Below, one piece after another: positions 1 to 64,000 of a stretch of 64,000 bases of DNA; positions within the stretch are counted from its first letter, which is position 1, and every line of letters begins with the position of its first letter. The notes beneath the pieces were generated by a model. That model was given only the letters and a program-made list of their open reading frames with translations. It did no database searches and was not told the origin of the DNA. Source of the DNA: Candidatus Nealsonbacteria bacterium (GTDB lineage Bacteria > Patescibacteriota > Minisyncoccia > Minisyncoccales > JANBVM01); assembly GCA_047456315.1 (NCBI GenBank), contig CP179889.1, positions 384,776 to 448,775 of the forward strand. The letters are read 5' to 3'. A program made the translations under genes and the position numbers.

Positions 1-110
1 TGATTGCCAGGGCAAAGGATAATTTAGAATTTGAAAGGCACAGGATAGAACGAGATAAAAGATTATTTCCTAAAAAGAAAAAAGCTAAAACTCGCTGTGA
101 ATACTTATGA
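1..110 (+). CDS. hypothetical protein, 3' end (partial at window edge)
   Basis: Frame open from window edge to TGA 108-110. Stop overlaps next ATG (ATGA). Confidence 0.3.
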   Translation, partial: IARAKDNLEFERHRIERDKRLFPKKKKAKTRCEYL

Positions 111-274
111 AAAAACTTATCAAACACCCTTTTATAGACATTACTCCACAACAACTTGAAGCGATGTCAAGAAAAGAACGCAATGACTATTTAACTAAGA
201 TTGGTTGGAACGTTAAAAGTCCAAACAAAAAGGCCGAACCAATTATTAAAATAAAACCTAAAAACTATGGTTGA
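107..274 (+). CDS. small hypothetical protein (55 aa)
   Basis: ATG 107, TGA 272-274. Overlaps both neighbours; tight packing typical of phage/mobile-element small genes. Confidence 0.3.
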   Translation: MKKLIKHPFIDITPQQLEAMSRKERNDYLTKIGWNVKSPNKKAEPIIKIKPKNYG

Positions 275-431
275 AATTGATTCAAAAGACTTACCCAAAA
301 CAGACAAAAGGTTTCAAGAGGAAAAAGCAGAGGCCAGAAGAAAACTTAGAAAGGGCTTACAGGAAGCGTTGGAATCCTCAAGAAAACTAAGTGCCAGTCT
401 TCAAAGACAGCTTAATGAGATTGGCAAATAA
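267..431 (+). CDS. small charged/coiled-coil protein (54 aa)
   Basis: ATG 267, TAA 429-431. Overlaps the previous ORF by 8 nt. Confidence 0.3.
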   Translation: MVEIDSKDLPKTDKRFQEEKAEARRKLRKGLQEALESSRKLSASLQRQLNEIGK

Positions 432-509
432 GAAAGCCGAATGGGGTTGTGAGGTTTGTTGACCATTGGAACTTCCAACCCCAAAACTAAAAACTAAATT
501 AAAAAAAAT

Positions 510-1121
510 ATGCCAAAATACGACAAGTATTTCAGACCAGCAGGAACGCCAAGTTTAGACGATGAGGAAGATTTGAAACAGAAGAAAAAAGAGGAGTTGT
601 GGGAAAAAGAAAACAAGAAGAAGTTAAAAGAATTAGCTTTAACAACTGAGATAGAGGGGAAATATAACTCAATGATAAGAGCAATTTTAACTGGCGAAAG
701 CAAACCGAATGAATTTTTAGGATTTGAGAAGTTAGATTATACTCCCGAAGAATACGCTAATTTGATGTTAGATAAATCTTTTAATATGTTGATTGGAAAA
801 AAGAAAGAGTTGAGAGAGGCAAGGGAATCAGCAGTAAAAAGAAATAGAGAAATGAAAGCACTGGCAAAAACAACTGGCAAGTCAGTAGATTTATTTAATT
901 TTGATAAGATATTTAAGGAGATGTCCGAAGTAGAAAGCAAAGAATATATTGAGAGGTTTTTCTTTGAAGAAGAATCTGTTGAGCCACACGATTTAAAACC
1001 TGAAATTGACAGAAAAGTAAAACCTAAGAAAGAAGAAAAAGAACCTGAAACAGAAACCGAACCCTTGCTTTATAAATCCCCTGAAGCCGAAGAAAATAAA
1101 GACTTTGATTGGGACAAGTAG
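510..1121 (+). CDS. hypothetical K/E-rich protein
   Basis: 203-aa ORF, highly charged, no recognisable motif. Confidence 0.5.
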   Translation: MPKYDKYFRPAGTPSLDDEEDLKQKKKEELWEKENKKKLKELALTTEIEGKYNSMIRAILTGESKPNEFLGFEKLDYTPEEYANLMLDKSFNMLIGKKKELREARESAVKRNREMKALAKTTGKSVDLFNFDKIFKEMSEVESKEYIERFFFEEESVEPHDLKPEIDRKVKPKKEEKEPETETEPLLYKSPEAEENKDFDWDK

Positions 1122-1263
1122 AGGTTAAAATCGTTTTAAAAGCTATTTAAACGCTTATAACAAGGTTTTTATAGCTAAGTTAGTATTTTATACCAATCCA
1201 AAGAAAAAGCTGAGCCTAAACTCAGCTAAAAAGAGAATCATCAAAACTTGATGTGAAGTTAAA

Positions 1264-1866
1264 CTAATTTTCTCTTTTAGTTTTCCACCAATCAATAATC
1301 GTTAGGAAGGTAAAAGTTCCAATGATTAAAAGCAGAAACAAAATTACCAATTCTAAATTCTGAGTTCCTAAACTGGCAAGGCCTAATCTTGATTTGAATT
1401 GATAAAAGAATTGCCTGATATAATCCCACCAATGCCAAGTTCCGATTACTTCAAAGGTTAAAACATTGGCTACCTTAACTGACAATGAAGTTCCATTAGA
1501 AGATTCAGTTTCTAATAAGCCAATCGCTACCCTTGTTTTATAGATTCCTGTCATAGCTTTTTTTGGAACTCTTAATTTACATTTTACAATTCCTGAAGCG
1601 TCTATCTTTATTTTTTTATCGCACTTAAACCAATCAACATCAGGCATTAAGTATTCGTTTCCCAATTCTTCTTTCGTGTAATTAAGAATTTCAACATCAA
1701 AAGATTTCCTTTCATCAAACCTATTCAGAATCGTAAAAGCCAATTCTATTTTCTTTCCTCTTTTCAAATCTGTTATATTCGTCTTGCTCGGCATTAAACC
1801 AAAATCAGCAGAACAAGAAAGTGCTATTGAGAAAAGAATAATTATTATTACAAATCTTTTAATCAT
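1264..1866 (-). CDS. secreted protein with C-terminal TM anchor
   Basis: N-terminal signal peptide (MIKRFVIIIILFSIALSCSA), beta-rich middle, C-terminal TM helix followed by WWKTKREN. Confidence 0.6.
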   Translation of the reverse strand: MIKRFVIIIILFSIALSCSADFGLMPSKTNITDLKRGKKIELAFTILNRFDERKSFDVEILNYTKEELGNEYLMPDVDWFKCDKKIKIDASGIVKCKLRVPKKAMTGIYKTRVAIGLLETESSNGTSLSVKVANVLTFEVIGTWHWWDYIRQFFYQFKSRLGLASLGTQNLELVILFLLLIIGTFTFLTIIDWWKTKREN

Positions 1867-1874
1867 AGTTCTTT

Positions 1875-2357
1875 TTAGAGGGCTTCAGCTAAAACAAAGA
1901 TATTCCAACTTTGAGCTGAAGTAGCTGAAGATGTTATTGGAGTTTGAAACATCATTTGGAAAGCTCCAATCTCTCCAACAATAAAACTACTATCAACGAT
2001 TGTGTAAGCAGAAGTGGTCAATGCAACTGCACCATCATCTCCTAAACTAATCCCTATGTAAAAGGATTCATCTCCTGCAATATCCATTACCCAATTTTCA
2101 CTATCACTTCCCATAACGCTGATTTTCGTTGTTATTAGTCCAGTATTTTCAGCAGTTGGAATTGGCTCTGTTAAATCTCTTGTTCTGTAAGTTGAAGCCA
2201 AATCAACATCTCCCCAGTCGTAAGTAAGAGGGGAAACTGAAAGAGATATATAAACAGGATTAGCTGTGTTAGAGATAACAGCAGAATTCTGCTGACCTAA
2301 AGCAATGCCTCCAACAGCCAACAAAAGAATTGTAATCGCTATAAGTTTTTTAATCAT
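1875..2357 (-). CDS. secreted hypothetical protein
   Basis: Signal peptide MIKKLIAITILLLAVGGIALG, S/T-rich mature part. 8 nt upstream of the next gene. Confidence 0.6.
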   Translation of the reverse strand: MIKKLIAITILLLAVGGIALGQQNSAVISNTANPVYISLSVSPLTYDWGDVDLASTYRTRDLTEPIPTAENTGLITTKISVMGSDSENWVMDIAGDESFYIGISLGDDGAVALTTSAYTIVDSSFIVGEIGAFQMMFQTPITSSATSAQSWNIFVLAEAL

Positions 2358-2531
2358 TTTAGTAAGCTGATTTATTTTAATAATTTAGCGTCAAGAACCG
2401 ACCTTTTGACTTTTCTTGATTCCTGTTGTAAGGTGTTTTTGCCAACCAAAAAAACTGATGTTAAAGCTGAAGTTTTTTGGTTGGTTTTATTTAGTTTTTA
2501 AATTTTAAAGTTGATTTCTAATACCTCTTTA

Positions 2532-2560
2532 ATTATCTAAAAATCAAAACTCTGTGTCAA
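2532..2560 (-). promoter_or_regulatory. sigma70-like promoter for 1875-2357 / 1264-1866
   Basis: On the minus strand: TTGACA (2555-2560), 17 nt spacer, GATAAT (2532-2537). Confidence 0.5.
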
Positions 2561-2597
2561 ATAACTTGGTTAAAGATTTTATACCTTTTTTCATATT

Positions 2598-2627
2598 GCA
2601 AAAAACACTCCCTTAATTGAGAATGTT
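2598..2627 (-). terminator. intrinsic terminator after cohesin-like gene (copy 1)
   Basis: 9-bp stem 2604-2612/2619-2627. Its two non-Watson-Crick pairs are G:U only on the minus-strand RNA. Followed by a U-run on that strand. Confidence 0.55.
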
Positions 2628-2743
2628 TTTGATTTTACTCCTTTGAAATTTCTTCTTTAATAAGCAATTAAGTCTGATTTTTCTGAAATAGTCTCCACTC
2701 CTTGATACTGATTAGAACCTACTAAATGTGAGTGCAAAATCTA

Positions 2744-3505
2744 TTAAGGTTTTTTACGACGCAATCTTAGAATAAAATAGACTAGAATTGCCAAGGTTAT
2801 TACCCCTACGAAAAGACCTATCCAAATATTATCAGTTCCAAAGGATAAAATATTACCGATTGTTGCTAAAAAAGTTGTTTGTCCTATTAATGTTGAAGTT
2901 TGTTCATCACCCGGCTCTTCTTCAGCTTGTGTAGATGTAGAAACAGTTTCTGTTATTACTTCTTCTTCTGTGATAACTTCTTCCTCTGGTTCAGGTTCAA
3001 GCTCAGACTCTGGCTCTGATATTGGCAATGCTATTACAACAGATGTTTGAGCTAACACGCCATTAAGAACATCTTGATTGGTTGCATCAAGAATAAAAGA
3101 ATTATCCCCTACCTTAATAACTCCGCTTCCAGTTTGTTCAGCTGAAAATGAAATAATACCAAAAGTTATAGGTTCAGAAATACCGCCAGGATAACCAGCT
3201 GTCTTAATAAGAAGCCCGTTTTCATTATCAATTAAGTCATATCCTTGTTGTGAAAGCACTATCCAGTTATTTGCCAAGGTAAACGTTCTTACCTCTAAAA
3301 GATTGGCTGGATATTGAAGTTCTACTTTCACTGTATAGTTCTTAACGCCTTGAGGATTGATTGTTATTACCTGGTTAAAATTTTGTCCTTGAGTAATATT
3401 AATACTTGCTGGTGAAAGTAAAAGAGCAGTAGATGCCAACACAGGCATTGCTAAGACTACTGTCCCCAATGCTCCTAATATAATCGTAAATATAGTTTTA
3501 TTCAT
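2744..3505 (-). CDS. cohesin-like surface anchor protein, copy 1
   Basis: Signal peptide, cohesin-like beta domain (ITQGQNF..VKVELQYPANLLEV..ITFGIISFSAEQTGSGVIKV), acidic E/P linker, C-terminal TM + RLRRKKP. ATG at 3505 preferred over the TTG at 3526. Confidence 0.65.
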   Translation of the reverse strand: MNKTIFTIILGALGTVVLAMPVLASTALLLSPASINITQGQNFNQVITINPQGVKNYTVKVELQYPANLLEVRTFTLANNWIVLSQQGYDLIDNENGLLIKTAGYPGGISEPITFGIISFSAEQTGSGVIKVGDNSFILDATNQDVLNGVLAQTSVVIALPISEPESELEPEPEEEVITEEEVITETVSTSTQAEEEPGDEQTSTLIGQTTFLATIGNILSFGTDNIWIGLFVGVITLAILVYFILRLRRKKP

Positions 3506-3510
3506 AGTTT

Positions 3511-4209
3511 TTATAGATTTACCCAATGAATCATTAATAAATTAAAATCAAAAATATCAACCTTTCCGTCGCTGTTAAAATCAGCAATATTATTTGTGCT
3601 TGTGCTTCCCCAGTTGACCATTAATGTATTGAAATCCAGAACATCAATCTTATCATCGTTATTGGTATCAACTGCCTGAGCATCTTCGCTAAGCTTACTG
3701 GTAGAGACAGGAGGAGTGTAGGTGCTACCGCCTCCACCTATCACTACTGGTGGAGTTATGTATTCTTCTTTATCACTAGTTCCTTTTAATGCAAGAGTGA
3801 AGGCGTATTCTCCTGGACAAAGATTTGAAGCAGTCTTTATTTTAAGATTTGATTGAGTCTCGCCCTTAACAATACTAAAGCCAATAAATACGAATTTATC
3901 GCCATTCCATTGCATTTTTGAAGTTTGACCATCATACCAAATGTCAATTCCTCCTATCTCAAAAGAATTTCCACAAATGCCTTGATAATCAATATCTAAA
4001 ATTGCTGTTCCAATAAGAATTTCACCAGTATTATTAGTAAGTTTCAGCTCAGCAACGCAACTATCACCGCTATATTGAATATCGCATTCTTTAGAAGATA
4101 GTTCTAAAATAAGTTTATCATTTTGAGCTTGGACAGAATAAACCCCAAAACAACCTCCTAAAAGAAAGGCTAAAAATAGAACTATTAAACTTTTTGATAT
4201 TTTATTCAT
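3511..4209 (-). CDS. secreted dockerin-domain protein, copy 1
   Basis: Signal peptide. C-terminus has two dockerin Ca-binding repeats: DTNNDDKIDVLDFNTLMVNW and DFNSDGKVDIFDFNLLMIHW. Confidence 0.75.
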   Translation of the reverse strand: MNKISKSLIVLFLAFLLGGCFGVYSVQAQNDKLILELSSKECDIQYSGDSCVAELKLTNNTGEILIGTAILDIDYQGICGNSFEIGGIDIWYDGQTSKMQWNGDKFVFIGFSIVKGETQSNLKIKTASNLCPGEYAFTLALKGTSDKEEYITPPVVIGGGGSTYTPPVSTSKLSEDAQAVDTNNDDKIDVLDFNTLMVNWGSTSTNNIADFNSDGKVDIFDFNLLMIHWVNL

Positions 4210-4212
4210 AAT

Positions 4213-4278
4213 CAGAGGTAAACTTACTTCAAAGAAATAAACTTACCTCTGATAGCCATTTCTTGTGATGGCTATCAG
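4213..4278 (-). promoter_or_regulatory. conserved double hairpin between subunit gene and dockerin gene (copy 1)
   Basis: 11-bp stem 4249-4259/4268-4278 and 9-bp stem 4213-4221/4243-4251 share 3 nt. The same architecture occurs at 36591-36655. Confidence 0.5.
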
Positions 4279-4286
4279 TTTTCCTT

Positions 4287-4898
4287 CTACTCTACTGGCA
4301 CCACTAAGTTTGTGAATCCATAGGTTCCTAATGCATTTGATTTGAATGTCACTACTATTTTGCTTACATCTGTTTCTCCTACATTCCAATCACTTGTTGC
4401 ACCATTTCCCTTACTATCAAATTTCACTGTGTTAGCATCAACTTGAACACAGATTGGAAGTGCGTCATTTTCTTTTCCATATCCGAGGTCGCCGTAAATA
4501 CTATCTACCCTAACTGTCACACTCTCAAAGTCAGCACAAGTTACTCCTAATGGATTTGTTACGATAGCTTCTTCATATCCCCAAATGTGTGCATCTGCCA
4601 TATTTGCACTCATTGTATAAAGTGTTACTGCTTCTCCACCCTTAGTTCCATCAATTGAAAGTGTTCCTGTCGTTGTCCAATCAGCTAAATTATGCGATTC
4701 TGCTGGGTAGGCATCTGCGTCCCAACCTTCAAGACCCAATGAAATTCCTACAACAATTGGTGATTCTACTGTTATATCTGCTTTTACGGTATTACTTAAA
4801 TAATCCACTAATGCAGCACTAACTACACTAGTTATTACTAAACCAATCACAACCATTGCAATAGGGCTCTTTTTAAGTAAATTCTTTATTTTGTTCAT
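4287..4898 (-). CDS. putative secreted fibre/major subunit protein (TasA/pilin-like leader), copy 1
   Basis: N-terminus MNKIKNLLKKSPIAMVVIGLVITSVVSAALVDYLSN, beta-rich body. Paralog of 35857-36567. Confidence 0.6.
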   Translation of the reverse strand: MNKIKNLLKKSPIAMVVIGLVITSVVSAALVDYLSNTVKADITVESPIVVGISLGLEGWDADAYPAESHNLADWTTTGTLSIDGTKGGEAVTLYTMSANMADAHIWGYEEAIVTNPLGVTCADFESVTVRVDSIYGDLGYGKENDALPICVQVDANTVKFDSKGNGATSDWNVGETDVSKIVVTFKSNALGTYGFTNLVVPVE

Positions 4899-5059
4899 AT
4901 TTTCTTACTATTTTCAATTACTTCTTATACTGATATAACCCCTCAGTTTTGGGACGACCTTTTTTGATAGATAATTTAGTCTATATTAAGCTCTTGGGGG
5001 TGTCAAGTAGGCGTTTGAAAGATGTCAAGTGATGGTAAAAAATTACATATTCAGAACTA

Positions 5060-5089
5060 TTGACATATTTCTATGGACAAGTGTATAAT
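5060..5089 (+). promoter_or_regulatory. sigma70-like promoter
   Basis: TTGACA 5060-5065, 18 nt spacer, TATAAT 5084-5089. Just upstream of ORF 5098-5268. Confidence 0.5.
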
Positions 5090-5097
5090 GAAAGTAT

Positions 5098-5268
5098 ATG
5101 AGCAATAAAAAAACTAAAATAACGATAGATAGGACAAGATACAGACAATTTAAAAGAGACCAAAAACGCCTTTTAAAAATTAAGGGTTATATTGATTCAA
5201 TTAAACAAATTCTTGATAGATGGGACAAAGGCAAAGGCAAAAGAAAAATAACTATAACAGATTATTAA
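5098..5268 (+). CDS. small basic protein (56 aa)
   Basis: ATG 5098, TAA 5266-5268. K/R-rich, preceded by a strong promoter. Confidence 0.35.
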   Translation: MSNKKTKITIDRTRYRQFKRDQKRLLKIKGYIDSIKQILDRWDKGKGKRKITITDY

Positions 5269-5277
5269 ACAAATTTA

Positions 5278-5526
5278 ATGAAAAGACAAACATTCATTAA
5301 AATCATTGCTGGATTAACTATTCTTGCTAATGTCCCATCAGCAGTAAATAAGAGCTTATTAGCATTCTTGATAGACGCTACTTTTAGCACAGCTATTAAT
5401 GTTGTTTTTTTAATGGTAATTTTTATGATTTATGATTTTGCTGTTAAGCAAATTAAATCTATAAAAGAAAATGAAAAAGAAAAGGAAAAGAAGGTGGGAA
5501 AAACTGCCTCAGGTTCTAATAGATGA
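5278..5526 (+). CDS. small membrane protein
   Basis: 82-aa ORF with two hydrophobic segments and a K/E-rich tail. Confidence 0.35.
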   Translation: MKRQTFIKIIAGLTILANVPSAVNKSLLAFLIDATFSTAINVVFLMVIFMIYDFAVKQIKSIKENEKEKEKKVGKTASGSNR

Positions 5527-5641
5527 AATCAGAGAACAACACAAGGGAGGTTGTTATAAGAACGAGATAGCTCGGTTTTTAGGAATAGATAAACATTCAG
5601 TTTTTAATTATGTTGAGAAAAAAACAATGGTCGGTAAATAA
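5471..5641 (+). CDS. small helix-turn-helix protein (56 aa)
   Basis: Alternative frame overlapping the end of 5278-5526. Basic N-terminus then an HTH-like YKNEIARFLGIDKHSVFNYVEK. Confidence 0.4.
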   Translation: MKKKRKRRWEKLPQVLIDEIREQHKGGCYKNEIARFLGIDKHSVFNYVEKKTMVGK

Positions 5642-5722
5642 AAGATAATTAAATAATAGTTGCAGAGTAGGGGTTGGAAGTTTAGGCAACTATTCTTACA
5701 ACTCCTACCCTTAACAAAAATT

Positions 5723-5857
5723 ATGGCAAAAAAACAGAAAAGAAAGAAGCTGACTAAACTAGTTGTGAAATTTGAACCGAGTTCTAATCATAAAGAAGAA
5801 TTTGCACAATTTGTAAATGATGTTTTGTCTAATAAAAATAATAAAAAAGAATTATGA
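5723..5857 (+). CDS. small basic protein coupled to recombinase (candidate accessory/RDF)
   Basis: MAKKQKRKK... 44 aa. Stop overlaps the recombinase ATG (ATGA at 5854-5857). Confidence 0.4.
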   Translation: MAKKQKRKKLTKLVVKFEPSSNHKEEFAQFVNDVLSNKNNKKEL

Positions 5858-7446
5858 AAAAAGTAGCTATCTATGTAAGGGTATCAACCCAAAGACAAAA
5901 AGATGAAAGGACTATTGAGAGCCAATTATCAGCATTGAGGGAAATCTGTAAAGACTTTAAAATAGTTAAAGAATATGTTGATGATGGTTGGAGTGGTGGA
6001 ACTTTAGCAAGACCCTCTTTGGATAAAATGAGAGATGACGCTAAAGAAGGTTTATTTAAGGCTCTTTACATTTACTCTGCTGATAGGTTGAGCAGAGACC
6101 ATCTTAACCAGCTCATAGTATTAAAAGAATTGGAAAAAGAAAAGATTGAAGTAGTCTTTAAGAATAGAGTATTAACAGAAGAAAATAAGCTCTTAACAGA
6201 TATTGAGAGCTTATTAGCTGAACACGAGAAAAAGCAATTTATGGAGAGAAGTCGCAGGGGCAAATTACACAAAGCAAAGAATGGGAAAATCATCAGGAGT
6301 TGTGCCTCTTATGGTTATAGATTTATTAAAGACAAGAAAGGGGAATGGCAGTTAAAGATAGAACCTGAAGAAGCAAAGATTGTAAAACTTATCTTCAGTC
6401 TTTATCTTGAACACCAGACCATTACTGGAACAAGCAAAGCATTTCATTCAAAGAAAATACGCTATGGGGATAATAAGATTTGGAGACCGCAGGGAATTGC
6501 CAGAGTTCTAAAGAATGAGACTTATGTCGGTAATTGGTATTATAACAAGACTAAAAGCTCCGAGCCAAAGAATAAGAGAATGAAGTTTAACAGAAAAGTT
6601 AAATCAAGCAAGGTAAAGAACGACAGGAAAGATTGGTTAATGGTTAAAGTCCCTGCCATAATTGACAGAGGAACATTTGATAAGGTTCAGGAGTTAAGGA
6701 AAAGGAATTTTAAACTCTATGGCGAAACAAAACAAACCTATCTTTTGGGTGGCTTGATGAGGTGTGGTAAGTGTGGCTCAAGAATAGTAGGGATTTGCCA
6801 TCGGAATAAGTATTTTTATTATGTATGTAGTTCAAAACCCAAGAGTTTTCCTGAAGTCTTTAAGTGTGATTTCAAAGCAATAAAGAAACAGGAGATTGAG
6901 AGCTTTGTTTGGAGTAAGATAAAAGAAGCATTACAGAATCCTAAAATCCTTTTTCAATATATTTTCCAATTAAAAAAAGGAGACAAGGATAGCCAGTCAT
7001 TAGAAGAATTAAAACAAGGATTACTGGAACATAAAGTTAATACAAGAAGAAAGAAAGATGAGGTGTGGCGACTTTGGGACATAGACCTTATGGGCAGAGA
7101 TGAATTTGAGGCAAAGATAGAGAACTATACTTTGATTGAAAGAGAAATTGAAAGAGACCTCAAGGGAATTGAAGTAAAATTGGCTCAAACTACTATTAAG
7201 CAGGATATAATCAGCAGTCTAAAAGAATTTGCCAGATTGACCAAAAATCAGCTTGACACATTGAAACCTAAGCAGATAAAGAAACTGCTTAGGAGCATTA
7301 TAAAGACGATTGATTATAATCCTGACACAAAGGCAATGAAAATAGTTGGCTATATCCCAATTACTAAGCCTTCTCCAAAGAAAATTAAGGAACTAATGAA
7401 GCTACCTATACCAACCTTTGACTTCGTCTCAACACAAGAAAAGTAA
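5854..7446 (+). CDS. large serine recombinase (phage-integrase type)
   Basis: Resolvase catalytic N-terminus VAIYVRVSTQRQ, recombinase domain, Zn-ribbon CGKCGSR...YYVCS, C-terminal coiled coil. 530 aa. Confidence 0.93.
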   Translation: MKKVAIYVRVSTQRQKDERTIESQLSALREICKDFKIVKEYVDDGWSGGTLARPSLDKMRDDAKEGLFKALYIYSADRLSRDHLNQLIVLKELEKEKIEVVFKNRVLTEENKLLTDIESLLAEHEKKQFMERSRRGKLHKAKNGKIIRSCASYGYRFIKDKKGEWQLKIEPEEAKIVKLIFSLYLEHQTITGTSKAFHSKKIRYGDNKIWRPQGIARVLKNETYVGNWYYNKTKSSEPKNKRMKFNRKVKSSKVKNDRKDWLMVKVPAIIDRGTFDKVQELRKRNFKLYGETKQTYLLGGLMRCGKCGSRIVGICHRNKYFYYVCSSKPKSFPEVFKCDFKAIKKQEIESFVWSKIKEALQNPKILFQYIFQLKKGDKDSQSLEELKQGLLEHKVNTRRKKDEVWRLWDIDLMGRDEFEAKIENYTLIEREIERDLKGIEVKLAQTTIKQDIISSLKEFARLTKNQLDTLKPKQIKKLLRSIIKTIDYNPDTKAMKIVGYIPITKPSPKKIKELMKLPIPTFDFVSTQEK

Positions 7447-7976
7447 TGAAGAAATTGGGTGTTTTTGATTTAGAAAACATGGAAATACCTCCTAGGATTT
7501 ATAACTTTGATGAAAGAAAATGGGTTAAAAAACAAATTCCAGATGGTAAATTTCTTAAAACAGCTTCAGTAACTGAATTCTTAGAAAGAGCTGACAAGTT
7601 AATACTCTTGCCTAATTTAAAAACTCATTCATACGCTCAATTTACCGGGGCATTAAAACTCTCAGTTGGTTTTATGAGGCCGATTGAAAGGGTTCGTTTA
7701 CACCTGAAGAATCTACAGGAGAAAATAGCTGAATTGAATAAATTGATTAACCCTCATCTAATAATTATGGATGGGAGAAAGTGCTTTATAAATAAAGGGC
7801 CAGCTTCAGGGGAATTAGCTGAGCCAAACTTAATCCTTGCTTCAGAGAGTCGAATAGATATTGACGTTGAAGGAATAAAAATAATCCAGAGTTTTAAAGG
7901 CAATTCTTTGAAAAACATTAATCCTTTAGAAATGCCTCAAATTAAAAAAGCAATAGAATTTGGAATTGAACAATGA
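7446..7976 (+). CDS. DUF362-family protein, C-terminal part only (possibly truncated by insertion)
   Basis: Matches the DUF362 C-terminal half (LLPNLKTHSYAQFTGALKLSVGF...IIMDGRKCFINKGP). The N-terminal part expected for the family is absent. ATG overlaps the recombinase stop (TAATG). Confidence 0.55.
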   Translation: MKKLGVFDLENMEIPPRIYNFDERKWVKKQIPDGKFLKTASVTEFLERADKLILLPNLKTHSYAQFTGALKLSVGFMRPIERVRLHLKNLQEKIAELNKLINPHLIIMDGRKCFINKGPASGELAEPNLILASESRIDIDVEGIKIIQSFKGNSLKNINPLEMPQIKKAIEFGIEQ

Positions 7977-9247
7977 GAAAAATTAATAAATTGTTTAAGA
8001 ATAGATATTTTGCAGCTTTTTTTATTTTTGCAATACTGTTTTTTTTAAAAGATTATTTAATTCCTTTGGAAGAATCTATTTCTTTACTGGAACAGGAATA
8101 TAAAACAGAAGAGGAGTATGGATTTAAAAAGGATCAAAATAAAGAGATTTTAGCTGATAAAGAGCTTTTACCTGCTACGATTGTGAAAACATCTACCTCT
8201 ACTGAAAGTGAAATTAAAAGATCAACCTTTAAGGCGCCAGAGATAGTAAAAGCAATTTATTTAACAAGCTGGTCAGCTGCCACTTCTTATAGGATAAATT
8301 ATGCCATTGACTTAGCTAAGAGCACAGAGATTAATGCAGTAGTTATTGATATTAAGGACTGGTCAGGACATATCAGCTATAATACTGAGGTGCTTGAAGC
8401 TCAAGAATATAATGCTGAGAGATTTTTAATAGCAGACGTTAAAGCGCTTGTTGAAAGATTTCACAAAGAGGGGATTTACACCATTGCCAGAATCACTGTT
8501 TTTCAGGACCCTGTTTTAGCCTGGTCAAGACCTGATTTAGCAGTCAGAAGAAAAACAGATAAGTCATTGTTATGGCTTGACAGGTCAGGATTAGCTTGGG
8601 TTGATCCTGCTGCTAAAGAATCATGGGATTATAATATTGCTATTGCTAAAGATATTTTAAATCAAGGTTTTGACGAATTGAATTTTGACTATATTCGTTT
8701 TCCTTCTGATGGTGATCTGAGCGATTTGAGTTTTTCTTTTTGGGACAGCACTAGCACTACAAGGGTTTCAGTAATTAGTGATTTCTATGCTTACTTAAGG
8801 GAAAAGCTTCCTGATGCTGTTTTGTCAGCTGATCTTTTCGGGCTTATTACAGAGAAATCTGATTTAGGTATTGGTCAGAAAATTGAACACGCTTATCAGT
8901 ATTTTGATTTTGTTTGTCCTATGGTTTATCCTTCTCATTATGCGCCAATGTATTTGGGTTATGAAAATCCTGCTGAGTATCCTTATGAAGTGATTAAAAA
9001 CGCAATGGAAAATGGTTTAATTAAACTTAATGCTTTTAGAAATACCACTTCAACAAAAGCCAAGCTGCGGCCATGGCTTCAGGATTTTGACTTAGGGGCT
9101 GATTATGGGAAAGAAGAGGTAAAATTAGAAATTAAAGCTGTTAAAGACGCCCTAGGAGATGATTTTTCAGGTTTTATGCTGTGGAGCCCAGATAATTTTT
9201 ATACCAAAGAAGCTCTTTCAGCGACAACCCAAGATTTATTTAAATAA
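7973..9247 (+). CDS. putative glycoside hydrolase-like protein (DUF4015/GHL family)
   Basis: N-terminal TM. TIM-barrel-like blocks INAVVIDIKD, YTIARITVFQD, NFDYIRFPSDG. Confidence 0.65.
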   Translation: MRKINKLFKNRYFAAFFIFAILFFLKDYLIPLEESISLLEQEYKTEEEYGFKKDQNKEILADKELLPATIVKTSTSTESEIKRSTFKAPEIVKAIYLTSWSAATSYRINYAIDLAKSTEINAVVIDIKDWSGHISYNTEVLEAQEYNAERFLIADVKALVERFHKEGIYTIARITVFQDPVLAWSRPDLAVRRKTDKSLLWLDRSGLAWVDPAAKESWDYNIAIAKDILNQGFDELNFDYIRFPSDGDLSDLSFSFWDSTSTTRVSVISDFYAYLREKLPDAVLSADLFGLITEKSDLGIGQKIEHAYQYFDFVCPMVYPSHYAPMYLGYENPAEYPYEVIKNAMENGLIKLNAFRNTTSTKAKLRPWLQDFDLGADYGKEEVKLEIKAVKDALGDDFSGFMLWSPDNFYTKEALSATTQDLFK

Positions 9248-9313
9248 TTTAACAGGGCTAAAATAGTGATTTTAAAATTGACATGAACTTCGAAAGTAAT
9301 ATAATAAAATATT

Positions 9314-9481
9314 ATGAAAAGAGAATTTACAGCAGTTTATAAAAAAAGTGGAAAATGGTATTTAGGATGGGTGGAAGAAATTCCAGGCGTAAATACTCAA
9401 GGAAAAACTCTTAAAGAAACAAAAGAAAACCTTAAAGAGGCGCTTTTATTAATTTTAGAAACCAACCGTTTCATTAATTAA
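9314..9481 (+). CDS. HicB-like antitoxin (UPF0150) small protein
   Basis: 55 aa, FTAVYKKSGKWYLGWVEEIPGVNTQGKTLKETKENLKEAL pattern typical of the HicB N-terminal domain. Confidence 0.55.
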   Translation: MKREFTAVYKKSGKWYLGWVEEIPGVNTQGKTLKETKENLKEALLLILETNRFIN

Positions 9482-9489
9482 AAAACAAT

Positions 9490-9777
9490 ATGCGGAAAAC
9501 TAATTTACAATTTAAACTTTCAGTTTCTATGTTGCGGGAAGGCAAAAGATTTATTGCCTACACACCAACTCTTGATTTATCCACCTCTGGTAAAAGTTAT
9601 AAAGAAGCGAAAAAGCGATTTATAGAAATCGTTAATATTTTCTTTGAAGAGCTTGTTAAAAAAGGCACACTAAAAGAAGTTTTACAAGACTTAGGATGGA
9701 AAAAAAGTCAAAAAGAGTGGGTTCCGCCAATACTTATTTCTCAAGAGTCTGAAACCGTTCAGATTTCAATGAAATAA
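9490..9777 (+). CDS. HicB-like antitoxin family protein
   Basis: FIAYTPTLDLSTSGKSYKEAKKRFIEIV resembles the UPF0150/HicB fold. Directly precedes the hicA remnant. Confidence 0.5.
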   Translation: MRKTNLQFKLSVSMLREGKRFIAYTPTLDLSTSGKSYKEAKKRFIEIVNIFFEELVKKGTLKEVLQDLGWKKSQKEWVPPILISQESETVQISMK

Positions 9778-9778
9778 T

Positions 9779-10009
9779 ATGTCTCGTTTATCTCCCATTC
9801 ATTATAAAAAGTTTGAGAAATTTCTTTTATTTGTAGGTTGTTATTTCAAAAGAGAAAAAGGAGATCATTGAATATATTGGCGAGAAGATTTAAAAAGGCC
9901 GGTAGTTATTCCTCGTGACAAAGAGCTACCGATTTTTATTATCCGAAACAACTTAAGAGTTCTTGGTATTAGTCCTAAACAATATTTAGAGATTTTGAAA
10001 AGAATATGA
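9779..10009 (+). pseudogene. hicA-like toxin gene with in-frame TGA
   Basis: YcfA/HicA pattern KGDH*IYWRED..VVIPRDKELPIFIIRNNLRVLGISPKQYLEIL. In-frame TGA at 9869-9871 falls at the conserved GSH-H-x position. Confidence 0.6.
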
Positions 10010-10689
10010 TTACCTTAGCTGAAGTTAAAAAAAATCCATACATTTTAGAGTTTATTAAGCAAACTGAATTAGTTTTAAAAAAATCAGGATATACTGAGCA
10101 TGGCTTAGAACATTCAAGCTTGGTGGCTGATAGGGCAAGAACTATTGCCAAGGAAATTGGGCTTTCAGATCAAGAGCAGAAATTATCAGCCATTGCTGGG
10201 TTCTGTCATGATATGGGTAATTTCTTAAGCAGGAGTCATCACAATTATCTTGGTCCTATGCTTTTTTATCAGGTTTTCAGAGATGATTTCTTGCCAGAAG
10301 AAATTTCTTTGATTATGCAGGCAATTACTTTTCATGATAAAGAAGATATTTTGCCCCAACATGAAGATATCGAACTTCCAAGCTCTGTCTCAGCTGTTGT
10401 TATTTTAGCTGACAAATCAGATGTTCGTCGCTCAAGAGTAAATTCTAATAATGTTAATGACATTAAAAAAGACATTCATGATAGGGTAAATTATGCTACT
10501 GAATTTTCAAAACTTGGAATTAATAAAAAAAGAAAGAATATTAGTTTAACTTTAAAAATTGACACTAATTTTGTTCCTGTGATGGAATACTTTGAGATTT
10601 TTACTGATAGAATGATTTATTGCCGTAAAGCTGCAAAACATTTAGGTTATAAGTTTGGGTTGGTGATTAATAATTTTAAATTGCTTTAA
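10006..10689 (+). CDS. HD-domain phosphohydrolase
   Basis: GLEHS...GFCHDMGN (H...HD metal motif). 227 aa. Confidence 0.75.
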   Translation: MITLAEVKKNPYILEFIKQTELVLKKSGYTEHGLEHSSLVADRARTIAKEIGLSDQEQKLSAIAGFCHDMGNFLSRSHHNYLGPMLFYQVFRDDFLPEEISLIMQAITFHDKEDILPQHEDIELPSSVSAVVILADKSDVRRSRVNSNNVNDIKKDIHDRVNYATEFSKLGINKKRKNISLTLKIDTNFVPVMEYFEIFTDRMIYCRKAAKHLGYKFGLVINNFKLL

Positions 10690-10804
10690 GGTTAGCAGAA
10701 AGACATACTATTCCTAGCTTAAAAATTAGAAATTTTTTTAATATTTATGCTTGAAATTTTATAAAAATAAGGTAATCTTACAGATATGAATATAATTTAT
10801 AACT

Positions 10805-10954
10805 ATGCCATATAAAAGATTTAGAAAAACTTTATACGTGAAAAAAAGAGGAAAGTGGACTAAGAAAAAGACCTACCCCAGTGCTAATACAGCCAGAACA
10901 GCAATGACTCGTCTTAGGGCGTTGGAATCTGGTGGGAAGAAATCTCGTAGATAA
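10805..10954 (+). CDS. small basic protein (49 aa)
   Basis: ATG 10805, TAA 10952-10954. K/R-rich with no recognised family. Confidence 0.3.
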   Translation: MPYKRFRKTLYVKKRGKWTKKKTYPSANTARTAMTRLRALESGGKKSRR

Positions 10955-11139
10955 TAAAATACATATTCAAGTTTAAAGACCACTATAGAAGGCGGTTTTA
11001 AAGTAATATATGAAGTTTTCAAAAACCACGGTTTTCCATAATTGACAATTTGTTTTGTAAAAAATAAAATAAAAATAGATTAGTTTTTATCAAGGTTTTA
11101 TAGTAAATATAAAAGTAAAACATTAATAAAATTTAGAAC

Positions 11140-11364
11140 ATGGCTCTTCATCACATTCCAGTAAATAAACAAAAAAAATATCTTAAAATAAAAGAAGTGG
11201 CAGAACTATTAGGAATTACTACTTTAACCTTACGCAATTGGGATAAAGCAGGAAAACTAAAACCCTATCGCCACCCCATAAATAACTACAGAGTTTACAA
11301 ACCAGAGGATATTGAACTTTTCTTGCGCAAACTTGAATCTAGAAAAAAAATAATACTTGGATAA
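11140..11364 (+). CDS. MerR/excisionase-type HTH DNA-binding protein
   Basis: LKIKEVAELLGITTLTLRNWDKAGKLKPYRHPINNYRVYKPEDIE matches the excisionase-family HTH. Confidence 0.7.
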   Translation: MALHHIPVNKQKKYLKIKEVAELLGITTLTLRNWDKAGKLKPYRHPINNYRVYKPEDIELFLRKLESRKKIILG

Positions 11365-11490
11365 AAAACCAGGGCTGACTAAAAAAGAAGAAGAAATACG
11401 CGACAAGCTTCAAGAAGCGCTGGATATTTCCAAAGAATTCATTGACAAAGAAATTGAAGACGTTGAAAAAGAATTGGAGTAAATTATTAA

Positions 11491-12051
11491 CTATTCAATC
11501 CTTCTTACGTACTCTTTGCTTTCAGTGTTAATTTCAATTATATCCCCTGTTTTAATAAAAGAGGGGACAGTGATATTAGTTCCAGTTTCCAAAATTACGC
11601 TTTTATTTCCAGCTTGAGATTCTCCTTTTACGCTTGGAGGAGCTTGTTTAACTCTCAATCTAATTTTTACAGGCAGAGATATATTAATTACTTTATTATT
11701 GAAAACTAAGGCCTCTATAAACTGATTTTGTGTTAGAAAATCTGCTTTTTCACTAATTTGCTCGCCAGTCAGCTCAAACCTCTTAGAAGGGTTATTTTTT
11801 TCAGCAAAAACAAACTTGTCTTTGTGAGAGTATAAGAATTTAACTTCTGATTTTGAAATATCAGGCTTTTCAAAATTATCAGACGGATGAAAAGTACGGG
11901 AAATTACATTTCCTGTTTTTAAGTTCCTCAGCTTAGCCTGAAGCACTGAACTGCCCCTTGCTTTAACAGTGGACTTGGCCTCAATTATTTCATAAGGCTC
12001 TTTATCTATAATTATTCTTGATTTTCTTTTTAATTCCGAATAACTTAACAT
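11491..12051 (-). CDS. efp: elongation factor P
   Basis: 186 aa. EF-P pattern ...VKARGSSVLQAKLRNLKTGN... with three OB-like segments. Confidence 0.9.
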   Translation of the reverse strand: MLSYSELKRKSRIIIDKEPYEIIEAKSTVKARGSSVLQAKLRNLKTGNVISRTFHPSDNFEKPDISKSEVKFLYSHKDKFVFAEKNNPSKRFELTGEQISEKADFLTQNQFIEALVFNNKVINISLPVKIRLRVKQAPPSVKGESQAGNKSVILETGTNITVPSFIKTGDIIEINTESKEYVRRIE

Positions 12052-12071
12052 GGTTTCTATAATTGAAATTA

Positions 12072-12740
12072 TTATTTAACAATACGCCACTCAATCTTTG
12101 ATTCTTTATCAGCAAATTCAAGCCAATTGCCGTTTTCATCAATAACATACCACTTTCTTTTTGTTTCCGACCAGACCATTGGATCGTTTCTATAATATGG
12201 TTTTTTAACAATTTCTTTTGGTTTTAATCTGTCCAGTTCCAGCCATTTTTTAAAAACTGTTTCAATTGCATAATCTAAGTTTCTGGATCTTGCCCATCCA
12301 GCCACTTTAGAAATGGCAGCTTTAGCTTTTTTCACAGAACCTGCTAATAATAGAAGTTGTTTAGCCGGCTTAGTGAAGCGGGAGTAAACTATTTTTCTTT
12401 TTTTAGCGTTTTTTTTAAGTTCTGCTAAGCTCAATCCCTTGGTTTTAAAATAATGAGTAATAATTTGTCGAATAGCTGATTTTTCCTTTAGCTCTTCATA
12501 ATATTTAATTTTTTCATTTTTTAAATATTCTTCGATTTTCTTGGCAATGCTTTCCCCAATACCCGGAATCTTTTTAATCCCTTTAACTCCTTCTTTCTTA
12601 TAAATTTGGGCAATATTTTCTTTCAGGTCTTCTAAAGCCTTGGCAGCCTTTCGATAAGCTTTAGGTTTATAAGCTACTCCCTGAATATCTAATAATTCTC
12701 CTATCTCGTATAATATTTGAGCTACTTTTTTATTAATCAT
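12072..12740 (-). CDS. helix-hairpin-helix protein (PolX N-terminal-like)
   Basis: N-terminus resembles the PolX/Pol-beta 8-kDa + HhH region (AYKPKAYRKAA...IPGIGESIAKKIEEYL). C-terminal half is unassigned. Confidence 0.55.
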   Translation of the reverse strand: MINKKVAQILYEIGELLDIQGVAYKPKAYRKAAKALEDLKENIAQIYKKEGVKGIKKIPGIGESIAKKIEEYLKNEKIKYYEELKEKSAIRQIITHYFKTKGLSLAELKKNAKKRKIVYSRFTKPAKQLLLLAGSVKKAKAAISKVAGWARSRNLDYAIETVFKKWLELDRLKPKEIVKKPYYRNDPMVWSETKRKWYVIDENGNWLEFADKESKIEWRIVK

Positions 12741-13039
12741 TTTAATTTTTTCAAAATTTCTTCGTAAAATCCTTTAGCTCGTTTCAATTCTTCTTTCCCT
12801 TTTTTTGTAATTTGATACATTCTTCTTCTTTTTTTCATTTTGCTTTTTACAAAGCCGTTTTTCTCCAATCTGTAAAGCACGCGATAAGGGGTAATTCTTC
12901 CGGGCTTAAATTTAAACTTTTTTTCAATTAAATCTAAAATTTCCCAAGCATAAATACTCTTTTTTTGAAGAAAGTAAAGAATGTAAATCCATAAATTTTT
13001 TTTAGTGTTTGATTTTTTTAGGCGTTCTAAGGGAAGCAT
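12737..13039 (-). CDS. PadR-family transcriptional regulator
   Basis: Winged-helix pattern YAWEILDLIE...PGRITPYRVLYRLEKNGFV...YQITKKGKEEL. Confidence 0.8.
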   Translation of the reverse strand: MLPLERLKKSNTKKNLWIYILYFLQKKSIYAWEILDLIEKKFKFKPGRITPYRVLYRLEKNGFVKSKMKKRRRMYQITKKGKEELKRAKGFYEEILKKLK

Positions 13040-13123
13040 AAAAGTTATTCACTTGACGTACTATTTTACAGCCGTAAAATAGTACGTAGTGATAAAATAA
13101 TTAAACAACAATAACTTAACATT

Positions 13124-14227
13124 ATGAAAAAAGATATAAGAATTGCAATAGCAGGGCTGGGTAATTGTGCTTCAGCTTTAATTCAAGGAATTTATTATTA
13201 TAAGGATGTTAAAAGTAGAGACGAGTTGATTCCAGGTCTTATGCATAATTTTGTAGGGAACTACAGGCCAAAAGACATTAAAATCGTAGCTGTTTTTGAA
13301 GTTGATAAAAGAAAGGTGGGTAAAGACGTTTCAAAAGCAATATTTGCTAAACCAAACTGTGTAAAGACCTTTTATACAAACATACCAAATTTAGGTGTAA
13401 AAGTAAAAATGGGTCCTGTTTTAGATGGGGTTTCTGAGCATTTTAAAGAATATCCTCAAGACAAAGCATTTGCTGTAAGCAAGGAAAAACCAGTTAATGT
13501 AGCTGATGAGCTTAAAAAGTCAGGAGCCCAAATTTTAGTAACTCTCCTGCCAGTTGGTTCAGAAAAAGCAATAAGATTTTACGTTGAAGAAGCTTTAAAG
13601 GCTAATTGCTCTCTTGTTAATTGTATTCCTGTTTTTATTGCTTCTGATAAAAAGTGGTCAGATAAATTTAAGAAAAAAGGATTGCCCCTAATAGGGGATG
13701 ATATAAAAAGCCAGATTGGCGCAACTATTGTTCACAGGGTTTTAGCTAATATTTTTTCAAATAGAGGCGTGCATATTTTAAAATCTTATCAGTTGAATGT
13801 TGGCGGAAACACTGATTTCATGAATTTAATAGAGCGTGATAGGGGAAAGTCAAAAAAGATTTCCAAAACAGAAAGTGTTCAGTCCCAGCTTTCAAAAAAA
13901 TTAAGCTATGATGACTTACACATTGCGCCTTCTGATTATGTTCCTTGGTTAAAAGATACTAAGATAGCCTTTATCAGGCTCGAGGGAAGGCAGTTCGGAG
14001 ATTTGCCTTTAGAGCTTGAAATGCGTTTGCAGGTTAATGATTCTCCAAATTCAGCTGGCTGTATTATTGACGCTGTTCGGTTGGCTAAAATGGCCTTGGA
14101 TAGAAAAATAGCTGGGCCTTTGATTTCAGCTTCAGCTTATTTCATGAAACATCCTCCAGAACAATTTGTTGATGAAAAAGCAAGAGAAATGGTTGAGGAA
14201 TTTATTGTGGGAAAAAGAGAAGTATAA
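13124..14227 (+). CDS. myo-inositol-1-phosphate synthase
   Basis: IAGLGNCASALIQG, GDDIKSQIGATIVHR, YQLNVGGNTDF blocks typical of archaeal/bacterial MIPS. Confidence 0.85.
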   Translation: MKKDIRIAIAGLGNCASALIQGIYYYKDVKSRDELIPGLMHNFVGNYRPKDIKIVAVFEVDKRKVGKDVSKAIFAKPNCVKTFYTNIPNLGVKVKMGPVLDGVSEHFKEYPQDKAFAVSKEKPVNVADELKKSGAQILVTLLPVGSEKAIRFYVEEALKANCSLVNCIPVFIASDKKWSDKFKKKGLPLIGDDIKSQIGATIVHRVLANIFSNRGVHILKSYQLNVGGNTDFMNLIERDRGKSKKISKTESVQSQLSKKLSYDDLHIAPSDYVPWLKDTKIAFIRLEGRQFGDLPLELEMRLQVNDSPNSAGCIIDAVRLAKMALDRKIAGPLISASAYFMKHPPEQFVDEKAREMVEEFIVGKREV

Positions 14228-14524
14228 TTATCTTAATAATTGTTTGATTCTTTCTGCTTCTTGTTCTACAACTTTCCCGTCATAATCAGCGCTGTGAGCC
14301 GGAGCGCCTTTGTAAACTGGCCTTCTTTGATCTAAATGTAAATTAAAAGATAACTCCTTTTCAGTTATTGTTAAATAAACATGGAATCTTGGATAACCGC
14401 CTCTTTCCAGGGGCCTTATAATATTTAATTCTTGTTTTTCTGTTTTACCTATATAAATGTAGCCGATTTTTCTGCTTAGAGTTGTAATATTGTCTCTTTT
14501 TGTGTTCTCAACAATGAATTTCAT
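14228..14524 (-). CDS. hypothetical protein
   Basis: 98-aa ORF. Start overlaps the mvaS stop by 4 nt; no motif recognised. Confidence 0.4.
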   Translation of the reverse strand: MKFIVENTKRDNITTLSRKIGYIYIGKTEKQELNIIRPLERGGYPRFHVYLTITEKELSFNLHLDQRRPVYKGAPAHSADYDGKVVEQEAERIKQLLR

Positions 14525-15693
14525 GTTAAATTCACTCCTCTTATTTTTTCCACAACACTATCTCGCCATTCTTGATACTGCTCGGAAGTCAATTCTTTAC
14601 CGTTTTTAATTTGATCAGTTAAATCACTTTGAAAACCAGTTTGAATTGATTGCCCCATTAAAGCTAAAGATCCTGAGCCTCCTCCGTAACCTATAATACA
14701 AATATTTTGATTGGCTTTAGCTTGCTCCAAAGTAGAGATTAATGAGATAAAGACAGAAACAGTGTAGCAGTTGCCAATGTAAGGATTATATTGAAGACCA
14801 GATTTTATTTTTTGTTCAAAAAATGCTTGAAAATCTAATGCTTTTCTTGTTCTGTTTAATATTTTTTTAAACTTGTTAAATGACTGGGGATTAGTCAAAC
14901 ATTCTTTTAGCAGTTCTAAGCCGCTTTTGTATTTTTCATAATACCAAAGAGCTGCTGAAGTCCAGACAATCATTTTAGTAAAGGGAGTATGCATAACAAT
15001 ATGGTCAGCTGTTTTTACAATTGAACCGCACTCTTGGTTTTTTCTTTTATAATCGTTAGTTGCATTAATTATGCATTCAATAAAAGCCGGTTTTGTTAAA
15101 GGGCCATTAACTTGCGGGAATGGAGCTGTATAAATTGGCACTCTGAAATCATTTATGTCTTTTGAATATTGTCCAAAGTTTTTAAAATCTAATGCTAATA
15201 GTTTTGGGTTTTGTTCTATTCTTATAGCTACCACACCAGATCCTTGAGTTACTTCTGCTTTTTTATCTTCATAAACTGAACGATCTGCTGCTATAACAAT
15301 AGCTGGTTTAGCGTGGGCTATAGCATATTCACAAGCTAATAATAGGGCTTGAACTCCTGAAAGACAGGCAAATTTTAACTGAAAAGGCACTACTGTAAGA
15401 TTAAGGTTTTTAATTGTTTTTATTCCTATTTCAGCTTTTGATATATCATAGTCTGACTCAGTGGCAATAAAAAATCTATCAACGCCTTGATAGTTTATTT
15501 TTTTTAATGCCTGAGTTATAAGCTGTTCTAGAGAGGTTTGATAGGGGATTCTGGCCTGAATTAGCCCTAATCCTCCGTTTACATATTCTATTGGAAGCTT
15601 GCTTTTTTTAGCTATTTTTTCCACACCAATAAACCACTCTGGAATTGAAACAGCTATTTCGCTTATTCCCACTTTTGGCACTAGTTGATTCAT
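14521..15693 (-). CDS. mvaS: hydroxymethylglutaryl-CoA synthase
   Basis: Aligns by eye with bacterial MvaS: ATESDYDISKAE, LKFACLSG (catalytic Cys), VIAADRSVY, TQGSGVVAI, DFRVP...VNGPLT. Confidence 0.8.
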   Translation of the reverse strand: MNQLVPKVGISEIAVSIPEWFIGVEKIAKKSKLPIEYVNGGLGLIQARIPYQTSLEQLITQALKKINYQGVDRFFIATESDYDISKAEIGIKTIKNLNLTVVPFQLKFACLSGVQALLLACEYAIAHAKPAIVIAADRSVYEDKKAEVTQGSGVVAIRIEQNPKLLALDFKNFGQYSKDINDFRVPIYTAPFPQVNGPLTKPAFIECIINATNDYKRKNQECGSIVKTADHIVMHTPFTKMIVWTSAALWYYEKYKSGLELLKECLTNPQSFNKFKKILNRTRKALDFQAFFEQKIKSGLQYNPYIGNCYTVSVFISLISTLEQAKANQNICIIGYGGGSGSLALMGQSIQTGFQSDLTDQIKNGKELTSEQYQEWRDSVVEKIRGVNLT

Positions 15694-15790
15694 TTGTATT
15701 AAAGCTTAGTAATATTATTCTACATTATTTAAAAGAAATCATCAATCTTTTGAGTATTTATTAAATTTTAGCTTGTGTTATAGTAGAATT

Positions 15791-16348
15791 ATGCGTCACA
15801 GACTTTTTATTGCTGTTAATTTACCTGAAAAGATTAAAAAAAAGCTAAATGATTTTCAGTTCAAATGGACAGAGCTACCAGCCAAATGGACAAAAAAACA
15901 AAATTTACATATAACCTTGGTTTTTTTAGGTTATATTAAAGATCCTGAAATCCCTGAAATATTAAGGATTACAGAAGAAGTGGGAAAGAAACACAATGCT
16001 TTTTTAATAAAGTTGAATAAGGTTTGCTATGGTCCTCCTAAGAAAACACCCAGAATGGTTTGGGCAATGGGAGAAGTCTCAAAAGAACTAGGAGAGTTAA
16101 AAAAGGACTTAGAAATATCGCTGTCTAATGCTTCATTGAAAAAAGAAGCCAGGCCGTATAGCCCCCATATAACTTTATCAAGAATCAGGCAGTGGCAATT
16201 TAGACAAATTGACGAGGAAGAAAGGCCAGTGATTGATAAATCTATTAATTTAGGTTTTGAGGTAAATTCTATTGAGATAATGGAAAGTCAATTAAAAAGA
16301 ACTGGGGCAGAGTATTCGATGCTTCAATCAATAGTGCTTAAAAAATAG
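15791..16348 (+). CDS. thpR: RNA 2',3'-cyclic phosphodiesterase (2H phosphoesterase)
   Basis: Two H-x-T/S-x motifs (HITLVFLG, HITLSR). ATG 15791 preferred over the upstream TTG. Confidence 0.8.
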   Translation: MRHRLFIAVNLPEKIKKKLNDFQFKWTELPAKWTKKQNLHITLVFLGYIKDPEIPEILRITEEVGKKHNAFLIKLNKVCYGPPKKTPRMVWAMGEVSKELGELKKDLEISLSNASLKKEARPYSPHITLSRIRQWQFRQIDEEERPVIDKSINLGFEVNSIEIMESQLKRTGAEYSMLQSIVLKK

Positions 16349-16350
16349 CC

Positions 16351-17652
16351 ATGAATATTCATTTTATTGGTATTGGTGGAATTGGAGTATCTGCTTTAGC
16401 TAAGTATTATCTTGAAAAAGGCCATAATATAACTGGTTCTGATTTGGTTAGAACAGAAATCACAGATTGGTTTGAAAAAAAAGGAGTAAAAGTTCTAATA
16501 GGAAAGAATAGGGCTGAAAATGTGGCTAATAATATTGATCTAGTGGTTTATAGCCCAGCTGTAGAAGAAGACAATCCAGAGCTTAAGTTTGCTAAAGATT
16601 CAGGAGTCAAAACTCAAAGCTATCCTCAGGCCCTAGGTGATTTAACAAAAAAACACTTTACCATAGCTATTACTGGCACTCATGGCAAAAGCACAACAAC
16701 TTCAATGACAGGTCTTTTGCTGATGAAAGCAGGGCTGGACCCAACAGTAATTGTTGGCACTAAACTTAAAGAATTTGAAGATTCAAGCTGTAGAGTGGGG
16801 AAGTCAAAATACTTAGTTATTGAGGCCTGTGAGCACTTTGAATCTTTTTTGAATTATTATCCCAATATAATTGTTTTAACAACAATTGAAGCAGAACATC
16901 TGGATTATTACAAGAATCTGGATGGAGTGCTTAAAGGATTCAAGAAGTTTGTTAATAATTTAGAAGATAATGGCGTTATTATTGCAAATAGAGATGATGA
17001 AAATACTAAGAAAATTATTGAAAATGCAACCTGGTATTCATTAAAAGACAAAGAAGCCGTTAGAATCAAAGAAATTTTACAAGTTCCAGGTGATTTTAAT
17101 ATTTCAAATGCTTTGGCAGCGTTGAATGTGGCCAGAGCTTTAAAAATTCCTGATGAAGTTTCGTTTAAAGTTTTGTCAGAGTATAAGGGTTCCTGGCGCA
17201 GGTTTGAAATAAGCGAGATAGCATTAAATGGGAAACAGATAACTCTAATCGATGATTATGGTCATCATCCAACTGAAATTAAAGTTACATTAAAAGCAGC
17301 ACGTGAGAGATTCCCTAAAAAACAAATCTGGTGTGTTTTCCAGCCTCATCAATATCAAAGAACTTATTATTTGCTTGATGATTTTATTGATGTGTTTAAA
17401 CAAGCTCCGGTAGATAAGTTGATTATTACTGATATTTATGATGTTGCGGGAAGGGAAGAAAAAGAAATCAGAGAAAAAATCAACTCTGAAAAGCTCGTTA
17501 ATTCTGTAAACAAAAACTCTATAGTTTATATACAAAAAGAAAAAATAATTGATTTTTTAAATCAGAATTTAAACGGGGGAGAGATAGTAATCATTATGGG
17601 AGCAGGGGATATATATGATGATGTGAGCTTGGAATTGAAAAAGCAGAAGTAA
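16351..17652 (+). CDS. murC: UDP-N-acetylmuramate--L-alanine ligase
   Basis: IHFIGIGGIGVSALA N-terminus, GTHGKSTTTSM P-loop, Mur ligase middle and C domains. Confidence 0.92.
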   Translation: MNIHFIGIGGIGVSALAKYYLEKGHNITGSDLVRTEITDWFEKKGVKVLIGKNRAENVANNIDLVVYSPAVEEDNPELKFAKDSGVKTQSYPQALGDLTKKHFTIAITGTHGKSTTTSMTGLLLMKAGLDPTVIVGTKLKEFEDSSCRVGKSKYLVIEACEHFESFLNYYPNIIVLTTIEAEHLDYYKNLDGVLKGFKKFVNNLEDNGVIIANRDDENTKKIIENATWYSLKDKEAVRIKEILQVPGDFNISNALAALNVARALKIPDEVSFKVLSEYKGSWRRFEISEIALNGKQITLIDDYGHHPTEIKVTLKAARERFPKKQIWCVFQPHQYQRTYYLLDDFIDVFKQAPVDKLIITDIYDVAGREEKEIREKINSEKLVNSVNKNSIVYIQKEKIIDFLNQNLNGGEIVIIMGAGDIYDDVSLELKKQK

Positions 17653-17699
17653 ATCGATAGAGTTACTGTTTTTTTAATTATTATTTAAAATTAAACACC

Positions 17700-17727
17700 T
17701 TGACAAAATTGAATTAATTTGTATAAT
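17700..17727 (+). promoter_or_regulatory. near-consensus sigma70 promoter
   Basis: TTGACA 17700-17705, 16 nt spacer, TATAAT 17722-17727. AGAGGA RBS before ATG 17768. Confidence 0.6.
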
Positions 17728-17767
17728 AGATATAGTTACTATACAATTATACAAGAGGAATGAAAAA

Positions 17768-18520
17768 ATGAAAATGAAATATTGGTTAATCAGATTATTT
17801 CTTAGATTATGGACAAGAAAAATTAAAATAGTTAATCGTGGTAAATCTCCGATTCAGCCCCAGAGTCACCAAAAGTATTATAGCTACTTTTCTTACGAGA
17901 GTATTTCCGAGAATATGCTCAAATCTCTTATTAGAGCTTATCAAAGTGTGTTTTCGGAACCACCTTGGGAAGAAACTTGGGAAGAGATTCTAGTAAAAGA
18001 GAAGATAGAAAATGAAATTACAGGAAAACCTGTTCTTACTATAATGGGCGGCAATTTTGAAAATCCTGTTACTGGATTTAGCTGGGGATCTCTAATCGAT
18101 ACTGATAGTGTTGCAGAGAGAATTAAATCAGGCTTATTAACGAAAGCTGAGTCAGTAGATGAGCAAAAAGTTCAAAGCATAGAGAATTTTTTAAAAAAGA
18201 GAAGTGATAAAATACTTTTCTATGATGAATTTGCTATTTTGTCTCAGTTTCGAGGCGGAGTGGACCAAATTCGGTTTCTTTTTAGGCCTGGCCTAGAAAT
18301 GGCATTTGAACACGGAGTAAAACAGACTATTTTCTGGAGCACCCCAGAATCTAAAATTGTTCCCCTAGCAATCTTTATGGGATTTAGACCTATTTCCACA
18401 ATTATGATCAGTGGAAAAAAAGTAATCTTCCTTTATAATTCTGATTTTAGGTCAGTATTAAAGATTGCGCAAAGCATGCCAGCTAAGAAAATAAAGAAAA
18501 TAATGTCTTTATTCTCTTAA
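17768..18520 (+). CDS. hypothetical protein, possibly GNAT-like acyltransferase fold
   Basis: 250 aa. Weak GNAT-like features (FAILSQFRGG, beta-alpha pattern). Monocistronic, with its own promoter and terminator. Confidence 0.4.
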   Translation: MKMKYWLIRLFLRLWTRKIKIVNRGKSPIQPQSHQKYYSYFSYESISENMLKSLIRAYQSVFSEPPWEETWEEILVKEKIENEITGKPVLTIMGGNFENPVTGFSWGSLIDTDSVAERIKSGLLTKAESVDEQKVQSIENFLKKRSDKILFYDEFAILSQFRGGVDQIRFLFRPGLEMAFEHGVKQTIFWSTPESKIVPLAIFMGFRPISTIMISGKKVIFLYNSDFRSVLKIAQSMPAKKIKKIMSLFS

Positions 18521-18545
18521 TATTCTTGATTGTCCATACAAAGAG

Positions 18546-18572
18546 TCGGAGATTTTCTCCGAACTTTTTTTT
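18546..18572 (+). terminator. intrinsic terminator
   Basis: TCGGAGA-TTT-TCTCCGA stem-loop followed by a T-run. Confidence 0.7.
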
Positions 18573-18646
18573 ATTGCTCTACTTATATCAATGTTATATA
18601 ATTAACAAAAGAGATTTTCTCGAAATAAGCTTATAAGTAAGATTAA

Positions 18647-19498
18647 ATGAAGTTTTTTATGAGAGCTATTTTTTCAAAAAAGAAAATATTAAAATCAGCA
18701 ATTTCTCCCTTTGATCAATATTGTACTGGATATCCAGGACAGGGAACCCACATAACTGCTTTGGTTATGGAAATAGGAAGTTTTAAAGAATCTTTTAGTC
18801 ATCTTGGTTCAAAGAAACTGGATTCTATTGTTGCATATGATAAGGCAGAAGTTGGTAGCGCGTATATAGGACAAATAAATATGAGCGTTGTTTCTTCATT
18901 TTGTGGACCTCAAGGGTTAATTTGGGGCTATGATATCGCAAAAAAAGAAGGTACTGGTTTACCTTCTTTTTTATCAAAAAACGGTCTTAAAAAATTTAGA
19001 GGAATAAAGATTAAAAATGGGAAAAATTTAAGAGAAGCCACTGAAGCGCTTTTTGGCACTAATAACGAGCGTCACTTCCCATTTTTACCAGGAACTCATG
19101 TTCCTTGTGCTGTAAAGCTTTACTACAAATCAGGACCTGCTTATTTATATGGAACAGCGGCTATCGGAATACCTGAAGACAGAAACAACGCTGCTTGTTT
19201 ATTTATGGAAGACGTAGGAGAAATAATTACAGAACAGCAAAACATAGATGATATTAAAGAGAAAGTTTATGTAAATACAATCCAGAGCATTATAGAAATA
19301 GGAAAAAATCAAGGAGTAAAATACAGTGAGATTTTTGTGGATTTTATATCAAAAAAAATTAAAAGTGGAGAGAGAGGCTGTGTTTTAGTGGCCATACCTT
19401 ATTTTCAATTAGCCCAAAAAGCTTTTAATAGGAAATTAGCTGAGCAGAATATATTAGAGTGGGTTGATAAAAGTAAAAAATATTTTTTACATAATTAA
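18647..19498 (+). CDS. hdcA: pyruvoyl-dependent histidine decarboxylase proenzyme homologue
   Basis: By-eye alignment to Lactobacillus 30a HdcA (recalled from memory): ISPFDQY.TGY, IVAYDKAE..SAYIGQINMSVVSSFCGPQG (Ser-Ser cleavage site), LFMEDVG. Confidence 0.8.
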   Translation: MKFFMRAIFSKKKILKSAISPFDQYCTGYPGQGTHITALVMEIGSFKESFSHLGSKKLDSIVAYDKAEVGSAYIGQINMSVVSSFCGPQGLIWGYDIAKKEGTGLPSFLSKNGLKKFRGIKIKNGKNLREATEALFGTNNERHFPFLPGTHVPCAVKLYYKSGPAYLYGTAAIGIPEDRNNAACLFMEDVGEIITEQQNIDDIKEKVYVNTIQSIIEIGKNQGVKYSEIFVDFISKKIKSGERGCVLVAIPYFQLAQKAFNRKLAEQNILEWVDKSKKYFLHN

Positions 19499-21120
19499 TG
19501 TCCTTAATAGAAAGTTTAATTTACCTTATATCAATTTTCTGTAATTTTTTATTGGCTAGCTTTGTATTATTAAAAAGTAGAAGGGAAAAAGTAAATAAAA
19601 CCTTTTTTCTTAGCGTAATATCTGCAAACGCCTGGCTGATATCTCTTTTTTTATATTACAGCTTTGAAAACCCGGAATGGGTATTGTGGTTGGGAAGAAT
19701 TAATTTTGCAATGGTTCTTCCAATTTTGTATTATTTATTGAAATTTGCAGTGGTTTTTCCTACTGAGTCTATTTTTAAGTTTAACAAAATAACTAAATAT
19801 TTGATCCCTTTATTCCTAATTCTTTTTATTCTAACAATTTTTACGCCATTGGTGGCTAAGGAGGAAATTATAACCGGGCTCGGACAAAGAGAAACTATTT
19901 ACGGACAATTATACGGTTTTTATATTATCAACTATTTTTTGGTTTCTTTCTTTGTTGGATTAATTTTATTCTTAAAACTAAAGAAGTACGAAAAAACAAC
20001 TGAAAAACTTCAGATAAGATATGTATTAGTGGGTCTGATTATATCTTTAATTTTTGGTTTTATTACGAATATTATACTTCCTTATCTTGGCTTTTTTAAT
20101 ATGGCCAACTATGGCCCATTAGCTACTATTATATTCTCAATTTTTGTTACTGTTGCAATTGCAAAACATCATCTTTTTGAAATCAAGGTAGTTCTGGTCG
20201 AGCTATTCGTAGTGGTAATAGCGTTAATTTTGTTTATTCAGGCTTGGATAAATGAAAGTGCTTGGTTAAGGGTTTTAAATTGGAGTGTTTTTACTCTATT
20301 TTGTATTTTTGGATATTACTTAATTAGAGCCACAATAGAAGAAATAAGAAGAAGGGAGCAGATTGAAAGGATAAGCAAAGATTTAGAGAAGGCATATAGA
20401 GAATTGAAAAAACTTGATATTGCTAAATCAGAATTTATCTCCATTGCATCTCATCAGTTAAGAACTCCTTTAACAGCAATCAAGGGATATATTTCTTTAA
20501 TAACAGATAAAACCTACGGAATATTTCCCTCTAAAATGGAAAAGCCTTTGACTAATATCTATGCTTCTGTAGAAAGATTAATAAAATTAGTTAATGACCT
20601 TTTAAGTATTTCGAGAATTGAGGCTGGAAAAATAAAAGTTGAACCAGAAGAATTCCTTTTAGAAGAGTTAATCACTGATATATTAGAAGAATTAAGAAAT
20701 CTAGCAAAAGCAAAGAATCTTTATATTAGATTAGAAAAACAAGAAGAGCCCTGCAATAAAGTTTTTTTGGATGTAGCTAAGATAAGGCAGGTGATTTTAA
20801 ATATTGTTGATAATGGGATAAAATATACTCAGGCAGGCGGAATAACAATAACTTATGGTCAGGATAAGGATTTGTGTAAAATCGAAATAAAAGATACAGG
20901 CGCAGGCATGACTAAATCAGAGATATCCATGTTATTTAAAACCTTTTCAAGAGGAGTTGCTGGCCAAAAAACCTGGACAGAAGGAGCAGGTTTAGGGCTA
21001 TATATTGCCAAACAGTTTACAGAAATGCATAATGGAAAAATATGGGTAAAGAGCGCTGGTAATAAAAAAGGTTCCACATTTTATATAGAACTACCTATAA
21101 AATATGAAGAAAAAATCTAA
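19498..21120 (+). CDS. sensor histidine kinase with polytopic N-terminal domain
   Basis: About 7 TM segments, H-box SHQLRTPLT, N box, DTGAGM and GAGLGL boxes. ATG overlaps the hdcA stop (TAATG). Confidence 0.9.
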   Translation: MSLIESLIYLISIFCNFLLASFVLLKSRREKVNKTFFLSVISANAWLISLFLYYSFENPEWVLWLGRINFAMVLPILYYLLKFAVVFPTESIFKFNKITKYLIPLFLILFILTIFTPLVAKEEIITGLGQRETIYGQLYGFYIINYFLVSFFVGLILFLKLKKYEKTTEKLQIRYVLVGLIISLIFGFITNIILPYLGFFNMANYGPLATIIFSIFVTVAIAKHHLFEIKVVLVELFVVVIALILFIQAWINESAWLRVLNWSVFTLFCIFGYYLIRATIEEIRRREQIERISKDLEKAYRELKKLDIAKSEFISIASHQLRTPLTAIKGYISLITDKTYGIFPSKMEKPLTNIYASVERLIKLVNDLLSISRIEAGKIKVEPEEFLLEELITDILEELRNLAKAKNLYIRLEKQEEPCNKVFLDVAKIRQVILNIVDNGIKYTQAGGITITYGQDKDLCKIEIKDTGAGMTKSEISMLFKTFSRGVAGQKTWTEGAGLGLYIAKQFTEMHNGKIWVKSAGNKKGSTFYIELPIKYEEKI

Positions 21121-21484
21121 AAAGAAAATCCTAATTATTGAGGATGAGAAAATATTAGCAGAAATGTATCATGACACCTTTATTAATGCTGGTTTTGAAG
21201 TAATTTCAGCTGTTGAAGCAAGCGAGGGTTTGGTAATAGCTAAAAAAGAAAAACCAGATTTAATTATTTTAGATATTCTGCTTCCTGGTGAAAATGGAAT
21301 AGTTTTTTTGAAAAAATTAAGAGAAGAATCTGCGATTTCCTCTATTTCAATAGTAGTTTTCACAAACTATGATGATTCAGCAACACAGAGAAAAGCAAGA
21401 GATCTTGGAGTTAAGGATTATTTGATTAAGGCAAATTTTACGCCCAAGCAATTTGTTGAAAAGATTAAGCGCTATCTAAAATAA
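21104..21484 (+). CDS. response regulator, receiver domain only
   Basis: ILIIEDE...DLIILDILLPGENG...VVFTN...KDYLIKA. No output domain. Overlaps the kinase gene by 17 nt. Confidence 0.9.
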   Translation: MKKKSKKKILIIEDEKILAEMYHDTFINAGFEVISAVEASEGLVIAKKEKPDLIILDILLPGENGIVFLKKLREESAISSISIVVFTNYDDSATQRKARDLGVKDYLIKANFTPKQFVEKIKRYLK

Positions 21485-21536
21485 CATTAATTCCACTGTC
21501 TTTTAGCTTTATCAAACAGAGCTTTTTTAATTACTT

Positions 21537-22931
21537 ATGAAAAGAATACTTTCAAGCGAAACAACTAAATATTTAAACAAAGAGGTTAAAGTTTCTGGCT
21601 GGATTCACAGTATAAGGTCTCATGGCAAGATAATCTTTGCTGATTTAAGAGATAGCAAAGGTCTTTTGCAGTTAGTTTTTACTCCCCAAAACAATGATGT
21701 TTATAAATTATCACAGGAGCTGAAGCCAGAGTGGGTGATTTCAGTTGAGGGCAATATCAAGGAAAGACCAAAAGAAATGATAAATCCTAAGATTGAAACA
21801 GGAAAAATTGAGCTTTTAGTGGAAAGTTTAGATGTTTTATCAAAAGCCAAAACATTGCCTTTTCCAATTGATACTGATGGTTATGAGATAGACGAGAAGA
21901 AAAGGATGAAATATCGTTATCTAGATTTAAGAAGAGAGAGGTTAAAAGGAAATATGGAAATCAGGCAGAAAGTAATCCAGTTTATGAGAAACTTTCTTAT
22001 TGATAAAGATTTTTTAGAAATTGAAACTCCAATTTTAACAAAATCCACTCCTGAAGGGGCAAGGGATTTTTTAGTTCCTTCAAGAACTTACCCAGGCAAA
22101 TTTTATGCTCTTCCTCAAAGCCCGCAGCAGTACAAACAGATTTTAATGGTTTCTGGTGTTGAAAAATACTTTCAGATTGCCAGATGTTTTAGAGACGAAG
22201 ATCCAAGAGGTGACAGGCAGGCTGAATTTACCCAGCTGGACATTGAAATGTCTTTTATTGAACAAGAAGATATTATGAGTTTAATAGAAGAGCTTTACAT
22301 TTCTTTAGTTAAAGAATTATTTCCTGAAAAGAAAGTCACTAAAACTCCTTTTCCCAGGATGACTTACAAACAAGCAATGGAAAAATACAATACTGATAAG
22401 CCGGACTTAAGAAAGAATAAGAAAGATAAAAATGAGCTGAGCTTTGGTTTTGTTATTGATTTCCCGCTTTTTGAATGGAAAGAAAGGGAAAAAAGATTTA
22501 ATGCGGAACATCATCCTTTCACTCGTCCTCAGGAAGAGGATATTAAAAAGATAAAAAAGAATCCTGATAAAATCTTAGCTCATCAGTATGATTTGGTTTT
22601 AAATGGTCACGAGGTTGGAGGAGGGAGTTTAAGAATCCATAAACCAGAGATGCTTGAAGCAATCTTTGAGATAATGGGTCATGATAAAGAAGAAATAAGG
22701 GAGAGATTCGGTCATTTACTGGAAGCTTTTAAATATGGGGTTCCTCCTCATGGAGGCATTGCTTCAGGAATTGATAGATTTTTAGCCATAGTTTTAAACG
22801 AACCAAGTATCAGAGAAGTAATTGTTTTTCCTAAAACAGGTGAGAATCGCGGTTTGATGATGGACACCCCATCAGAAGTTAGCAAGGAACAGCTTAAAGA
22901 GTTAAGATTGAAGATAAATCGAAAAAAGTAA
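21537..22931 (+). CDS. aspS: aspartate--tRNA ligase, bacterial type lacking the GAD insertion domain
   Basis: QSPQQYKQILM, FRDEDPRGDRQAEFTQLDIEMSF, GGGSLRIH, PPHGGIASGIDR. Only 464 aa. Confidence 0.92.
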   Translation: MKRILSSETTKYLNKEVKVSGWIHSIRSHGKIIFADLRDSKGLLQLVFTPQNNDVYKLSQELKPEWVISVEGNIKERPKEMINPKIETGKIELLVESLDVLSKAKTLPFPIDTDGYEIDEKKRMKYRYLDLRRERLKGNMEIRQKVIQFMRNFLIDKDFLEIETPILTKSTPEGARDFLVPSRTYPGKFYALPQSPQQYKQILMVSGVEKYFQIARCFRDEDPRGDRQAEFTQLDIEMSFIEQEDIMSLIEELYISLVKELFPEKKVTKTPFPRMTYKQAMEKYNTDKPDLRKNKKDKNELSFGFVIDFPLFEWKEREKRFNAEHHPFTRPQEEDIKKIKKNPDKILAHQYDLVLNGHEVGGGSLRIHKPEMLEAIFEIMGHDKEEIRERFGHLLEAFKYGVPPHGGIASGIDRFLAIVLNEPSIREVIVFPKTGENRGLMMDTPSEVSKEQLKELRLKINRKK

Positions 22932-22946
22932 ATAACAATTGTTTTA

Positions 22947-23855
22947 ATGAACAAAAATATTAAGTTTTTTTTAACGTCTTTTATTTTAAGCCTGTTTTTC
23001 TTTTTGGGGATAAACTCTTTTCAAGTAAGGGTAGAGAGGTTCTTTTATGCTCAGATTACCCAGCCTTTTCAGAATCTTGCTTTAGTTGATTTATCAAACA
23101 TACCAGAAAAACCAAGGCCAGATATTGAAGCAGAATCTGTTATCTCGGTTAAAATTAACAAATCAGGAAAAGAAAGGTTTCTTTTGCGAAGGAAAATTGA
23201 TGAACCGCTTTCAATTGCTTCTTTGACTAAATTAATGACAGCTTTAGTTGTTATTGAAAACAATCCTGATTTATCCAAAACAATAACTATTTCCAGGGAT
23301 GCAGAAAATAAATACAATGTTCCGATATATGGAAACTTAAAAACAGGCCAGAAAGTTTCACTGGAAAATCTTTTGAATTTAATGCTTCATTATTCAAGCA
23401 ATGACGCAGCCTTTGCTTTAGCGGAATCTGTTGGCTTGAATAATTTTATTGAGAAAATGAACCAAAAAGCTAAGGATTTAGGTTTGGAAAACACTCATTT
23501 TATCAATCCTACTGGCCTTGATCCTCAAGATATTGATACAGTGCCCAACTATTCAACCAGCTATGATTTAATGCTTCTTTCAAAGTATATTTTAAAGAAT
23601 CATCCTTTTTTATTTGAGCTTTCTTTAGAGAATGGACCATATTTAATTGAAAACGGAGTATTGGACTTGCATATTTTAGACAGCCAGATAATTATAGGTG
23701 GGAAAACTGGATATACTGAAAAAGCAGGCGGGTGTATGCTTTTTGTTTTTTCTGATCAGAATGAAAATTATTTTATTAACTTAGTGCTGGGCACTGAATC
23801 ACCTCAGAAAAGAATTGAAGAAATGCAAAAGCTAATTAACTGGATAAACTTATAA
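22947..23855 (+). CDS. D-alanyl-D-alanine carboxypeptidase (S11 PBP)
   Basis: N-terminal TM; SxxK (SLTK), SxN (SSND) and KTG (GKTGYT) motifs. Confidence 0.85.
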   Translation: MNKNIKFFLTSFILSLFFFLGINSFQVRVERFFYAQITQPFQNLALVDLSNIPEKPRPDIEAESVISVKINKSGKERFLLRRKIDEPLSIASLTKLMTALVVIENNPDLSKTITISRDAENKYNVPIYGNLKTGQKVSLENLLNLMLHYSSNDAAFALAESVGLNNFIEKMNQKAKDLGLENTHFINPTGLDPQDIDTVPNYSTSYDLMLLSKYILKNHPFLFELSLENGPYLIENGVLDLHILDSQIIIGGKTGYTEKAGGCMLFVFSDQNENYFINLVLGTESPQKRIEEMQKLINWINL

Positions 23856-24938
23856 ATGACTCTTTTTACTTTTAATGTAATTCGACTTTTAATATTATCA
23901 GTAATAAGCGCTGGAATTTCTTTTATTTGGGCGCCTTTTTTAATAAAGCTTTTAAGGAGAATTAAATTCTGGAAGAAAAAAGCTAGAACTAGAACAATAA
24001 CCAATGAAGAGGCCAAGGTTTTTTATTCTTTACACAAAGACAATAAAACAAAGGTGCCAAGAGGCGGTGGTCTTTTAATCTGGCTTTCAGTTCTTGCAAT
24101 GATACTATTGTTTTTTGCTTTGTCATATATTGATGATCCCTGGTGGCTGAAAAAAGTGAATTTTCTGTCTCGTAGCGAAACATGGCTTCCTTTGTTTGCC
24201 TTAGTTGCAGGTTCAGTTGTAGGATTAATTGATGACGCTTTAACTGTTTTCGGAAAAGGTAAATATGTTGGCGGAGGAATGAGTTTTATAAGAAGATTAA
24301 TGATTGTTATTTTAATAGGATTAATTGGCGGCTGGTGGTTTTATGTTAAGCTTGCCAAAAACACAATTCACATTCCTTTGATATATAATTTTCCAGAAGG
24401 AATAAACTTTCTTATTGGTTGGTGGTATATTCCTTTGTTTGTTTTGGTGATGCTTGCCTCCTGGGCAGGAGGTGTGATTGACGGGATAGATGGCCTGGCA
24501 GGAGGAATTTTTGCTTCAATCTTTGCTGGTTTTGCTGTTATTGCTTTTACTCAACAAAAAGCTGATTTAGCAACGTTTTGCGCAATAATTTCTGGAACTT
24601 TATTTGCTTTTTTATGGTTTAACATACCTCCAGCTAAATTCTATATGGGAGAAACAGGTGTTTTGGGCTTAACCTCAACAATGACAGTGGTTGCTTTTTT
24701 AACTGATTCAATAATGGTTTTGCCAATTATTGCCGGGATCATTGTAATTGAGGTTGGTTCAATAGTAATTCAGCTTTTGTCTAAAAAATTTCGGGGTAAA
24801 AAAATATGGCTTTGCACTCCAATCCACCATCATTTTGAAGCAAGAGGCTGGCCGTCATATAATGTGACAATGAGGTTTTGGCTTTTGAATTTGGTTTTTG
24901 TGTTTTTAGGAGTAGCAATTAAGCTTTTTGCAGGTTAA
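23856..24938 (+). CDS. mraY: phospho-N-acetylmuramoyl-pentapeptide transferase
   Basis: Polytopic protein with MraY blocks (VPRGGGL, DDALTV, GVIDGIDGLAGG, HHHFE). Confidence 0.92.
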   Translation: MTLFTFNVIRLLILSVISAGISFIWAPFLIKLLRRIKFWKKKARTRTITNEEAKVFYSLHKDNKTKVPRGGGLLIWLSVLAMILLFFALSYIDDPWWLKKVNFLSRSETWLPLFALVAGSVVGLIDDALTVFGKGKYVGGGMSFIRRLMIVILIGLIGGWWFYVKLAKNTIHIPLIYNFPEGINFLIGWWYIPLFVLVMLASWAGGVIDGIDGLAGGIFASIFAGFAVIAFTQQKADLATFCAIISGTLFAFLWFNIPPAKFYMGETGVLGLTSTMTVVAFLTDSIMVLPIIAGIIVIEVGSIVIQLLSKKFRGKKIWLCTPIHHHFEARGWPSYNVTMRFWLLNLVFVFLGVAIKLFAG

Positions 24939-24942
24939 ATAT

Positions 24943-26334
24943 ATGAAACCAGTGGTCTTGAGAAAAAAATACCCTAAGTTTGTTTATGTTGGGTACTCAT
25001 ACAAGATTTCAAACAATAATTTGGAAATTTTTTTTGATTTTAAAATTGAACCGGATATTGTTTTTAAACCAAAAATAACTATTGAAAACATTAATAAAAA
25101 CAATCTTGAGAAAATAGGGAAAAGCGTATTAAATAACCTAGTGTTTAATTTAGGATTGATTGAAACGATAAGCTACTGGAAAGCAACATGTTCAGAAGAG
25201 ATTGAAATTAGAGCTGGTAGTTTAAATAAAGAGCAAATTAGGTGGTTCAAAGATTTAATAACAAATGGAATGGGCCAGTTTTTTTATGAAAACAAACTTA
25301 GTTTTAAAATTGTTGATTCTTTGAAAATTATTTCGAAGAATAATAGAGTAAAAGATTCTGAGATTTTTAAACAAAAATTAAGCAATCAAATCTTAATTCC
25401 AATAGGAGGAGGCAAAGATTCAATAGTGGGCTTGGAAATTCTTAAGAAATCAAAATGTCCTTTAACTTGTTTTTCATTAAATCCGACTGATAATGCTAAA
25501 AAAATATTAAAGGTAGGTGGCTGTAAAGAACCAATTATTGTTAAGCGGAAAATTGATCCTAAATTGCTCGAATTAAACAGAAAAGGTTTTTTAAACGGTC
25601 ATACTCCGTTTTCAGCTTATTTAGCTTTTTTAACAATTTTAATTGGTGTGATTTATGATTATAAGTACATTGCTTTTTCAAATGAAAGAAGTTCAAATGA
25701 GGGAAATGTAAAGTATTTAGGAAAAACTATTAATCATCAATATTCAAAAAGCTTTGATTTTGAAAAGAAATTCAGAAATTATTCAAAAAAATATTTAGCT
25801 CAAGATATTGAATATTTCAGTTTTCTAAGGCCTTTATATGAAATTCAGATTGCAGCGTTATTTTCTAAATATTTTAATAAATATGGTAATCTTTTTTTAA
25901 GCTGTAATGAAGCTTATAAGACATATTCGGGAAAAAGAAGACCAATTAAAAAGTGGTGTGGTAAATGCTCCAAATGCTTGTTTGTGTTTTCAATTTTATA
26001 TCCATTTATTGAAACTAAAAAGCTGATTGAAGTTTTTGGAAAAAATCTTTTTGAAAGTAAAGAATTAGTTGGTTTAATGAAAGAATTAATAGGGGAGAGT
26101 AAGTTCAAGCCTTTTGAGTGTGTTGGCACAAAAAAAGAAAGCTTAGTGGCTTTCTACTTAAGTTTGAAAAAAGCCAAAAAAGAAGAAAAGAAACTGCCTT
26201 ATCTTTTAAAATATTTCGAAAAGTATACATTAGCAAAACGTTCTGGGTTAAAAAAAGAATCAGAAAATATAATGAATTCTTGGAACAAAGAACATGTTTT
26301 ATCTAAGAGGTTTACAAAATACTTAAAAACTTAA
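24943..26334 (+). CDS. PP-loop ATPase in dcw cluster, MurL-like (putative UDP-MurNAc-L-Ala-L-Glu epimerase)
   Basis: PP-loop IPIGGGKDS, CGKCSKC motif, about 460 aa. Sits between mraY and (after an insertion) murD. Family assignment is an inference. Confidence 0.5.
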   Translation: MKPVVLRKKYPKFVYVGYSYKISNNNLEIFFDFKIEPDIVFKPKITIENINKNNLEKIGKSVLNNLVFNLGLIETISYWKATCSEEIEIRAGSLNKEQIRWFKDLITNGMGQFFYENKLSFKIVDSLKIISKNNRVKDSEIFKQKLSNQILIPIGGGKDSIVGLEILKKSKCPLTCFSLNPTDNAKKILKVGGCKEPIIVKRKIDPKLLELNRKGFLNGHTPFSAYLAFLTILIGVIYDYKYIAFSNERSSNEGNVKYLGKTINHQYSKSFDFEKKFRNYSKKYLAQDIEYFSFLRPLYEIQIAALFSKYFNKYGNLFLSCNEAYKTYSGKRRPIKKWCGKCSKCLFVFSILYPFIETKKLIEVFGKNLFESKELVGLMKELIGESKFKPFECVGTKKESLVAFYLSLKKAKKEEKKLPYLLKYFEKYTLAKRSGLKKESENIMNSWNKEHVLSKRFTKYLKT

Positions 26335-26488
26335 AGTTCTTTAATAATAAATTTGTTGCTTTACAGGTAAGTATGTAGTCTTGACAAGTAAACGTTTTAA
26401 AAGAGATAATGAAAGTGATAAAAGGTCGATAACAATTAAGTGATTTTAATAATTAAGAAATCGCTTTTTTTTAATTATTATTAAAAAT

Positions 26489-27037
26489 ATGGTAGCAGAG
26501 ATTTTACAATTTTTGGCAGATTGGGGTTTTACAAAAGAAGCTATAATGCCATTATTAGTTCTTGGTTTACTTGCTTATCTTTTATTTACAAAGAAATTAA
26601 ACAAATTATTAAATCCAATTAAGTTTGCAATAGTTGAAATTCAAACCATATTTAAAATCAATAAAATACCACTTGAACATTACTTAGCAGCGACAAGTGA
26701 TAGTCCATTAAAACCAACAGAATTTGGTTGGAAATTACTCAAAGAAAGTGGTTTAAATGAGTTATTGGAAAAAAAGCAAGAATATTTTTTAAAAATTCTG
26801 AATGATAAATTAAAAGACATCACACCTTATACTGATTATGATGTTCAAGAAAAAGCAATTGAGTCATTAGTTGAATTAAAAAATGAACCAATAATAAATC
26901 CCATTAAAGACTACGCATTTCAAAATGGTATTGACGTAGAAGTAATTTTAAGAACAGGAGGATTAGTTCTAAGAGAAAAATATTTTAAGAAATATCCAAA
27001 GAATATCAAAAATGAAAAAAACGAAGTAAGTGTTTAA
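26489..27037 (+). CDS. hypothetical membrane-anchored protein
   Basis: 182 aa with an N-terminal TM segment and no recognised motif. Confidence 0.45.
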   Translation: MVAEILQFLADWGFTKEAIMPLLVLGLLAYLLFTKKLNKLLNPIKFAIVEIQTIFKINKIPLEHYLAATSDSPLKPTEFGWKLLKESGLNELLEKKQEYFLKILNDKLKDITPYTDYDVQEKAIESLVELKNEPIINPIKDYAFQNGIDVEVILRTGGLVLREKYFKKYPKNIKNEKNEVSV

Positions 27038-27066
27038 AAAGCAACTTCCAAAAGAAGTTGCTTTTT
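27038..27066 (+). terminator. intrinsic terminator
   Basis: AAAGCAACTTC-CAAAA-GAAGTTGCTTT stem-loop plus T-run. Confidence 0.75.
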
Positions 27067-27067
27067 G

Positions 27068-27080
27068 AGTTATCCACAGT
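27068..27080. repeat. left 13-bp terminal inverted repeat AGTTATCCACAGT
   Basis: Perfect inverted copy at 27496-27508. Contains the DnaA-box consensus TTATCCACA (27070-27078). Confidence 0.8.
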
Positions 27081-27086
27081 TGATCC

Positions 27087-27116
27087 TTGTATTGTTTTCT
27101 TGAAATGTGGTATAAT
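27087..27116 (+). promoter_or_regulatory. extended -10 promoter inside IR-bounded element
   Basis: TGgTATAAT at 27108-27116. Weak -35 TTGTAT at 27087-27092. Confidence 0.5.
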
Positions 27117-27185
27117 TTTCTAATGAGTATTGGTGGGTCGACAATAACTTATTAAAAATTAAAATCACAGGCCGTTTAAGAGTTT

Positions 27186-27301
27186 AAGCTTCTTATTTCG
27201 AAAGTGGGTGTTAGAGGTTAAGACCACTAATACTCAATAGTGTATGGCTTGTTGATTTAATAAGTTATACCTCTAATATTCACTTTCAAGGTAAGAAGTT
27301 T
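27186..27301 (+). ncRNA. long imperfect hairpin RNA (about 33-bp stem)
   Basis: Arms 27186-27218 and 27269-27301 pair with 7 G:U wobbles and 1 mismatch. The wobbles work only for a plus-strand transcript. A T-run follows. Confidence 0.5.
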
Positions 27302-27367
27302 TTCTTTAAAATCAAAACAAAAAATGCCCCCAAGTTTGAAATTAAGAACATTTTTTGTCTAATCATT

Positions 27368-27454
27368 GGAGAGGTATAAAGGTAAATGGCACCCCTTCTT
27401 ATTAACAATAAGTAAACCGTCTAGGTTTTATGGGTTCAAATCCCATCCTCTCCG
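27368..27454 (+). ncRNA. tRNA-like structure (Ser-type acceptor/T-arm, aberrant D and anticodon arms)
   Basis: GGAGAGG/CCTCTCC acceptor stem with G discriminator. ATGGG-TTCAAAT-CCCAT T-arm. AAACC/GGTTT long variable arm. No canonical 7-nt anticodon loop or D-stem. Confidence 0.4.
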
Positions 27455-27495
27455 TACGTCTTTTAATATTACCACAAGCCTTGTCAAGATACTAG

Positions 27496-27508
27496 ACTGT
27501 GGATAACT
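27496..27508. repeat. right 13-bp terminal inverted repeat ACTGTGGATAACT
   Basis: Reverse complement of 27068-27080. Lies 35 nt upstream of the transposase ATG. Confidence 0.8.
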
Positions 27509-27542
27509 AAAGACTACCACAATCACTAAAGCTGTCAACAAT

Positions 27543-28451
27543 ATGCGATATACATATAAACAATTTCAAAAGGATTTCCCAGGCGACAACGCCTGTTTAG
27601 AATACATTTTCAAGGCTCGTTTTGGGAATAATCCAACCTGTCCAAAATGTGAAAAATTAAATTCTTTTTACAAGGTCGGTAAGAGAAGGGCTTATGCCTG
27701 TTCCTGTGGTTATCAAATTTATCCAGCCGTTAACACTATTTTTAATAAATCTTCAACCAGTTTAATCAGCTGGTTTTTTGCTATTTATTTAATGAGCTCT
27801 GCTAAGAATGGAGTATCTGCTAAAGAACTACAAAGGCATTTAGGAGTTAGTTATAAGACTGCTTTAAGAATGGCTCATAAGATAAGGAGTCTAATGAAAC
27901 AAGATAATTCAATGTTAGAGGGAGTAGTTGAAATTGATGAAATGTATGTTGGAGGTAATCCATATAGAAATTTAAGAAAAAGATATATTAAAAAAACTCC
28001 TGTAATCGGAATAGTAGCTCGTAATGGTAAAGCAAAAGCAGTAGTGGTTGAGGAAGCAGATACAAGAAGTGCTTTTAAATTATTAAAGGATAATGTTAAA
28101 GTTGGTTCTAAAATAATGAGCGACGGCTCGCGTCTTTATAGAAATAAACTTGAAAAGCTGGGCTTTAAGCACAGCATTGTGAAGCATAGTGAGAATGAAT
28201 ATGTTAGAGGAGATGTTTACACTAACAGCATTGAACAGTTCTGGAGTCAGATTAAAAACTCAATCAGAGGCACTTATCATTCTGTAAATCCTAAGTACCT
28301 GCAGACTTACGTCGACGAGTTCGTCTACCAGTATAACCACCGCACTTTGAAGAATTCCTCTTTGTTTGAGACTTTGCTTGTCCGCCTTTGCCCACAGCAC
28401 GGCTTAAAAGAGAATGAAAGCGTCGCTTGGTGGTCGTTGGTTTCTTCATAG
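27543..28451 (+). CDS. IS1595-family (ISXO2-like) transposase
   Basis: N-terminal transposase Zn-ribbon (CPKCEK...YACSCG), then a DDE_Tnp_IS1595 pattern (VEIDEMYVGG, MSDGSRLY, TNSIEQFWSQIK, YLQTYVDEFVYQYNHR). Confidence 0.9.
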   Translation: MRYTYKQFQKDFPGDNACLEYIFKARFGNNPTCPKCEKLNSFYKVGKRRAYACSCGYQIYPAVNTIFNKSSTSLISWFFAIYLMSSAKNGVSAKELQRHLGVSYKTALRMAHKIRSLMKQDNSMLEGVVEIDEMYVGGNPYRNLRKRYIKKTPVIGIVARNGKAKAVVVEEADTRSAFKLLKDNVKVGSKIMSDGSRLYRNKLEKLGFKHSIVKHSENEYVRGDVYTNSIEQFWSQIKNSIRGTYHSVNPKYLQTYVDEFVYQYNHRTLKNSSLFETLLVRLCPQHGLKENESVAWWSLVSS

Positions 28452-28525
28452 TTTTATTTTAACATCTGATAAGAAAAAATAAAAGTCGAAGAATTTATAA
28501 ATAACTTTAAAAAATAATCAATAAA

Positions 28526-28663
28526 ATGGATTCATACACAAAAGAAATAATCGTTGCTTACTTTAAAGGCGGAAATGCACAAGATAGTGGAGTAGAAAGG
28601 ATTAAGCAAGTCTTGAAAGTAATAAAGGAAGTGGTTGAAGAAGAAGAAGAAGAAAGAGAATAG
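28526..28663 (+). CDS. small acidic protein (45 aa)
   Basis: ATG 28526, TAG 28661-28663, followed by a strong terminator. Confidence 0.3.
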   Translation: MDSYTKEIIVAYFKGGNAQDSGVERIKQVLKVIKEVVEEEEEERE

Positions 28664-28675
28664 CTTTTAACTATC

Positions 28676-28704
28676 AGTCCCCGAAAGGGGGCTTTTGGTT
28701 TTTT
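28676..28704. terminator. intrinsic terminator (GC-rich tetraloop hairpin)
   Basis: AGTCCCC-GAAA-GGGGGCT followed by T-runs. Sits between convergent ORFs. Confidence 0.7.
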
Positions 28705-28705
28705 C

Positions 28706-29260
28706 TCATATTTTTATATTAAAATAATTAAGAAATAATTGGAGTAATAGACCACCGAGAACACCAAGAAGAAAAACAGATAATTTAGAATTTTCTCTTA
28801 AAAGTGCTTCTATAAATCCCAATAGTTCCCTTAATCTTTCTCCCTTTGGTTCAATTGTTAATAGGGTATTGTCCGTAAGCGGAAATGATTCAGAAGTATC
28901 TCTTTTAATATATTTATCACTCAAGCAATGTCTAATAATTTCTTCGTTTCTATAACGAAGATTGCTTAAATAGTCTTTATCAAAAATCTTCACAACTAAT
29001 ATTTTAAAATTGATTATACGAAGGCTAAATTTGGATTTAGTGGGAAAGAACTCTTTCTGCCATAACCAGTCTGAAAATTCTTTTAAAGAAACTCCTTTTG
29101 TCCTGTATCTGTATTGGTTTATTAAACCACGCTTCTCTTTCCAAATTAACCTATGTAATTTATTAACAATATGACGTTCTTTGAAAATCAACATAATTTT
29201 CTTTATTATATCAAAAACACCTTTATGTGTCTTTTTCTTTTTTACTTGTTGTGAATACAT
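28706..29260 (-). CDS. hypothetical protein with C-terminal TM segment
   Basis: ORF-track frame. Internal ATG at 29260 (MYSQQVKKKK) preferred over the hydrophobic 5' extension. Confidence 0.35.
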   Translation of the reverse strand: MYSQQVKKKKTHKGVFDIIKKIMLIFKERHIVNKLHRLIWKEKRGLINQYRYRTKGVSLKEFSDWLWQKEFFPTKSKFSLRIINFKILVVKIFDKDYLSNLRYRNEEIIRHCLSDKYIKRDTSESFPLTDNTLLTIEPKGERLRELLGFIEALLRENSKLSVFLLGVLGGLLLQLFLNYFNIKI

Positions 29261-29339
29261 ACTTACCGCTTTACATGGTTTGACAGATTTATTTGAATTA
29301 TGTATAACATAAACAGCACATAATTTTACAAATAGAAAA

Positions 29340-29570
29340 GTGAAAAAAATGTCTGAAAACAACAAATCGATAAATAATATGCTCAACAATCCAAATCAGT
29401 TTTACAAAAATACTAAAGGAATATCAGATATCATTAAGATTGAAGAGCAGAAAAGGGAATATTTATCTATATTAACGAGAACTGAGGGGGAAGGCATCTA
29501 TCCGTTTGAAAAGGGTGTCTTACTATTAAAAGCCGCCATTGAAACTGAAGACGAAAAAAAACAGAAATAA
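29340..29570 (+). CDS. small hypothetical protein
   Basis: 76-aa ORF (GTG start; ATG at 29349). No motif. Confidence 0.3.
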   Translation: MKKMSENNKSINNMLNNPNQFYKNTKGISDIIKIEEQKREYLSILTRTEGEGIYPFEKGVLLLKAAIETEDEKKQK

Positions 29571-29740
29571 TAAATTTCATTTTTTCTTTTTTTTTCAAGT
29601 CCGCAATATAAATTGTGTTTTTGAAAAAGAACTTTTAGACAAAAAATACCTTTAATCAGGTGTTTTTTGTTGTTAAAAAATCAAAAAATTTCTATTGAGT
29701 TTATTTTAAGTACAAAATGTGCTATTTTTAATATATTAAG

Positions 29741-31057
29741 ATGAAATTAAAAAATTTAAAGAATAAAAAAATACTGATTCTGGGTTTAGGCATAGAGGGC
29801 ATGGATAACTTAAAGTTTTTAACAAAAACCTTTCCTGGTGAAATCATTGCGGTGGGTGATAGGTTAGAATTTGATGATTTAAATCCTGCAGCTAAAAAAA
29901 TAATTAAAGAAAGAAAAAAGCTCAGGCTTCATCTAGGAAAAAGTTATCTTGAGTTTTTAAAACACTATGATGTAATAATTAAATCTCCCGGAATTTCACC
30001 CAGTACTCTAAAGCCATTTTTAACTAAAAAACAAACTATTACTTCTCAAACAGAGATTTTTTTTAATAACTGCCCAGGCAAAATTATTGGCATCACAGGG
30101 ACAAAGGGAAAAAGCACCACCACCTCTTTGATTTATGCAATTTTAAAAGAAAATGGCATTAAAGCTTATTTGGGAGGCAATATTGGCAAGCCAGTATTGT
30201 CTTTTCTTGAATCTAGCAAGCCAGAGAATGTGTATGTTTTTGAGCTTTCCAGCCATCAGCTCTTAAATCTTAAAAAAAGCCCTCATATTGCTGTTTTTTT
30301 AAACATATATAAGGAGCATTTGGATTACTATGATGGGTTTAAAGAGTATATATCAGCTAAAAGCAATATCTTGCGTTATCAGAAAAAAAGCGATTATTTG
30401 ATATTTAATTCAAAGAATAAGCTGGTAAACAAAGAAGCAAAGAAATCAAAAGCTAAGAAAATCCCTATTGATTCAGTTAAAATTAAAAAGATTGATACAT
30501 TATTAAAAGGTGATTTTAATGTTTTTAATATTAAAGCTGCAATTGCTGTGGCAAGGTTGTTTGATCTCCAGGATAAAGATATCTTAAAAAGCATTAAAAA
30601 GTTTAAATCCCTAAAGCACAGATTAGAATATATTGGAACATACAAAGGAATTAAGTTTTATAATGATGCCTTGTCAACTGTTCCAGAAGCAACAATTGCA
30701 GCGCTTGATGCTTTAGGAAATAATGTTGAGACAATATTTTTAGGGGGATTAGATAGAGGAATAGATTTTAAAGGTTTAGCTAAAAGGATTTTAAAAAGTA
30801 AAATCAAAACTTTAATTTTATTCCAGACAACAGGTGATAAAATCTATAGGCAGATCGTTGCTTTAGATGATAATAAAAAATACAAAGCAATTTTAGTGCA
30901 AAACATGAAAGACGGAGTGGATATGGCTTTTAAGTATACGCAAAGAGGAAAGATCTGCCTTTTATCGACTGCTTCACCAAGCTTTAACTTGTTTAAGGAC
31001 TATAAGGAGAAAGGTAATTTGTTTAAAAAATACGTCAAACTTTATGGCAAGCGCTAG
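29741..31057 (+). CDS. murD: UDP-N-acetylmuramoylalanine--glutamate ligase
   Basis: ILILGLGIEG N-terminus, GITGTKGKSTTTS P-loop, Mur ligase C domain. Precedes ftsW-murG. Confidence 0.9.
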   Translation: MKLKNLKNKKILILGLGIEGMDNLKFLTKTFPGEIIAVGDRLEFDDLNPAAKKIIKERKKLRLHLGKSYLEFLKHYDVIIKSPGISPSTLKPFLTKKQTITSQTEIFFNNCPGKIIGITGTKGKSTTTSLIYAILKENGIKAYLGGNIGKPVLSFLESSKPENVYVFELSSHQLLNLKKSPHIAVFLNIYKEHLDYYDGFKEYISAKSNILRYQKKSDYLIFNSKNKLVNKEAKKSKAKKIPIDSVKIKKIDTLLKGDFNVFNIKAAIAVARLFDLQDKDILKSIKKFKSLKHRLEYIGTYKGIKFYNDALSTVPEATIAALDALGNNVETIFLGGLDRGIDFKGLAKRILKSKIKTLILFQTTGDKIYRQIVALDDNKKYKAILVQNMKDGVDMAFKYTQRGKICLLSTASPSFNLFKDYKEKGNLFKKYVKLYGKR

Positions 31058-32174
31058 AAAGCTGGATTACATTCTAATAATCACTACAATGCTTTTAATA
31101 ATCTTTGGGATTATTATTTTAGCCAGCGCTTCAACCTCTGTTTCCCAGATTAAGTTTGGCGATAGTTACTATTATCTGAATCATCAGATAATATTTGCCC
31201 TGATTCCAGGGATTCTGTTAGCAGTCCTGTTTTCAAGAATCAAGCTTAGTATTGTGAAGAAATGGGCGCCTGTCGCTCTTTTATTGAATCTTGTTCTTAT
31301 GACACTTGTTTTTTTACCTGGTATAGGCATTAAAATAGGCAAGGGAGCAAGATGGATTTCATTGGGCATAGCTTCTTTTCAGCCCTCTGAGACACTAAAG
31401 CTTGCTTTTATCCTATATATTGCCAGCTGGCTGGAGGGAAAAAATAAAAAGAAATTTTCTCTGCCAAAAAACCAAAAAGATTTAAAAGAAAATTTTCTTG
31501 CTTTCATAATGATTCTTGGGCTGATTGGTCTGCTTTTATGGTTTCAATCTGATTTAGGAACTTTAGCTGTGATTCTTGCTATCGGAGTGTTTATGTATTT
31601 TTTGGCAGATACTCCTATTTTACATACAATAACAATAGGGTTGCTTATAGGATTAGCATTTCTAATTCTTATTAACTTTTCATCCTACCACTGGCAAAGG
31701 ATAGTAGTATTTTTAAATCCTGACATAGATCCAATGGGGTCAGGTTATCAGTTGAAACAGTCATTAATGGCAATAGGTTCAGGAGGGCTTTTTGGACTGG
31801 GATTTGGCATGTCTCAGCAGGAATTTGGATTTTTACCTCATTTAATATCAGATTCAATCTTCGCTGTTTTAGCGGAAGAAGCAGGGTTTATTGGTTCAGT
31901 AATGCTGATTGTTCTGTTTCTACTTTTTTTATGGCGCGGTTTTACAATCGGAAAACAGAGTAAAAACAGATTTTCTTCTTTAACGGCACTGGGCATAACT
32001 TCCTGGATTTTAATTCAAGCGCTGGTTAATATTGGCGCTATGATAGGCATTATTCCTTTAACAGGCATTCCTTTGCCATTTATCAGTCAAGGAGGTACAG
32101 CCCTGGCAACAGAGCTGGCTGCAGTAGGAATTCTTTTAAATGTTTCAAGAGGAGCTAAATATGAAAAACAATAA
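31044..32174 (+). CDS. ftsW: SEDS-family peptidoglycan polymerase FtsW
   Basis: About 10 TM segments. Blocks SFQPSE, DLGT, DSIFAVLAEE, IPLTGIPLPFISQGGT. Confidence 0.9.
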   Translation: MASARKLDYILIITTMLLIIFGIIILASASTSVSQIKFGDSYYYLNHQIIFALIPGILLAVLFSRIKLSIVKKWAPVALLLNLVLMTLVFLPGIGIKIGKGARWISLGIASFQPSETLKLAFILYIASWLEGKNKKKFSLPKNQKDLKENFLAFIMILGLIGLLLWFQSDLGTLAVILAIGVFMYFLADTPILHTITIGLLIGLAFLILINFSSYHWQRIVVFLNPDIDPMGSGYQLKQSLMAIGSGGLFGLGFGMSQQEFGFLPHLISDSIFAVLAEEAGFIGSVMLIVLFLLFLWRGFTIGKQSKNRFSSLTALGITSWILIQALVNIGAMIGIIPLTGIPLPFISQGGTALATELAAVGILLNVSRGAKYEKQ

Positions 32175-33312
32175 AAAAATCAAGGTTTTATTTACTGGCG
32201 GCGGCAGCGGGGGACATATTTTCCCGATTATTGCTGTTGCCAGAGAAATGAGAAAACTTTCTCCTGAAAAGAGGAAAAACAAAGAATTTGAGTTTTTCTA
32301 TTTTGGGCCAAAAGATGAGTTTGCTGACATATTTCTTTCTCAGGAAGAAATTAAAATCAAACATATTTTAGCCGGTAAAATCAGAAGATATTCAAGCGTT
32401 AAAAGCATTGCCCAGAACTTAGTTGATATTATTTTTAAAATCCCGATAGGTCTAGTTCAGGCCTTTATTTATTTATTTGTTTTAGCTCCTGATGTTATTT
32501 TCTCAAAAGGCGGATTTGGATCTCTACCAACAGTTATATCTGGATGGCTTTTGGGAATTCCCATCTTCCTGCAGGAATCAGATGTTATTCCAGGGATGGC
32601 TAACAGGATTTTAGCTAGATTCTCAACAGAGATTTTTGTTTCTTTTCCTAAGACACCATACTTTAAAAAAAGAATGATTCTGGCTGGAAATCCCATAAGA
32701 ACAGAGATTTTAAATGCCACTAAAAAGGAATCTTATGAGTTTTTTAAATTAACAGGCAAGAAACCAGTGATTTTCATTATGGGTGGTTCCCAGGGCGCTC
32801 AGCGCGTTAATGACAAGATTTTAGAGATACTGGGCGCTTTAGTAGAGAATTTTGAAATTATACATCAGTGCGGTGAGAAAAACGTTAAACAGGTCAAAGC
32901 TGAAGCAAAAACAGTTATGCCTGAGTATTTAGCAAAGTATTATCATGCATTTGGATTTTTAAAAGAGCAGGAGCTGGAAAAAGCTTATGCTGCCAGTGAT
33001 TTAGTGGTTTCTCGTTCTGGTTCAGGAAGTATCTTTGAAATAGCAGCCTGGGCAAAACCATCAATTCTAATACCATTACCAGAATCAGCCCAGAACCATC
33101 AACTTGAAAATGCATATAATTATGCTCAAAAAGGAGCAGCAATAGTGTTTGAAGAGCAAAACTTTACTTCTCGTTTTTTCCATGAAAAGCTTAAAAACCT
33201 GTTTTCTCGCCCAGAACAGCTTGAAAAAATGAGTATTGCTGCCAAAAAATTCTCAAAGCCAAGGGCAGCAAAAACCATTGCTGGATACGTTGCAATCTAT
33301 TTGACTAAATAA
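32161..33312 (+). CDS. murG: undecaprenyldiphospho-muramoylpentapeptide beta-N-acetylglucosaminyltransferase
   Basis: FTGGGSGGHIFP G-loop, GGSQGA, C-terminal HQLENA. ATG 32161 has a GGAG RBS. Confidence 0.92.
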   Translation: MKNNKKIKVLFTGGGSGGHIFPIIAVAREMRKLSPEKRKNKEFEFFYFGPKDEFADIFLSQEEIKIKHILAGKIRRYSSVKSIAQNLVDIIFKIPIGLVQAFIYLFVLAPDVIFSKGGFGSLPTVISGWLLGIPIFLQESDVIPGMANRILARFSTEIFVSFPKTPYFKKRMILAGNPIRTEILNATKKESYEFFKLTGKKPVIFIMGGSQGAQRVNDKILEILGALVENFEIIHQCGEKNVKQVKAEAKTVMPEYLAKYYHAFGFLKEQELEKAYAASDLVVSRSGSGSIFEIAAWAKPSILIPLPESAQNHQLENAYNYAQKGAAIVFEEQNFTSRFFHEKLKNLFSRPEQLEKMSIAAKKFSKPRAAKTIAGYVAIYLTK

Positions 33313-33336
33313 ATATGGTGGTTCAGAATAAAATTA

Positions 33337-34923
33337 ATGAATCCTCAAGAGCTTAAACTTGAAATGCCTGGTGCAGTAAGAGTTCGTATGGCGCCTTCTC
33401 CTACTGGTTTTTTCCATGTTGGAAGCGCGAGAACTGCGCTTTTTAATTATCTTTTTGCCAGAGCCAGTCAGGGTATTTTTATACTAAGAATTGAAGATAC
33501 TGACAAGGAAAGATCAAAGCCAGTTTATGAAGACAATATTATTGAAAGCTTAAAATGGCTTGGAATTGAGCCGGATGAAGGACCAGCTGCTGGAGGGAAA
33601 TATGAGCCATATCGTCAGTCAGAAAGAAAAGAGATTTATGCTAAATATATTAAAAAGCTTTTAGATGAAAATAAGGCTTATCTTTGTTTTTGTTCTGAAG
33701 AAGAGCTTGAAGTTCAAAGGGAATATCAGCTATCAACAGGTAGGGCTCCTCGCTATTCAGGAAAATGCGCTGGGTTGTCTAAGCAGGAAATTGAGAAGAA
33801 TTTAAAAGAAAAAAAATCTTATGTGATAAGGTTTAAAACTCCTCAAAAAAAAGTAGAATTTGAGGATATTATTAGAGGGAAAATAGAAATAGATGCATCT
33901 TTAATAGGGGATATGGTGATTGCAAAACAAGACAATACTCCTTTATATAACTTTGCCTGTGTTGTTGATGATTTTGAAATGAAAATAACTCATGTTATAA
34001 GAGGGGAAGAGCACATTTCAAACACTCCCAAGCAAATCCTTTTTCAAAAAGCTTTAAACATTCCAAAAGTTAAGTATGCTCATCTGCCTTTGATTTTAGG
34101 TTCTGATAAAAGCAAGCTCTCAAAAAGACATGGCGCTGTTTCAATTTTAGAATACAAAGAACAGGGCTATCTTGCTGAAACTTTAGTTAATTTTATGGCT
34201 TTTTTGGGCTGGAATCCTGACACTGAAAAAGAAATCTTTTCTTTAAATGCTTTGGTTAAAGAGTTTTCTTTGGAAAAAGTTCAGAAGTCAGGAGCTGTCT
34301 TTAATACTAAAAGATTGGATTTTCTCAACGGTTTCTATATCAGGCAAAAATCAATCAATAAATTAACAGAGCTTTGTATTCCTTATTTAATTCAATCAGG
34401 ATTAATTGAACCAGGATTTAAAGAAGGCCAGTTTCCGCCAGCTTATGGAGGAAAAGAGATTATTCAGGTTTTTAAAGTGTCTCAGACAAAAGAAGATATC
34501 TCATTTGATGCGTTATCTAAAATTGTTTCAATTTATCAGGAAAGATTAAAAAAGCTTTCAGAAATTACTGAGTTTGTTAATTTCTTTTTTAAAAAAGAGC
34601 TTGTTTTTGATGAAAAGCTTTTAAGCTGGAATGAAATGTCAGAAAAAGAACTTATTGCTTCTCTTGATAGAAGCATTAAAATATTGTCTGGTCTAAAAGA
34701 AGAAGATTTCATTGTTTCTAAATTAACAGACATACTCTTACCAGAAGCAGAAAAATTTGGTAAAAAGATAAAAGGGGAAGGGGACAGGGGTTATCTTCTC
34801 TGGCCATTGAGAGTTGCATTAACAGGCAAGAAATCTTCAGCCAGTCCCTTTGAGATTGCTGAGATTTTTAAAAAAGAAAAAACATTAAAAAGATTAGAAC
34901 AAGCTAAAGCTTTAATAAAATGA
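33337..34923 (+). CDS. gltX: glutamate--tRNA ligase
   Basis: RMAPSPTGFFHVGSARTA (HIGH region), KLSKRHG (KMSKS). 528 aa. Confidence 0.93.
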   Translation: MNPQELKLEMPGAVRVRMAPSPTGFFHVGSARTALFNYLFARASQGIFILRIEDTDKERSKPVYEDNIIESLKWLGIEPDEGPAAGGKYEPYRQSERKEIYAKYIKKLLDENKAYLCFCSEEELEVQREYQLSTGRAPRYSGKCAGLSKQEIEKNLKEKKSYVIRFKTPQKKVEFEDIIRGKIEIDASLIGDMVIAKQDNTPLYNFACVVDDFEMKITHVIRGEEHISNTPKQILFQKALNIPKVKYAHLPLILGSDKSKLSKRHGAVSILEYKEQGYLAETLVNFMAFLGWNPDTEKEIFSLNALVKEFSLEKVQKSGAVFNTKRLDFLNGFYIRQKSINKLTELCIPYLIQSGLIEPGFKEGQFPPAYGGKEIIQVFKVSQTKEDISFDALSKIVSIYQERLKKLSEITEFVNFFFKKELVFDEKLLSWNEMSEKELIASLDRSIKILSGLKEEDFIVSKLTDILLPEAEKFGKKIKGEGDRGYLLWPLRVALTGKKSSASPFEIAEIFKKEKTLKRLEQAKALIK

Positions 34924-35345
34924 AAAAAACAATTTTAATATCTTTTGTAATATTTAACTTAATTTTTTCAGGTTTTTGTTTGGCCGAAAATGCTTCTCTT
35001 GATTTTGAGGCACCAGAAACATTTGAAGAGGCCCAGCAATTAGGAGAAGAAGCGCTGGAAATTGGCAAAAAACAATTGCCGGATATTATTAGAGATACTT
35101 GGTATAACAATGTTTTGCCAATGTGGCAGAAAATGTATAACTGGGCTTATATAAATATCTGGTTAAAGGCTAAAAACTTTTTAGGGCCTAGGGTAGAGGA
35201 GGAAATAGAAACAAGAAAAGAGATTGTTGAAGAAGAGATTGAGCAGGAAAAAGAGGAAGTAAAAAAAGAACTGCCAGGTTTTCTTAATAAAATCTGGAAG
35301 TTTATTAGAGATATTTTTCAAAAAATTAAAATATTGTGGAAGTGA
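34920..35345 (+). CDS. small secreted E/K-rich protein
   Basis: Signal peptide MKKTILISFVIFNLIFSGFCLA. ATG overlaps the gltX stop. Confidence 0.5.
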   Translation: MKKTILISFVIFNLIFSGFCLAENASLDFEAPETFEEAQQLGEEALEIGKKQLPDIIRDTWYNNVLPMWQKMYNWAYINIWLKAKNFLGPRVEEEIETRKEIVEEEIEQEKEEVKKELPGFLNKIWKFIRDIFQKIKILWK

Positions 35346-35349
35346 AAAT

Positions 35350-35376
35350 CACTGACTAGAGGTCAGTGGTTTTTTG
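35350..35376 (+). terminator. intrinsic terminator
   Basis: CACTGAC-TAGAG-GTCAGTG followed by GTTTTTT. Confidence 0.75.
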
Positions 35377-35395
35377 ATGAATTCGTACATCTATT

Positions 35396-35404
35396 TTGTG
35401 TGAC
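35396..35404. repeat. variant copy of recurrent motif (TTGTGTGAC)
   Basis: One mismatch from TTGTGCGAC. Shares the ...GACATTT extension with the site at 45193. Confidence 0.4.
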
Positions 35405-35856
35405 ATTTTTTCATTTTTATTTAAAAAACCCATTGCTGGACAATTTGTTTTAAATTGAATTTTTTAAAACAGATAGGACAACATCTAGGACAAAAAGTTC
35501 TGAGATACTAAATCTTATTTAAGAATATTTAAACTTTAATTTAATCGTAATCTTTTATTCTTTATAAATGTTATTTAAAATATTATTTAGTCGAAAAACT
35601 AGAGCTTATAAAAGCCGAAAAAGAGCATGCTTGACAGCTTTATTTACATTATGATAGGGTTTCCTAAAGGCTCAATATTTCTTAATGACCCATCAAGAGA
35701 GGCTACAATGAAAATGTGGGAAATAAATAATTTTGAAATCAAAAATAAAGTCAATTAGAAGGGATTGGCTTTTTATTTTGTTTTAACAAAGGTCGACCTA
35801 AAGATAAAGGTAGATTAATTAGGAGAAAAATAATTAATTAAAATCAAAAAGAAATT

Positions 35857-36567
35857 ATGAAAAAACTAAAAAATTTACTTAAAAAGAGCCCTATTGCAAT
35901 GATTGTGATTGGTTTAGTAATAGCTAGTGTAGTTAGTGCTGCTTTAGTGGATTATTTAAGTAATACCATAAAAGCAAAAATAACAGTAGAATCACCAATG
36001 GCTGTAGGAATTTCATTAGGTCTTGAAAGTTGGGCAACAGCGAAATGTTACAGACCTGCTGGATGTCCTGCCCCAGCCGATTGGACTCCTGATATTCCAT
36101 TGGATTGTGATGACTATCCAGGTGGATGGGTAGATTGCTATCCAGCAAAATCACATAGTGAAAGTGATTGGACAAATACAGGAACACTTGTAATACCTGA
36201 CATTTATGGAGGAGAGCCATTAACACTCTACATAATGAGTGCAAATCTGGCAAATGCAACAACTACAGGATATGAGGAAATTATTATAACAAATCCATTA
36301 GGAGTAACTTGTGCAGACTTTGAGAGCATAACAAGCAGATATGATAGTATTTATGGCAGTCTTGGATATGGAGAAGAATCTGTGTGGACACCTGGTGATG
36401 GCGGATGTACTCAGGGAGAAGATGTAAACACCATACAGTTCGGTAGCACTGAATCAACATGGGGTGCAGGAGAAACAGATGTAAGTAAAATGGTAGTGAC
36501 ATTCAAGTCAAATGCATTAGGAACCTATACAGTAAAGACAAGAGTAGTTCCAGTAGTAGAATACTAA
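35857..36567 (+). CDS. putative secreted fibre/major subunit protein (TasA/pilin-like leader), copy 2
   Basis: MKKLKNLLKKSPIAMIVIGLVIASVVSAALVDYLSN leader. Carries a Cys-rich insert absent from copy 1. The C-terminal block GETDVSK.VVTFKSNALGTY is shared. Confidence 0.6.
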   Translation: MKKLKNLLKKSPIAMIVIGLVIASVVSAALVDYLSNTIKAKITVESPMAVGISLGLESWATAKCYRPAGCPAPADWTPDIPLDCDDYPGGWVDCYPAKSHSESDWTNTGTLVIPDIYGGEPLTLYIMSANLANATTTGYEEIIITNPLGVTCADFESITSRYDSIYGSLGYGEESVWTPGDGGCTQGEDVNTIQFGSTESTWGAGETDVSKMVVTFKSNALGTYTVKTRVVPVVEY

Positions 36568-36590
36568 TAGAGTAAGATAATAAAGAAAAC

Positions 36591-36655
36591 CTGATAGTTA
36601 TTCCTTGTATAGCTATCAGAGGTAGGTTTATTTTTTTGAAGTAAATCTACCTCTG
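36591..36655 (+). promoter_or_regulatory. conserved double hairpin between subunit gene and dockerin gene (copy 2)
   Basis: 10-bp stem 36591-36600/36610-36619 and 13-bp stem 36617-36629/36643-36655, ending 3 nt before the ATG. A:U in copy 1 is replaced by G:C here (compensatory). Confidence 0.55.
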
Positions 36656-36658
36656 ATT

Positions 36659-37366
36659 ATGAATAAAATATCAAAAAGTTTAATAGTTCTATTTTTAGCT
36701 TTTCTTTTTGGAAGTAGTTTTGGGATTTTTTCTATCCAAGCTCAAAATGATAAACTTATTTTAGAAGTAATTATGGAGTGTGATATTCAATATACAGGGA
36801 ATAGCTGTATTGCTGAATTAAAACTTACTAATAATACTGGTGAAATTCTTGACGGAGAAACATATTTACATATAGATTATAAGGGTATTTGTGGAGATGG
36901 TTTTTTTGATGGAGAAGGAATTGAAGCTCAATTTTCTATTACAGATAATAGTTGGTTAGACTTCTCGGGCTGGGAAAATGGAACAACAGCGGTTTCAGGT
37001 TTTGAAATTGCTAAGGATGAAACTCAATCAGAACTTAAAATAAAGACTGTTTCAAATCTTTGCCCAGGGGAATACATTTTCATTCTTGAATTAAAAGGAA
37101 CTACTGATAAAGAAGAATACATAACTCCACCAGTAGTGATAGGTGGTAGTGGTTATTATACTCCTCCTGTCTTTACTAGTAAGCTTAGCGAAGCTGCTCA
37201 GGCAGTTGATGCCAATAAAGATGATAAAATTGATGTTCTGGATTTTAATGTATTAATGATTAACTGGGGCAGTACAACAGCTGGCAATATAGCTGATTTT
37301 GACAGCGACGGAAAAGTTGATATTTTTGATTTTAATTTATTAATGATTCATTGGGTAAATCTATGA
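36659..37366 (+). CDS. secreted dockerin-domain protein, copy 2
   Basis: Signal peptide. C-terminal dockerin repeats DANKDDKIDVLDFNVLMINW and DFDSDGKVDIFDFNLLMIHW. Confidence 0.75.
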   Translation: MNKISKSLIVLFLAFLFGSSFGIFSIQAQNDKLILEVIMECDIQYTGNSCIAELKLTNNTGEILDGETYLHIDYKGICGDGFFDGEGIEAQFSITDNSWLDFSGWENGTTAVSGFEIAKDETQSELKIKTVSNLCPGEYIFILELKGTTDKEEYITPPVVIGGSGYYTPPVFTSKLSEAAQAVDANKDDKIDVLDFNVLMINWGSTTAGNIADFDSDGKVDIFDFNLLMIHWVNL

Positions 37367-38121
37367 AAATTATGAATAAAACTATATTTACGGTTATATT
37401 AGGAGTATTAGGAACAGCAGTCTTAGCAGCGCCTGTGTTGGCATCTACTGCTCTTTCACTTTTACCAACAAACATTAATGTTGCTCAAGGGCAAAATTTC
37501 AGTCTGGTAACAGCAATCAACCCTCAAGGCGTTAATAATTATACGCTTAAATTAGAGCTTCAATATCCAGCCGACCTTTTAGGGGTGAAAAGATTTACTT
37601 TGGCAAATAACTGGATGGCGCTTTCAGAGCAGGGATATGATTTGATTGATAATGAAAACGGGCTTCTTATTAAAACAGCTGGTTATCCTGGAGGCGTTTC
37701 TGAACCTATAACCTTTGGTATTATTTCATTTTCAGCTAAAAAAACCGGAAGCGGAGTTATTAAAGTAGGGGATAATTCTTTTGTCCTTGACGCAACTAGT
37801 CAAGATGTTCTAAACGGCGTATTAGCTCAAACATCTATTGTAATAACATCACCAACATCAGAATCCGAGCCTGAGCCTGAACCAATATCAGAAGAACTAG
37901 AAGAACCAGAAGAGGTGATAATAGAAACTGTTTCTACGTCTACACAAGCTGAAGGCGATGAACAAACTTCAACATTAATAGGACAAACAACTTTCTTAGC
38001 GGCAATCGGTAATATCTTATCTCTTGGAACTAATAATGTTTGGCTGGCTCTTTTCGTAGGGCTGATAATCTTGGCAATTCTAATCTATTTTATTCTAAGA
38101 TTACGTCGTAAAAAATCTTAA
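37363..38121 (+). CDS. cohesin-like surface anchor protein, copy 2
   Basis: ATG 37363 overlaps the upstream TGA (ATGA). Signal peptide, cohesin-like domain, acidic linker, C-terminal TM + RLRRKKS. Confidence 0.65.
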   Translation: MKIMNKTIFTVILGVLGTAVLAAPVLASTALSLLPTNINVAQGQNFSLVTAINPQGVNNYTLKLELQYPADLLGVKRFTLANNWMALSEQGYDLIDNENGLLIKTAGYPGGVSEPITFGIISFSAKKTGSGVIKVGDNSFVLDATSQDVLNGVLAQTSIVITSPTSESEPEPEPISEELEEPEEVIIETVSTSTQAEGDEQTSTLIGQTTFLAAIGNILSLGTNNVWLALFVGLIILAILIYFILRLRRKKS

Positions 38122-38135
38122 AGGAGAAACTCATA

Positions 38136-38160
38136 AAAATCGCTCTTTGAGCGGTTTTTT
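38136..38160 (+). terminator. intrinsic terminator
   Basis: CGCTC-TTT-GAGCG stem-loop flanked by an A-run and followed by GTTTTTT. Confidence 0.7.
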
Positions 38161-38191
38161 AATAGAATAATAAAGGGTCACTCAATCTATG

Positions 38192-38200
38192 TTGTGCGAC
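38192..38200. repeat. recurrent motif copy TTGTGCGAC
   Basis: Intergenic, between the cassette-2 terminator and the first gene of the defence island. Confidence 0.6.
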
Positions 38201-38304
38201 GTTAACTTGATTTCGGGAAAAAATAGAAATATTATTAAATATAGATATGATCAATTTTTCAGAAAAAATAATTTTTTACAAGCAGGCTTTTTGAAATTAT
38301 TAAA

Positions 38305-38712
38305 ATGCAAGTAAAAAAAATCACTCATAGGACGCTACAAAAACTTATACAAAAGATTGCCGATAAAGCCGGTTATGACATTTTAGACAATAGACGGCTT
38401 GTTTTTAACAGGAATCCATCTCTTTATTATCAACCAGACCTAACGCTTCTTAAGAAAAGTTCACTTATTGTGGTTGAGGTTGAATTAACAACAGATAGCA
38501 GGAAATCACTAACTGGCGACATAGTGCGTGCAGGACTATCTGGCGCAAAAACATTTATAGGTATCGTGAAAGACTCAAAAACAGCCAATGCCATAGAAAA
38601 ATATGGAGAAGTATTAACGGATCGTATTTGTGAAATGTCTGAACTAAAAACTTATGGTCTCGCGGTTAATGATAGAGAATTTGTTGATAAATTAAAATTA
38701 ATGTTAAAATAA
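38305..38712 (+). CDS. small hypothetical protein, possible PD-(D/E)xK nuclease-like fold
   Basis: 135 aa. YYQPDL...LIVVEVELT resembles a PD...ExE/K core. Assignment is weak. Confidence 0.4.
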   Translation: MQVKKITHRTLQKLIQKIADKAGYDILDNRRLVFNRNPSLYYQPDLTLLKKSSLIVVEVELTTDSRKSLTGDIVRAGLSGAKTFIGIVKDSKTANAIEKYGEVLTDRICEMSELKTYGLAVNDREFVDKLKLMLK

Positions 38713-38719
38713 AAAACAT

Positions 38720-40435
38720 ATGGAGTTTAAAAAAGAACATCCATTATATTTCGAATCTAGTGGACGATTAGTGATTATTCTCGGAAGAGAATCCATTTCT
38801 AATCCTAATATAGCCCTGCTTGAAGTGATTAAAAATTCTTATGATGCAGACGCTAAAGAAGTTGATTTGACCTTTAAAAATCTTACTAAACCTCTTCACG
38901 AGAATGAAGTTATTATCGCTGATGATGGAAATGGTATGACAGAAGAAAACATCAAGCAGTACTGGATGAAACCGGCCACTGACAATAAGTTGCACGACCC
39001 TTTTACTAAGAAATATAAACGTCGTAAAATCGGTGAAAAGGGAATTGCTAGATTCGCGCTTTCTACTTTAGCCAAAGAAATCACACTTACCACGAAACCA
39101 GCCGGGAAATTAAAAGGTTATCAATTATATATTAACTGGCGTGAATTCGAACAAGAAGGGGGTTCTTTTGAAAAAATTCCCATTAGCTTTAAATCTTTTA
39201 GGAAAAAGAAGGCAGAACATGGCACTATAATTAAATTATCGACCTTGCGATTTAAATGGAATAAAGAACGCCTAAACAAATTTATCCGAGAAGTTGAAAT
39301 GATTACCCCGCCCACTGCGAAAGTAGATAATTTTAAAATTTCTGTGCATGTTCCTGATTTTCCTGATATAAGCGATCAAGCTTTAAAGAATAAATTTTTG
39401 AAGATTGCACCATACTGCTTTACAGCAACGCTCAATAAAAAAGGATTTTTGACTTATCGTGCTAAAACCCCTAAATCGAATAAGAAATATGGACCAGAAA
39501 AGACCACAAGATATTCATGCGGCCCAGTAGAATTTAGTTTTTGGTTTTTGCCTAGAAATAAAGGTAATTATGATGTTCTTGGTATCGATCTAAAGAGAAT
39601 TAAAATAGAAGAAATAAAGAAATTTCTCGATGAGTGGGGAGGTATAAAACTATATCGTGATGACTTGAGAGTAAAGCCATATGGAGATTTTGGGAACGAC
39701 TGGTTGGGACTTGAATCGTTGAGAATTAACGATCCGAGTGTTATGCCAGGCAATGATCAGGTTTGTGGCTATGTGAAGATTACTCGAAAAGATAATCCAG
39801 AAATAATCGATACCTCAACCCGAGAAGGAATTATCAACAATGTTGCTTTTCGGGATCTAAAGCAATTTTGTACAGAAGCGGTTAATTTTTTCGGCACTAT
39901 CAGAAAAGTTGTTGAGGAAAAAAGGGAATTTAAAAAGAAAGGTAAACGTAAGAAAAAAATAAAAGAACTGCAGAAACTGACGATACTTGGGCCCAAGGAA
40001 ACTTTTCTCGATTTCGGCAGGAAATATCCTGAGGTCTTTTACGTAAGACTTGAAAGCGAAATCAACCATGCTTTCCGCTATAATTTGCCCAACGCCTCAC
40101 TTATGCTTGCCAGAAAAATGGTGGAAAATCTGGCTTACAATCTAATGGAAGAAAAATTTGCTAGCAATAAAGGATTAAGATGGGATATTAAAAGAGACCG
40201 ACCATTGGGTTTTGCTAGATTGATAAGAAATCTTTCTGATAACGCATCATATTTTGATGGAGAGCAAAAAGTGCTCGTAAAAAAACTTATAAAGTTGATA
40301 AACATATTTAGAAGAGAGGCAAATCTTAAGGTTCATCAGATCATTGATTATCTTGAAGATAAAGAAGAGCTTAAATTGCTAAAAATACCAGATATAGTAG
40401 AAATTTTACTTAAACTAATTCGAAAAAATAAATAA
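38720..40435 (+). CDS. GHKL (HATPase_c/MORC-like) ATPase
   Basis: Bergerat fold boxes: N box LLEVIKNSYDADA, G1 IIADDGNGM, G2 IGEKGIARF. The C-terminal helical region resembles DUF4145-type modules of R-M proteins. Confidence 0.75.
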   Translation: MEFKKEHPLYFESSGRLVIILGRESISNPNIALLEVIKNSYDADAKEVDLTFKNLTKPLHENEVIIADDGNGMTEENIKQYWMKPATDNKLHDPFTKKYKRRKIGEKGIARFALSTLAKEITLTTKPAGKLKGYQLYINWREFEQEGGSFEKIPISFKSFRKKKAEHGTIIKLSTLRFKWNKERLNKFIREVEMITPPTAKVDNFKISVHVPDFPDISDQALKNKFLKIAPYCFTATLNKKGFLTYRAKTPKSNKKYGPEKTTRYSCGPVEFSFWFLPRNKGNYDVLGIDLKRIKIEEIKKFLDEWGGIKLYRDDLRVKPYGDFGNDWLGLESLRINDPSVMPGNDQVCGYVKITRKDNPEIIDTSTREGIINNVAFRDLKQFCTEAVNFFGTIRKVVEEKREFKKKGKRKKKIKELQKLTILGPKETFLDFGRKYPEVFYVRLESEINHAFRYNLPNASLMLARKMVENLAYNLMEEKFASNKGLRWDIKRDRPLGFARLIRNLSDNASYFDGEQKVLVKKLIKLINIFRREANLKVHQIIDYLEDKEELKLLKIPDIVEILLKLIRKNK

Positions 40436-40449
40436 TAGCTTGTATATAA

Positions 40450-41382
40450 ATGCAGAAGAATCTCATCGAGCTTTTTTGCGGGGCAGGAGGAATAAGTGAA
40501 GGCTTTAAGAATGCCGGTTTTAAAATATTATTGGGGATAGATATAAACCCCGTTTATCTATCTAGTTTTGCTGTGAATCATCCGAACGCGGAAACTTTAT
40601 GCGATGATATCCGCCATATAAACGGATCGACGATAAAAAAATATGTGGGAGAGAAAAAAATTTACGCAATAGTCGGCGGTCCACCATGTCAAGGATTTAG
40701 TGTCGCCAGAAAGAGAAATGTAAAGGATTCACGTAATAACTTGCCGTTGGAGTTTTTAAGAATAGTTAATGAGATCCGTCCCAGATGGTTTGTCTGTGAA
40801 AATGTGGTAGGAATATTAACAGCAAAATTACCTAGCGACATCTTGGTTAAAGATAGATTTATTGGGAAGGCAAAAAAAATTGGTTACAAAACAGAATATA
40901 GGATATTAAATGCTGCATATTTTGGAGTACCACAAAATCGCAGGAGAGTCATATTCATAGGTACTCGCCTCAATAAAAAAATTAGATTTCCATCACAAAA
41001 AGGAAATAAAACAAATTTATCATGGAAGATATTAACTAAAAAGCACTTAGTTCCCAAAAATTTATTTTACTCAAAAAAACTTATTAAAGGATTTCAGAAA
41101 AGAGAAAAAGATAATAGAAAAAAGGGTCTCGGTTTTAGGTGGCAATTTTTAAAACCTAAATCTCCTTCATATACTATTCCAGCGAGGTACTGGAAAGATG
41201 GTTCAAATGCGTTGGTTAAATATAAAGATGGATCTATAAGGATGCTTACAGAAGAGGAATGCTCTAAGATTCAAGGCTTTCCCCAAAATTATACTTTTCT
41301 TGGCAATAAAAGAAAGAGATATGAGCAAATTGGAAATGCTGTACCTCCCTTATTAGCCGCAGCGATTGCAAGGGAAATATAA
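40450..41382 (+). CDS. dcm: DNA (cytosine-5)-methyltransferase
   Basis: Motifs I FCGAGG, IV GGPPCQGFS, VI ENV, VIII QNRRRV, X GNAVPP. Confidence 0.93.
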   Translation: MQKNLIELFCGAGGISEGFKNAGFKILLGIDINPVYLSSFAVNHPNAETLCDDIRHINGSTIKKYVGEKKIYAIVGGPPCQGFSVARKRNVKDSRNNLPLEFLRIVNEIRPRWFVCENVVGILTAKLPSDILVKDRFIGKAKKIGYKTEYRILNAAYFGVPQNRRRVIFIGTRLNKKIRFPSQKGNKTNLSWKILTKKHLVPKNLFYSKKLIKGFQKREKDNRKKGLGFRWQFLKPKSPSYTIPARYWKDGSNALVKYKDGSIRMLTEEECSKIQGFPQNYTFLGNKRKRYEQIGNAVPPLLAAAIAREI

Positions 41383-41401
41383 AAAGTTTGTCGATAGACA
41401 T

Positions 41402-41812
41402 ATGACTGATGTACATACAACAACACAAAGATCTCGAAACATGTCAGCAATTAAAGGAAAAGGAAATCAAAGCACAGAAATCGCTTTTTTACGATTGCTT
41501 AAAAAGAATAAAATTACGGGCTGGCTACGACATTATAGATTTCTCAGAGGTAAGCCAGATTTTGTTTTTGTTGGCAAAAAAATTGCCATTTTTATTGATG
41601 GATGTTTCTGGCATGGTTGTCCGAAATGCAAGCTAGAGCCAGTAACAAACAAGAGGTTTTGGGCAGAAAAGATATCAATCAATAAGAAAAGGGATGTTGC
41701 CGTGTCGAAAGAGATAAAAAAAGCAAACTGGCTAGTGCTCCGTTTCTGGGAACATCAGATTAAAAAAAATCCCAAATCAGCAATAAAAAAACTAAAAAAA
41801 TACCTTAATTAG
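41402..41812 (+). CDS. vsr: very short patch repair endonuclease
   Basis: TTQRSRNMSAIKGKGNQSTE, LRGKPDFVF, AIFIDGCFWHGCPKC. ATG 41402 preferred over 41366. Confidence 0.9.
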   Translation: MTDVHTTTQRSRNMSAIKGKGNQSTEIAFLRLLKKNKITGWLRHYRFLRGKPDFVFVGKKIAIFIDGCFWHGCPKCKLEPVTNKRFWAEKISINKKRDVAVSKEIKKANWLVLRFWEHQIKKNPKSAIKKLKKYLN

Positions 41813-41840
41813 AAGACTTCAAATCAATCTTTATAAAAAA

Positions 41841-41864
41841 GTCGCACAAGGTATATTACACGAC
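41841..41864. repeat. recurrent motif copy in palindromic context (GTCGCACAA-GGTATA-TTACACGAC)
   Basis: 9-bp arms, 6 of 9 symmetric, separated by 6 bp. Opposite orientation to the copy at 38192. Confidence 0.6.
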
Positions 41865-41922
41865 GAAAAAACCATCCTTTACAGATGGTACAAAAGATAA
41901 TTCTTTTAGTTTCTAATTGCTT

Positions 41923-43266
41923 TTATTCAAATGTTCTTATATCAGGAATGGGCTTGTTATATTGGTCTAAGATTTCTCCCACTAATGGCACTATTACATT
42001 CGTTCTATAAAAGTATGTTTGTTCTGATGACATTTCGGTAATAACAGGGAATACAAGAGAGGGGACTAATATTTCAGCTGTATCCATTTTGTTTTCTGAC
42101 CTTTGCCACATTCTTACTAAACTTACTTCAGGGGTTCCAAGTTCTAAATCTAAGGTTTTTACAGCATTAGGATAAGTATAGTTTTTAAACAATCCTCCGT
42201 CTTCAGCAAAGGATATAATTTTATCCTTATTCGTTTCTTTAGCGTATTTTGAGCTTTCAAAAGTATTTGTAACAATACTATATACATTTACTACTTTTTT
42301 ATGTCTCAAGCTTACACTTACATTCATACCATATTTCTGTCCTCCTTGATCATAAATGATTTGGTCATCAATCTTGAGCGGATAAACAATTGGAATGTTT
42401 TCAGGAATAACTCCTCCTATTCCTGCATGCTTTGTAACTTCTCCTTTTTCATACAAATCTGTATTAATGCCGTATTCAGCAAGGAATTTATCTGAAATAG
42501 AAAGCAATTCTTCATCTGTTAACATTTCTGCTGGTGTATCAAACTCTTCTCTTGGCCATTTTTCCCAATTTGCATTAATAGACAATGAATTTTGCCTTGG
42601 GTAAATGTAAATAGAGTATCCAAAGTCACGATTTTCTGAAATTTCTATGTTGCCGATTTTAACATTCTGAAACTTATTAAGATTTAGAACGTTTAAATCA
42701 AGATTATTTGCAACGTTTGAAAGTGCTTTGTTTAAGAAATCTCCTTTCAACATTTTATAGACAGTGATTTGACCGCTATCAAGAGTGAAATCATCTCCAG
42801 CATATATAAAGTTGTAATTTACCATTTCTGGTGATACTACTCCCATTATTTCTCCGTTCCCGCCTCCGCCTCTTCCTGAAGTGTCAGGACTTTGAACTTC
42901 CTGCGAGAAAGAAAGATCTCCAAAAGCATTTTCACCAAGATCGTTTATTGCTAATTTGCCATTTTCTTGCGGTAAGTTTGTGATTATAATTGCACAAACT
43001 ATGATGGCTATTCCTACTAAAGCGTAGGTAAATTTTTTGTTGAATAATGTGTTGAACATGTTTGTGTGGGGTTTTATGCTACTTAATAATTTTGCTCTTT
43101 CAATTATTTTTACGCGGAGCTCCCGAACAAATTGTTCATCAATTTTACTTTCCGGTTTTGAGCGTAAAAGTTCTTGAATGATTTTAATTAATGTTTTTTC
43201 ATGCATTTTAAGACTTTGATCAATTAAATATACGTCTCTTAAAATTTGTTTTATTTGTTTGTCCAT
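41923..43266 (-). CDS. putative anti-sigma factor / single-pass membrane protein
   Basis: Directly downstream of the ECF sigma gene. About 80 aa cytoplasmic N-terminus, one TM (FTYALVGIAIIVCAIIITNL), large extracytoplasmic domain. Confidence 0.5.
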   Translation of the reverse strand: MDKQIKQILRDVYLIDQSLKMHEKTLIKIIQELLRSKPESKIDEQFVRELRVKIIERAKLLSSIKPHTNMFNTLFNKKFTYALVGIAIIVCAIIITNLPQENGKLAINDLGENAFGDLSFSQEVQSPDTSGRGGGGNGEIMGVVSPEMVNYNFIYAGDDFTLDSGQITVYKMLKGDFLNKALSNVANNLDLNVLNLNKFQNVKIGNIEISENRDFGYSIYIYPRQNSLSINANWEKWPREEFDTPAEMLTDEELLSISDKFLAEYGINTDLYEKGEVTKHAGIGGVIPENIPIVYPLKIDDQIIYDQGGQKYGMNVSVSLRHKKVVNVYSIVTNTFESSKYAKETNKDKIISFAEDGGLFKNYTYPNAVKTLDLELGTPEVSLVRMWQRSENKMDTAEILVPSLVFPVITEMSSEQTYFYRTNVIVPLVGEILDQYNKPIPDIRTFE

Positions 43267-43296
43267 ATTTGTTAAATTTTAGCTTCTATTATTTAA

Positions 43297-43321
43297 TACG
43301 ATATGTTTTTAAAAAAGTAAC
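43297..43321 (-). promoter_or_regulatory. ECF-type promoter GTTAC-N16-CGTA (upstream of anti-sigma gene)
   Basis: Minus strand GTTAC (43317-43321), 16 nt, CGTA (43297-43300). Shares about 35 nt of similarity with 43869-43893. Confidence 0.5.
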
Positions 43322-43839
43322 ATAGCTACAAATACTGATAATGGCATTTGTTCTTTTAATATTTTAATTGTTCTTGAAAATGCCATTTTACAACTAGCTT
43401 CACTTTTACCCATTGCTTCAGAAATCTCTTTGTATGACATCCCTTCCCAAACACGCAGAATAACAATTTCACGCTGCTCGCTTTTCAATGTTTTTAGATA
43501 TTCTTTAACATCTTCTAATCTCTTTGCTGTATCTAAATCACGTAATATATCTTCATCTGTAGATAAATCCCATATATCATCAATATTAATGCTGTTTTTT
43601 TTAGTTCTGTAAAAATCAATAACAGTGTTTCTAGCAATCTGATATATCCAGGTTGAAAAAGATCCCTTGCTTTCATCAAATCTATCAAGCTTATTTAATG
43701 CTTTAATAAAAGTGTCACTGGTTAAATCTTCTGCTGTTTCTTTATGATGGGTTTTGTAATAAATAAAATTAAAAATCTTCTTTATGTATTTATCATAAAG
43801 CTGGCCGAAATTATCTCTATTTACTTTTTCGTCTAACAT
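43309..43839 (-). CDS. ECF (sigma-70 family) RNA polymerase sigma factor
   Basis: Region 2 (DLTSDTFIKAL..FSTWIYQIARN) and region 4 (MSYKEISEAMGKSEASCKMAFSR). Confidence 0.9.
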   Translation of the reverse strand: MLDEKVNRDNFGQLYDKYIKKIFNFIYYKTHHKETAEDLTSDTFIKALNKLDRFDESKGSFSTWIYQIARNTVIDFYRTKKNSINIDDIWDLSTDEDILRDLDTAKRLEDVKEYLKTLKSEQREIVILRVWEGMSYKEISEAMGKSEASCKMAFSRTIKILKEQMPLSVFVAMLLF

Positions 43840-43868
43840 TTTACTAAAATTAGCGTTCTTTAATTTAA

Positions 43869-43893
43869 TACGATAGAATAATGGAAAGGTAAC
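43869..43893 (-). promoter_or_regulatory. ECF-type promoter GTTAC-N16-CGTA (upstream of sigma gene)
   Basis: Minus strand GTTAC (43889-43893), 16 nt, CGTA (43869-43872). About 30 nt before ATG 43839. Confidence 0.5.
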
Positions 43894-43990
43894 TTTATTA
43901 TACTAAAATTAGTATTGTAATTGGAGGCTTTCTTGCAATTCTGACATACAATATAATCAAAAGAAAAAAAAGAAGTAAAAAAGTTAGATT

Positions 43991-45145
43991 ATGAAGAAGA
44001 TATATTTAGATATTCTTAAATTCACGAAGCAATTAGTAGAGACGCCGTCTCAAAACGGAATTGATTCCGAAAAGAAAATGGCTGATATAGTTTTTAAGAA
44101 ACTATCTTCTTTTGGGTTTTCTCCAAAAATCATAGGGAGTAAAAAGCATGCTTCTGTGTTTTGTAAAATTACTAAGAATCCAAAAAGCAAAACCATCTGG
44201 TTAGAATCTTGTCTTGATACTGTTTCAGTAGGGAATGTTTCAAAATGGAAATATCCTCCATTAAAAGCTACTATCAAGGGCTCAAAGATGTATGGGAGAG
44301 GAGTGGCTGATTCTAAAGTGGGAATTGCTATTTTTTGTTATTTAGCTAAAGAACTTTACGGTGACTCGAGCTTTAAAGGTAATATTATTCTTGGTTTTGA
44401 TGCTAATGAGCAGAGTGGAGAATATAGTGGTATACGAGATATTGTAAAAACACAGAAACCAAAAGCTGATGTCTGTATTTTAGGGTATCAAGGCATAGAT
44501 GAAATTTCTATTGGAATGAGAGGTTGGTTAAGGTTAAAAATTATTACTAAAGGAAAATCGACTCATACGGGAAGTAGAAGTAAAAAAGGCAATAACGCTA
44601 TTCATCAAATGGTAGAGGTTATTACCGCTTTAAGGAAATTAGATCTTGAAGGTAAAAAAGAACCATTTTTTAATTACGGCTCTGCTTTTAATGTGTCACT
44701 CGTTAAGGGCGGTATTGCGATAAACATTGTTCCCGACGAATGTGAGATAAAGATTGATATAAGATTTTTGCCTTCACAGACCAAACAAGAGATTCTAGAT
44801 AAAATATCCAAAACATTAAAAGAATTAAGGAAGAAAAACCCTAATATTCATTATGAGATAGAATTTTTGCGATGCGAGCCCTCTTTCTTAACCAATCCTA
44901 AGGATAAATTTGTAAAATTATTACAGAGAACCGCACAAAAAGAACTTAAAAGAAAAATTCCTTTAGTTAGCAGTGGAGCAGGAAGCGTAGGAAGTGTTAT
45001 AAATAAGCTTGATATCCCAATAATAAATTCTTTTGGGTGTAAAAATAATAATGTTCACGCTTCAAATGAATGGATAGACATTAGCACTATCCCTAAAGTT
45101 TTTGAGATTTATAGAAAGGCAATCTTAGAATTTTGCAAGCGCTAA
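43991..45145 (+). CDS. M20-family metallopeptidase (ArgE/DapE-like)
   Basis: GRGVADSKVGIA block and the dimerisation-domain pattern. 384 aa. Confidence 0.8.
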   Translation: MKKIYLDILKFTKQLVETPSQNGIDSEKKMADIVFKKLSSFGFSPKIIGSKKHASVFCKITKNPKSKTIWLESCLDTVSVGNVSKWKYPPLKATIKGSKMYGRGVADSKVGIAIFCYLAKELYGDSSFKGNIILGFDANEQSGEYSGIRDIVKTQKPKADVCILGYQGIDEISIGMRGWLRLKIITKGKSTHTGSRSKKGNNAIHQMVEVITALRKLDLEGKKEPFFNYGSAFNVSLVKGGIAINIVPDECEIKIDIRFLPSQTKQEILDKISKTLKELRKKNPNIHYEIEFLRCEPSFLTNPKDKFVKLLQRTAQKELKRKIPLVSSGAGSVGSVINKLDIPIINSFGCKNNNVHASNEWIDISTIPKVFEIYRKAILEFCKR

Positions 45146-45192
45146 TTCTTGATTATTTTTCTGTGACTTCACTGGTAAAAAATAATCTTAAT

Positions 45193-45205
45193 ATTGTGCG
45201 ACATT
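45193..45205. repeat. 13-bp inverted repeat ATTGTGCGACATT (left)
   Basis: Perfect reverse complement at 45724-45736. Contains the recurrent TTGTGCGAC core. Confidence 0.75.
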
Positions 45206-45369
45206 TAATAGGCGAGAGAAAATCGTTAGGGTAGGGAACTATAACTTTTTTGTTTTTGAAGGATAATCCACTATTGACAAACCTTCTGGGTTTTTTTATT
45301 TTAAAGTAAAGATTTATTTAGGTCTTTTAAAAAACAAAAAAACATAAAGGAGGTGACTGCTAAAGAGTC

Positions 45370-45636
45370 ATGTCTATATTATTTTGTAAAGGATGCAGCA
45401 ATCAACTCCTAAAATTTAAAGGAGGAAAAAGGTTTGCAGAATTGGTTGTGGTTAAAAAAAATATAAAAGGGAAGTGGGTTGAGGTGAGAAATAAAAAACC
45501 TGAGGAAGGAGTTGAAAAAGATGAAAAGATTTTTTTTAAATGTCTTAATTGTGATTTTCTTAATGAGCTTCCGGAGTATATCTCCAGAAGAATACAGAAA
45601 ACGAAAAAAATAACTCCACTGCATCCTAAAATATAA
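45370..45636 (+). CDS. small zinc-ribbon protein
   Basis: CKGC...CLNC pairs, AAGGAGG RBS, own terminator. Confidence 0.5.
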   Translation: MSILFCKGCSNQLLKFKGGKRFAELVVVKKNIKGKWVEVRNKKPEEGVEKDEKIFFKCLNCDFLNELPEYISRRIQKTKKITPLHPKI

Positions 45637-45669
45637 AACCGTTAGCTAATATAACTAACGGTTCTTTTT
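45637..45669 (+). terminator. intrinsic terminator
   Basis: AACCGTTAG / CTAACGGTT 9-bp stem followed by CTTTTT. Confidence 0.7.
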
Positions 45670-45683
45670 AGCGAGGGGAGTGC

Positions 45684-45711
45684 TTGACACCGTGTTTTGG
45701 CACGGTACAAT
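45684..45711 (+). promoter_or_regulatory. sigma70-like promoter facing the tyrosine recombinase gene
   Basis: TTGACA 45684-45689, 16 nt spacer containing the palindrome ACCGTG..CACGGT, TACAAT 45706-45711. Confidence 0.6.
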
Positions 45712-45723
45712 ATATATAGATAT

Positions 45724-45736
45724 AATGTCGCACAAT
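45724..45736. repeat. 13-bp inverted repeat AATGTCGCACAAT (right)
   Basis: Reverse complement of 45193-45205. Lies 13 nt downstream of the -10 element. Confidence 0.75.
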
Positions 45737-45796
45737 GATGGTAAAGCGACATATAATATATATAAATTAGACCACTTCCCTAAAAGCCCTAAAAAA

Positions 45797-46753
45797 ATGA
45801 AAAAATCAAAGACCCCAATAATAAGCCATATTTCTGATTTCTTAGATTATTGTGAAGTTGAAAAGGGTTTATCTGATAAAACCCAAGAAAATTATAAAAG
45901 ATATTTAAATAAATTTGTTTTTTGGTTAGAAAAGGCAAAAAATGAAAAACTACTGCCCCATCAATTAACAGCTGATCATATTTGGAAGTATCGCCTATTT
46001 CTATCTCGTTTTAATACATATAAAGGTAAGCCACTTAAGAAAATCACCCAAAACTACTATCTTATCGCTCTCAGGGCCTTTTTAGGCTATTTTTCATCAA
46101 AAGACATACAATCACTTCCTGCAGATAAGATAAAGCTTCCCAAAGACGCTAAAAGGGATAAAGCTATTAAATTCCTTAATTTAGAGCAAATTGAAAAGTT
46201 TTTAAAGTCCCCTAGTCATAACACTAGAATTGGCTTAAGAGATAAGGTTATTTTAGAGTCATTATTTTCAACAGGTCTTAGAATTGCAGAGCTTGTTGCT
46301 TTAAATAAAGAGCAATTCTCTAATGTCCAAAAAAAGAAAGATTTAGAGCTTTCAGTTATTGGCAAAGGTGGATCTGCTAGAACAGTATATTTTTCAGAAA
46401 GAGCATTAGATTGGGTTAAAAAATATTTAGATTCACGTAAAGATAAAGAAAAAGCTTTATTCATTCATTATAGAGCTAAGAAAGGTTCAGATAGTCGACT
46501 TACCTCTCGTTCCATTCAAAGATTAGTTAAGAAGTATGCAATTTTATCTGGAATTCCAGTTTTCACTACCCCGCACACACTTAGGCACTCAATGGCAACT
46601 GATCTATTAAACCAAGGAGTTGACTTAAGGACTATTCAAGAATTTTTAGGCCATAGAAGTATTACCTCTACTCAAATCTACACTCATGTGACAAGTAAAC
46701 GTTTAAGAGAAATTCATCGTAAGTTCCATAGTGGCAAGAGATTAAAAGGATAA
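45797..46753 (+). CDS. tyrosine recombinase, XerC/XerD-like
   Basis: N-terminal SAM-like domain (FLDYCEVEKGLSDKTQENYKRYL). Catalytic region RIAEL, HTLRHSMAT, LGHRSITSTQIYTH. The ORF-track GTG start overlaps the promoter, so ATG 45797 is preferred. Confidence 0.9.
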   Translation: MKKSKTPIISHISDFLDYCEVEKGLSDKTQENYKRYLNKFVFWLEKAKNEKLLPHQLTADHIWKYRLFLSRFNTYKGKPLKKITQNYYLIALRAFLGYFSSKDIQSLPADKIKLPKDAKRDKAIKFLNLEQIEKFLKSPSHNTRIGLRDKVILESLFSTGLRIAELVALNKEQFSNVQKKKDLELSVIGKGGSARTVYFSERALDWVKKYLDSRKDKEKALFIHYRAKKGSDSRLTSRSIQRLVKKYAILSGIPVFTTPHTLRHSMATDLLNQGVDLRTIQEFLGHRSITSTQIYTHVTSKRLREIHRKFHSGKRLKG

Positions 46754-46755
46754 AA

Positions 46756-46783
46756 AACACTAATTCTCTACCCTAGTGTTTTT
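46756..46783 (+). terminator. intrinsic terminator
   Basis: AACACTA / TAGTGTT stem with an 11-nt loop and a T-run. Confidence 0.6.
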
Positions 46784-46798
46784 GTGTCCTAAATAAAC

Positions 46799-46824
46799 GT
46801 CGCACAATATATAAGGTTGCACAA
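46799..46824. repeat. tandem copies of recurrent motif (GTCGCACAA, then GTTGCACAA)
   Basis: Two direct copies with starts 17 bp apart. Lies between the recombinase terminator and the second ECF sigma gene. Confidence 0.6.
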
Positions 46825-46873
46825 TGTAACCTTTTTTAGTTAAAGTTACATATTATTAGTGTAAAGCAAAATA

Positions 46874-47419
46874 ATGGAGCAAAACAGTGAAGAATTGAAA
46901 ATATTAGTCGAACAAGCTCAGAATGGCAATAAAGATGCCTTTAAAGAGATATTCGATCGTTTGAGTGACAGGTTTTTTGCCTATATTTTTTCTCGTACAT
47001 CAAATAGAGATGATTCCTTAGATATTATTCAGGAAACATTTATTGATCTTTGGAATTCTTTAAAAAGATTTAAGTACAGATCAGAGCAATCATTTTATGG
47101 ATTTGTATTTAAAATAGCCAAGCGCAAGCTTTATCATTATTACAGGAAAAAACAAAAAATCATTTCTCTTGATAAACTTAGCGAGGGTCAGTTGGTACAA
47201 ACAGCAACAAATCAAGAAAGCAGTGAATATGTAGTAAATCATGTCAATGCTCTTGTTTCAAAATATCAGGATGTTATAACACTTCGCTATTGGTCTCAAA
47301 TGACATTTAAGGAAATTGCAGCTGTGCTAAATATTACAGAGAATACTGCCAAAGTACGACATCATAGGGCCTTAAAAAAATTAAAAATTAATTTAACCAA
47401 AAGCAACTATGTTACATAA
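46874..47419 (+). CDS. ECF (sigma-70 family) RNA polymerase sigma factor
   Basis: Region 2 (DIIQETFIDLW) and region 4 (MTFKEIAAVLNITENTAKVRHHRALKKL). Confidence 0.9.
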   Translation: MEQNSEELKILVEQAQNGNKDAFKEIFDRLSDRFFAYIFSRTSNRDDSLDIIQETFIDLWNSLKRFKYRSEQSFYGFVFKIAKRKLYHYYRKKQKIISLDKLSEGQLVQTATNQESSEYVVNHVNALVSKYQDVITLRYWSQMTFKEIAAVLNITENTAKVRHHRALKKLKINLTKSNYVT

Positions 47420-48566
47420 TATTGAAAAAAAACTCAAAGAAGCAGCAAGAATAAACCCTCTTACTAAAACTGAAAAAAACATACTTTGGACAAAGATTGA
47501 GAGTAAGATTAGTCAGCATCAAATATTAAGAATTTTTGGGTTAAAACCAAAGTTTGTTTTCGCTTCGTTTATGAGCTTTGTACTTATAACAGCCTCTGCT
47601 GTAGCAGTAGGAGCTTCAAATGATGCTGGTCCAGGAGATTTACTTTATCCTATTGATATTGCCATTGAAAGAATTGAACTTGCACTTTCAAGAGAAAACA
47701 ATAAAGATAATTTACGTTTAAAATTTGCCCAGGAAAGACTTAAAGAAGCTCAAAAAGCTTTAGCCTTTCAAAACAATAATGATTTAGAAAATATAACTAT
47801 TTCAACATCAACCGAAAATAATTTTAAAAGAATCCAAAAAGCTGATAAAACCCTACCATCTGCTCTTGAAAAATTAGAGAAAACAAAAGAACTTCTTGAA
47901 CAAAAAGGTAATGAAAAAGCTGTAGAACGTGTAAATGAGATTATAGAAAAGCTAACAAATCTAGCTCAAGATCATGTTTCTGATCTTGATGAGCTGGAAA
48001 TAGAAATAAATGATGATAATGGAAGAAAGCAACAAATCAAAGCTTTTCGTGAAAAAATAAAAATCAAATTTAAACTAAATCACTTAGACAATAAAGAAAA
48101 GGTTGTAATCTGTCACATTCCTTCAGATAATCCTGATAATGCACATACAATAGAAATAGCAGAACCAGCCCTGCAAGCTCATTTAGCTCATGGTGATTAT
48201 CTTAGGTCTTGTAATCATGAATATCAAGGAGGATATCAGGATAATGACGATGATGATAATACCACTTCAACACCAGACATTACGGCACCAGTTATTTCAA
48301 ATATTAACTCAAGCGTTTCTACTAACACAGCAGATATAACTTGGGATACAGATGAATCATCAGATTCAGTAGTTTGGTACAATACCACAACATCAGTAAT
48401 TATTTCAGGCGATACCTTATATGTTAGCTCAAGTACTTTAGTTATAGACCACAATATTTCTTTATCGGATCTTAATGCCAGCACAACTTATTATTTTATT
48501 CTTAGTTCAACTGATGAGTTTAATAATGAAGCAACCTCAACAGAATTGTCATTTATAACACTATAA
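47409..48566 (+). CDS. putative anti-sigma/membrane protein with C-terminal FN3-like domain
   Basis: Overlaps the sigma gene by 11 nt. One TM, a coiled region, an acidic D-run, then an FN3-like ITWDTDESSDSVVWY...TTYYFILSSTDEFNNEA. Confidence 0.55.
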   Translation: MLHNIEKKLKEAARINPLTKTEKNILWTKIESKISQHQILRIFGLKPKFVFASFMSFVLITASAVAVGASNDAGPGDLLYPIDIAIERIELALSRENNKDNLRLKFAQERLKEAQKALAFQNNNDLENITISTSTENNFKRIQKADKTLPSALEKLEKTKELLEQKGNEKAVERVNEIIEKLTNLAQDHVSDLDELEIEINDDNGRKQQIKAFREKIKIKFKLNHLDNKEKVVICHIPSDNPDNAHTIEIAEPALQAHLAHGDYLRSCNHEYQGGYQDNDDDDNTTSTPDITAPVISNINSSVSTNTADITWDTDESSDSVVWYNTTTSVIISGDTLYVSSSTLVIDHNISLSDLNASTTYYFILSSTDEFNNEATSTELSFITL

Positions 48567-48585
48567 ACAATATTTGTTCTTTACC

Positions 48586-48611
48586 AAAAACCACCCAATT
48601 GGGTGGTTTTT
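48586..48611 (+). terminator. intrinsic terminator
   Basis: CCACCC-AATT-GGGTGG flanked by an A-run and a T-run. Confidence 0.75.
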
Positions 48612-48673
48612 GAATTCTTTCAAATCACAATTTAATTATGAGCTGAAAAAATAAAAAAAAGTTTGATTTTATC

Positions 48674-48811
48674 TTAATATTTATATTCTTGAGACATGTC
48701 CTTTACACCACAATGCCGGCAAAGGACTATTGTCGGTTCATTGCCCTCTACTATGTGAGCGCAATGCGGACACACAAAAATCTTTCTCTTCTTCTTATTT
48801 TTTTGCCCCAT
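48674..48811 (-). CDS. small zinc-ribbon protein (45 aa)
   Basis: MGQKNKKKRKIFVCPHCAH...CRHCG, two CxxC pairs. Confidence 0.45.
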   Translation of the reverse strand: MGQKNKKKRKIFVCPHCAHIVEGNEPTIVLCRHCGVKDMSQEYKY

Positions 48812-48863
48812 TTTAAATTACCAACTAAATTATACAAATTATATTAGATTTGTCAATTGTTAT

Positions 48864-48919
48864 GTGATGAATCTAATAATGAAGCAACTTCAACAGAATT
48901 GTTCTTTATAACATTATAA
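48864..48919 (+). pseudogene. orphan 3' fragment paralogous to the end of 47409-48566
   Basis: About 56 nt closely matching 48511-48566 including the stop codon. No upstream ORF. Confidence 0.55.
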
Positions 48920-48926
48920 ACATACT

Positions 48927-48955
48927 AAAAACTGCCCGTATTCGAGGCAGTTTTT
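48927..48955 (+). terminator. intrinsic terminator after gene fragment
   Basis: CTGCC / GGCAG stem with an A-run before and a T-run after. Confidence 0.55.
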
Positions 48956-49222
48956 GGCTTTTTCAAAACTATAAATAGATTTATAAGCTTGAAAAAAAAT
49001 ATGGGAGTAAGTTTTCATTTTAAATGACTTACTCCCTTGTTTGCTTTATTGCTCTTCGTTCTTTCATTTTTCCCGACTCTTTCATTTTTTCAATATCATT
49101 CATTATATTGATAGTATAGCATACCATCTAGAGTTTGTCAAGTGCCTTGATGATGATAAAAAAAACAAGAAATTATGGAAAACTAGAAAAAGCGCCGATC
49201 TGGCGCTCTTCTAATATTACAA

Positions 49223-49360
49223 TTATTCAGTTCCTCCTTCAGCTTTCTCTTCCGCTTTTTCGGATCCTCCTTCTTCAGTTCCTGTCTCTGGGGTTGTCTC
49301 TGTTTGTCCTTCAGTTCCTGCTTCTTGTTCAGGAGCTTGAGTTTTTTCTTCTTCTTGCAT
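49223..49360 (-). CDS. small acidic low-complexity protein (45 aa)
   Basis: E/T/G-rich. A minus-strand terminator hairpin AGCGCC/GGCGCT (49191-49207) follows. Preferred over the plus-strand ORF 49135-49371. Confidence 0.3.
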   Translation of the reverse strand: MQEEEKTQAPEQEAGTEGQTETTPETGTEEGGSEKAEEKAEGGTE

Positions 49361-49517
49361 TAGAAACATAGTCTTTTTTTTAATTTAGTCTTTAAGGTAA
49401 AAGGAAATAACATTACTATTCCTTTCAAAGCTGGCAATGGGAGACTAACCCCATTTAGCCTATCTGCATATATGAATATTATCTTAACTATCTCAATATT
49501 GTCAAGTTAAAAATATG

Positions 49518-50000
49518 TTAATTTATAGTATTAATCCAATTGCCAATATAATAAGTGGCAATAATGACCAAAATAGTAATAAAGAGGTGCTCTAATATAA
49601 CAAGACATGGTTTTTGGTTCTGCTGTTTGGCAATATAGAAGCTAAGAATTGCAATCAATAGTAACCCCCAAATCACACTAATAATGATTGCTAAAAACAA
49701 TTCAAAGAGCAAAACTGGCACAATAAACGTCAGTGCCACAATGAATTTTGATAAAAAGGTAGAAACAGTTGATTCCCAAACCTCTTTTGTACTAATATTG
49801 TTATCTGATTCCTCTGAGATATGTATTCCCAGAGCATCAGAAAAAGCATCAGCTATTGCAATAACTAAAATACCGGTCATAACAATAATTTGTGAATGAG
49901 TTCCTGAATTAAGCCCAACCATTAATCCTAAAGTGGTGATAATCCCAGAAGTTAAGCCAAAACTCAATCCTGTTTTAACTGATTGCTTTAATCTAAGCAT
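49518..50000 (-). CDS. VIT1/CCC1-family membrane protein (short form)
   Basis: GLSFGLTSGIITTLGLMVGL...IADAFSDALGIHISEE pattern. 4-5 TM segments. Confidence 0.7.
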   Translation of the reverse strand: MLRLKQSVKTGLSFGLTSGIITTLGLMVGLNSGTHSQIIVMTGILVIAIADAFSDALGIHISEESDNNISTKEVWESTVSTFLSKFIVALTFIVPVLLFELFLAIIISVIWGLLLIAILSFYIAKQQNQKPCLVILEHLFITILVIIATYYIGNWINTIN

Positions 50001-50006
50001 TATTTA

Positions 50007-50561
50007 TTAAGGAGTACTTATTTCTATTAAAGTTGTCCCATCAATTATCAGATATTTGGTCATTGCAACAGAGGGCCGTGTGCTCATTGGTTCATCTTGT
50101 TTTCTATCAGCATAGTTAATTTCAACAGCTCCTTTGTAAATTGAAATGTTTTGCGGAATTATTCTGTCTCCTAAAAGAACTGCATTTGTGCCAACAGCTT
50201 GCCCGTTTTCTCTGTTCTGCAAGGCAGCTGCCACATAAAAAAACGTACCACTGCCTTCTGGGTCATGAACTAAAACCAAAGCAGCATCATCAGCACCATC
50301 ACTATTTAAATCACCTATAGCAGCTTTTCCCAGAACACTTGTTTTAATCTTTGTTGCTGAACCAGGAGCAATTTCTTTTTCTGATTTGCCTTCAGTTAAT
50401 TCAAATGATTCACCTTCAATTATATAAGCAGTGTTTAAAGGATTAAAAGTTGCTTTACTCTCAACTGGCTGGTTTAATTGATTGCTAATAGTAAGTCCTA
50501 TCCAAACACCAATAGCTCCAGCAATTATGATTATTAAAATAATAAAGCTTTTAAAATCCAT
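50007..50561 (-). CDS. membrane-anchored hypothetical protein
   Basis: N-terminal TM. FG-GAP/VCBS-like DLNSDGADDAALVL segment. Confidence 0.5.
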   Translation of the reverse strand: MDFKSFIILIIIIAGAIGVWIGLTISNQLNQPVESKATFNPLNTAYIIEGESFELTEGKSEKEIAPGSATKIKTSVLGKAAIGDLNSDGADDAALVLVHDPEGSGTFFYVAAALQNRENGQAVGTNAVLLGDRIIPQNISIYKGAVEINYADRKQDEPMSTRPSVAMTKYLIIDGTTLIEISTP

Positions 50562-50623
50562 AGATTATATAATTTTAGATTGAAAGATCGGCCTTTTTAC
50601 CATTTTTATTAAATTATCACCTA

Positions 50624-50935
50624 TTAATCATTTTCAGAACCAGCGCCTCCTTTTTTCAATCTTTTCTCATATTTTTCTAAAACCATTTCCAGAGCTTGTT
50701 CTAAGTCAACATTAAAAGAATTTGCAACTGTAACTAAGGAATAAATCACGTCTCCTAATTCAGATTTTATTTCTTCTTTAAATTTCAATGGTTTTTTGCC
50801 ATAATCAGTCATTTTAAGAACTTCTTTGGTAACTTCTCCCAACTCAGACATAGTATCTAATAAATGATATTCCGGAGAATATTCTAAATCATATTTCTTA
50901 CAAAACTCTTTTACTCTTTGCTGAATCTTTTTCAT
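50624..50935 (-). CDS. mazG: MazG-like nucleotide pyrophosphohydrolase
   Basis: Single MazG domain: MSELGEVTKEV ... ELGDVIYSLVTVAN. Confidence 0.8.
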   Translation of the reverse strand: MKKIQQRVKEFCKKYDLEYSPEYHLLDTMSELGEVTKEVLKMTDYGKKPLKFKEEIKSELGDVIYSLVTVANSFNVDLEQALEMVLEKYEKRLKKGGAGSEND

Positions 50936-50998
50936 TTTTCCATTCTAACAAAAAAACATCTAAAAGGCGATTTTCCAATCTGTCCGGCCTTACAAGAT

Positions 50999-52216
50999 TT
51001 AAATATCTAAGTATCTTCTTTTTTTTAACTTTTCAGGTAAATAGTCCTGTTTTTCTTTATAATCATGGTCAGGACTGTATTTATATCCTTTCCCATATTC
51101 TAAATCTTTCATTAATTGAGTTGGAGCATTACGGATGTGCAAAGGCACTGCCAAATTACCATGCTTTTTAACGTCTTTTGAAGCATTATTATATGCTTTA
51201 TACAAAGCATTGGATTTCTTGCATTTTGCCATATAAACCACTGCCTGAGCTAAATTAACATTACATTCGGGCATACCAATAAAATGACATGCTTTATAAG
51301 CAGCTACTGCCTGTTCTAATGCGCGTGAGTTAGCCAGTCCAATGTCCTCTGAAGCAAAACGAACAATTCTTCTGGCAATATATAAAGGATTTTCTCCTGC
51401 TTCCAACATTCTTGCTAACCAATACAAAGAAGCATTAACATCAGAACCTCTCATTGATTTATGCAAAGCTGAGATTATATTGTAATGCTCTTCACCATCC
51501 TTGTCATAAAACAAATGTGATTTTTGAAAAGCTTCTTTTATAATATCTAAAGTAATTTGTTTTTTACCTGATACAGATACTGCATATTCAATCACATTAA
51601 GAGCTATTCTGGCATCACCATTGCTCATCTGTGCTATGATATTAGTTATTTTCTTATTAATTTTTAAATTCAGCCGGCCAAGACCCTTTTTTTTGTCCTT
51701 TAAAGCTTTATTGATTATTTTTAAGATTTCATCTTTAGTTAATTGTTTTAAAACAAAAACTCTGCAACGTGACAGCAACGCTCCCCTAACCTCAAAACTA
51801 GGATTCTCTGTTGTTGCTCCAATAAGCGTAATTATTCCTTTTTCTACACAAGGAAGAAGCGCATCTTGCTGTGTTTTATTCCAGCGATGAATTTCATCTA
51901 TAAAAAGTATTGTTTTTTTACCCAAGCTTTGATTATAATCTGCCTGCTGTATAATAGCGCGTAAATCTTTTAACCCGCTTGAAACCGCACTTATTTGTTT
52001 AAACTCTGATTTAGTTTGCTTTGCAATAATAAATGCCAAAGTGGTTTTACCGCTTCCTGGCGGACCCCAAAAAATCATTGAAGGCAATTTATCAGAATTA
52101 ATAGCCCGTCTTAACAGCTTGCCTTTACCAACAATCTCTTCCTGGCCAAAGAAACCGGCCAAAGACTCTGGCCTCATTCTGTCAGCAAGTGGTTTGTGTT
52201 TGTTTTCACCATTCAT
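50999..52216 (-). CDS. rarA: replication-associated recombination protein A (AAA+ ATPase)
   Basis: PLADRMRP, Walker A GPPGSGKTT, Walker B LFIDEIHR, C-terminal MgsA block YDKDGEEHYNIISALHKSMRGSD. Confidence 0.93.
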   Translation of the reverse strand: MNGENKHKPLADRMRPESLAGFFGQEEIVGKGKLLRRAINSDKLPSMIFWGPPGSGKTTLAFIIAKQTKSEFKQISAVSSGLKDLRAIIQQADYNQSLGKKTILFIDEIHRWNKTQQDALLPCVEKGIITLIGATTENPSFEVRGALLSRCRVFVLKQLTKDEILKIINKALKDKKKGLGRLNLKINKKITNIIAQMSNGDARIALNVIEYAVSVSGKKQITLDIIKEAFQKSHLFYDKDGEEHYNIISALHKSMRGSDVNASLYWLARMLEAGENPLYIARRIVRFASEDIGLANSRALEQAVAAYKACHFIGMPECNVNLAQAVVYMAKCKKSNALYKAYNNASKDVKKHGNLAVPLHIRNAPTQLMKDLEYGKGYKYSPDHDYKEKQDYLPEKLKKRRYLDI

Positions 52217-52299
52217 AATCAGTATTATTCTATCAAAAAATCGCTTAAAGAGCGATTTTTATAAATCGTGGACAATATTAGAAATAATTAATACTTAAA

Positions 52300-52899
52300 T
52301 TACCATTTCAATAAAAATTCGTGATACTCGTCACCTCTATGAATACATTTTGTTTCTTCTGCAGTTACCTTGTGTCCAATTATCATTTGGATTATGGTAG
52401 CAATAGAACCATTGAGAATTTGACAGTGAAGTGGATGGAATTTGAAATTTTTCACTTTAAAAATTATACGTCTTTTTTCCTTGTCAATTTCCACTACTTC
52501 AATATCTCCAACCGTAAAATATCTTCTCCACATCTGTGAACTCTCTTTGGCCACTCTTTCAAGAGAAACGAAATGCTTCATAAAAAGCCTGATAATCAAA
52601 GAACTTTTGGAGTGAAACCTTCCTATTTCCTGAAACTTTTTGTCATCGTAATTAAAAAGTCTTTTAATAGCTAGCAGAATAACAGCTTCTACTCCAAAAG
52701 GATAAGAAGTTGTTGCTTTTATTTCTCTGAATTTTATTGGATGCCCAAGTGTTAACATTACATCTTCCAATTTCTTCAATCCCTCCTCACCCTCTTCTTT
52801 AAGAATAAACTCTCCATGGGTTTTAATTCCCGTTCCTTTTACTTCCCCCTTAAGTTTCAATAACTCATCAAATTCCTCTTTTAAAATTATTTGTTCCAT
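52300..52899 (-). CDS. hypothetical protein, V4R-like C-terminal domain
   Basis: C-terminal ...VTAEETKCIHRGDEYHEFLLKW resembles V4R endings. Start moved to ATG 52899 (MEQIILKEEF). Confidence 0.45.
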   Translation of the reverse strand: MEQIILKEEFDELLKLKGEVKGTGIKTHGEFILKEEGEEGLKKLEDVMLTLGHPIKFREIKATTSYPFGVEAVILLAIKRLFNYDDKKFQEIGRFHSKSSLIIRLFMKHFVSLERVAKESSQMWRRYFTVGDIEVVEIDKEKRRIIFKVKNFKFHPLHCQILNGSIATIIQMIIGHKVTAEETKCIHRGDEYHEFLLKW

Positions 52900-53479
52900 A
52901 TTGTTTATTATAACAAAAATCCGAGAAACAATCTCGGGTTTAGTTTTGCTCCAGGGACTGGACGATATTAGAACCTGTTTTGTGGAGGTTTTGGAATAAA
53001 AAAAAGAAGGCATAAATGCCTTAAAGAACTAATTAGGTTTATCTTTCGATCCGTATTCTACTTCTTCATTATTAAGCTCAGATATTTCCTTGACTCCAAA
53101 AAAGAAGTCAAGAATCTTCTCCTTAATTTCTAAAGTTGTATTATTATTTTCTTTCACTTTCAACCACTTTTATTTTTTGAAAAAATAAAAAACTCCTCAT
53201 AATAAGAAGCTTTTGAACTGATTTAATAATACCCTTATTCAGAATATTTGTCAATTCATCCAATTCTTCTTTTGAAATTATTGGTTCCATATACCAACCG
53301 GCGGACTGTCGAATCATTGACTTTTTAAAGACAATATGCTACTATTTAAACATTAGATTATAGGTCGAAATATTTAGAATTTAGATAGAGCGACTTAAGA
53401 ATCAAAAGGTCGTTCCATTATAAATTTTAGACGTTTCGAATAAGCTTTAGTTTAAGCTTAAATCGTGATCTTAATATAC

Positions 53480-53671
53480 ATGTTTAATGATTTTAAAGAT
53501 CGTCCAAGAAGAAGTTTTGGTGAAAGACAAATGTTTAAAGGAAATTGGAAATGTGCAGATTGTTCAAAGGAAATAACAGAACTTCCTTTTGAGCCATCAG
53601 AAGACAGACCAATTTACTGCAGAGAATGTCATGCCAAAAGAAGACCTCCAAGAAGGGACTTCAGACGATAA
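53480..53671 (+). CDS. CxxC-x17-CxxC zinc-ribbon protein
   Basis: KCADCSKEITELPFEPSEDRPIYCRECH with an R-rich tail. ATG 53480. Confidence 0.7.
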   Translation: MFNDFKDRPRRSFGERQMFKGNWKCADCSKEITELPFEPSEDRPIYCRECHAKRRPPRRDFRR

Positions 53672-53685
53672 GCTAGAATGAACTT

Positions 53686-53719
53686 AAAGCCCCGTAAGAA
53701 ATTACGGGGTTTTAGTTTT
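53686..53719. terminator. bidirectional intrinsic terminator
   Basis: CCCCGTA-AGAAAT-TACGGGG with an A-run before and a T-run after. Sits between convergent genes. Confidence 0.75.
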
Positions 53720-53762
53720 GATACTTTGACAATTTTATTGCTATCCTAAATTAACTGAAGGG

Positions 53763-56690
53763 TTATTTCTGAGCATAATTACAAATATCTTTGAAATCGC
53801 AAAATTTACAATTCCAGCCTGGATTTGCGTCAAAGCTGCTGCTCTTTATTTTTTCAGCCATAGCTATTATTTCTTGTTTTTGTCTTTCTTTATCCTGCTC
53901 GCTTCCTAAAAATGAAGTTTTCTTGCCTTCCTGCAGATAATAATAACTAAGCTTCACAGGCTTCAATCCCAGAGATTGTTCAGCTGCTATTTGATAGATT
54001 AATAGCTGTTGTTTGTTTTCTAGAGATAATTTTTCTTTATATTTCCCTGTTTTATAATCTATTATTTCAATTCCGTCTTTAGTCTCATCTATTCTGTCTA
54101 TTTTACCAATTAAAGTGTTGCCAGACACTTTAAACCTGAATGACACTTCTAAGGCCGGGTTTTCATTGATCCTGAGAATTTTAGGCTCTTCTTGAATAAA
54201 TTTCTCATAAAAATCTTTAATTATTTTTTGGCCTAATTTGTAATATTCTTGCTTCTGGTTTTTTGATTCATACCAATCATCAATCCAGTTTTTTTCATAC
54301 AACTTAATTAAAGCAGGTAGATTTAAAACTTTTTTTGCTGTTTTTTGCTTTGCTTGCTTATCTGACCCAAATAAATCAGATTGAACAGCATTCTTTCCTC
54401 TATCTATGAGTTTTACAAAATTATATAAAGTATTGTGCATTGTCTTGCCAAAAGAAAACACTGCCCTACCCCTTACAGGCACTCTTAACACATGAGCAAA
54501 TTTATACTGCAAAGGACAATTGCTAAAAGCTGCTAACTGGGAAAATGAAAGATGAGAAGGTAAATTCAAAGGAGCAATTGTTTTTCTCCTCTGTTTTCTT
54601 AGAGCAACTGTGTTTACAGCCCTTGCAGCCAATTCATCGCCTTTTTTAATAAAACCCATTTCCATTAAAAATCTTGAAGGCTTTTTCTTTCTAACTCCGC
54701 CATAATTATCAGCAGAAGTTAAAAATAATCTTTCTTTAGCCCTGGTCATTGCTACATAACAAAGCCGTCTTTCTTCTTCTAAATGAATATCACCTTTTGG
54801 GATAATATCTTTAATTAAATTTGCTGGTATTTCAATTGGCTCTCTCCGTTCTGAAGTGGGAAATCTTCTGTCAACCAAATTAACTAAAAACACATACTTG
54901 AACTCCAATCCTTTGGCTGAATGAATGGTCATAACCCGAACCATGTCCGGACCTTGTTCTGGATCAAAATTAAGCTTGCCCTGCTCTCCTGATTCAAGCT
55001 CCATATTTAAACTTTCCATAAAGTTTTTAAGAGAGGCGTTTATATTAGCTTCTTCAAAGTTTTTTATCTTTTGATAAAATTGATTAATTAAATCTAATTC
55101 TTGTTTGCTTTCCTTATTTGATAAATATTTCAGATAACCTGAATCTTTTAAAAATAAAACTAAAACCTCTGAGACATTTTTGTTCTTAGCTAGTTCAGTA
55201 TGTTTTTGAATCAAATTCAAAACTAAACTCATTGCCTGGCCAGCTGAGGGAGAAATACCAAATATGACAGGAAGCTCATTTAAAGCTTCGTATAAAGATT
55301 TTGTTTTACGTCTGGCATACTGATTAATCTTTGCAATATCTTGAGCTGGAATATTGAAAAAAGGAAGATTTAGAATTCTGTATAAAGCAGAACTCTCATG
55401 ATAATTATCTAAAAGCTTAAAATAAGAAATTATGTCTAAGATAACTGGTTTAGAATACAGTCCTCTGGAAGCTAAAAACTGATAAGGAAAGTTGGCTCTT
55501 TCTAAAGCCCTGGTAAAAGCATTAGCATGGTCATTAGCCCTGACTAAAATTACAAAATCACTAAAAGAAACATCCTTATTTTCTTTAGCTATTTCAGCTA
55601 TTTTATTAATCACGCCCTGTGTTTCTTCGTATAAGTCTTTAAAATGCAAATGCTCTATAATCCCCTTGCCTGTTTTAGCAGCTTTTAGTTTCTTGTCTAT
55701 TTTACTGACATATTCCAAACGATTTGGATCATTGGCTTTAATAAATTTGTATGACAAATCTAATATACTTTGAACTGAGCGATAATTTTCAATCAAAAAG
55801 ATTTCTTTGGTTTTTGGAAAATTCTTTTTAAATTGAATGATGTTATTATATGAGGCCCCTCTAAACCGATAGATACTTTGGTCATCATCAGCACAAACAG
55901 TTATATTATTGTCAGGCAAAGCTAATAATTTAATCAGTTCATACTGAGCCCAGTTAGTATCCTGAAATTCATCAACTAAAATATATTTAAACTTTTTTCT
56001 GAATTTATCCAGAATAAGCGGTCTGTCTTGGAACAGCTTTAAGCAGTAATTGATTAAGTCGCCGAAATCCAAAGAATTGTTTTCCAAAAGAAGTCTCTGG
56101 TAAACGTGATAAGCTGCAGCCACTTCTTTTAATCTTTCTGTTTCCTGAGATTCTTTTAAATCAGTAAGATTAGTTTTTAAACTATCTGCATATTTTAAAT
56201 AGTCTTGAGGATAAACACCCTGATCTTTACAGCGAGAAAAATGACTTATTAAGGCATAGACAAACTTGGTTTGATTTCCCAAAGGACGATAATAATTAAG
56301 GTCAAGCTTTTCTAAATTTTGTCTAATCAGCATCCATGCTGCTACAGGATCCATTAACTTAAAATCAGTTGGCAGTCCAATATCTAAAGCATGGTCTCTT
56401 AAAACCCTCTCGCAAAAAGAATGGAAAGTTGATATCCATAAATCCACATATCCATAAGGCAGCAGCCTATCCACTCTTTCTTCCATTTCACCAGCTGCTT
56501 TATCAGTAAAAGTAACTGCTAAAACTTCTTCTGGTTTAGCTTTTTTTTGCTCAATCAGGTAAGCGATTCTTTTTGTGATAACTGTAGTTTTACCTGTACC
56601 AGCTCCTGCCACAATTAAAAGCGGTCCTTTATCGTGAGTAACCGCTTGTTTTTGCTGTTGATTTAAATTATTGAATGATAATGAATCCAT
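53763..56690 (-). CDS. UvrD/PcrA-type helicase fused to C-terminal Cas4/AddB-like Fe-S nuclease domain
   Basis: Walker A AGAGTGKT, helicase motifs (VDEFQDT, YRS, TIHSAKGLEF, VAMTRAK). C-terminal nuclease GKIDRIDE..IIDYKTGK with Cys set NCP...CKFCDFKDIC. Confidence 0.9.
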   Translation of the reverse strand: MDSLSFNNLNQQQKQAVTHDKGPLLIVAGAGTGKTTVITKRIAYLIEQKKAKPEEVLAVTFTDKAAGEMEERVDRLLPYGYVDLWISTFHSFCERVLRDHALDIGLPTDFKLMDPVAAWMLIRQNLEKLDLNYYRPLGNQTKFVYALISHFSRCKDQGVYPQDYLKYADSLKTNLTDLKESQETERLKEVAAAYHVYQRLLLENNSLDFGDLINYCLKLFQDRPLILDKFRKKFKYILVDEFQDTNWAQYELIKLLALPDNNITVCADDDQSIYRFRGASYNNIIQFKKNFPKTKEIFLIENYRSVQSILDLSYKFIKANDPNRLEYVSKIDKKLKAAKTGKGIIEHLHFKDLYEETQGVINKIAEIAKENKDVSFSDFVILVRANDHANAFTRALERANFPYQFLASRGLYSKPVILDIISYFKLLDNYHESSALYRILNLPFFNIPAQDIAKINQYARRKTKSLYEALNELPVIFGISPSAGQAMSLVLNLIQKHTELAKNKNVSEVLVLFLKDSGYLKYLSNKESKQELDLINQFYQKIKNFEEANINASLKNFMESLNMELESGEQGKLNFDPEQGPDMVRVMTIHSAKGLEFKYVFLVNLVDRRFPTSERREPIEIPANLIKDIIPKGDIHLEEERRLCYVAMTRAKERLFLTSADNYGGVRKKKPSRFLMEMGFIKKGDELAARAVNTVALRKQRRKTIAPLNLPSHLSFSQLAAFSNCPLQYKFAHVLRVPVRGRAVFSFGKTMHNTLYNFVKLIDRGKNAVQSDLFGSDKQAKQKTAKKVLNLPALIKLYEKNWIDDWYESKNQKQEYYKLGQKIIKDFYEKFIQEEPKILRINENPALEVSFRFKVSGNTLIGKIDRIDETKDGIEIIDYKTGKYKEKLSLENKQQLLIYQIAAEQSLGLKPVKLSYYYLQEGKKTSFLGSEQDKERQKQEIIAMAEKIKSSSFDANPGWNCKFCDFKDICNYAQK

Positions 56691-56798
56691 TTTACTATCA
56701 ATTTACCCCTCTTTCCATTATTTAGCAATAAAAAATCGCTTTGTCAGCGATTATAAACTCAGACTCCTCTGATATGATATAGCTAGAAGACTGTTTAT

Positions 56799-57209
56799 TC
56801 AAACACCACAAATGTCTATAAAAATGCCTATCAGCAAAGCCAATAAAGAAAGAATAAAGATCAGCCCTGAATTCCATTGTGATTTTGAAGTTAAACTGGT
56901 TTTAACTAAGTAATGAAGAGCTAATTTCTTTTGAGACTCAATACAATCAGCTTTATCTACGGCTTCAATTAATTGATAATCCTTGACTAAGTTTGCTCTT
57001 TTTTTGGCAATATCAAAACGATGACCAAAATAAAGGATAAAGCCAGTAGTGCCAATATACCAAGCAATCTTTACCCACAAAGGACTGTACAAATTTAGTA
57101 CAATAATTATTCTATATGCAATAGTAGCGATTATACCCATTCCGAAAAAAAACAAACGAATAGGTTTGGGATTCGGCTCAATAACTTTTAAAGTTTTTTT
57201 ATCTTCCAT
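56799..57209 (-). CDS. small integral membrane protein
   Basis: 136 aa with 3-4 TM segments. Confidence 0.5.
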   Translation of the reverse strand: MEDKKTLKVIEPNPKPIRLFFFGMGIIATIAYRIIIVLNLYSPLWVKIAWYIGTTGFILYFGHRFDIAKKRANLVKDYQLIEAVDKADCIESQKKLALHYLVKTSLTSKSQWNSGLIFILSLLALLIGIFIDICGV

Positions 57210-57400
57210 ATTCTTTTATTCTACCAAAAAAACGCCATCGGGGCGATTTTTTTGTTGCTGAAAAATAGAGTTGATACCATTTTCTCTAGATATAAGCTTC
57301 TTTTTTCAATTTTATGCCTGTTTAATTCCGGGTGTTGACTAAGATTGACATAATTTTCGATAAGGTCTTTAATATAGATATGGTATTTTAAAAAAAGAAG

Positions 57401-57631
57401 ATGAGTAAAATGTCAGAACAAGATCAGAATAACATAGAAAAGATTGATAAGAATCTAGAAGAAACTATCTATAAAGTCAGATTAGCAGAAGATTTTATCG
57501 ATTTCTTAAAAAATCACCCCAGGGCACCACAAGATACGATAGATAATGTAGAACAAGTAAAGAAAATATGGGAGGAGGATCTCAAAAAATTGGTGTCTTT
57601 TACTAAATTATCTAAACAAGTGAGTGGTTAG
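57401..57631 (+). CDS. small hypothetical protein
   Basis: 76 aa. Degenerate partial copies at about 58420-58495 and 63385-63412. Confidence 0.4.
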   Translation: MSKMSEQDQNNIEKIDKNLEETIYKVRLAEDFIDFLKNHPRAPQDTIDNVEQVKKIWEEDLKKLVSFTKLSKQVSG

Positions 57632-57655
57632 CTACATATCCACTTTTTTTTATTT

Positions 57656-58495
57656 GAAAAATTAAAAATTTAAGTAAAAAAAATAGCCTGTTTAAAAAAT
57701 AACAGAGCTTAAGCGTCCTTTATTAGGGCTTTAATTCTTTCCTGGATATCTGGTCTTTTTTGAATATCTGATCTTTTCAAAATTTGCAATAATGAAACAG
57801 ATGCTTTCTCTTTATTCCCCTGACTATAACGTGAAAAATATGTTTCTAACTTCTTAAGTGTTCTAAAAAAGCTCGCCTCTCTTTTTTCGTCTGTTATTCT
57901 TAGGCTGTAATTCATCTGTCTAATATTTTCTTGTTCTAAAAAATTTCTATAAGTCTTAGGTATTTTCTTCCAATCTTCTACTTTTAACGGTGTAAGTGCC
58001 TGGAAAATAGTTTTTTTAGGTTCATCTTTTAGCTCAAACTCACTTTTTCCGAAAAATTTGCTATGAAATTCACGTATATCTTTCATAGCAACATCCCCTT
58101 GTCCTTCTAATATTCCTTTCTCTGAATCCTTGTATGTCTTATTTATCCTCTCTTGAATTTCTGAATTATTTACTCTTTCTATCTCTTCTGAATTTTCTTT
58201 ATATTTATATTTTTTAAAGAACTGTTTGATTCTTCCTATCTCCCAATTCTTCCATTTATTCTCTTCGTACAAAGAAAGAGAAGTTATAATTATAAACCAG
58301 GCAATTATCGCCCAGAAAATAATTAAAAATACGATCGTGCTGACCACCTCAATCTTTAATTCTATATAATAATCCTAGAATATAACATTTTTTTAAAAAT
58401 TTGTCAATTTGATATTTTAGTAGAAGATTCTATCGATTTTTTAAAAAAGAACCCTATGATATCACAACATGCGGTAAATAATGCAGAAAAAATCA
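57656..58495. repeat. 0.84-kb direct repeat, copy 1
   Basis: Matches 62574-63412: same terminator-side sequence AAGTAAAAAAAATAGCCTGTTTAAAAAATAACAGAGCTTA, paralogous gene and TTTGTCAATTTGAT promoter region. Confidence 0.8.
57709..58347 (-). CDS. membrane-anchored hypothetical protein (paralog 1)
   Basis: GTG start, N-terminal TM, charged body. Paralog of 62640-63314. Confidence 0.55.
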   Translation of the reverse strand: MVSTIVFLIIFWAIIAWFIIITSLSLYEENKWKNWEIGRIKQFFKKYKYKENSEEIERVNNSEIQERINKTYKDSEKGILEGQGDVAMKDIREFHSKFFGKSEFELKDEPKKTIFQALTPLKVEDWKKIPKTYRNFLEQENIRQMNYSLRITDEKREASFFRTLKKLETYFSRYSQGNKEKASVSLLQILKRSDIQKRPDIQERIKALIKDA

Positions 58496-58539
58496 ATATA
58501 AAAAAGAGAGGAAAAAATTACCTCTCAAGAAATTAAAAA

Positions 58540-59214
58540 TTATTTATATTTAGAAGGATCACTAAGGACTTGTATAATAGTTTGACTTAAAAATTTAGCA
58601 AGCTTCTTTTTATACTTGACTGAAGATTTAATCGCAGGCATTATCCCATCAACCTCCAGCGTAACATAACCTTCGTATGTTTTAAGTCCTTTCTTAATGA
58701 AATCTGGGAGTTTAGATTCTAGAAGCGCAGTCATAATCTCTGCCCAGTTGCTACCTACGAATAAAGAACCAGAATTCTTCGCAGCTATTATTGAGTTAGA
58801 AAAACCATGACTCCATCTAATCCAGTCAATCATTTTTTCAGCAATTTTTTGAGTTGACTCATCTTTTTGGGAATTATCTAATCCTAAAACTAAAATATCA
58901 TTATCATAAGGACGAGCTGGATAACTTCCCCAAGATCTTCCCTTGCCTAAAGCCCAAAACTTATCTCCTAAGCTAATTAGTACAACAGAGTCATACCTCA
59001 TAAATCCCTGGCGAGTTCTATGATAATCTGAATCATCTGCGATTAAAGACAAGGCATAATGAGGAAGAATTATTTCTTGTTCGCCATATCTTTTCTTGAT
59101 TTTCTTAAAAGTTAGATTAAGAATCTCTCCTGCCCTGTATTGCCCCTTTATCCTTCTCCTGATTATTTCTTTTACTTCCCACTTTATATTTTTTAACCTT
59201 CTTCTTATTTTCAA
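58540..59214 (-). CDS. hypothetical protein
   Basis: 224-aa ORF, basic N-terminus, no motif recognised. Confidence 0.45.
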   Translation of the reverse strand: MKIRRRLKNIKWEVKEIIRRRIKGQYRAGEILNLTFKKIKKRYGEQEIILPHYALSLIADDSDYHRTRQGFMRYDSVVLISLGDKFWALGKGRSWGSYPARPYDNDILVLGLDNSQKDESTQKIAEKMIDWIRWSHGFSNSIIAAKNSGSLFVGSNWAEIMTALLESKLPDFIKKGLKTYEGYVTLEVDGIMPAIKSSVKYKKKLAKFLSQTIIQVLSDPSKYK

Positions 59215-59361
59215 AGTACAGCATTCCTCCCTGTGTTTAGTAATTATTTTTTATCAAAATAACCTTTAAAAGTCAAGAAAACTTGACATTGCAGGAGTAA
59301 ATGATAATGTTTTGTTAGCTTTAACTTAATTTAAAAAAGAAAATGGAGTGAATGAAAAAAG

Positions 59362-59850
59362 ATGAGAGAAATAGAATTAATTAAAAGTGCCAGTCCTTGT
59401 GACACTAACTACAATGATAAATCAATCCAGACTATCTCAGACGCAAAAAAGAAAGGTAGAATACTTTGTTCAAACCTCAAAGAATGTCAGGAAGGAGGTA
59501 TCTTCTGCACCTTAAATCTCGGATGGAGAATGGCTCAATTTGTGATAGAAGGTGAACAAGACTTAGGGAAAACTCTTGAGAGCGAGAGTAAAGATTTTTT
59601 GAAAGAACATCCTAAAGGTAAATTCTGGATTAAAAAAGATGATGAATGGTCGGTAGTGGAAGGGAAGAGTAATGCAATAGACTATATTAAAAAATTCGCA
59701 ATTAATGTAATTGATGAAGATTCTTCCAAATTCAAGCCAGCTAAACGTGCAATTTTTGAAAAACCTTCTGATATTATAATAAATATGGCTGAAGCTATAG
59801 ACAGCACTATAAAGGACCTTAAGGACATGGCTGAAGAGTTTAAGGAATAA
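59362..59850 (+). CDS. hypothetical protein
   Basis: 162-aa ORF, no motif recognised. Confidence 0.45.
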   Translation: MREIELIKSASPCDTNYNDKSIQTISDAKKKGRILCSNLKECQEGGIFCTLNLGWRMAQFVIEGEQDLGKTLESESKDFLKEHPKGKFWIKKDDEWSVVEGKSNAIDYIKKFAINVIDEDSSKFKPAKRAIFEKPSDIIINMAEAIDSTIKDLKDMAEEFKE

Positions 59851-60018
59851 GGATTATTATTGTTTTATAATATGCAATAAGACTTACCACTAAAGGTAAG
59901 TCCTATTTTTTTAGATTCTAAAAATTTATACGCCTTTCGTCGCCCTTATGGGATAGACCTCTCGTTCATGGCTATTTTAAGCTAAAACAAGATAAATGAG
60001 ACAGTAGGAAAGGATAAA

Positions 60019-60465
60019 CTACAACTCTTCTTCAGTAATTACCTTTATTCCATTTCTCTTCAATAAAGCAGTTGTAACCCCATCGCCTTTAATTAGTCTA
60101 CCAAAAAAAGTCCCATCGTAAGTCTTCCCACAACCGCAAGAGGGACTTTTCTGTTTAGCAATGAATTCTTTTACGTTAAACATTTTTGCAATTTTTAATG
60201 TTTCATAAGCTCCGTGAATAAATTGTTCTGTAACATCTTTCCCCTCTTTATTCATTACCTTGCATTCTCCATCTAAAACTTTTTTTCCTGAACAACCTTG
60301 AATTTCTTGGGGAACTCTTGGTGTCGCTAATCCGCCTAATTGCTCGGGGCACACAGGAATAATGGATTCATTTTTAGAAACTTCTATTACTTTTTCACTC
60401 TTATATCTATCTTTCCCATCCCAGGCACATTTTATTCCTATTAAGCAAGCACTACATAGTTTCAT
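60019..60465 (-). CDS. DUF523/TudS-family protein (thiouracil desulfidase-like, 4Fe-4S)
   Basis: SACLIGIKCAWDG, PVCPEQLGGLATPR, SPSCG, GDGVTTALL blocks typical of DUF523. Confidence 0.85.
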   Translation of the reverse strand: MKLCSACLIGIKCAWDGKDRYKSEKVIEVSKNESIIPVCPEQLGGLATPRVPQEIQGCSGKKVLDGECKVMNKEGKDVTEQFIHGAYETLKIAKMFNVKEFIAKQKSPSCGCGKTYDGTFFGRLIKGDGVTTALLKRNGIKVITEEEL

Positions 60466-60746
60466 ATATTAAAAGTATACCATATTATAAACTCTTTAAA
60501 AATTAACCACTAGTTATTTCTATGTCGTAATTTTAAAACCTTTCTTGTAAACAAACGAAAAACAAAAACCGGCTATTAATAGTCAGTTTTTGTTTCTTCT
60601 ATTTCCTTTAGAATGTTTTCTTTTTTTGAATTTTCTAATGTTTTAAAGGGCTCAAAAAAAGAAAGGAGATAGAAAAATAAAAGTATTATTAAGATTTTCC
60701 TATTTTTTCCTCCCATGCTTGCTCATTTTCAATGAATCAAACAAAA

Positions 60747-61313
60747 TTAAAAGTCCAATAGATCTTTCTGTTTAATCAATAAATCCCTTAATTCACTTAA
60801 AGACTTATTTATTCCTCTTCGATTAATCCCAATAAATGGTATCTCGATTTTTTCCTCGTCTAATTGGTTTTGTAAGCTTTCTATAAAGAGTCCTGGCTGA
60901 TGAAACGTGCCTCTTCGGGAGTATTGAAGTCTAATAGCACAAGAAGGAGAGTATTCTATCCCTAAGATTGCTACAACTTTGTAATCATTCGCTAGAACTC
61001 CTCTTATTATACTAACGACTTCAGAGGCTGAGTTTTTACATATCTCTCTAAATTCCGGTACGTCGTATCTATCTATTCCCTTAGGTTCTCTCTTTAAGCC
61101 GGTCGTATATCCACCAAATTGGCTCTCAGGACATGGCATTTGTATAATATTAATATTATACCTTAATATCTCTTCCACTATTGGTTTTATCGTAGCTGAA
61201 TAACCATACCTAACAATACCCTGCGCTTGAAAAGCTTGACAAATGAGACAAAAAGGAATAAATATAAACCTCTTACTTCTTTGGTCTGGCATTTTTATCT
61301 TTGGAATATTCAT
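60747..61313 (-). CDS. divergent DUF523-like Cys-motif protein
   Basis: PFCLICQAF, QMPCPESQFGG and YSPSCA echo the DUF523 Cys pattern. Start overlaps the upstream PP-loop gene stop (4 nt). Confidence 0.5.
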   Translation of the reverse strand: MNIPKIKMPDQRSKRFIFIPFCLICQAFQAQGIVRYGYSATIKPIVEEILRYNINIIQMPCPESQFGGYTTGLKREPKGIDRYDVPEFREICKNSASEVVSIIRGVLANDYKVVAILGIEYSPSCAIRLQYSRRGTFHQPGLFIESLQNQLDEEKIEIPFIGINRRGINKSLSELRDLLIKQKDLLDF

Positions 61314-62029
61314 AAAACCCTACCTTCTTTTTTTAAAATCACTTTTGATTGAGTTTTAATTATTTCTCGTGCTCTTGGTAATACAACTTTATCAAAATAG
61401 TTTACTACAGCAGTCTGAATTTCTTTACTCGGCATTTTTGGCAAAGGAGCACCTATTAAACACTGCGGCTCTAAAGTTTTAGGAGTAAAACCTCTTAATA
61501 ATAACAGATTCTTTCTCTCCCAATTAGAATCTAAATTCAACACTGGTAGTAATAATTCTATAGAATATTCTGCGAGAAAATCTTTGAATTTTTTTATCAT
61601 TATGGGCAATTCTATCACGAAGCCTTGATCTTTACGAGCTCCATCAGCAATATATTTAATTCCCATCTGATTGGCTTTAATAATAGTCCATACATACATC
61701 GCTGACCTACAAGTTAAACAATGAAACTGAGAAATAGTCAATTCACCATACTCACTTAAAATCTCGCTTGGTTTCATATTGAAATAGGGCAAAAAAAATT
61801 CTCTCCAAACCCCAGCTACGCAATGTGGTCCTAGAAATTCTACCATTTCTTTCCCATAACGTTCTATAATTCTTTTAGCACCATGCTCGGCATTATGTAC
61901 TTGAAGACCGATGCCATTTTCGAAAGTAACCATATAAACTTTAAATCCTTCTTCGACCAAATAACAAGCTGAGAGAAAAGAATCTCTTCCGCCGGAAAAC
62001 AATAATATTACTTCTTTCTTTTTATTCAT
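61310..62029 (-). CDS. PP-loop ATP pyrophosphatase (MJ0570/Dph6-like family)
   Basis: VILLFSGGRDS PP-loop, CLTCRS, ADGARKDQG and LLLPVLNLD...RGF resemble ATP_bind_4-type proteins. Confidence 0.7.
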   Translation of the reverse strand: MNKKKEVILLFSGGRDSFLSACYLVEEGFKVYMVTFENGIGLQVHNAEHGAKRIIERYGKEMVEFLGPHCVAGVWREFFLPYFNMKPSEILSEYGELTISQFHCLTCRSAMYVWTIIKANQMGIKYIADGARKDQGFVIELPIMIKKFKDFLAEYSIELLLPVLNLDSNWERKNLLLLRGFTPKTLEPQCLIGAPLPKMPSKEIQTAVVNYFDKVVLPRAREIIKTQSKVILKKEGRVL

Positions 62030-62173
62030 TTCTGTTGTTCCACCTCTATTTTTTTATTTAAGAACTATAAAGATTATATAATAAGATTATAATTTGTCAA
62101 TTATGCGAAAATAATTAAAAGTATTGCCTAAGGTTTCATCGCCATACTAAAAAATCACTCATAGAGCGATTTT

Positions 62174-62532
62174 CTAAAGTCTAATTTCTTTTTCAAGCCA
62201 CTCAATATGCTGGGTTTTTCTTTTCCAGAAAACATCTTCCCAGATATAGTGAAAAGCTAGTTTTTCCCAGCCAGCGTATCTTTTTTTAAAAAACCTAAGG
62301 ATTTTTTAGCAGAAACCAGTTTTTTATTAAACAACAATTTAGACATTATCTTCTGCTCCCAGGGAGGAATAGTTTCTAAGGCATCATAATGATAAAAATC
62401 TTCAAATAACAAATACTCTACAGAAGCTGGTCCAATACCATAAAGCTTTAAAGCTTGTTCTTTTAACCCTTCCCTATCCATTTCTCTCATTTTGAATTCA
62501 TCAATTTCGTGTTTTTTAAATTGTGAACTCAT
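62174..62532 (-). pseudogene. HhH-GPD glycosylase remnant, N-terminally truncated and frameshifted
   Basis: HhH LYGIGPASVEYLL in ORF 62257-62532. The conserved C-terminus YAGWEKLAFHYIWEDVFW continues in another frame down to 62174. The shift maps to the homopolymer run at 62281-62287. Confidence 0.55.
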
Positions 62533-62573
62533 TTTTTTTATACAAAAAGGGTTCTTTTTATATTTTATTATGC

Positions 62574-63412
62574 GAAAAATTGAAAACTTAAGTAAAAAAA
62601 ATAGCCTGTTTAAAAAATAACAGAGCTTATTTGCTTTGTTTAGCGTTTAACGTCCTTTATCAGAACTTTAATTCTCTCTTTGATGTCTTGTCTTTCTTTG
62701 ATATCTGGTCTTTTCAAAATTTGCAATAATGAAACAGATGCTTTCTCTTTATTTTCCGGACTATAACGTGAAAAATATGTCTCTAATTTCTTAAGTGTTC
62801 TAAAAAAGCTCGCCTCTCTTTTTTCGTCTGTTATTCTTAGGGTGTAATTCATCTGCCTAATGTTTGCCTGTTCTAAAAAATTTCTATAAGTCTCAGGTTG
62901 TTTTTTCCAATCTTCTACTTTTAACGGCGTAAGCACTTGGAAAATAGTTTTTTTAGGTTCATCTTTTGGCTCAAACTCACTTTTTCCGAAAAATTTGCTA
63001 TGGAATTCACGTATATCTTTAAGAATAATATCCCCTTGTCCTTCTAATATTCCTTTCTCTGAATCTTCGTATATCTTATTTATCCTCCCTTGAATTTCTG
63101 AATTATTTAGTCTTTCTATTAATAACTCTCTTTTTTCTTCCTCTTCTGAACTTTCTTTATATTTATATTTTTTAAAGAACTCTTTTATTTTTATAGATAT
63201 TGTCCAATTCCATTTATTCTCTTCGTATAAACAAAGAGAAATCATAATTATAATCCAAGCAATCATCACCCAGAAAATAATTAAAAATACGATTTTTTCA
63301 ATCGTGCTGACCACCTCAATCTTTAATTTTATATAATAATTGTAGAATATAACATTTTTAAAAAAATTTGTCAATTTGATGTTAGATGCGATAGATAATG
63401 CAGAAAAAATCA
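62574..63412. repeat. 0.84-kb direct repeat, copy 2
   Basis: See 57656-58495. Carries small indels relative to copy 1. Confidence 0.8.
62640..63314 (-). CDS. membrane-anchored hypothetical protein (paralog 2)
   Basis: Start set at the GTG homologous to the copy-1 start. The ORF-track 5' extension to 63494 runs through the promoter region. Confidence 0.55.
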   Translation of the reverse strand: MVSTIEKIVFLIIFWVMIAWIIIMISLCLYEENKWNWTISIKIKEFFKKYKYKESSEEEEKRELLIERLNNSEIQGRINKIYEDSEKGILEGQGDIILKDIREFHSKFFGKSEFEPKDEPKKTIFQVLTPLKVEDWKKQPETYRNFLEQANIRQMNYTLRITDEKREASFFRTLKKLETYFSRYSPENKEKASVSLLQILKRPDIKERQDIKERIKVLIKDVKR

Positions 63413-63523
63413 GAGTTGACACTATTTTACCTTTGACAACCTTTGTTGTTGGAATTAAAATTGATGTATAGTATAACAAAATTTCAAAAAACAAAATCTC
63501 GGAGAAACCGGGGTTTTAAAACA

Positions 63524-64000
63524 ATGAGTAATAGCAATAATAAAAACAATCGCAAAAAAAGTATAGCAATGATTAGTGTTCATTCCGATCCTTCGGCTAA
63601 GCTGGGTGGGCATGAAGCAGGAGGACAAAATGTTTATGTTTCTGAATTAAGCAAAGCTTTGGGACGAATGGGCTGGTCAGTTGACATTTTTACCAGATTA
63701 ACTAGAAAAAGAACAAAAATGATTAAAACTTATGGAAAGAATGTAAATATTATATATATAAAAGCAGGTCCTCGCTATTTTATATCTAAAGATAAAGTGC
63801 TAGAAAAATTACCAGAATTTGTTGGTAATTTTCTTATTTATAAAGAAGAAAACAAGATTAATTATAGGATAATTCATGGAAATTATTATTTAGGTGGCTG
63901 GACAGCTGCCCAAATCAAAAGAATACTTCGCGTTCCAATGATAGAAACCTTTCATTCATTAGGTCATGTTCGTCATCGTACTTTAGAAAAATTTGAAAAA
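63524..64000 (+). CDS. GT4-family glycosyltransferase (5' part, runs off window)
   Basis: IAMISVHSDPSAKLGGHEAGGQNVYVSELSKALGRMGWSVDIFT is typical of sucrose-phosphate-synthase/MshA-like GT4 N-termini. Confidence 0.8.
   Translation, partial: MSNSNNKNNRKKSIAMISVHSDPSAKLGGHEAGGQNVYVSELSKALGRMGWSVDIFTRLTRKRTKMIKTYGKNVNIIYIKAGPRYFISKDKVLEKLPEFVGNFLIYKEENKINYRIIHGNYYLGGWTAAQIKRILRVPMIETFHSLGHVRHRTLEKFEK

Follow-up and report, generated by a model that had tools for sequence, protein, structure and literature searches.

The window, i.e., the whole 64-kb stretch of DNA analysed, contains near its start five minus-strand genes for exported proteins, ordered A, B, C, then D, E, and a large serine recombinase gene on the plus strand. 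A second copy of A-B-C lies further along. The features are as follows (coding regions from the ORF list).

Running in from the window start to about 110, 107-274, 267-431 and 510-1121, plus strand: small, highly charged ORFs (also from the sequence)
1208-1227, minus strand: terminator-like hairpin and T-run after E (pattern scan; -11.3 kcal/mol, z = -3.4)
1264-1866, minus strand: E, 200 aa (hydropathy)
1875-2357, minus strand: D, 160 aa, secreted
2441-2484, either strand: inverted repeat in the leader, between the promoter-like site of D-E and the start codon of D (fold)
2532-2560, minus strand: sigma-70-like promoter match upstream of D-E
2596-2630, minus strand: terminator-like hairpin and U-run after C
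2744-3526, minus strand: C, 260 aa
3511-4209, minus strand: B, 232 aa
4214-4276, minus strand: tandem double hairpin between A and B (z = -5.9)
4287-4898, minus strand: A, 203 aa
4978-5089, both strands: divergent promoter-like region (pattern scan)
5098-5268, 5278-5526, 5471-5641 and 5660-5857, plus strand: four small ORFs upstream of the recombinase
5854-7446, plus strand: large serine recombinase, 530 aa, complete, at the right end of the putative inserted DNA
7423-7427: right junction, of attR or attL type (blastn, alignment, anchored ungapped comparison)
7426-7976, plus strand: 3' remnant of a DUF362 gene (residues about 81-264 of 264)
35829-38121 (ORFs 35857-38121), plus strand: copy 2 of A-B-C, with neither D-E nor a recombinase (ORFs, blastn)

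The recombinase adjoins the surface cluster, as the earlier note had described. It has three domains (Pfam: Resolvase 4e-29, Recombinase 2e-19, Zn_ribbon_recom 4e-14) and the N-terminal motif YVRVST, and it matches the PHROG integrase family phrog_95 with 8e-92. Its best phage relatives are the recombinases of Wolbachia phage WO (33% identity), the gene for which lies within about 2 kb of a record end in three of the four WO records listed.

The relatives compared were the sister genomes L010 and L009, whose DUF4015 protein, encoded next to this site, is 84-85% identical to that of the window. In both of them DUF4015 is immediately preceded by a complete DUF362 gene (264 aa), and neither has the surface cluster or the recombinase at this locus; A to E, the recombinase and the small ORFs are each absent there. 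In the window, identity to the sister genomes changes from random to about 85% at 7423-7427, which is 18-20 bp before the stop codon of the recombinase; integrase genes usually lie like this, at one end of the integrated element. The last 6-7 codons and the stop codon of the recombinase are host-derived, i.e., its reading frame is closed by host sequence at the junction (anchored ungapped comparison). The intact DUF362 protein of L010 covers the remnant with residues 81-264 at 87% identity (tblastn), and the remnant matches only positions 68-197 of the Pfam DUF362 profile.

The 5' part of DUF362 is absent from the whole 64-kb window (blastn, tblastn), and the same is true of the relatives' upstream genes (uppS, pyrG, rplI and others); consequently, as judged from this comparison, the inserted DNA covers at least 1-7425, A to E included. 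The membership of A to E in the element thus depends on the missing half of DUF362 across 7.4 kb, the left junction lying beyond the window, and a later rearrangement or deletion may have affected the region. We consider it fairly probable that an integrated mobile element of at least 7.4 kb has its right-hand part in the window from 1 to about 7425, where this degree of confidence applies jointly to the whole explanation, the insertion together with the two surface cassettes. The large serine recombinase would have inserted the element into the conserved DUF362 coding sequence. The element would be a prophage or another integrative element; Pfam, NCBIfam and PHROG searches found no phage or conjugation hallmark gene in the 7.4 kb. 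The proposal of the earlier note that the cluster is cargo of an integrated element gains from the empty site in both relatives and from the DUF362 gene cut at 7423-7427; the arrangement that would speak against it, the same cluster at the same locus without a recombinase, is found in neither L010 nor L009.

It could be argued that the surface cluster is native chromosome and that the recombinase marks either an insertion that is only small (about 5000-7425) or a breakpoint, by chance beside the cluster, of a recombinase-mediated inversion or rearrangement, considering that the left junction lies beyond the window, that 1-5000 contain no phage or ICE hallmark genes, that the region is not set apart by base composition, and that the second A-B-C copy is in an ordinary chromosomal setting after gltX. 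However, a small insertion would leave the 5' part of DUF362 and uppS directly to the left of about 5000; the 9.4 kb that precede DUF362 in L010 and in L009 contain no counterpart of anything in 1-7425; and the recombinase is of the integrase type rather than an invertase. We find this explanation distinctly unlikely. A chimeric contig joined at about 7425 is very improbable: the sequence does come from a metagenome-type assembly, but the join coincides exactly with the 3' end of an integrase gene that is itself intact, and it interrupts a conserved gene with the frame closed by host sequence, which is the signature of integration and not of a random mis-join.

The integrated element that we prefer resembles the large-serine-recombinase prophages and elements that interrupt host genes (SPbeta in spsM, skin in sigK, Wolbachia phage WO) in the three-domain recombinase at its extreme end, the insertion within a coding sequence and the cargo with its own signals beside the integrase. 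It differs in its Patescibacteria (CPR) host with a genome of about 0.65 Mb, in its DUF362 target, in having one junction seen, and in the lack of structural, replication or transfer genes in the 7.4 kb. The small ORFs at 1-1121 have no Pfam or NCBIfam match and weak PHROG hints only. Among those at 5098-5857, one shows weak helix-turn-helix hints, and the hints to helix-turn-helix and terminase small subunit proteins have E-values of 0.002-0.009. The phage-like character that the earlier note gave to the small ORFs around the cluster is putative. Both cassettes adjoin the recombinase on the opposite strand with promoter-like and terminator-like signals of their own, and they are presumably expressed from the integrated element. 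The pattern scan assigned TTGACA-17-TAGACT at 4978-5006 (minus strand) to A and TTGACA-18-TATAAT (12/12, plus strand) at 5060-5089 to the small ORFs leading to the recombinase; sigma-70-like matches are no more frequent in the region than in shuffled sequence. The duplicated segment ends at 4926 (blastn) and does not include the divergent region.

The A-B-C order claimed by the earlier note for copy 1 on the minus strand is borne out by the ORFs, and the second copy is present at 35857-38121. The duplication (2744-4926 against 38121-35829) begins exactly at the stop codon of C and reaches past the start of A by about 28 nt, and blastn found no flanking DNA common to the two copies. Their nucleotide identity, 79-90%, is in the same range as that between this genome and a sister species (80-87%); the proteins are 70% (A), 75% (B) and 80% (C) identical. 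Copy 2 is in ordinary chromosome after gltX and is followed by a DNA methylase/Vsr island. In copy 1, the terminator noted earlier at 2598-2627 is a 12-bp hairpin with a U-run (-12.1 kcal/mol, z = -4.4, with none of 200 shuffles as good), found by folding and not picked up by the pattern scan; it separates A-B-C from D-E.

Protein A combines a signal-anchor with a beta-sandwich and carries the conserved motif SAALVxYLSNxVxAxIxVxSP. It has 115 homologues beyond the two copies of the window and belongs to no Pfam family; the curated cut-off of Pfam TasA (PF12389) is not reached by any protein of the window. The AF2 model of A (pLDDT 86) matches in Foldseek AvmM (2.6e-5), the AbpA pilus 7ueg (3.9e-4), the TasA fibre 8aur (7.6e-4) and CanA (7.6e-4); these matches are weak, with TM 0.25-0.47 and E-values from 1e-5 to 1e-3. 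On the basis of this model we propose that A is a secreted, abundant beta-sandwich protein of the TasA/AbpA type and serves as the major subunit of a fibre of the TasA-superfamily kind; it would probably polymerise by donor-strand exchange. The double hairpin between A and B is conserved in copy 2, in contig L034 and in the phage contig L001, and 4 of its 26 pairs show compensatory changes in the alignment of three sequences (copy 1, copy 2, L034). We propose that it is an attenuator or stabiliser that sets the ratio of A to B/C; placed 3' of A, it would lower read-through.

Protein B starts with a signal peptide, continues with a domain that is probably Ig-like and ends in a dockerin-like double Ca-binding repeat, which scores 21.6 bits (E-value 2.5e-4) against Pfam Dockerin_1, the cut-off being 22.9, and matches in the PDB the dockerin module of C. 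perfringens NagH (2jnk/2ozn, 0.008). Its orthologues are in L034 (8e-96) and in the phage contig. Protein C, which has an orthologue in L034 (3e-72), has, after its signal peptide, a cohesin-like domain that an acidic linker connects to a transmembrane helix (234-252, followed by the tail RLRRKKP; hydropathy). Pfam Cohesin is matched with 0.0055 by one of three orthologues of the C family only; no window protein reaches the curated Cohesin and Dockerin cut-offs, and C has no sequence match in the PDB. B and C share 16 nt, C starting before B ends, and the two would be translationally coupled. We propose that C, with its cohesin-like domain, acidic stalk and membrane anchor, holds at the membrane the secreted Ig-like protein B that ends in a dockerin, presumably by cohesin-dockerin binding.

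All the A-family loci examined have a protein with signal peptide, Ig-like domain, linker and membrane anchor beside A, downstream in all but one. In other A-family loci the protein 3' of A has its own stalk and anchor; here this single protein would be split into two that re-associate non-covalently. The locus logic of the TasA superfamily, with a neighbouring anchored accessory protein, is matched here (PMC9245690; 10.64898/2026.01.04.697558). For A, the nearest known systems are the loci of this superfamily (B. subtilis tapA-sipW-tasA; archaeal AbpA/AbpB, AbpX, CanA, Tafi): the model of A is a jelly-roll or beta-sandwich with AbpA, TasA and CanA among the top structural matches, and the conserved strand-like motif is N-terminal, after the signal sequence. 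In contrast to them, A has no PF12389 match, no dedicated signal peptidase (SipW-type) is encoded in the locus, the anchor function is divided between two proteins (one with a dockerin, one cohesin-like and in the membrane), and we infer the polymerisation of A. With cohesin-dockerin anchoring (cellulosome scaffoldins; C. perfringens NagH) the locus shares the two C-terminal dockerin-like repeats of B, the cohesin-like beta domain, linker and cell anchor of C, and the adjacent, overlapping genes. The differences are the lack of enzymes or carbohydrate-binding modules, a single transmembrane helix instead of SLH or sortase attachment, and domain matches that are both below the curated cut-offs; B-C binding is putative.

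D and E are real genes, considering that homologues occur elsewhere in the same paired order and that the model of D is confident. The proposed promoter at 2532-2560 (TTGACA-17-GATAAT) matches 11 of 12 consensus positions and is the second-best sigma-70-like match in 8 kb (pattern scan); it is a consensus match only. The inverted repeat in the leader is strong on either strand (minus, -13.7 kcal/mol; plus, -17.4 kcal/mol; z about -3.6 to -3.7). As the earlier note had it, D is secreted, with an N-terminal signal-like segment (hydropathy), and E is anchored like C: a signal-like segment, an ectodomain of about 125 aa, a transmembrane segment (173-191) and the basic tail DWWKTKREN. It had also taken D-E for additional genes of the A-B-C module, which we do not retain: the D-E pair occurs on three other contig sequences, all without A-B-C, and nine A-family loci are without D and E. 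D-E is a separate conserved cassette and not an extension of A-B-C. Against our preferred explanation, profile-profile comparisons gave no relation of D to A or of E to B.

An exhaustive HMMER search gave 10 end-to-end relatives of D, of about 160 aa (one of 274 aa) and 27-35% identity; the family has a conserved N-terminal stretch of alternating hydrophobic residues and keeps a W-x-L-like motif, and its profile matches AbpX with 0.018. The AF2 model of D (pLDDT 87) has as top Foldseek matches PapE, CfaB, FimA/G, PapA, Csu and the Sulfolobus 0406 thread, almost all of them donor-strand pilins, at weak scores (E-values 3e-3 to 5e-2; TM 0.25-0.5 over the matches of A and D). For the ectodomain of E, which is probably Ig-like, there are weak hints only (Cep192_D5 0.0018, WxLIP_PGBD 0.17; Ig/PapD-like). 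A word-index search found no homologue of E; homologues of E immediately follow those of D in L038/L039 (32% identity, 2e-18), L042 (28%, 1.5e-5) and L044. A subtilisin with a C-terminal D-like domain is encoded beside a D gene, as would be expected if this domain were a fibre-incorporation module. From the model we propose that D is a donor-strand fibre subunit, i.e., a secreted pilin-like Ig-fold protein with an N-terminal donor-strand-like extension. For E we infer the role of membrane anchor or assembly partner of D: on the outside of the cell membrane, it would tether or prime the fibres of D.

The likeness of D to the donor-strand pilins (PapA/E, FimA/G, CfaB, Csu; Sulfolobus 0406 threads) is at the fold level only, with an E-value of 3e-3 at best; it extends to the size, about 135 aa mature, and the N-terminal extension. 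The locus differs from chaperone-usher systems in having no usher and no two-domain periplasmic chaperone, the sole partner of D being the single-domain, membrane-anchored E; to our knowledge, no outer membrane is expected in the Patescibacteria lineage. The WxL/DUF916 (Csc) clusters of Firmicutes similarly combine a small secreted beta protein having a W-x-L-like motif with a membrane-anchored Ig-like protein, and WxLIP_PGBD is a faint match of the anchored protein (0.17, not significant); here there is no LPXTG partner.

This comparison bears on the possibility of a genuine insertion in which D-E, and perhaps also A-B-C, encode non-polymeric proteins: either surface proteins that serve the element itself (e.g., for receptor masking or superinfection exclusion) or a cell-surface complex like that of the WxL/DUF916 clusters. 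The weak fold matches of A and D, the W-x-L-like motif kept in the D family and the one E homologue that touches WxLIP_PGBD (DUF916) fit it, and membrane-anchored morons beside prophage att sites often serve exclusion. However, no member of the D family matches Pfam WxL, the Foldseek list of D is dominated by donor-strand pilins and not by generic Ig domains, the alternating-hydrophobic stretch and the D-like domain on the protease fit incorporation into a polymer, and the hairpin 3' of A fits major-subunit stoichiometry. We regard non-polymeric proteins as unlikely, if worth keeping in mind, and presume that the fibre subunits polymerise. With polymeric fibres, a Patescibacteria bacterium with a tiny genome would carry two unrelated pilus-like surface cassettes beside a recombinase.

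The element may still be able to move. The earlier suggestion that the cluster is horizontally mobile is supported by the phage contig L001, which encodes TerL (1.4e-98) and TerS: it has an A-like gene as well as a clear homologue of B, and the double hairpin recurs in its intergenic region. Such surface structures appear to move between genomes; in the variable region of B, the copy-1 protein matches contig L034 and the copy-2 protein matches the phage.

That the surface-protein module A-B-C may be the cargo of an integrated element was proposed in the earlier note, and the comparison with relatives supports the proposal. The gene at 5854-7446 (plus strand) is, judged by its sequence, a large serine recombinase of the integrase type with all three expected domains: catalytic (Pfam Resolvase 4.4e-29, residues 4-145; motif YVRVST at 7-12), Recombinase (1.7e-19) and zinc ribbon (Zn_ribbon_recom 3.8e-14). 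Its PHROG match is phrog_95, integrase (7.8e-92). The nearest phage relatives are the recombinases of Wolbachia phage WO (33% identity), whose gene lies at most about 2 kb from the record end in three of the four WO records listed.

An ORF of the DUF362 family begins at the recombinase stop codon and covers only positions 68-197 of the 200 in the Pfam profile. This suggested a split gene, and the relatives were therefore compared through the neighbouring DUF4015 gene. In the DUF4015 search the window falls in Patescibacteria; two metagenome-assembled genomes are nearest (84-85% amino acid identity), and Candidatus Nealsonbacteria are more distant. DUF362 is intact (264 aa) and directly upstream of DUF4015 in the two sister genomes, L010 (a 636-kb contig) and L009. 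As the earlier note suggested, a boundary was mapped by comparison with relatives that lack the insertion, and it is sharp: homology with the sister loci starts at 7431 by blastn, and an anchored comparison places the break between element and host DNA at 7423-7427, beside the recombinase gene. At 7444-7446, the stop codon of the recombinase is already 18-20 bp into host-derived DNA, so that the final recombinase codons come from DUF362 DNA.

The other half of the gene is missing. In tblastn the intact DUF362 protein matches the window through residues 81-264 only, and its first 80 residues are found nowhere in the 64 kb; the genes upstream of it in the relatives (uppS, FAD oxidoreductase, pyrG, rplI, S41 peptidase) are likewise absent from all 64 kb. 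Conversely, neither A to E nor the recombinase nor the small ORFs occur in the loci of 25 relatives. Most simply, the locus is read as a site-specific insertion into DUF362 that ends on the right at about 7425 and on the left extends past the window start, which places A to E inside the insertion. A small insertion of the recombinase only would place the 5' half of DUF362 just left of about 5000, and is therefore unlikely. A later rearrangement may also have taken place, the left junction being outside the window. We consider the insertion with its cargo probable. The DUF362 site, empty in two sister species, is a candidate attB for this lineage; serine recombinases leave merely a 2-bp overlap.

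Elements of this kind are known in themselves: a serine recombinase integrates into a gene, and accessory cargo lies beside the integrase. In the visible 7.4 kb of the element (1-7425) no virion or packaging hallmark gene was found by PHROG, Pfam or NCBIfam, and the DNA of 1-7430 has no match in the phage GenBank collection; with this part alone in view, the element may still be a prophage. GC and skew profiles do not set the element apart (G+C of the window is about 32%). A tRNA target site was ruled out, since the window contains no tRNA gene.

The cargo on the minus strand, with the signals that divide it, is as follows.

4287-4898, minus strand: A, ORF of 203 aa
3511-4209, minus strand: B, ORF of 232 aa
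2744-3526, minus strand: C, ORF of 260 aa
2596-2630, minus strand: terminator-like hairpin (fold -12.1 kcal/mol, z = -4.4), then Us
2532-2560, minus strand: promoter-like match TTGACA-17-GATAAT
1875-2357, minus strand: D, ORF of 160 aa
1264-1866, minus strand: E, ORF of 200 aa
1208-1227, minus strand: terminator-like site 3' of E

The earlier description of this copy holds; only for the small ORFs is the name phage-like no more than putative. The order A-B-C is that of the second copy (35857-38121, plus strand) and is followed by D and E; all five proteins have signal-like N-termini by hydropathy; a terminator-like hairpin and a separate promoter-like match precede D; and E shares with C a C-terminal transmembrane segment and a basic tail (hydropathy), that is, the same type of anchoring. 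The leader between the promoter-like site and the D start codon also contains a strong inverted repeat (2441-2484), which is followed by a T-run on the plus strand, yet no plus-strand gene terminates there.

The duplicated stretch runs from the C stop codon to 28 nt 5' of A (2744-4926 versus 38121-35829) with 79-90% nucleotide identity, and neither flank is common to both copies. Only the locus of copy 1 therefore has D, E and the promoter region found there. A word-index search with D and E returned only the window's own proteins; Pfam, NCBIfam and PHROGs gave nothing for either protein, and only insignificant hints for the two families. Exhaustive HMMER search recovered ten relatives that align with D from end to end (27-35% identity), all of about 160 aa but for one of 274 aa, and a further protein of 1741 aa that matches in part; a metagenome scan with a three-member D alignment yielded two short contigs, of which one was new. 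A homologue of E lies directly 3' of the D gene in L038/L039 (32% identity, 2e-18), in L042 (28%, 1.5e-5) and in L044. With family HMMs, D and E were found only together, and beside A-family genes in the window alone. D and E therefore form a conserved cassette of two genes in its own right, and its position next to A-B-C is a property of this element. In this one respect the earlier interpretation, otherwise supported, has to be corrected: D and E were regarded as an extension of the A-B-C module, while outside the window they were never found beside A-family genes. We also considered D-E as a diverged copy of A-B; profile-profile comparison showed no relation, with probabilities of 6% for D versus the A family and 0.4% for E versus the B family, and the idea was dropped. 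The parallel between D-E and A-B is one of architecture only.

The functions discussed below for A to E are all predictions. The A family comprises 115 metagenome homologues besides the two copies in the window. A Pfam domain is recorded for none of the 117 members, PF12389 (Peptidase_M73/TasA) does not match A, and the family has no informative match among structure-database sequences. The motif SAALVxYLSNxVxAxIxVxSP, directly C-terminal to the hydrophobic segment, is kept in the family. The structure model (pLDDT 86, from a 103-sequence alignment) has AvmM, the AbpA bundling pilus, the TasA fibre and CanA among its first eight Foldseek matches, at a TM-score of just 0.25-0.47 (E 2.6e-5 for AvmM, 3.9e-4 for 7ueg with TM 0.40/0.43, 7.6e-4 for 8aur and for 9hdi), and beta-sandwiches of pilins and CBMs score about as well as these. 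A may be TasA-superfamily-like in its predicted fold, but by sequence it does not belong to that family.

TasA-superfamily loci combine a major subunit, minor or tip subunits and membrane anchors (PMC9245690; 10.64898/2026.01.04.697558). At the nine A-family loci examined for context an anchored partner protein lies beside A, downstream in all but one. The partner has a signal peptide, at least one Ig-like domain, a linker that is acidic or rich in glycine, and a transmembrane helix with a basic tail. In L005 (8881-9414 and 3441-5857) such a pair shares its contig with a gene for a TATA-binding protein, which indicates that the family occurs in archaea as well as bacteria. Recombinase genes are a few kb or less away from several other A loci (L007, L008). 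In L008 (10001-11743) A and its anchored partner are directly followed by a small serine resolvase of 166 aa, with a tyrosine integrase 5 kb upstream; this is another possible tie of A cassettes to recombinases. A PHROG check of L002, L007 and L008 returned integrase, helicase and radical-SAM families and no virion genes; the mobile-element context of these loci is only suggestive.

In both window copies and in L034, a contig with the complete trio (B match 8e-96, C match 3e-72), two proteins replace the single anchored partner. B consists of an Ig-like domain and a dockerin-like end, which carries two repeats of the DxNxDxKIDxxDF type, scores 21.6 bits against Pfam Dockerin_1 (below the gathering cut-off of 22.9) and matches the NagH dockerin (PDB 2jnk) with E 0.008. 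C consists of a cohesin-like domain, a stalk and the anchor; Pfam Cohesin is matched (E 0.0055) by one of three C orthologues, none is listed for the window's C, and C has no match among PDB sequences. The two genes overlap by 16 nt. B and C resemble a cohesin-dockerin pair, although both matches are under the curated cut-offs, and B probably docks on C non-covalently. If so, A-B-C would have a cohesin-dockerin-like pair in place of the covalent stalk and anchor of related loci.

The spacer between A and B contains a conserved tandem double hairpin, which the two window copies share with L034 and the phage contig L001:

4214-4276, minus strand: copy 1, in the A-B spacer
36593-36654, plus strand: copy 2, in the A-B spacer
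about 2586-2644 of L034 and about 7970-8032 of L001: in the A-B spacer

It ends 6 nt 5' of the B start codon, and an AGAGG is buried within it. In the alignment of copy 1, copy 2 and L034, both sides of 4 of the 26 pairs have changed with pairing kept, and at the corresponding place in other A loci there is a hairpin of terminator-like type. A hairpin after A fits the production of A in excess, as a major subunit.

L001 (IMGVR_UViG_3300031864_000234) is identified as a phage contig by TerL (1.4e-98) and TerS (1.3e-10). Its stretch 6985-9238 encodes an A-like protein of 321 aa and, with 400 aa, a homologue of B that has an FN3-like domain and, instead of a dockerin, an acidic stalk and a transmembrane anchor of its own; the signal peptides are nearly identical to those in the window. 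Scans of viral contigs with A and with B recovered L001 alone each time, and those with C, D and the recombinase recovered nothing. The divergence between the two A-B-C copies of the window is similar to that between this genome and its sister species, and the variable insert of B is shared with L034 in copy 1 and with L001 in copy 2. All three observations fit horizontal transfer.

For D, whose fold the earlier note suggested predicting, the model has pLDDT 87 (above 90 in the mature part). Of the PDB structures that it matches best, almost every one is a donor-strand pilin (PapE, CfaB, FimA, FimG, PapA, Csu, CupE, the Sulfolobus 0406 thread); the matches are weak, with E 3e-3 to 5e-2 and TM 0.3-0.5. 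The family profile matches AbpX with E 0.018, and the mature N-terminus has conserved alternating hydrophobic residues that are unpaired in the model. Against a viral structure library D matches uncharacterised phage proteins only. The models of A and D point to predicted donor-strand fibres. For E there are only faint Ig/PapD-like hints. The model of D is pilin-like, yet the D-E locus differs from those of chaperone-usher pili: terminator-like sites bound the unit with no further gene, so it contains neither an usher nor a two-domain periplasmic chaperone, and in four loci the one-domain anchored E is the only partner of D. A test of D-E for kinship with WxL/DUF916 clusters was negative: the WxL domain is found in none of the 11 D-family members, and WxLIP_PGBD appears in one of three E-family members with E 0.17. 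In L040 the gene at 666-2495, directly 3' of a D-family gene, encodes a 609-aa S8 subtilisin whose C-terminal ~130 residues match the D-family HMM (2e-16); the enzyme may be built into or docked on a D-type fibre.

From fold, architecture and linkage we infer that D is the subunit of a fibre and that E, bound to the membrane, is its base or its partner in assembly. A fibre-and-anchor mechanism has, in our estimate, an even chance of being correct. It is tempting to go further and propose that D-E is an undescribed minimal two-gene pilus of cell-wall-poor, single-membrane CPR bacteria, in which a donor-strand pilin is assembled without an usher on a tethered one-domain Ig chaperone and anchor, E, and which, like A-B-C, is carried from one episymbiont genome to another as lysogenic-conversion cargo of temperate phages or integrative elements; we regard this larger proposal as rather improbable. 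Patescibacteria live attached to other cells, and the range of hosts open to them presumably depends on their surface appendages. To our knowledge, little is known of their appendages beyond type IV pili, or of the exchange of these. Fibre cassettes on such elements, and a phage with a B homologue and an A-like gene, would amount to lysogenic conversion of the cell surface; if the pilus reading of D-E is true, attachment to hosts or to each other would be changed. Both the A family and the D-E pair are unannotated; for D about ten relatives were counted, for E three.

Several other features of the window were recorded. A defence- or restriction-like island lies 3' of copy 2 (38305-41812) and comprises an ORF of 135 aa together with genes for a GHKL-type ATPase (HATPase_c_3, 4e-21), for a C5 cytosine methylase (5e-64) and for a Vsr endonuclease (1e-15). 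Directly 3' of C in the same copy is a 40-nt terminator-like hairpin sequence (38133-38172), which recurs as an inverted repeat at 52223-52262 with 92% identity. Two paralogues (57645-58416 and 62563-63383; 212 and 284 aa) share 85% nucleotide identity and an N-terminal membrane segment, and belong to no Pfam family. An IS1595/ISXO2-type transposase is encoded at 27543-28451 (DDE_Tnp_IS1595, 2e-35), and a tyrosine recombinase, which may be a housekeeping Xer, at 45680-46753 (Phage_integrase, 2e-38). Finally, a 58-nt direct repeat (48512-48569 and 48865-48922, 90% identity) is found downstream of an anti-sigma-like gene (47409-48566).

What the first reader, a model, noticed from the sequence alone, without database searches (positions are those of the whole stretch)
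24943..26334. PP-loop ATPase embedded in the dcw cluster, possibly the MurL epimerase of the MurD2/MurL D-Glu pathway
A ~460-aa protein with a PP-loop (IPIGGGKDS) and a CGKCSKC motif sits between mraY and murD once the insertion is removed. In Xanthomonas, MurD2 adds L-Glu and the ATP-dependent epimerase MurL converts it to D-Glu on the UDP-MurNAc peptide, replacing glutamate racemase. The position, size and adenylating-type motif fit that role. I cannot verify family membership from memory of the MurL sequence.
Basis: inference. Interest (0 to 1): 0.55.

Follow-up and report, generated by a model that had tools for sequence, protein, structure and literature searches.

The report
MurL epimerase gene in a Patescibacteria genome
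The gene is a clear relative of MurL, the ATP-driven enzyme that turns L-glutamate into D-glutamate on the cell-wall precursor, and it sits next to a matching L-glutamate-adding MurD; this suggests that a pathway described as confined to a few genera also operates in ultrasmall Patescibacteria and several other phyla.

Summary
An intact 463-aa ORF (ATG 24943; alternative TTG 24928, 468 aa; stop 26334) carries IPIGGGKDS (nt 25396-25422) and CGKCSKC (nt 25957-25977).

**Family.** It matches NCBIfam MurL_Xanthmoales over its full length (E 1.4e-83). It carries Pfam MurL_N and MurL_epimerase_C. It is 33% identical to an annotated Xanthomonas sacchari MurL (E 4e-63). An AlphaFold model (pLDDT 89.5) and a profile search both place its core in the PP-loop ATP-pyrophosphatase fold, closest to QueC and QatC.

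**Insertion.** The 2.9-kb stretch between it and murD is a real IS1595-family element (26366-29267) with terminal inverted repeats and an 8-bp target duplication. An 80%-identical relative has the empty site: mraY-murL-murD-ftsW-murG.

**Partner ligase.** The downstream MurD has the residues reported to set L-Glu specificity in MurD2 (Glu, Arg, Pro, Phe at E. coli D182, K348, A414, L416) and lacks K319.

**Wider pattern.** In 82 loci from many phyla, murD follows murL in 71, and the signature recurs. MurL-MurD fusion proteins are common.

**Verdict.** It is a new, so far unannotated, member of a known family. Absence of murI could be checked only in the 64-kb window. No enzyme activity was tested.

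The parts
16351..17652 (+). murC (UDP-MurNAc--L-Ala ligase), which makes the substrate of the MurD2-type ligase
   Evidence: TIGR01082 416 bits, above the cut-off of 335
23856..24938 (+). mraY
   Evidence: TIGR00445 E 1.3e-43; Pfam Glycos_transf_4
24943..26334 (+). [quoted passage not shown]
   Evidence: NF041275 E 1.4e-83 over the full length; Pfam MurL_N + MurL_epimerase_C; 33% identity to X. sacchari MurL; AF2 pLDDT 89.5
25396..25422 (+). PP-loop motif IPIGGGKDS (ATP pyrophosphatase signature, SGGxDS type)
   Evidence: G161, G162 and D164 invariant, K163 and S165 at least 90% conserved across 31 diverse homologs including Xanthomonas; aligns with the TtuA PP-loop, E 2.5e-5
25957..25977 (+). 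CGKCSKC. With invariant C326 (nt 25903-25905) it forms a C-x17-C-x2-C-x2-C cluster, a probable Zn site as in QueC
   Evidence: C326, C344, C347 and C350 invariant; QueC-like fold. Zn binding is inferred.
26358..26365 (.). left copy of the 8-bp target-site duplication GCTTTACA
26366..29267 (+). IS1595-family element (2902 bp) with passenger DNA, inserted 23 nt after the murL stop codon
   Evidence: terminal inverted repeats; empty site in L002
27543..28451 (+). IS1595-family DDE transposase
   Evidence: NF033547 191 bits (cut-off 75); Pfam DDE_Tnp_IS1595 + Zn_ribbon_IS1595
29268..29275 (.). right copy of the target-site duplication GCTTTACA
29741..31057 (+). MurD-family ligase with the MurD2 (L-Glu-adding) signature: E192, L311, R339, P413, F415
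   Evidence: alignment to E. coli MurD and X. sacchari MurD2; the TIGR01087 hit does not discriminate between the types
31044..32174 (+). ftsW
   Evidence: Pfam FTSW_RODA_SPOVE on the ortholog in L002; synteny
32140..33312 (+). murG
   Evidence: Pfam Glyco_transf_28 on the ortholog in L002

Best explanation
[quoted passage not shown] It works together with the MurD encoded downstream at 29741-31057, which is a MurD2-type ligase.

Proposed pathway:
1. MurC makes UDP-MurNAc-L-Ala.
2. The MurD2-type ligase adds L-Glu instead of D-Glu.
3. MurL binds ATP with its QueC-like PP-loop domain and adenylates the alpha-carboxylate of the terminal L-Glu, releasing PPi.
4. The activated C-alpha proton is removed and replaced from the opposite face.
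5. [quoted passage not shown]

The organism would then need no glutamate racemase. An IS1595 element has recently landed in the murL-murD spacer without damaging either coding sequence.

Shown here: family membership, the fold, the ligase signature, gene linkage and fusions, and the insertion anatomy. Taken from the literature on the Xanthomonas enzymes: substrates, AMP formation, and one-way L-to-D conversion. Inferred: the adenylation site, the catalytic bases, Zn binding, and that the pathway replaces MurI in this genome.
For: **Family**
- NF041275 MurL hit, E 1.4e-83, covering profile positions 6-438 of 447.
- Precomputed Pfam MurL_N and MurL_epimerase_C.
- 33% identity over 329 aa, E 4e-63, to X. 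sacchari MurL, which itself passes the equivalog cut-off.
- 27 columns are invariant across 31 homologs from Patescibacteria, Dehalococcoidia and Xanthomonas, including GG.D, GH.P, E.S, NHQ..K, SCN, WC..C.KC and K...C (the KPFECVG motif).

**Chemistry**
- The confident model (pLDDT 89.5, pTM 0.89) matches PP-loop enzymes: QatC, QueC, Cap9, TtuA, ThiI and argininosuccinate synthase.
- The profile aligns the GGGKDS motif with the TtuA PP-loop, E 2.5e-5.
- From general knowledge of the superfamily, PP-loop enzymes adenylate their substrate and release PPi. This fits the reported 1:1 ATP-to-AMP stoichiometry of XOO_1319.

**Partner ligase**
- The window MurD has E, R, P, F at E. coli positions D182, K348, A414, L416, as does X. 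sacchari MurD2.
- The E197D/R358K double mutation switches MurD2 to D-Glu.
- Four canonical MurDs with solved structures have D or T at 182 and A at 414, and three of them K at 348; all four keep K319. E. coli MurD is D/K/K/A.

**Linkage**
- murD follows murL on the same strand in 71 of 82 loci from many phyla. Five of the 11 exceptions are contigs cut just after murL.
- 36 loci have the order mraY-murL-murD.
- In the 70 neighbours with a complete signature, E182 occurs in 63, R348 in 69 and K319 in none.
- Of the best 150 cluster representatives, 29 are MurL-MurD fusions, 2 are MurD-MurL and 1 is MurE-MurL.

**Racemase**
- No MurI or fold-type-IV aminotransferase homolog was found in the window or in the 81 loci.
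Against: - The score against the curated MurL model (281 bits) is far below its equivalog cut-off (700), so NCBI's own rule would not name it MurL.
- No assay was done. The characterised enzymes share only about a third of residues with this one.
- Overall similarity of the window MurD to X. sacchari MurD2 equals its similarity to E. coli MurD (135 bits each), so the MurD2 assignment rests on five positions plus context.
- R348 and F416 also occur in some D-Glu-specific MurDs.
- The MurL family includes members without a murD neighbour. Pseudonocardia plasmid copies score 323 bits on the same HMM, so family membership alone does not fix function.
- One MurL-adjacent MurD (L069) has the canonical D/K pair.
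- Absence of murI was checked in only about 10% of the genome.
- The IS separates murL from murD and carries a terminator-like hairpin, so co-expression in this strain is uncertain.
Confidence: 0.85

Rival explanations
1. It belongs to the MurL family but has a different chemical outcome. After adenylating the Glu alpha-carboxylate it passes the acyl group to a nucleophile, for example ammonia to give isoglutamine as MurT/GatD does on lipid II. It would then modify the stem peptide rather than epimerise it.
For: From general knowledge, the closest folds (QueC, NAD/GMP synthetase-type PP-loop enzymes) usually couple adenylation to amide or nitrile formation. Identity to a reference MurL is only 33%. 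Family members exist outside a murD context.
Against: All residues invariant in the family, including those shared with Xanthomonas MurL, are kept. The partner MurD carries the L-Glu-specifying residues, and an L-Glu product would be useless for peptidoglycan without an epimerase. No glutaminase or amidotransferase partner lies in the cluster. Linkage and fusion to MurD are the same in Proteobacteria and Patescibacteria.
Confidence: 0.07
2. It is a generic PP-loop ATPase (QueC-like or a tRNA thiolation/modification enzyme) that merely happens to lie in the dcw cluster.
For: The fold matches QueC, TtuA, ThiI and MnmA. One JGI record names a homolog '7-cyano-7-deazaguanine synthase'.
Against: No QueC, TtuA or other PP-loop family HMM reaches significance in NCBIfam or Pfam; only MurL does. 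The extra N-terminal MurL_N domain is present. Conserved order with murD across phyla and frequent fusions to MurD and MurE cannot be coincidence.
Confidence: 0.02
3. The genes are MurL and MurD2, but in this strain the IS1595 insertion has uncoupled or silenced murD-ftsW-murG, so the locus is a decaying or polymorphic variant rather than the working arrangement.
For: A 2.9-kb IS with a terminator-like hairpin at 28676-28693 lies between murL and murD. The closest relative lacks it.
Against: murL, murD, ftsW and murG are all full length with conserved motifs. Other Patescibacteria tolerate 1-4 kb of unrelated genes in the same spacer (L007, L047, L008, L037), so murD probably has its own promoter. 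Promoter-like sites, no more frequent than in shuffled sequence, face murD near the IS end and in the remaining 474-nt spacer.
Confidence: 0.06

Closest known systems
[quoted passage not shown] Reference used here: X. sacchari WP_043095708.1
   Same: Same two-domain architecture and length (about 450-470 aa). 33% identity, with all family-invariant motifs. Gene immediately upstream of a MurD-family ligase on the same strand.
   Different: Scores 281 bits against the 700-bit equivalog cut-off. Sits inside the dcw cluster between mraY and murD, rather than at a separate locus next to the lysA/aspartate kinase gene as in Xanthomonas. The host is a Patescibacteria genome of about 0.65 Mb at 32% GC. 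Activity is untested.
[quoted passage not shown]
   Same: Glu, Arg, Pro and Phe at the four positions singled out by Feng et al., and a non-Lys residue at the E. coli K319 position. Encoded directly after murL.
   Different: Only 25% identical to X. sacchari MurD2, no closer than to E. coli MurD. Occupies the canonical murD slot before ftsW.
QueC / QatC / Cap9 (QueC-like PP-loop ATP pyrophosphatases)
   Same: Best structural matches (Foldseek E about 2e-4, probability 1.0). PP-loop motif. A Cys cluster ending in C-x2-C-x2-C after the nucleotide-binding fold. From general knowledge of QueC, the chemistry starts by adenylating a carboxylate.
   Different: No significant sequence-family hit to QueC. 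Extra N-terminal MurL_N domain and C-terminal helical region. The substrate is a UDP-sugar dipeptide. The adenylate is proposed to be hydrolysed after inversion, not attacked by ammonia.
MurI glutamate racemase plus canonical MurD (the standard route to D-Glu in peptidoglycan)
   Same: [quoted passage not shown]
   Different: MurI is cofactor-independent and acts on free glutamate before ligation. Here inversion is predicted after ligation, at the cost of one extra ATP. No MurI homolog is in the window.

Membership tests
[quoted passage not shown] | Full-length homology to the curated MurL model built on Xanthomonadales enzymes | tested here: met
   NF041275 E 1.4e-83, protein 14-461 against profile 6-438 of 447; BLASTP E 4e-63 to X. 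sacchari MurL
[quoted passage not shown] | Score at or above NCBI's equivalog cut-off (700 bits) | tested here: not met
   280.8 bits. The cut-off is tuned to Xanthomonadales: X. sacchari scores 836, while cultured Minisyncoccus scores 271 and a Pseudonocardia plasmid copy 323.
[quoted passage not shown] | Both Pfam domains, MurL_N and MurL_epimerase_C | tested here: met
   Precomputed hits PF26299 + PF26298 on the window protein P0001 and all 120 listed homologs; domain names. The local Pfam copy lacks these models.
[quoted passage not shown] | Conservation of the residues invariant between Xanthomonas MurL and distant homologs | tested here: met
   27 invariant columns are all present in the window protein
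[quoted passage not shown] | Genetic coupling to a MurD2-type ligase | tested here: met
   murD lies downstream once the IS is discounted. Same order in 71 of 82 loci, and 31 MurL/MurD fusions among the best 150 representatives.
[quoted passage not shown] | ATP- and Mg-dependent one-way L-to-D epimerisation with AMP release | not testable with these tools
   Known only for X. oryzae, Micromonospora and Salinispora enzymes
[quoted passage not shown] | Genome lacks murI and D-amino-acid aminotransferase | tested here: inconclusive
   None found in the 64-kb window or in 81 related loci. The rest of the 647-kb contig could not be read.
MurD2 (L-Glu-adding MurD) | Glu at E. coli D182 and Arg at K348, the pair whose mutation switches specificity | tested here: met
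   E192 and R339; literature basis
MurD2 (L-Glu-adding MurD) | Pro at A414 and Phe at L416 | tested here: met
   P413 and F415. Phe also occurs in canonical T. maritima MurD, so Pro is the informative one.
MurD2 (L-Glu-adding MurD) | Groups with characterised MurD2 rather than canonical MurD | tested here: inconclusive
   135 bits to X. sacchari MurD2 and 135 bits to E. coli MurD. TIGR01087 scores both types above its cut-off. No proper tree was built for lack of diverse canonical sequences.
MurD2 (L-Glu-adding MurD) | Prefers L-Glu in vitro | not testable with these tools
   -
PP-loop ATP pyrophosphatase superfamily | SGGxDS-type PP-loop at the start of a Rossmann-like alpha/beta fold | tested here: met
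   GGGKDS at aa 160-165. Profile hit to the TtuA PP-loop, E 2.5e-5. Foldseek hits to QueC, QatC, TtuA, ThiI and ArgG.
QueC (7-cyano-7-deazaguanine synthase) | Significant match to QueC family models | tested here: not met
   No QueC hit in NCBIfam or Pfam. PDB QueC sequences reach only E about 1 with the profile.
IS1595 family insertion sequence | DDE_Tnp_IS1595 transposase, terminal inverted repeats, 8-bp target duplication, empty site in a relative | tested here: met

The most novel reading that the evidence does not exclude
The MurD2/MurL route is described in the literature as limited to a few genera of Proteobacteria and Actinobacteria. It may instead be a major, perhaps the usual, way of putting D-Glu into peptidoglycan across much of the Patescibacteria (Paceibacteria, Microgenomatia, Minisyncoccia) and in many Acidobacteriota, Bacteroidota, Omnitrophota and other uncultured lineages. 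It often takes the form of a single fused MurL-MurD2 enzyme. Its epimerase would be a QueC-like PP-loop adenylating enzyme with a Cys4 metal site. Thousands of 'MurD, D-glutamate ligase' annotations would then be wrong, and an apparent lack of murI in such genomes would be explained.
Probability: 0.55. Interest if true: 0.6.

Novelty: new member of a known kind. Interest (0 to 1): 0.45.

Why it matters
- **Metabolic reconstruction.** D-Glu supply is an essential step of cell-wall synthesis. If these genes work as in Xanthomonas, reconstructions of Patescibacteria should score D-Glu supply through MurD2/MurL rather than MurI.
- **Annotation.** The neighbouring 'UDP-MurNAc-L-Ala--D-glutamate ligase' names are wrong in substrate stereochemistry. 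TIGR01087 cannot tell the two types apart.
- **Distribution.** The pathway was proposed as a narrow-spectrum antibiotic target because of its limited distribution (PMC8788868). A broad distribution in environmental and host-associated phyla changes that argument.
- **Mechanism.** The reviews read here say MurL lacks known conserved domains. The PP-loop/QueC-like fold gives a concrete structural basis for its reported ATP-to-AMP chemistry.
- **Experiment.** Minisyncoccus archaeiphilus, a cultured Patescibacterium, carries the same gene pair, so the prediction can be tested in a living member of the group.

Tried and rejected
- **Local Pfam scan** of the protein: no hit, because the copy predates the MurL models.
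- **Single-sequence PDB search:** nothing meaningful, so no MurL structure is deposited.
- **Finding a named Xanthomonas MurL among the best 150 cluster representatives.** I picked high-GC-type sequences by amino-acid composition, but none exceeded 257 bits, and the only taxon recovered was Dehalococcoidia. The reference came instead from a 508-kb X. sacchari record filed as a plasmid.
- **Overall-similarity test of MurD2 against MurD:** uninformative.
- **Literature searches** linking MurL or MurD2 to Patescibacteria, CPR or Parcubacteria, or by EC/KO numbers: nothing relevant. Most 'MurL' hits are typos for murI or unrelated words.
- **Peñalver 2024 paper** on MurI in Ca. Saccharimonas: not held.
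- **Minisyncoccus papers and supplements:** no mention of racemase or murD.
- **PHROGs scan** of the IS passenger ORFs and other unknown ORFs: no hits.
- **Small ORF between the IS and murD:** not convincingly conserved in the relative.
- **ARAGORN** does not support the weak Rfam tRNA hit inside the IS.
Full report
**Observation.** The window is AT-rich (about 32% GC). Around the finding it holds, all on the + strand: murC (16351-17652; TIGR01082 416 bits), a two-component pair, aspS, a D-Ala-D-Ala carboxypeptidase (22947-23855), mraY (23856-24938), the ORF in question (TTG 24928 or ATG 24943 to 26334), about 3.4 kb of other material, then murD (29741-31057), ftsW, murG and gltX. It matches the N-termini of homologs. 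IPIGGGKDS is at aa 157-165 and CGKCSKC at aa 344-350 of the 468-aa reading.

**The insertion.** A relative whose MurL is 80% identical (L002, GCA_964450805.1, a 636-kb contig) has mraY-murL-(531-bp spacer)-murD-ftsW-murG-gltX. DNA alignment breaks at window 26365/29270. The intervening 26366-29267 is bounded by 27-nt imperfect inverted repeats beginning GGTAAGTATGTA and by a direct 8-bp repeat GCTTTACA. The relative has a single copy of this site (GTTTTACA). Inside lies an IS1595-family transposase (27543-28451; NF033547 191 bits; Pfam DDE_Tnp_IS1595 and Zn_ribbon_IS1595), plus a 182-aa ORF with no known relatives. So murL and murD were adjacent before a recent IS1595 insertion 23 nt after the murL stop codon. 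Neither coding sequence is damaged.

**What the protein is.**
- The only NCBIfam hit is NF041275 'MurL_Xanthmoales', at E 1.4e-83, with residues 14-461 against profile positions 6-438 of 447. At 281 bits it is below the 700-bit equivalog cut-off.
- The public protein database records Pfam PF26299 (MurL_N) and PF26298 (MurL_epimerase_C) on this protein and on all 120 listed homologs. The homologs that carry an NCBI name are 'hypothetical protein' from Patescibacteria, Nealsonbacteria or Parcubacteria MAGs.
- A PGAP-annotated murL with its partner gene turned up in a 508-kb X. sacchari record filed as a plasmid. That MurL scores 836 bits on NF041275 and is 33% identical to the window protein over 329 residues (E 4e-63).
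- An alignment of 31 diverse homologs (Patescibacteria, a Dehalococcoidia MAG, high-GC unknowns, X. sacchari, Pseudonocardia) has 27 invariant columns: Y83, K85, G161, G162, D164, G224, H225, P227, E253, S255, N269, H270, Q271, K274, E279, S298, S325, C326, N327, W343, C344, C347, K349, C350, K394, C398 and E404.

**Fold and chemistry.** An AlphaFold2 model built on 54 sequences is confident (pLDDT 89.5, pTM 0.89). Foldseek against the PDB returns QatC (9y01_B), QueC (2pg3, 3bl5), Cap9 (9nto), TtuA, ThiI, MnmA, argininosuccinate synthase and NMN/NAD synthetase. From general knowledge, these are members of the PP-loop ATP-pyrophosphatase superfamily. A profile of the family also finds the TtuA PP-loop by sequence (E 2.5e-5), aligning 'vLvpvgGGkDSvvtlellkk' with 'ILVAVSGGKDSAVTAYVLKK'.

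The reviews of the Xanthomonas work report that MurL uses one ATP, releases AMP, works only from L to D, and 'lacks known conserved domains'. PP-loop enzymes adenylate their substrate and release PPi. That is the chemistry the authors proposed for the Glu alpha-carboxylate. The four invariant cysteines (C326...C344-x2-C347-x2-C350) resemble, from my memory of the QueC structures, the zinc site of QueC. C398, H225, H270 and K274 are candidates for the proton transfers. These last assignments are inference.

**The partner ligase.** Feng et al. (summarised in PMC8788868) found that MurD2 differs from E. coli MurD at D182/K348/A414/L416 (E197/R358/P433/F435 in MurD2). The E197D/R358K double mutant switches to D-Glu. 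K319T lets E. coli MurD accept L-Glu.

Residues at these five positions (the published E. coli numbering is the full-sequence position minus one):

| Enzyme | 182 | 319 | 348 | 414 | 416 |
|---|---|---|---|---|---|
| Window MurD | E | L | R | P | F |
| X. sacchari MurD2 | E | I | R | P | F |
| E. coli MurD | D | K | K | A | L |
| S. agalactiae MurD (3lk7) | T | K | R | A | W |
| T. maritima MurD (4buc) | D | K | K | A | F |
| 7sir MurD | D | K | K | A | F |
| P. aeruginosa MurD (7sy9) | D | K | K | A | L |

The informative positions are E182, non-Lys 319 and P414, together with R348. TIGR01087 scores the window MurD (321 bits) and the Xanthomonas MurD2 (298 bits) above its cut-off, so it cannot tell the two types apart. 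Overall similarity is also uninformative, at 135 bits to each. This means the shared residues do not come from close common ancestry.

**Comparative evidence.**
- HMMER against 1.84 billion cluster representatives finds 2692 clusters (1195 at E below 1e-30).
- Of the best 150, 33 are longer than 700 aa. They comprise 29 MurL-MurD fusions, 2 MurD-MurL, 1 MurE-MurL and 1 other. In 30 fused ligase moieties, 182 is E in 24, 348 is R in 29, and 319 is never K.
The best 80 loci come from Paceibacteria/Parcubacteria, Nealsonbacteria, Microgenomates lineages, Kerfeldbacteria and cultured Minisyncoccus archaeiphilus. They also come from Acidobacteriota, Bacteroidota, Actinomycetota, Pseudomonadota, Binatia, Rokubacteria, Methylomirabilia and Omnitrophota. 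Taxa are record titles as deposited; several 'Saccharibacteria' labels look generic.
- In these 80 loci plus L002 and the window, murD follows murL on the same strand in 71 of 82, often overlapping and twice fused. Five of the 11 exceptions are contigs that end right after murL. Thirty-six loci show mraY-murL-murD as here.
- Of 70 neighbours with a complete signature, 63 have E182, 69 have R348 and none has K319. One exception, L069, is D/K.
- In X. sacchari the pair has the same order but lies away from the dcw cluster.
- No MurI or fold-type-IV aminotransferase homolog occurs in the window or in any fetched locus. This covers only about a tenth of the genome, so it is weak evidence.

**Caveats.**
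- Nothing was assayed.
- The curated equivalog threshold is not met.
- Family members exist without a murD neighbour. Three Pseudonocardia plasmids carry one, and the copy examined scores 323 bits. Context, not the HMM score, carries the functional inference.
- At least one Patescibacteria lineage uses MurI: Peñalver et al. 2024 on Ca. Saccharimonas aalborgensis, cited in PMC11974145. The paper itself was not readable. So the phylum is not uniform.
- The IS carries a terminator-like hairpin and may have changed murD expression. However, other Patescibacteria hold 1-4 kb of unrelated genes in the same spacer.

**Comparison with what is known, and novelty.** The family, its reaction and its partner are known (Feng et al. 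2017 and 2019). Pfam already has MurL domain models that hit these proteins. What I could not find in the open literature searched is any mention of MurL/MurD2 in Patescibacteria or the other phyla listed. The reviews describe the distribution as a few genera of Gamma- and Alphaproteobacteria and rare actinomycetes, with low-similarity orthologs in a fungus, cyanobacteria and an amoeba. I also found no statement there that MurL is a QueC-like PP-loop enzyme. The finding is therefore a new, unannotated member of a known kind. Its wider implication, a broad distribution with fusions, is plausible but needs a proper census and biochemistry.

**Verdict.**
- Observation: confirmed.
- Interpretation: supported.
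- Confidence: about 0.97 for MurL-family membership and about 0.85 for the MurD2/MurL function.
- Interest: moderate (0.45).

Noticed in passing
window 26366-29267: The IS1595-family element is unusually long (2.9 kb). Besides the transposase it carries a 182-aa ORF (26489-27037) and about 0.8 kb of right-hand DNA, with no hit in NCBIfam, Pfam or PHROGs. It looks like a passenger-carrying IS.
   Followed up: partly
window 27368-27454 (+): Weak Rfam tRNA match (30.6 bits against a gathering score of 29, E 0.022) inside the IS, just upstream of the transposase. ARAGORN finds no tRNA anywhere in the window, so it may be a tRNA-like remnant or chance.
   Followed up: partly
window 18647-19498 (+), with 17768-18520: A pyruvoyl-type histidine decarboxylase (Pfam HDC, E 1.8e-43) and an adjacent 250-aa ORF of unknown function. 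They lie where the close relative L002 has a 4HBT thioesterase instead, so this is a strain-specific gene replacement.
   Followed up: partly
P0124, P0130, P0135, P0138, P0235, P0137 and others: Natural fusion proteins: 29 MurL-MurD, 2 MurD-MurL and 1 MurE-MurL among the best 150 cluster representatives. P0167 has an unidentified 347-aa N-terminal extension.
   Followed up: partly
L005 (Pseudonocardia alni plasmid pPaSha1, 4959-6359) and two other Pseudonocardia plasmids: MurL-family genes on actinomycete plasmids, annotated as hypothetical. The pPaSha1 copy has no murD neighbour, keeps all family-invariant residues and scores 323 bits on the MurL HMM; the neighbourhoods of the other two were not read. 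It is possibly a paralog with another substrate.
   Followed up: partly
L007 9440-12447; L047 9287-13486; L008, L037, L056, L032, L077, L051: The murL-murD spacer is a recurrent site of extra DNA in other Patescibacteria (1.2-4.2 kb). It includes what looks like an HMG-CoA reductase gene in L007 and a different DDE transposase in L047 (by eye, not HMM-checked).
   Followed up: no
L069 9337-10704: One Patescibacteria MurD that overlaps murL nevertheless has the canonical D182/K348 pair (with A at 319). It is an exception to the signature rule.
   Followed up: no
L004 6136-7572 and window 29741-31057: TIGR01087 (murD, 'D-glutamate ligase') scores the X. sacchari MurD2 ortholog at 298 bits, above its cut-off, and PGAP names it a D-glutamate ligase. 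The same mislabel probably affects MurL-linked MurDs generally.
   Followed up: yes
window 5854-7446; 38720-41382; 13124-14227; 14521-15693: Other features of the window: a large serine recombinase (CcrB/XisF-like); a restriction enzyme-like gene next to a dcm cytosine methyltransferase; an inositol-3-phosphate synthase homolog; and an HMG-CoA synthase.
   Followed up: no

Follow-up and report, generated by a model that had tools for sequence, protein, structure and literature searches.

The 64-kb window analyzed here (the whole stretch of DNA under study), from a Candidatus Nealsonbacteria genome, carries a 2,902-bp transposon of the IS1595 family inserted between mraY and murD. This mobile unit spans positions 26366-29267. 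It is delimited by 27-bp terminal inverted repeats (IRL and IRR), which are GG-initiated, 85% complementary and both begin with GGTAAGTA, and a perfect 8-bp target duplication, GCTTTACA, is located directly outside both of them. The original prediction had described a 441-bp element, 27068-27508, bounded by 13-bp repeats. All the features that it listed are present in the sequence; the boundaries were wrong. Because the real ends are the 27-bp repeats with their 8-bp duplication, the 441 bp are internal cargo, a passenger module of the IS1595 transposon and no mobile element in themselves. The features of the transposon are collected in Table 1.

Table 1. Features of the IS1595-family transposon and of its RNA module, in window coordinates
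Feature	Position	Strand	Basis or remark
Target-site duplication, left copy, GCTTTACA	26358..26365	.	identical 8-mer outside both repeats
IRL, GGTAAGTATGTAGTCTTGACAAGTAAA	26366..26392	+	repeat search; consensus from L003 and L001 sites
Inward-facing promoter in IRL, TTGACA-18-GATAAT	26381-26410		promoter scan, 11/12
Passenger ORF, 182 aa, hydrophobic N-terminus	26489..27037	+	ORF list
Terminator hairpin of the 182-aa ORF	27036-27066		13-mer arms 27036/27054
Left AGTTATCCACAGT box, ~9 nt upstream of the P1 -35 region	27068..27080	+	kept in L001, L169
P1, extended -10 promoter TGGTATAAT of the hairpin small RNA (predicted)	27108..27116	+	by eye
Long imperfect hairpin and U tract	27186..27308	+	repeat search, folding
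Conserved spacer with small hairpin (27317-27326 / 27349-27358) and predicted P2	27317..27363	+	
P2 (predicted), -35 TTGAAA, -10 TCTAAT	27336-27341; 27358-27363		by eye; ends 4 nt before the tRNA-like 5' end
Class-II tRNA-like gene, long variable arm	27368..27454	+	Rfam, covariation
Transposase promoter (predicted), TTGTCA-N17-TAACTA	27481..27509	+	by eye, upstream-region comparison
Right AGTTATCCACAGT box, over spacer and -10 of the transposase promoter	27496..27508	-	kept in L001, L002, L292
IS1595-family DDE transposase, 302 aa, N-terminal zinc ribbon	27543..28451	+	Pfam, NCBIfam
Passenger ORF, 45 aa, and intrinsic terminator (28676-28693 and T run)	28526..28698	+	terminator scan
Passenger ORF, ~184 aa from a Met inside IRR, C-terminal hydrophobic helix	28706..29260	-	
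IRR	29241..29267	-	85% complementary to IRL
Target-site duplication, right copy, GCTTTACA	29268..29275	.	

IS1595 enzymes are DDE transposases that generate 8-bp duplications at unrelated sites. The transposase of the window matched PF12762 over the full profile length (2.3e-35), PF12760 (6.8e-10) and NCBIfam NF033547 (191 bits, cut-off 75). Inverted repeats of the same type and 8-bp duplications were confirmed by comparing occupied and empty sites in two syntenic loci, L001 (TTTGCTGT) and L003 (TTTAATCC; the prefix L denotes IS1595 loci other than the window), and the duplications GCTTTACA, TTTGCTGT and TTTAATCC represent mutually unrelated target sites. The inverted repeat consensus was taken from these two occupied-versus-empty comparisons, and the IRL of the window fits it. 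The same GG-type consensus was found in L001, L003, L086, L166, L169-L171 and L293. The relatives L003-L005, L166 and L169 derive from JGI 3300009788 and ENA ERZ27251120. An empty site was also sought for the window insertion itself, and none was found. In relatives without the RNA module, a TTGACA-N17-TATAAT promoter placed in and just inside the IRL, at the same relative position, drives the transposase.

The ORFs of the transposon are all intact in the standard code, and no need for recoding is visible. The 182-aa ORF gave no match in Pfam or NCBIfam; a homologue is present in L002 (27% identity), and another (56%) is found elsewhere, without the transposon. The 45-aa ORF is kept in L001 and L292, and is identical to an NCBI protein from a Ca. 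Nealsonbacteria MAG. Used as queries for more copies of the module, these two ORFs led to nothing beyond the source genome and a single, unlinked homologue. Weak homologues of the ~184-aa ORF are found at the equivalent position in L169 (67% across the available part) and in L170 and L171 (25-27%). The protein cargo adjoining the module varies between elements, and in L169 it is absent.

Among the matches listed, the module is present in five closely related transposons (the window, L001, L002, L169 and L292). These five copies, four of them complete, represent about three independent lineages. L001, which lies in another genomic context, matches the window at 27062-27116 and 27297-28701, and BLAST gave an overall identity of 82% across 27297-28701, through the transposase gene. 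In L002, L169 and L292 the tRNA-like gene is located 27-104 nt before the transposase gene. In scans of genome and metagenome contigs, the further relatives among the matches listed share at most 54% identity and carry no module, and two pattern scans of viral contigs returned unrelated sequences only. In the L001 transposon, an ORF with an NYN domain (RNase-type) immediately precedes the module, and this transposon is adjoined by a Schlafen/AlbA_2-type ATPase insertion. At L003 a tRNA(CCU) is carried as transposon cargo; it was considered as a homologue of the module and discarded, since its flanks do not align. Allo-tRNA-like genes adjoin the transposases of distant IS1595 elements in L127, L134, L154 and L155, and in L127 a tRNA(UGU) with an 8-bp acceptor lies behind a long hairpin.

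The order of the module is: a AGTTATCCACA box, an extended -10 promoter, a hairpin of 105-125 nt with its U tract, a spacer with a second promoter, the class-II tRNA-like gene and, with a second box lying over it, the transposase promoter. The 441 nt of the window fold with a z of -6.9. The original prediction had allowed that the segment might match a known Rfam family; this holds for the 87 of the 441 nt that match tRNA, and fails for the remainder, which returned noise alone at E up to 10. The non-tRNA part of L001, L002 and L169 likewise gave only noise against Rfam. The suggestion, in the original prediction, of a plus-strand structured RNA associated with an IS1595 transposon was borne out, and in the searchable literature we found no report of RNA passengers of the IS1595 family.

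The first RNA would be transcribed from P1. The promoter TGGTATAAT was found where it had been predicted, and its equivalents are TGGTACAAT in L001, TGGTATTAT in L169 and TGATAAAAT in L002. P1, P2 and the transposase promoter were all read by eye, and none of the three was listed by a promoter consensus scan. The 33-nt stem with arms at 27186-27218 and 27269-27301 is also present, with 79% Watson-Crick pairs. Its seven non-Watson-Crick pairs had been read as all G:U on the plus strand. In the ungapped register the stem has 26 Watson-Crick pairs, 6 G:U pairs and one C-A, hence the word "all" does not hold; the G:U excess of the plus strand does (11 G:U pairs and -49.6 kcal/mol, versus 3 pairs and -30.2 kcal/mol for the minus strand). 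We consider the hairpin to be the terminator-like 3' end of a predicted small RNA of ~185 nt. It was not listed by the terminator scan because its stem greatly exceeds the usual length and A/U content, and its apical region exceeds the 3-8-nt loop limit. In L001, L002 and L169 a hairpin and U tract of unrelated sequence were found at the equivalent place (z = -4.1 to -6.6), and a T run follows the hairpin in all four elements. The hairpin keeps its shape and not its sequence.

Antisense targets of the hairpin RNA were sought within each transposon, and only A/T-rich matches of 9-11 nt were obtained, none at equivalent positions. A search for sequence, or complement, shared by the hairpin RNA and the tRNA-like RNA returned 10 nt in the window and nothing in the other elements. 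A candidate toxin ORF on the minus strand (27286-27348) was rejected, because it is not conserved in the L001 alignment. In the spacer, the stem of the small hairpin is kept, relative to L001, through a T-A to C-G change, and L001, L002, L169 and L091 all have the AAAACAAAAA motif as far from the transposase gene as the window does.

The second RNA has the tRNA-like fold that had been proposed for 27368-27454 (Rfam RF00005, 30.6 bits; gathering score 29). It has the acceptor GGAGAGG/CCUCUCC, G73, the loop UUAACAA (anticodon AAC), no encoded CCA and an irregular D region. ARAGORN called no tRNA or tmRNA on the window; with relaxed thresholds it made many false calls and still missed this copy. 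The copies in L169, L002 and L292 scored 56.7, 50.0 and 43.8 bits, respectively, as Rfam tRNAs. In L001, ARAGORN calls a tRNA, and the best Rfam match is tRNA-Sec with 36.2 bits (threshold 47).

The five copies were compared using a hand-made structural alignment, from which the pair counts are derived; MAFFT misplaced the 5' halves of the five genes. The stems are paired at 83 of 84 positions, and 12 of the 17 pairs vary with compensation. The variable-arm stems are fully paired in every copy, and the anticodon stem at 24 of 25 positions. Each anticodon loop has 7 nt and the form Y-U-NNN-A-A, with U33, A37 and A38. G1-C72, G2-C71, A3-U70, G73 and the long variable arm are kept in all five copies, and acceptor pairs 4-7 vary. 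These conserved features are hallmarks of tRNA-Ser. The GG and TTCRAWT elbow loops are kept as well; nucleotide 8 is U, C, U, U and A across the five copies, and the window and L001 have an irregular D stem. The anticodons are AAC in the window, UUA in L001, and UAU, UAU and CCA in the other three, and none of them is a serine anticodon (NGA or GCU). The identity between anticodon stems is 0-70% (mean ~33%), compared with 65-78% at the third codon positions of the transposase gene. A partner complementary to the anticodon loop (a kissing loop or specifier) was detected in the window and L001, and was absent in L002, L169 and L292. We conclude that: i) the module encodes two plus-strand structured RNAs whose shapes are preserved by selection, and ii) the anticodon and stem sequences turn over faster than the neighbouring synonymous sites.

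Both 13-bp repeats of the original prediction, AGTTATCCACAGT and its exact reverse complement, were located. As it had stated, each contains the DnaA-box 9-mer TTATCCACA, of which these are the only two perfect copies in the 64-kb window, and no third copy of the 13-mer lies 3' of the transposase (two occurrences in 64 kb). The inverted repeat extends to 16 nt at 94% complementarity. On its own, an inverted repeat of 13 nt does not exceed chance in the window: in this sequence of 32% G+C, 16 pairs of perfect 13-nt inverted repeats within 600 nt were counted, versus 4.3 per Markov-simulated window. What gives the repeat meaning is solely that relatives keep the box in these two places and that, across 868 kb of IS1595 loci, 6 occurrences of AGTTATCCACA were counted where 0.4 would be expected. 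The left box reads GAGTTATCCACAGTTGA in L001 and AGTTTTCCACAG in L169 (one change), the right box reads TGTGGATAAAG in L292, and in L001 both copies are conserved. The boxes are not universal, since L002 lacks the left one and L169 the right one, with the RNAs kept in both. The occurrences of AGTTATCCACA include the distant element L127, with one copy directly upstream of the transposase promoter. For comparison, DnaA boxes of the host's own origin were sought near dnaA-dnaN in L003, and none was recovered. The 13-bp "inverted repeats" are two conserved AGTTATCCACA boxes at two promoters, not transposition ends. They are putative operators for host DnaA or for the DNA-binding domain of the transposase, and as such may tie expression of the RNAs to that of the transposase.

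What does the module do? We infer its function from structure and conservation, and the explanation that we favor, to which we give about an even chance of being correct, is a passenger module of IS1595 that encodes two structured RNAs, one of them an orphan serine-type tRNA, together with operator boxes. The tRNA-like RNA would be transcribed from its own promoter, with a start at or next to its 5' end. No terminator was found between it and the transposase gene, so that the transcript may continue into the latter. Enzymes that act on tRNAs would recognize the RNA for 3' processing and CCA addition, and it would most likely be charged by seryl-tRNA synthetase (SerRS). The identity of tRNA-Ser resides in the long variable arm, G73 and G2-C71, and G73 blocks LeuRS and TyrRS (PMC9976931). 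SerRS ignores the anticodon, and hence a tRNA-Ser whose anticodon has been replaced delivers serine to the corresponding codon (PMC9976931). The product would be an orphan serine-type tRNA presenting a non-serine anticodon, which could act as a low-level missense or nonsense decoder, or as a tRNA mimic kept from bulk translation. Several points speak against this explanation. An efficient decoder of UAA or AUA charged with serine should be very harmful, and of 11 host genes next to the L001 copy 9 end in TAA. The commonest class of allo-tRNAs (UAU) was inactive in E. coli translation (PMC5389517). Further points are the small number of copies, the variable nucleotide 8 and irregular D stems, the marginal Rfam score and missing ARAGORN call of the window copy, the incomplete occurrence of the boxes, the chance level of a 13-nt inverted repeat, and the three promoters read by eye. 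By its irregular D region and weak anticodon stem, the copy of the window is probably the least tRNA-competent of the five.

A possible, though doubtful, alternative is that the module controls the transposase in cis. Here the hairpin and U tract would insulate the gene from outside transcription, the tRNA shape would be an RNase P/Z processing or stability signal at the 5' end of the mRNA, and the anticodon would be meaningless. The absence of a terminator between the tRNA-like RNA and the transposase gene, the end of P2 4 nt before the tRNA 5' end, and the use by module-free relatives of a promoter in and just inside the IRL are all consistent with such a role. So are possible pairings between the leader and the hairpin apex (27120-27136 to 27224-27240, and 27144-27156 to 27256-27268), which resemble alternative attenuator structures, as well as the free variation of the anticodon. 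However, for RNase P and RNase Z the acceptor-T minihelix and the elbow suffice, yet the anticodon stem, the 7-nt loop and the long variable arm persist although their sequences have turned over completely, and the invariance of the first three acceptor pairs and G73, when pairs 4-7 vary, fits synthetase recognition better than punctuation. Furthermore, the upstream ORF already has a terminator behind it (27036-27066).

It is unlikely, and somewhat less probable than control in cis, that the two RNAs form a selfish or defensive cassette, in which a harmful mis-decoder is checked by the hairpin RNA (addiction), or a decoy for nucleases that cut class-II tRNAs or anticodon loops evolves in an arms race. 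Both RNAs are hypervariable between elements with flanks that are ~82-91% identical, as this would predict. The NYN-domain ORF before the module and the adjoining Schlafen/AlbA_2-type insertion of L001 point in the same direction, and so does the behavior of allo-tRNAs, which are found near toxin-antitoxin systems and two UAU variants of which killed E. coli (PMC5389517). TAA, the codon (UAA) that the L001 tRNA-like RNA would read, is avoided by all three of the credible genes in the L001 element. However, TAG stops also occur in the window element, whose anticodon is AAC. No complementarity of the hairpin RNA to the tRNA-like RNA, its anticodon loop or the transposon genes holds across elements, and the protein cargo beside the module is not constant.

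That nothing here is functional, i.e., that a captured tRNA-Ser is decaying as a pseudogene next to an oversized ordinary terminator, we regard as improbable. The low score of the window copy, the missing ARAGORN call, the irregular D region and a U-U mismatch in the weak, A/U-rich anticodon stem would be expected from decay, random drift would give non-serine anticodons, and related transposons do carry plain tRNA cargo, as the tRNA(CCU) of L003. However, decay at the divergence observed would break stems, whereas pairing is maintained here by compensatory changes, and the three other copies with scores of 44-57 bits are recognizable as tRNAs. Moreover, four elements keep the hairpin in shape and position with no similarity in its sequence, and the excess of G:U pairs is strand-specific.

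The MITE-like element or small mobile RNA gene of the original prediction, ending at the 13-bp repeats, is very improbable. Like a MITE, the segment is small, non-coding and bracketed by perfect inverted repeats, and both copies are conserved in L001. Unlike a MITE, it is single in the 64-kb window, its 13-mer is unrelated to the 27-bp repeats of the parent, and its flanks (...GCTTTTTG and AAAGACTA...) share no target duplication. One of the repeats is missing in L002 and in L169 with the RNAs in place, the homology of the window with L001 continues through the transposase gene to 28701, and a 13-nt inverted repeat is what chance provides. Least credible of all is a transposase guide RNA (of the bridge RNA or omega RNA type) or an origin-like cluster of DnaA boxes, which a structured non-coding RNA directly upstream of the transposase and two perfect 9-mers could suggest, since the RNAs have no match of at least 9 nt to the reconstructed target sites of the window and L001 (the longest is 8 nt and A/T-rich), the enzyme is a DDE transposase with duplications at unrelated sites, no dnaA was found among the window ORFs tested, the GC skew changes sign near 48 kb beside a Xer-like recombinase, as at a terminus, and the boxes number just two and lack an AT-rich unwinding region.

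The IS1595 family includes transporter IS with passenger genes, and its ISfinder subgroups of this kind include ISSod11, ISNwi1 and ISNha5. Like these passenger-carrying IS, the present transposon has a DDE_Tnp_IS1595 domain with a zinc ribbon, GG-initiated inverted repeats, an 8-bp duplication and extra genes between the repeats; it differs in that its passengers include a hairpin small RNA and a tRNA-like gene. The closest known RNAs are the allo-tRNAs, which are serine-type, have many non-serine anticodons, UAU being the commonest, and are linked to transposons (Mukai et al. 2017, PMC5389517). The tRNA-like RNAs share with them a common serine-type body (long variable arm, G73), diverse non-serine anticodons, destabilized variants, neighboring transposon-related genes and a doubtful use in translation. 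Allo-tRNAs are also associated with toxin-antitoxin loci (PMC5389517). Unlike allo-tRNAs, with an acceptor/T-stem of 8/4 or 9/3, all five copies have 7/5, and an eighth acceptor pair is impossible (e.g., U-U in the window, U-C in L002). They further differ in that they occur in bacteria of the candidate phyla radiation, inside an IS1595 transposon of defined limits, where a hairpin RNA accompanies them and boxes flank the promoters. The ochre-suppressor anticodon UUA of the L001 copy recalls the tRNA-Ser mistranslators and suppressor tRNAs of mobile elements or phages, but in the present case close relatives have different anticodons, part of the core is irregular, and there is no visible need for recoding. 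As to the boxes, the ends of Tn5/IS50 contain a DnaA-binding site (PMC3347997), and in both cases a DnaA-box-like 9-mer is built into a control or end region of the transposon. In contrast to Tn5/IS50, the boxes described here lie inside the transposon, at two promoters and away from the terminal repeats, and the perfect TTATCCACA is embedded in a longer conserved 11-mer; it is a putative site and could be that of the transposase.

The favored reading, an orphan serine-type tRNA within a passenger module, could be extended, although we consider this extension unlikely. IS1595 transposons would spread a cassette with a serine-chargeable tRNA whose anticodon switches fast, for codon-specific mis-decoding, stop read-through or as a nuclease decoy. 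The cassette would be gated by the hairpin RNA and by DnaA-box operators linked to the replication state of the host, and the genes in L127, L134, L154 and L155 would be instances of it in other phyla.

Few genes evolve as slowly as those of tRNAs. The transposon described here carries a tRNA-shaped gene that keeps its serine-type identity marks, and its anticodon changes between near-identical elements. If the RNA is charged and used, transposons carry genetic-code ambiguity in the small genomes of the candidate phyla radiation; if it is not used in translation, the transposon offers a clean, well-delimited example of a mobile element that has recruited a tRNA mimic. In the annotation, the moving unit is corrected from 27068-27508 to 26366-29267. 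The observations on allo-tRNAs and "irregular tRNAs" would gain a concrete genetic vehicle, the IS1595 transposons, and an experimental handle, and the conserved, putative DnaA-box-like operators and the hairpin RNA, conserved in shape and free in sequence, are further testable parts.

The closest transposase homologues among the matches listed were followed back to their contigs. L001 and L003 proved to belong to syntenic genomes with the transposase at different places, and each provides the empty site for the other. Comparison of occupied and empty sites revealed that the L003 element starts with GGCAAGTATCCCTTGACGACAGGTAAGT, ends with its inverted copy and is flanked by an 8-bp duplication, TTTAATCC; the L001 element has ends of the same kind and the duplication TTTGCTGT. 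A scan with the resulting terminal inverted-repeat consensus gave exactly two matches in the window, which a repeat search found to be 85% complementary, and a perfect copy of GCTTTACA lies directly outside each. It follows that a 2,902-bp IS1595-family transposon with passengers is the mobile unit; every family feature tested was found in it. Its transposase (Pfam PF12762 and PF12760; NCBIfam NF033547, 191 bits) is accompanied by a 182-aa ORF just upstream of the 441-bp RNA region, by that region itself, by a 45-aa ORF and by an ORF on the minus strand. The 182-aa and 45-aa products are identical to ACKKMW_02270 and ACKKMW_02285 of a Ca. Nealsonbacteria MAG at NCBI. Between these stand two further locus tags, although the transposase gene is the sole protein gene expected there, so an RNA gene may have been annotated by the depositors' pipeline.

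As read from ORF translations, the wider setting is a cell-wall/division gene cluster with mraY and murD. A 468-aa ORF between mraY and the transposon overlaps the mraY end, has no Pfam match and is an unusual member of such a cluster. Farther away, an intergenic gap of ∼950 bp precedes a large serine recombinase with Resolvase, Recombinase and zinc-ribbon domains. At L001, a second insertion encoding a Schlafen/AlbA_2 and HATPase_c_4 protein splits the LTD-domain gene that adjoins the transposon, and the place resembles a hotspot of accessory or defence genes.

Coordinates of features in the window and at related IS1595-family loci
Locus	Feature	Position	Remarks
Window	Large serine recombinase	5854-7446	
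Window	468-aa ORF	24928-26334	
Window	mraY end	24938	
Window	GCTTTACA duplication	26358-26365; 29268-29275	
Window	Terminal inverted repeats	26366-26392 (+); 29241-29267 (-)	
Window	182-aa ORF	26489-27037	own terminator
Window	Common with L001	27062-27116; 27297-28701	
Window	RNA region	27068-27508	441 bp, between 182-aa ORF and transposase gene
Window	Boxes (13-bp inverted repeat)	27068-27080; 27496-27508	
Window	Extended -10 motif	27108-27116	TGGTATAAT
Window	Leader-apex pairing	27120-27136/27224-27240	17 nt, 88%
Window	Leader-apex pairing	27144-27156/27256-27268	13 nt, perfect
Window	Hairpin stem arms	27186-27218/27269-27301	33 nt
Window	tRNA-like fold	27368-27454	
Window	Transposase gene	27543-28451	
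Window	45-aa ORF	28526-28663	terminator
Window	murD start	29741	
Window	Xer-like tyrosine recombinase	45680-46753	
L001	Three credible transposon genes	4793-7113	
L001	Second insertion	7841-9731	
L003	Transposon	5926-7942	same in L004, L005
L003	tRNA(CCU)	7636-7708	73 nt
L091	AGTTATCCACA box	185-195	
L091	T run and AAAACAAAAAAC spacer	408-430	
L091	LOOT RNA (RF03000)	1596-1703	
L127	Element	1152-3714	
L127	Inverted repeats	1152-1175; 3691-3714	
L127	AGTTATCCACA boxes	1183; 2422	
L127	Hairpin and tRNA(UGU)	1314-1527 (-)	tRNA 86 nt, class II
L134	tRNA	4377-4472	GCG (Arg), 96 nt
L154	tRNA	2508-2593 (-)	UGG (Pro)
L155	tRNA	2101-2185 (-)	UGG (Pro)

All features listed in the original prediction for the 441-bp segment are present in the sequence, and its interpretation is partly supported. 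The 13-bp repeat AGTTATCCACAGT has an exact reverse complement, each copy contains the DnaA-box 9-mer TTATCCACA (the sole two perfect copies in the window), and the extended -10 motif is in place. By itself, however, a 13-nt inverted repeat is not significant, because such pairs are common in this 32% G+C window: 16 perfect pairs no more than 600 nt apart were counted, versus 4.3 per simulated window. The repeats had been taken as the ends of an element, but they lie inside the transposon, without a duplication next to them, and are unlike its true ends, so that a MITE bounded by them can be virtually discounted.

The passenger RNA region is a conserved module. In L001, where the transposase is 92% identical, it is shared in two blocks with the window although the genomic context is unrelated. 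The same tRNA-like gene lies 27-104 nt 5′ of the transposase gene in L002 (transposase 83% identical), L169 (77%) and L292 (87%), the contig of the last being truncated. The module is absent from L003 (81%) and from all relatives at ≤66% identity among the matches listed; in relatives without it, the transposase is driven by a predicted TTGACA-N17-TATAAT promoter, which starts within the left terminal repeat. The order of parts is identical in the four complete modules (window, L001, L002 and L169): a AGTTATCCACA-type box (absent in L002), a predicted extended -10 promoter, a leader, a hairpin of 105-125 nt followed by a T run, a AAAACAAAAA spacer that contains a small hairpin and a further predicted promoter (the -10 of which stops 4-5 nt short of the tRNA 5′ end), the tRNA-like gene, a U-rich trailer, a predicted TTGTCA-N17-TAACTA promoter overlapped by a second box (absent in L169), and the transposase gene.

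In the small-RNA promoter, the -35 region follows the left box at a distance of ∼9 nt; the right box, in inverse orientation, overlies the transposase promoter at its spacer and -10. Furthermore, 868 kb of IS1595 loci contain six occurrences of AGTTATCCACA, where 0.4 would be expected. At the distant locus L127, one box lies 7 nt inside the left terminal repeat and another 5 nt 5′ of the -35 of the transposase promoter, and at L091 a single box heads a homologous leader. Because of these positions and this enrichment, the boxes are read as putative operator sites rather than ends. Their 9-mer is the DnaA-box consensus, and Tn5 offers a precedent for a DnaA site built into a transposon (PMC3347997); binding by the transposase itself would be equally possible.

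The 33-nt arms of the hairpin stem are as predicted, but the seven non-Watson-Crick pairs are not all G:U: 26 pairs are Watson-Crick and 6 are G:U, and one position is a C-A mismatch. The fold favours a plus-strand RNA (-49.6 versus -30.2 kcal/mol for the minus strand, with 11 versus 3 G:U pairs), and the entire 441 nt has a folding z of -6.9. Between the window and L001 the promoter falls in a BLAST hit of 91% identity and the spacer in one of 82%, and the hairpin between them has no detectable similarity. A long hairpin nevertheless occupies the same position in all four elements (z = -4.1 to -6.6), its sense strand consistently more stable and richer in G:U pairs. This retention of shape and strand bias indicates that selection acts on a plus-strand RNA. 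In the window, pairing of the leader with the hairpin apex could form an alternative, attenuator-like structure.

The tRNA-like fold scored 30.6 bits with the Rfam tRNA model, barely over the threshold of 29, and ARAGORN called no tRNA in the window. When the five copies were aligned by hand on the cloverleaf, 83 of 84 positions of the acceptor, anticodon and T stems were paired, and 12 of the 17 pairs vary through compensatory change. In every copy the variable-arm stem (4-7 bp) is fully paired, the acceptor and T stems are arranged 7/5, the D loop contains GG, the T loop reads TTCRAWT, the 7-nt anticodon loop follows the pattern Y-U-NNN-A-A and CCA is not encoded. G1-C72, G2-C71, A3-U70 and G73 are invariant, unlike acceptor pairs 4-7. 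Serine identity is defined by a long variable arm together with G73, irrespective of the anticodon, and G73 also serves as an anti-determinant against LeuRS and TyrRS (PMC9976931). The anticodons are AAC (window), UUA (L001), UAU (L002 and L169) and CCA (L292). Anticodon-stem identity between copies averages about one third, versus 65-78% at transposase third codon positions; the tRNA-like stems evolve faster than the adjacent coding sequence.

Several features speak against ordinary decoding. Position 8 is not constant (U, C, U, U and A across the copies), only three of the five have a regular D stem (GCA/UGC), and in the window copy four nucleotides separate the acceptor and D stems and a U-U mismatch interrupts a weak anticodon stem. 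A serine-charged reader of UAA or AUA should also be costly to the host; TAA is the stop codon of 9 of 11 host genes around the L001 copy. In the L001 transposon itself, the three credible genes stop at TGA, TAG and TAG, and the anticodon of its tRNA-like RNA reads UAA. A link between the two is unproven, because TAG also stops the transposase gene and the 45-aa ORF of the window element, whose anticodon is AAC.

Confidence is high in the limits of the transposon, in the conserved module of two RNAs, in selection on the structure of both, and in the serine-type marks, the variable anticodons and the conserved boxes at promoters. As a mechanism we tentatively favour, at somewhat below even chances, a serine-type orphan tRNA. 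The RNA would be transcribed from its own promoter, possibly together with the transposase gene, and handled by tRNA enzymes, with serylation probable; it would then be either a low-level mis-decoder or a tRNA mimic, and the boxes would couple expression to a DNA-binding protein. A purely cis-acting role in processing or insulation is unlikely. An RNA addiction or decoy cassette we consider quite unlikely; we found no consistent antisense target for the hairpin RNA and no consistent complementarity between it and the tRNA-like RNA. Decay to a pseudogene might be read from the irregular D stems, but hardly from the compensated pairs, and is very unlikely. A guide RNA or origin deserves almost no credence: the module RNAs do not match the insertion sites, no origin-like features lie near the segment in the window, and the GC-skew sign change near 48 kb, beside the Xer-like recombinase, looks like a replication terminus.

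The orphan tRNA proposed here resembles allo-tRNAs in its serine-type body, many non-serine anticodons (UAU commonest), transposon link and doubtful use in translation (PMC5389517, PMC7609411). It is not filed among them, because their defining 8/4 or 9/3 stem layout is absent. The literature searched contained no report of IS1595 elements linked to tRNA-like or other structured RNAs and no description of such genes in Patescibacteria. Class-II tRNA bodies with non-class-II anticodons are present at four of 160 distant IS1595 loci. At L127 (transposase 37% identical), a tRNA(UGU) with an 8-bp acceptor like that of allo-tRNAs lies inside the inverted repeats, directly 3′ of a ∼100-nt hairpin; the architecture matches that of the window module, except that it is on the strand opposite to the transposase gene. 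The tRNAs of L134, L154 and L155 (85-96 nt, Rfam 56-59 bits) have a long variable arm and 6-bp anticodon stems and lie within ∼1 kb of the transposase genes. These four loci suggest that the association with IS1595 elements may be general.

Other RNAs were also seen. The L003 sister transposon, without the upstream module, carries a well-formed tRNA(CCU) (Rfam 55 bits) with its own promoter-like sites 3′ of the transposase gene. L091 (48% identical) has the T run and spacer of the module 251 nt before its transposase gene, without a tRNA, and a LOOT RNA (55.9 bits; threshold 46.4) just 3′ of it.

From five copies and their sequence, the segment appears to combine a rapidly evolving, serine-type tRNA-like gene with a partner hairpin RNA and DnaA-box-like putative operators, all carried by a transposon, a finding that would surprise tRNA and transposon specialists and is open to direct test.
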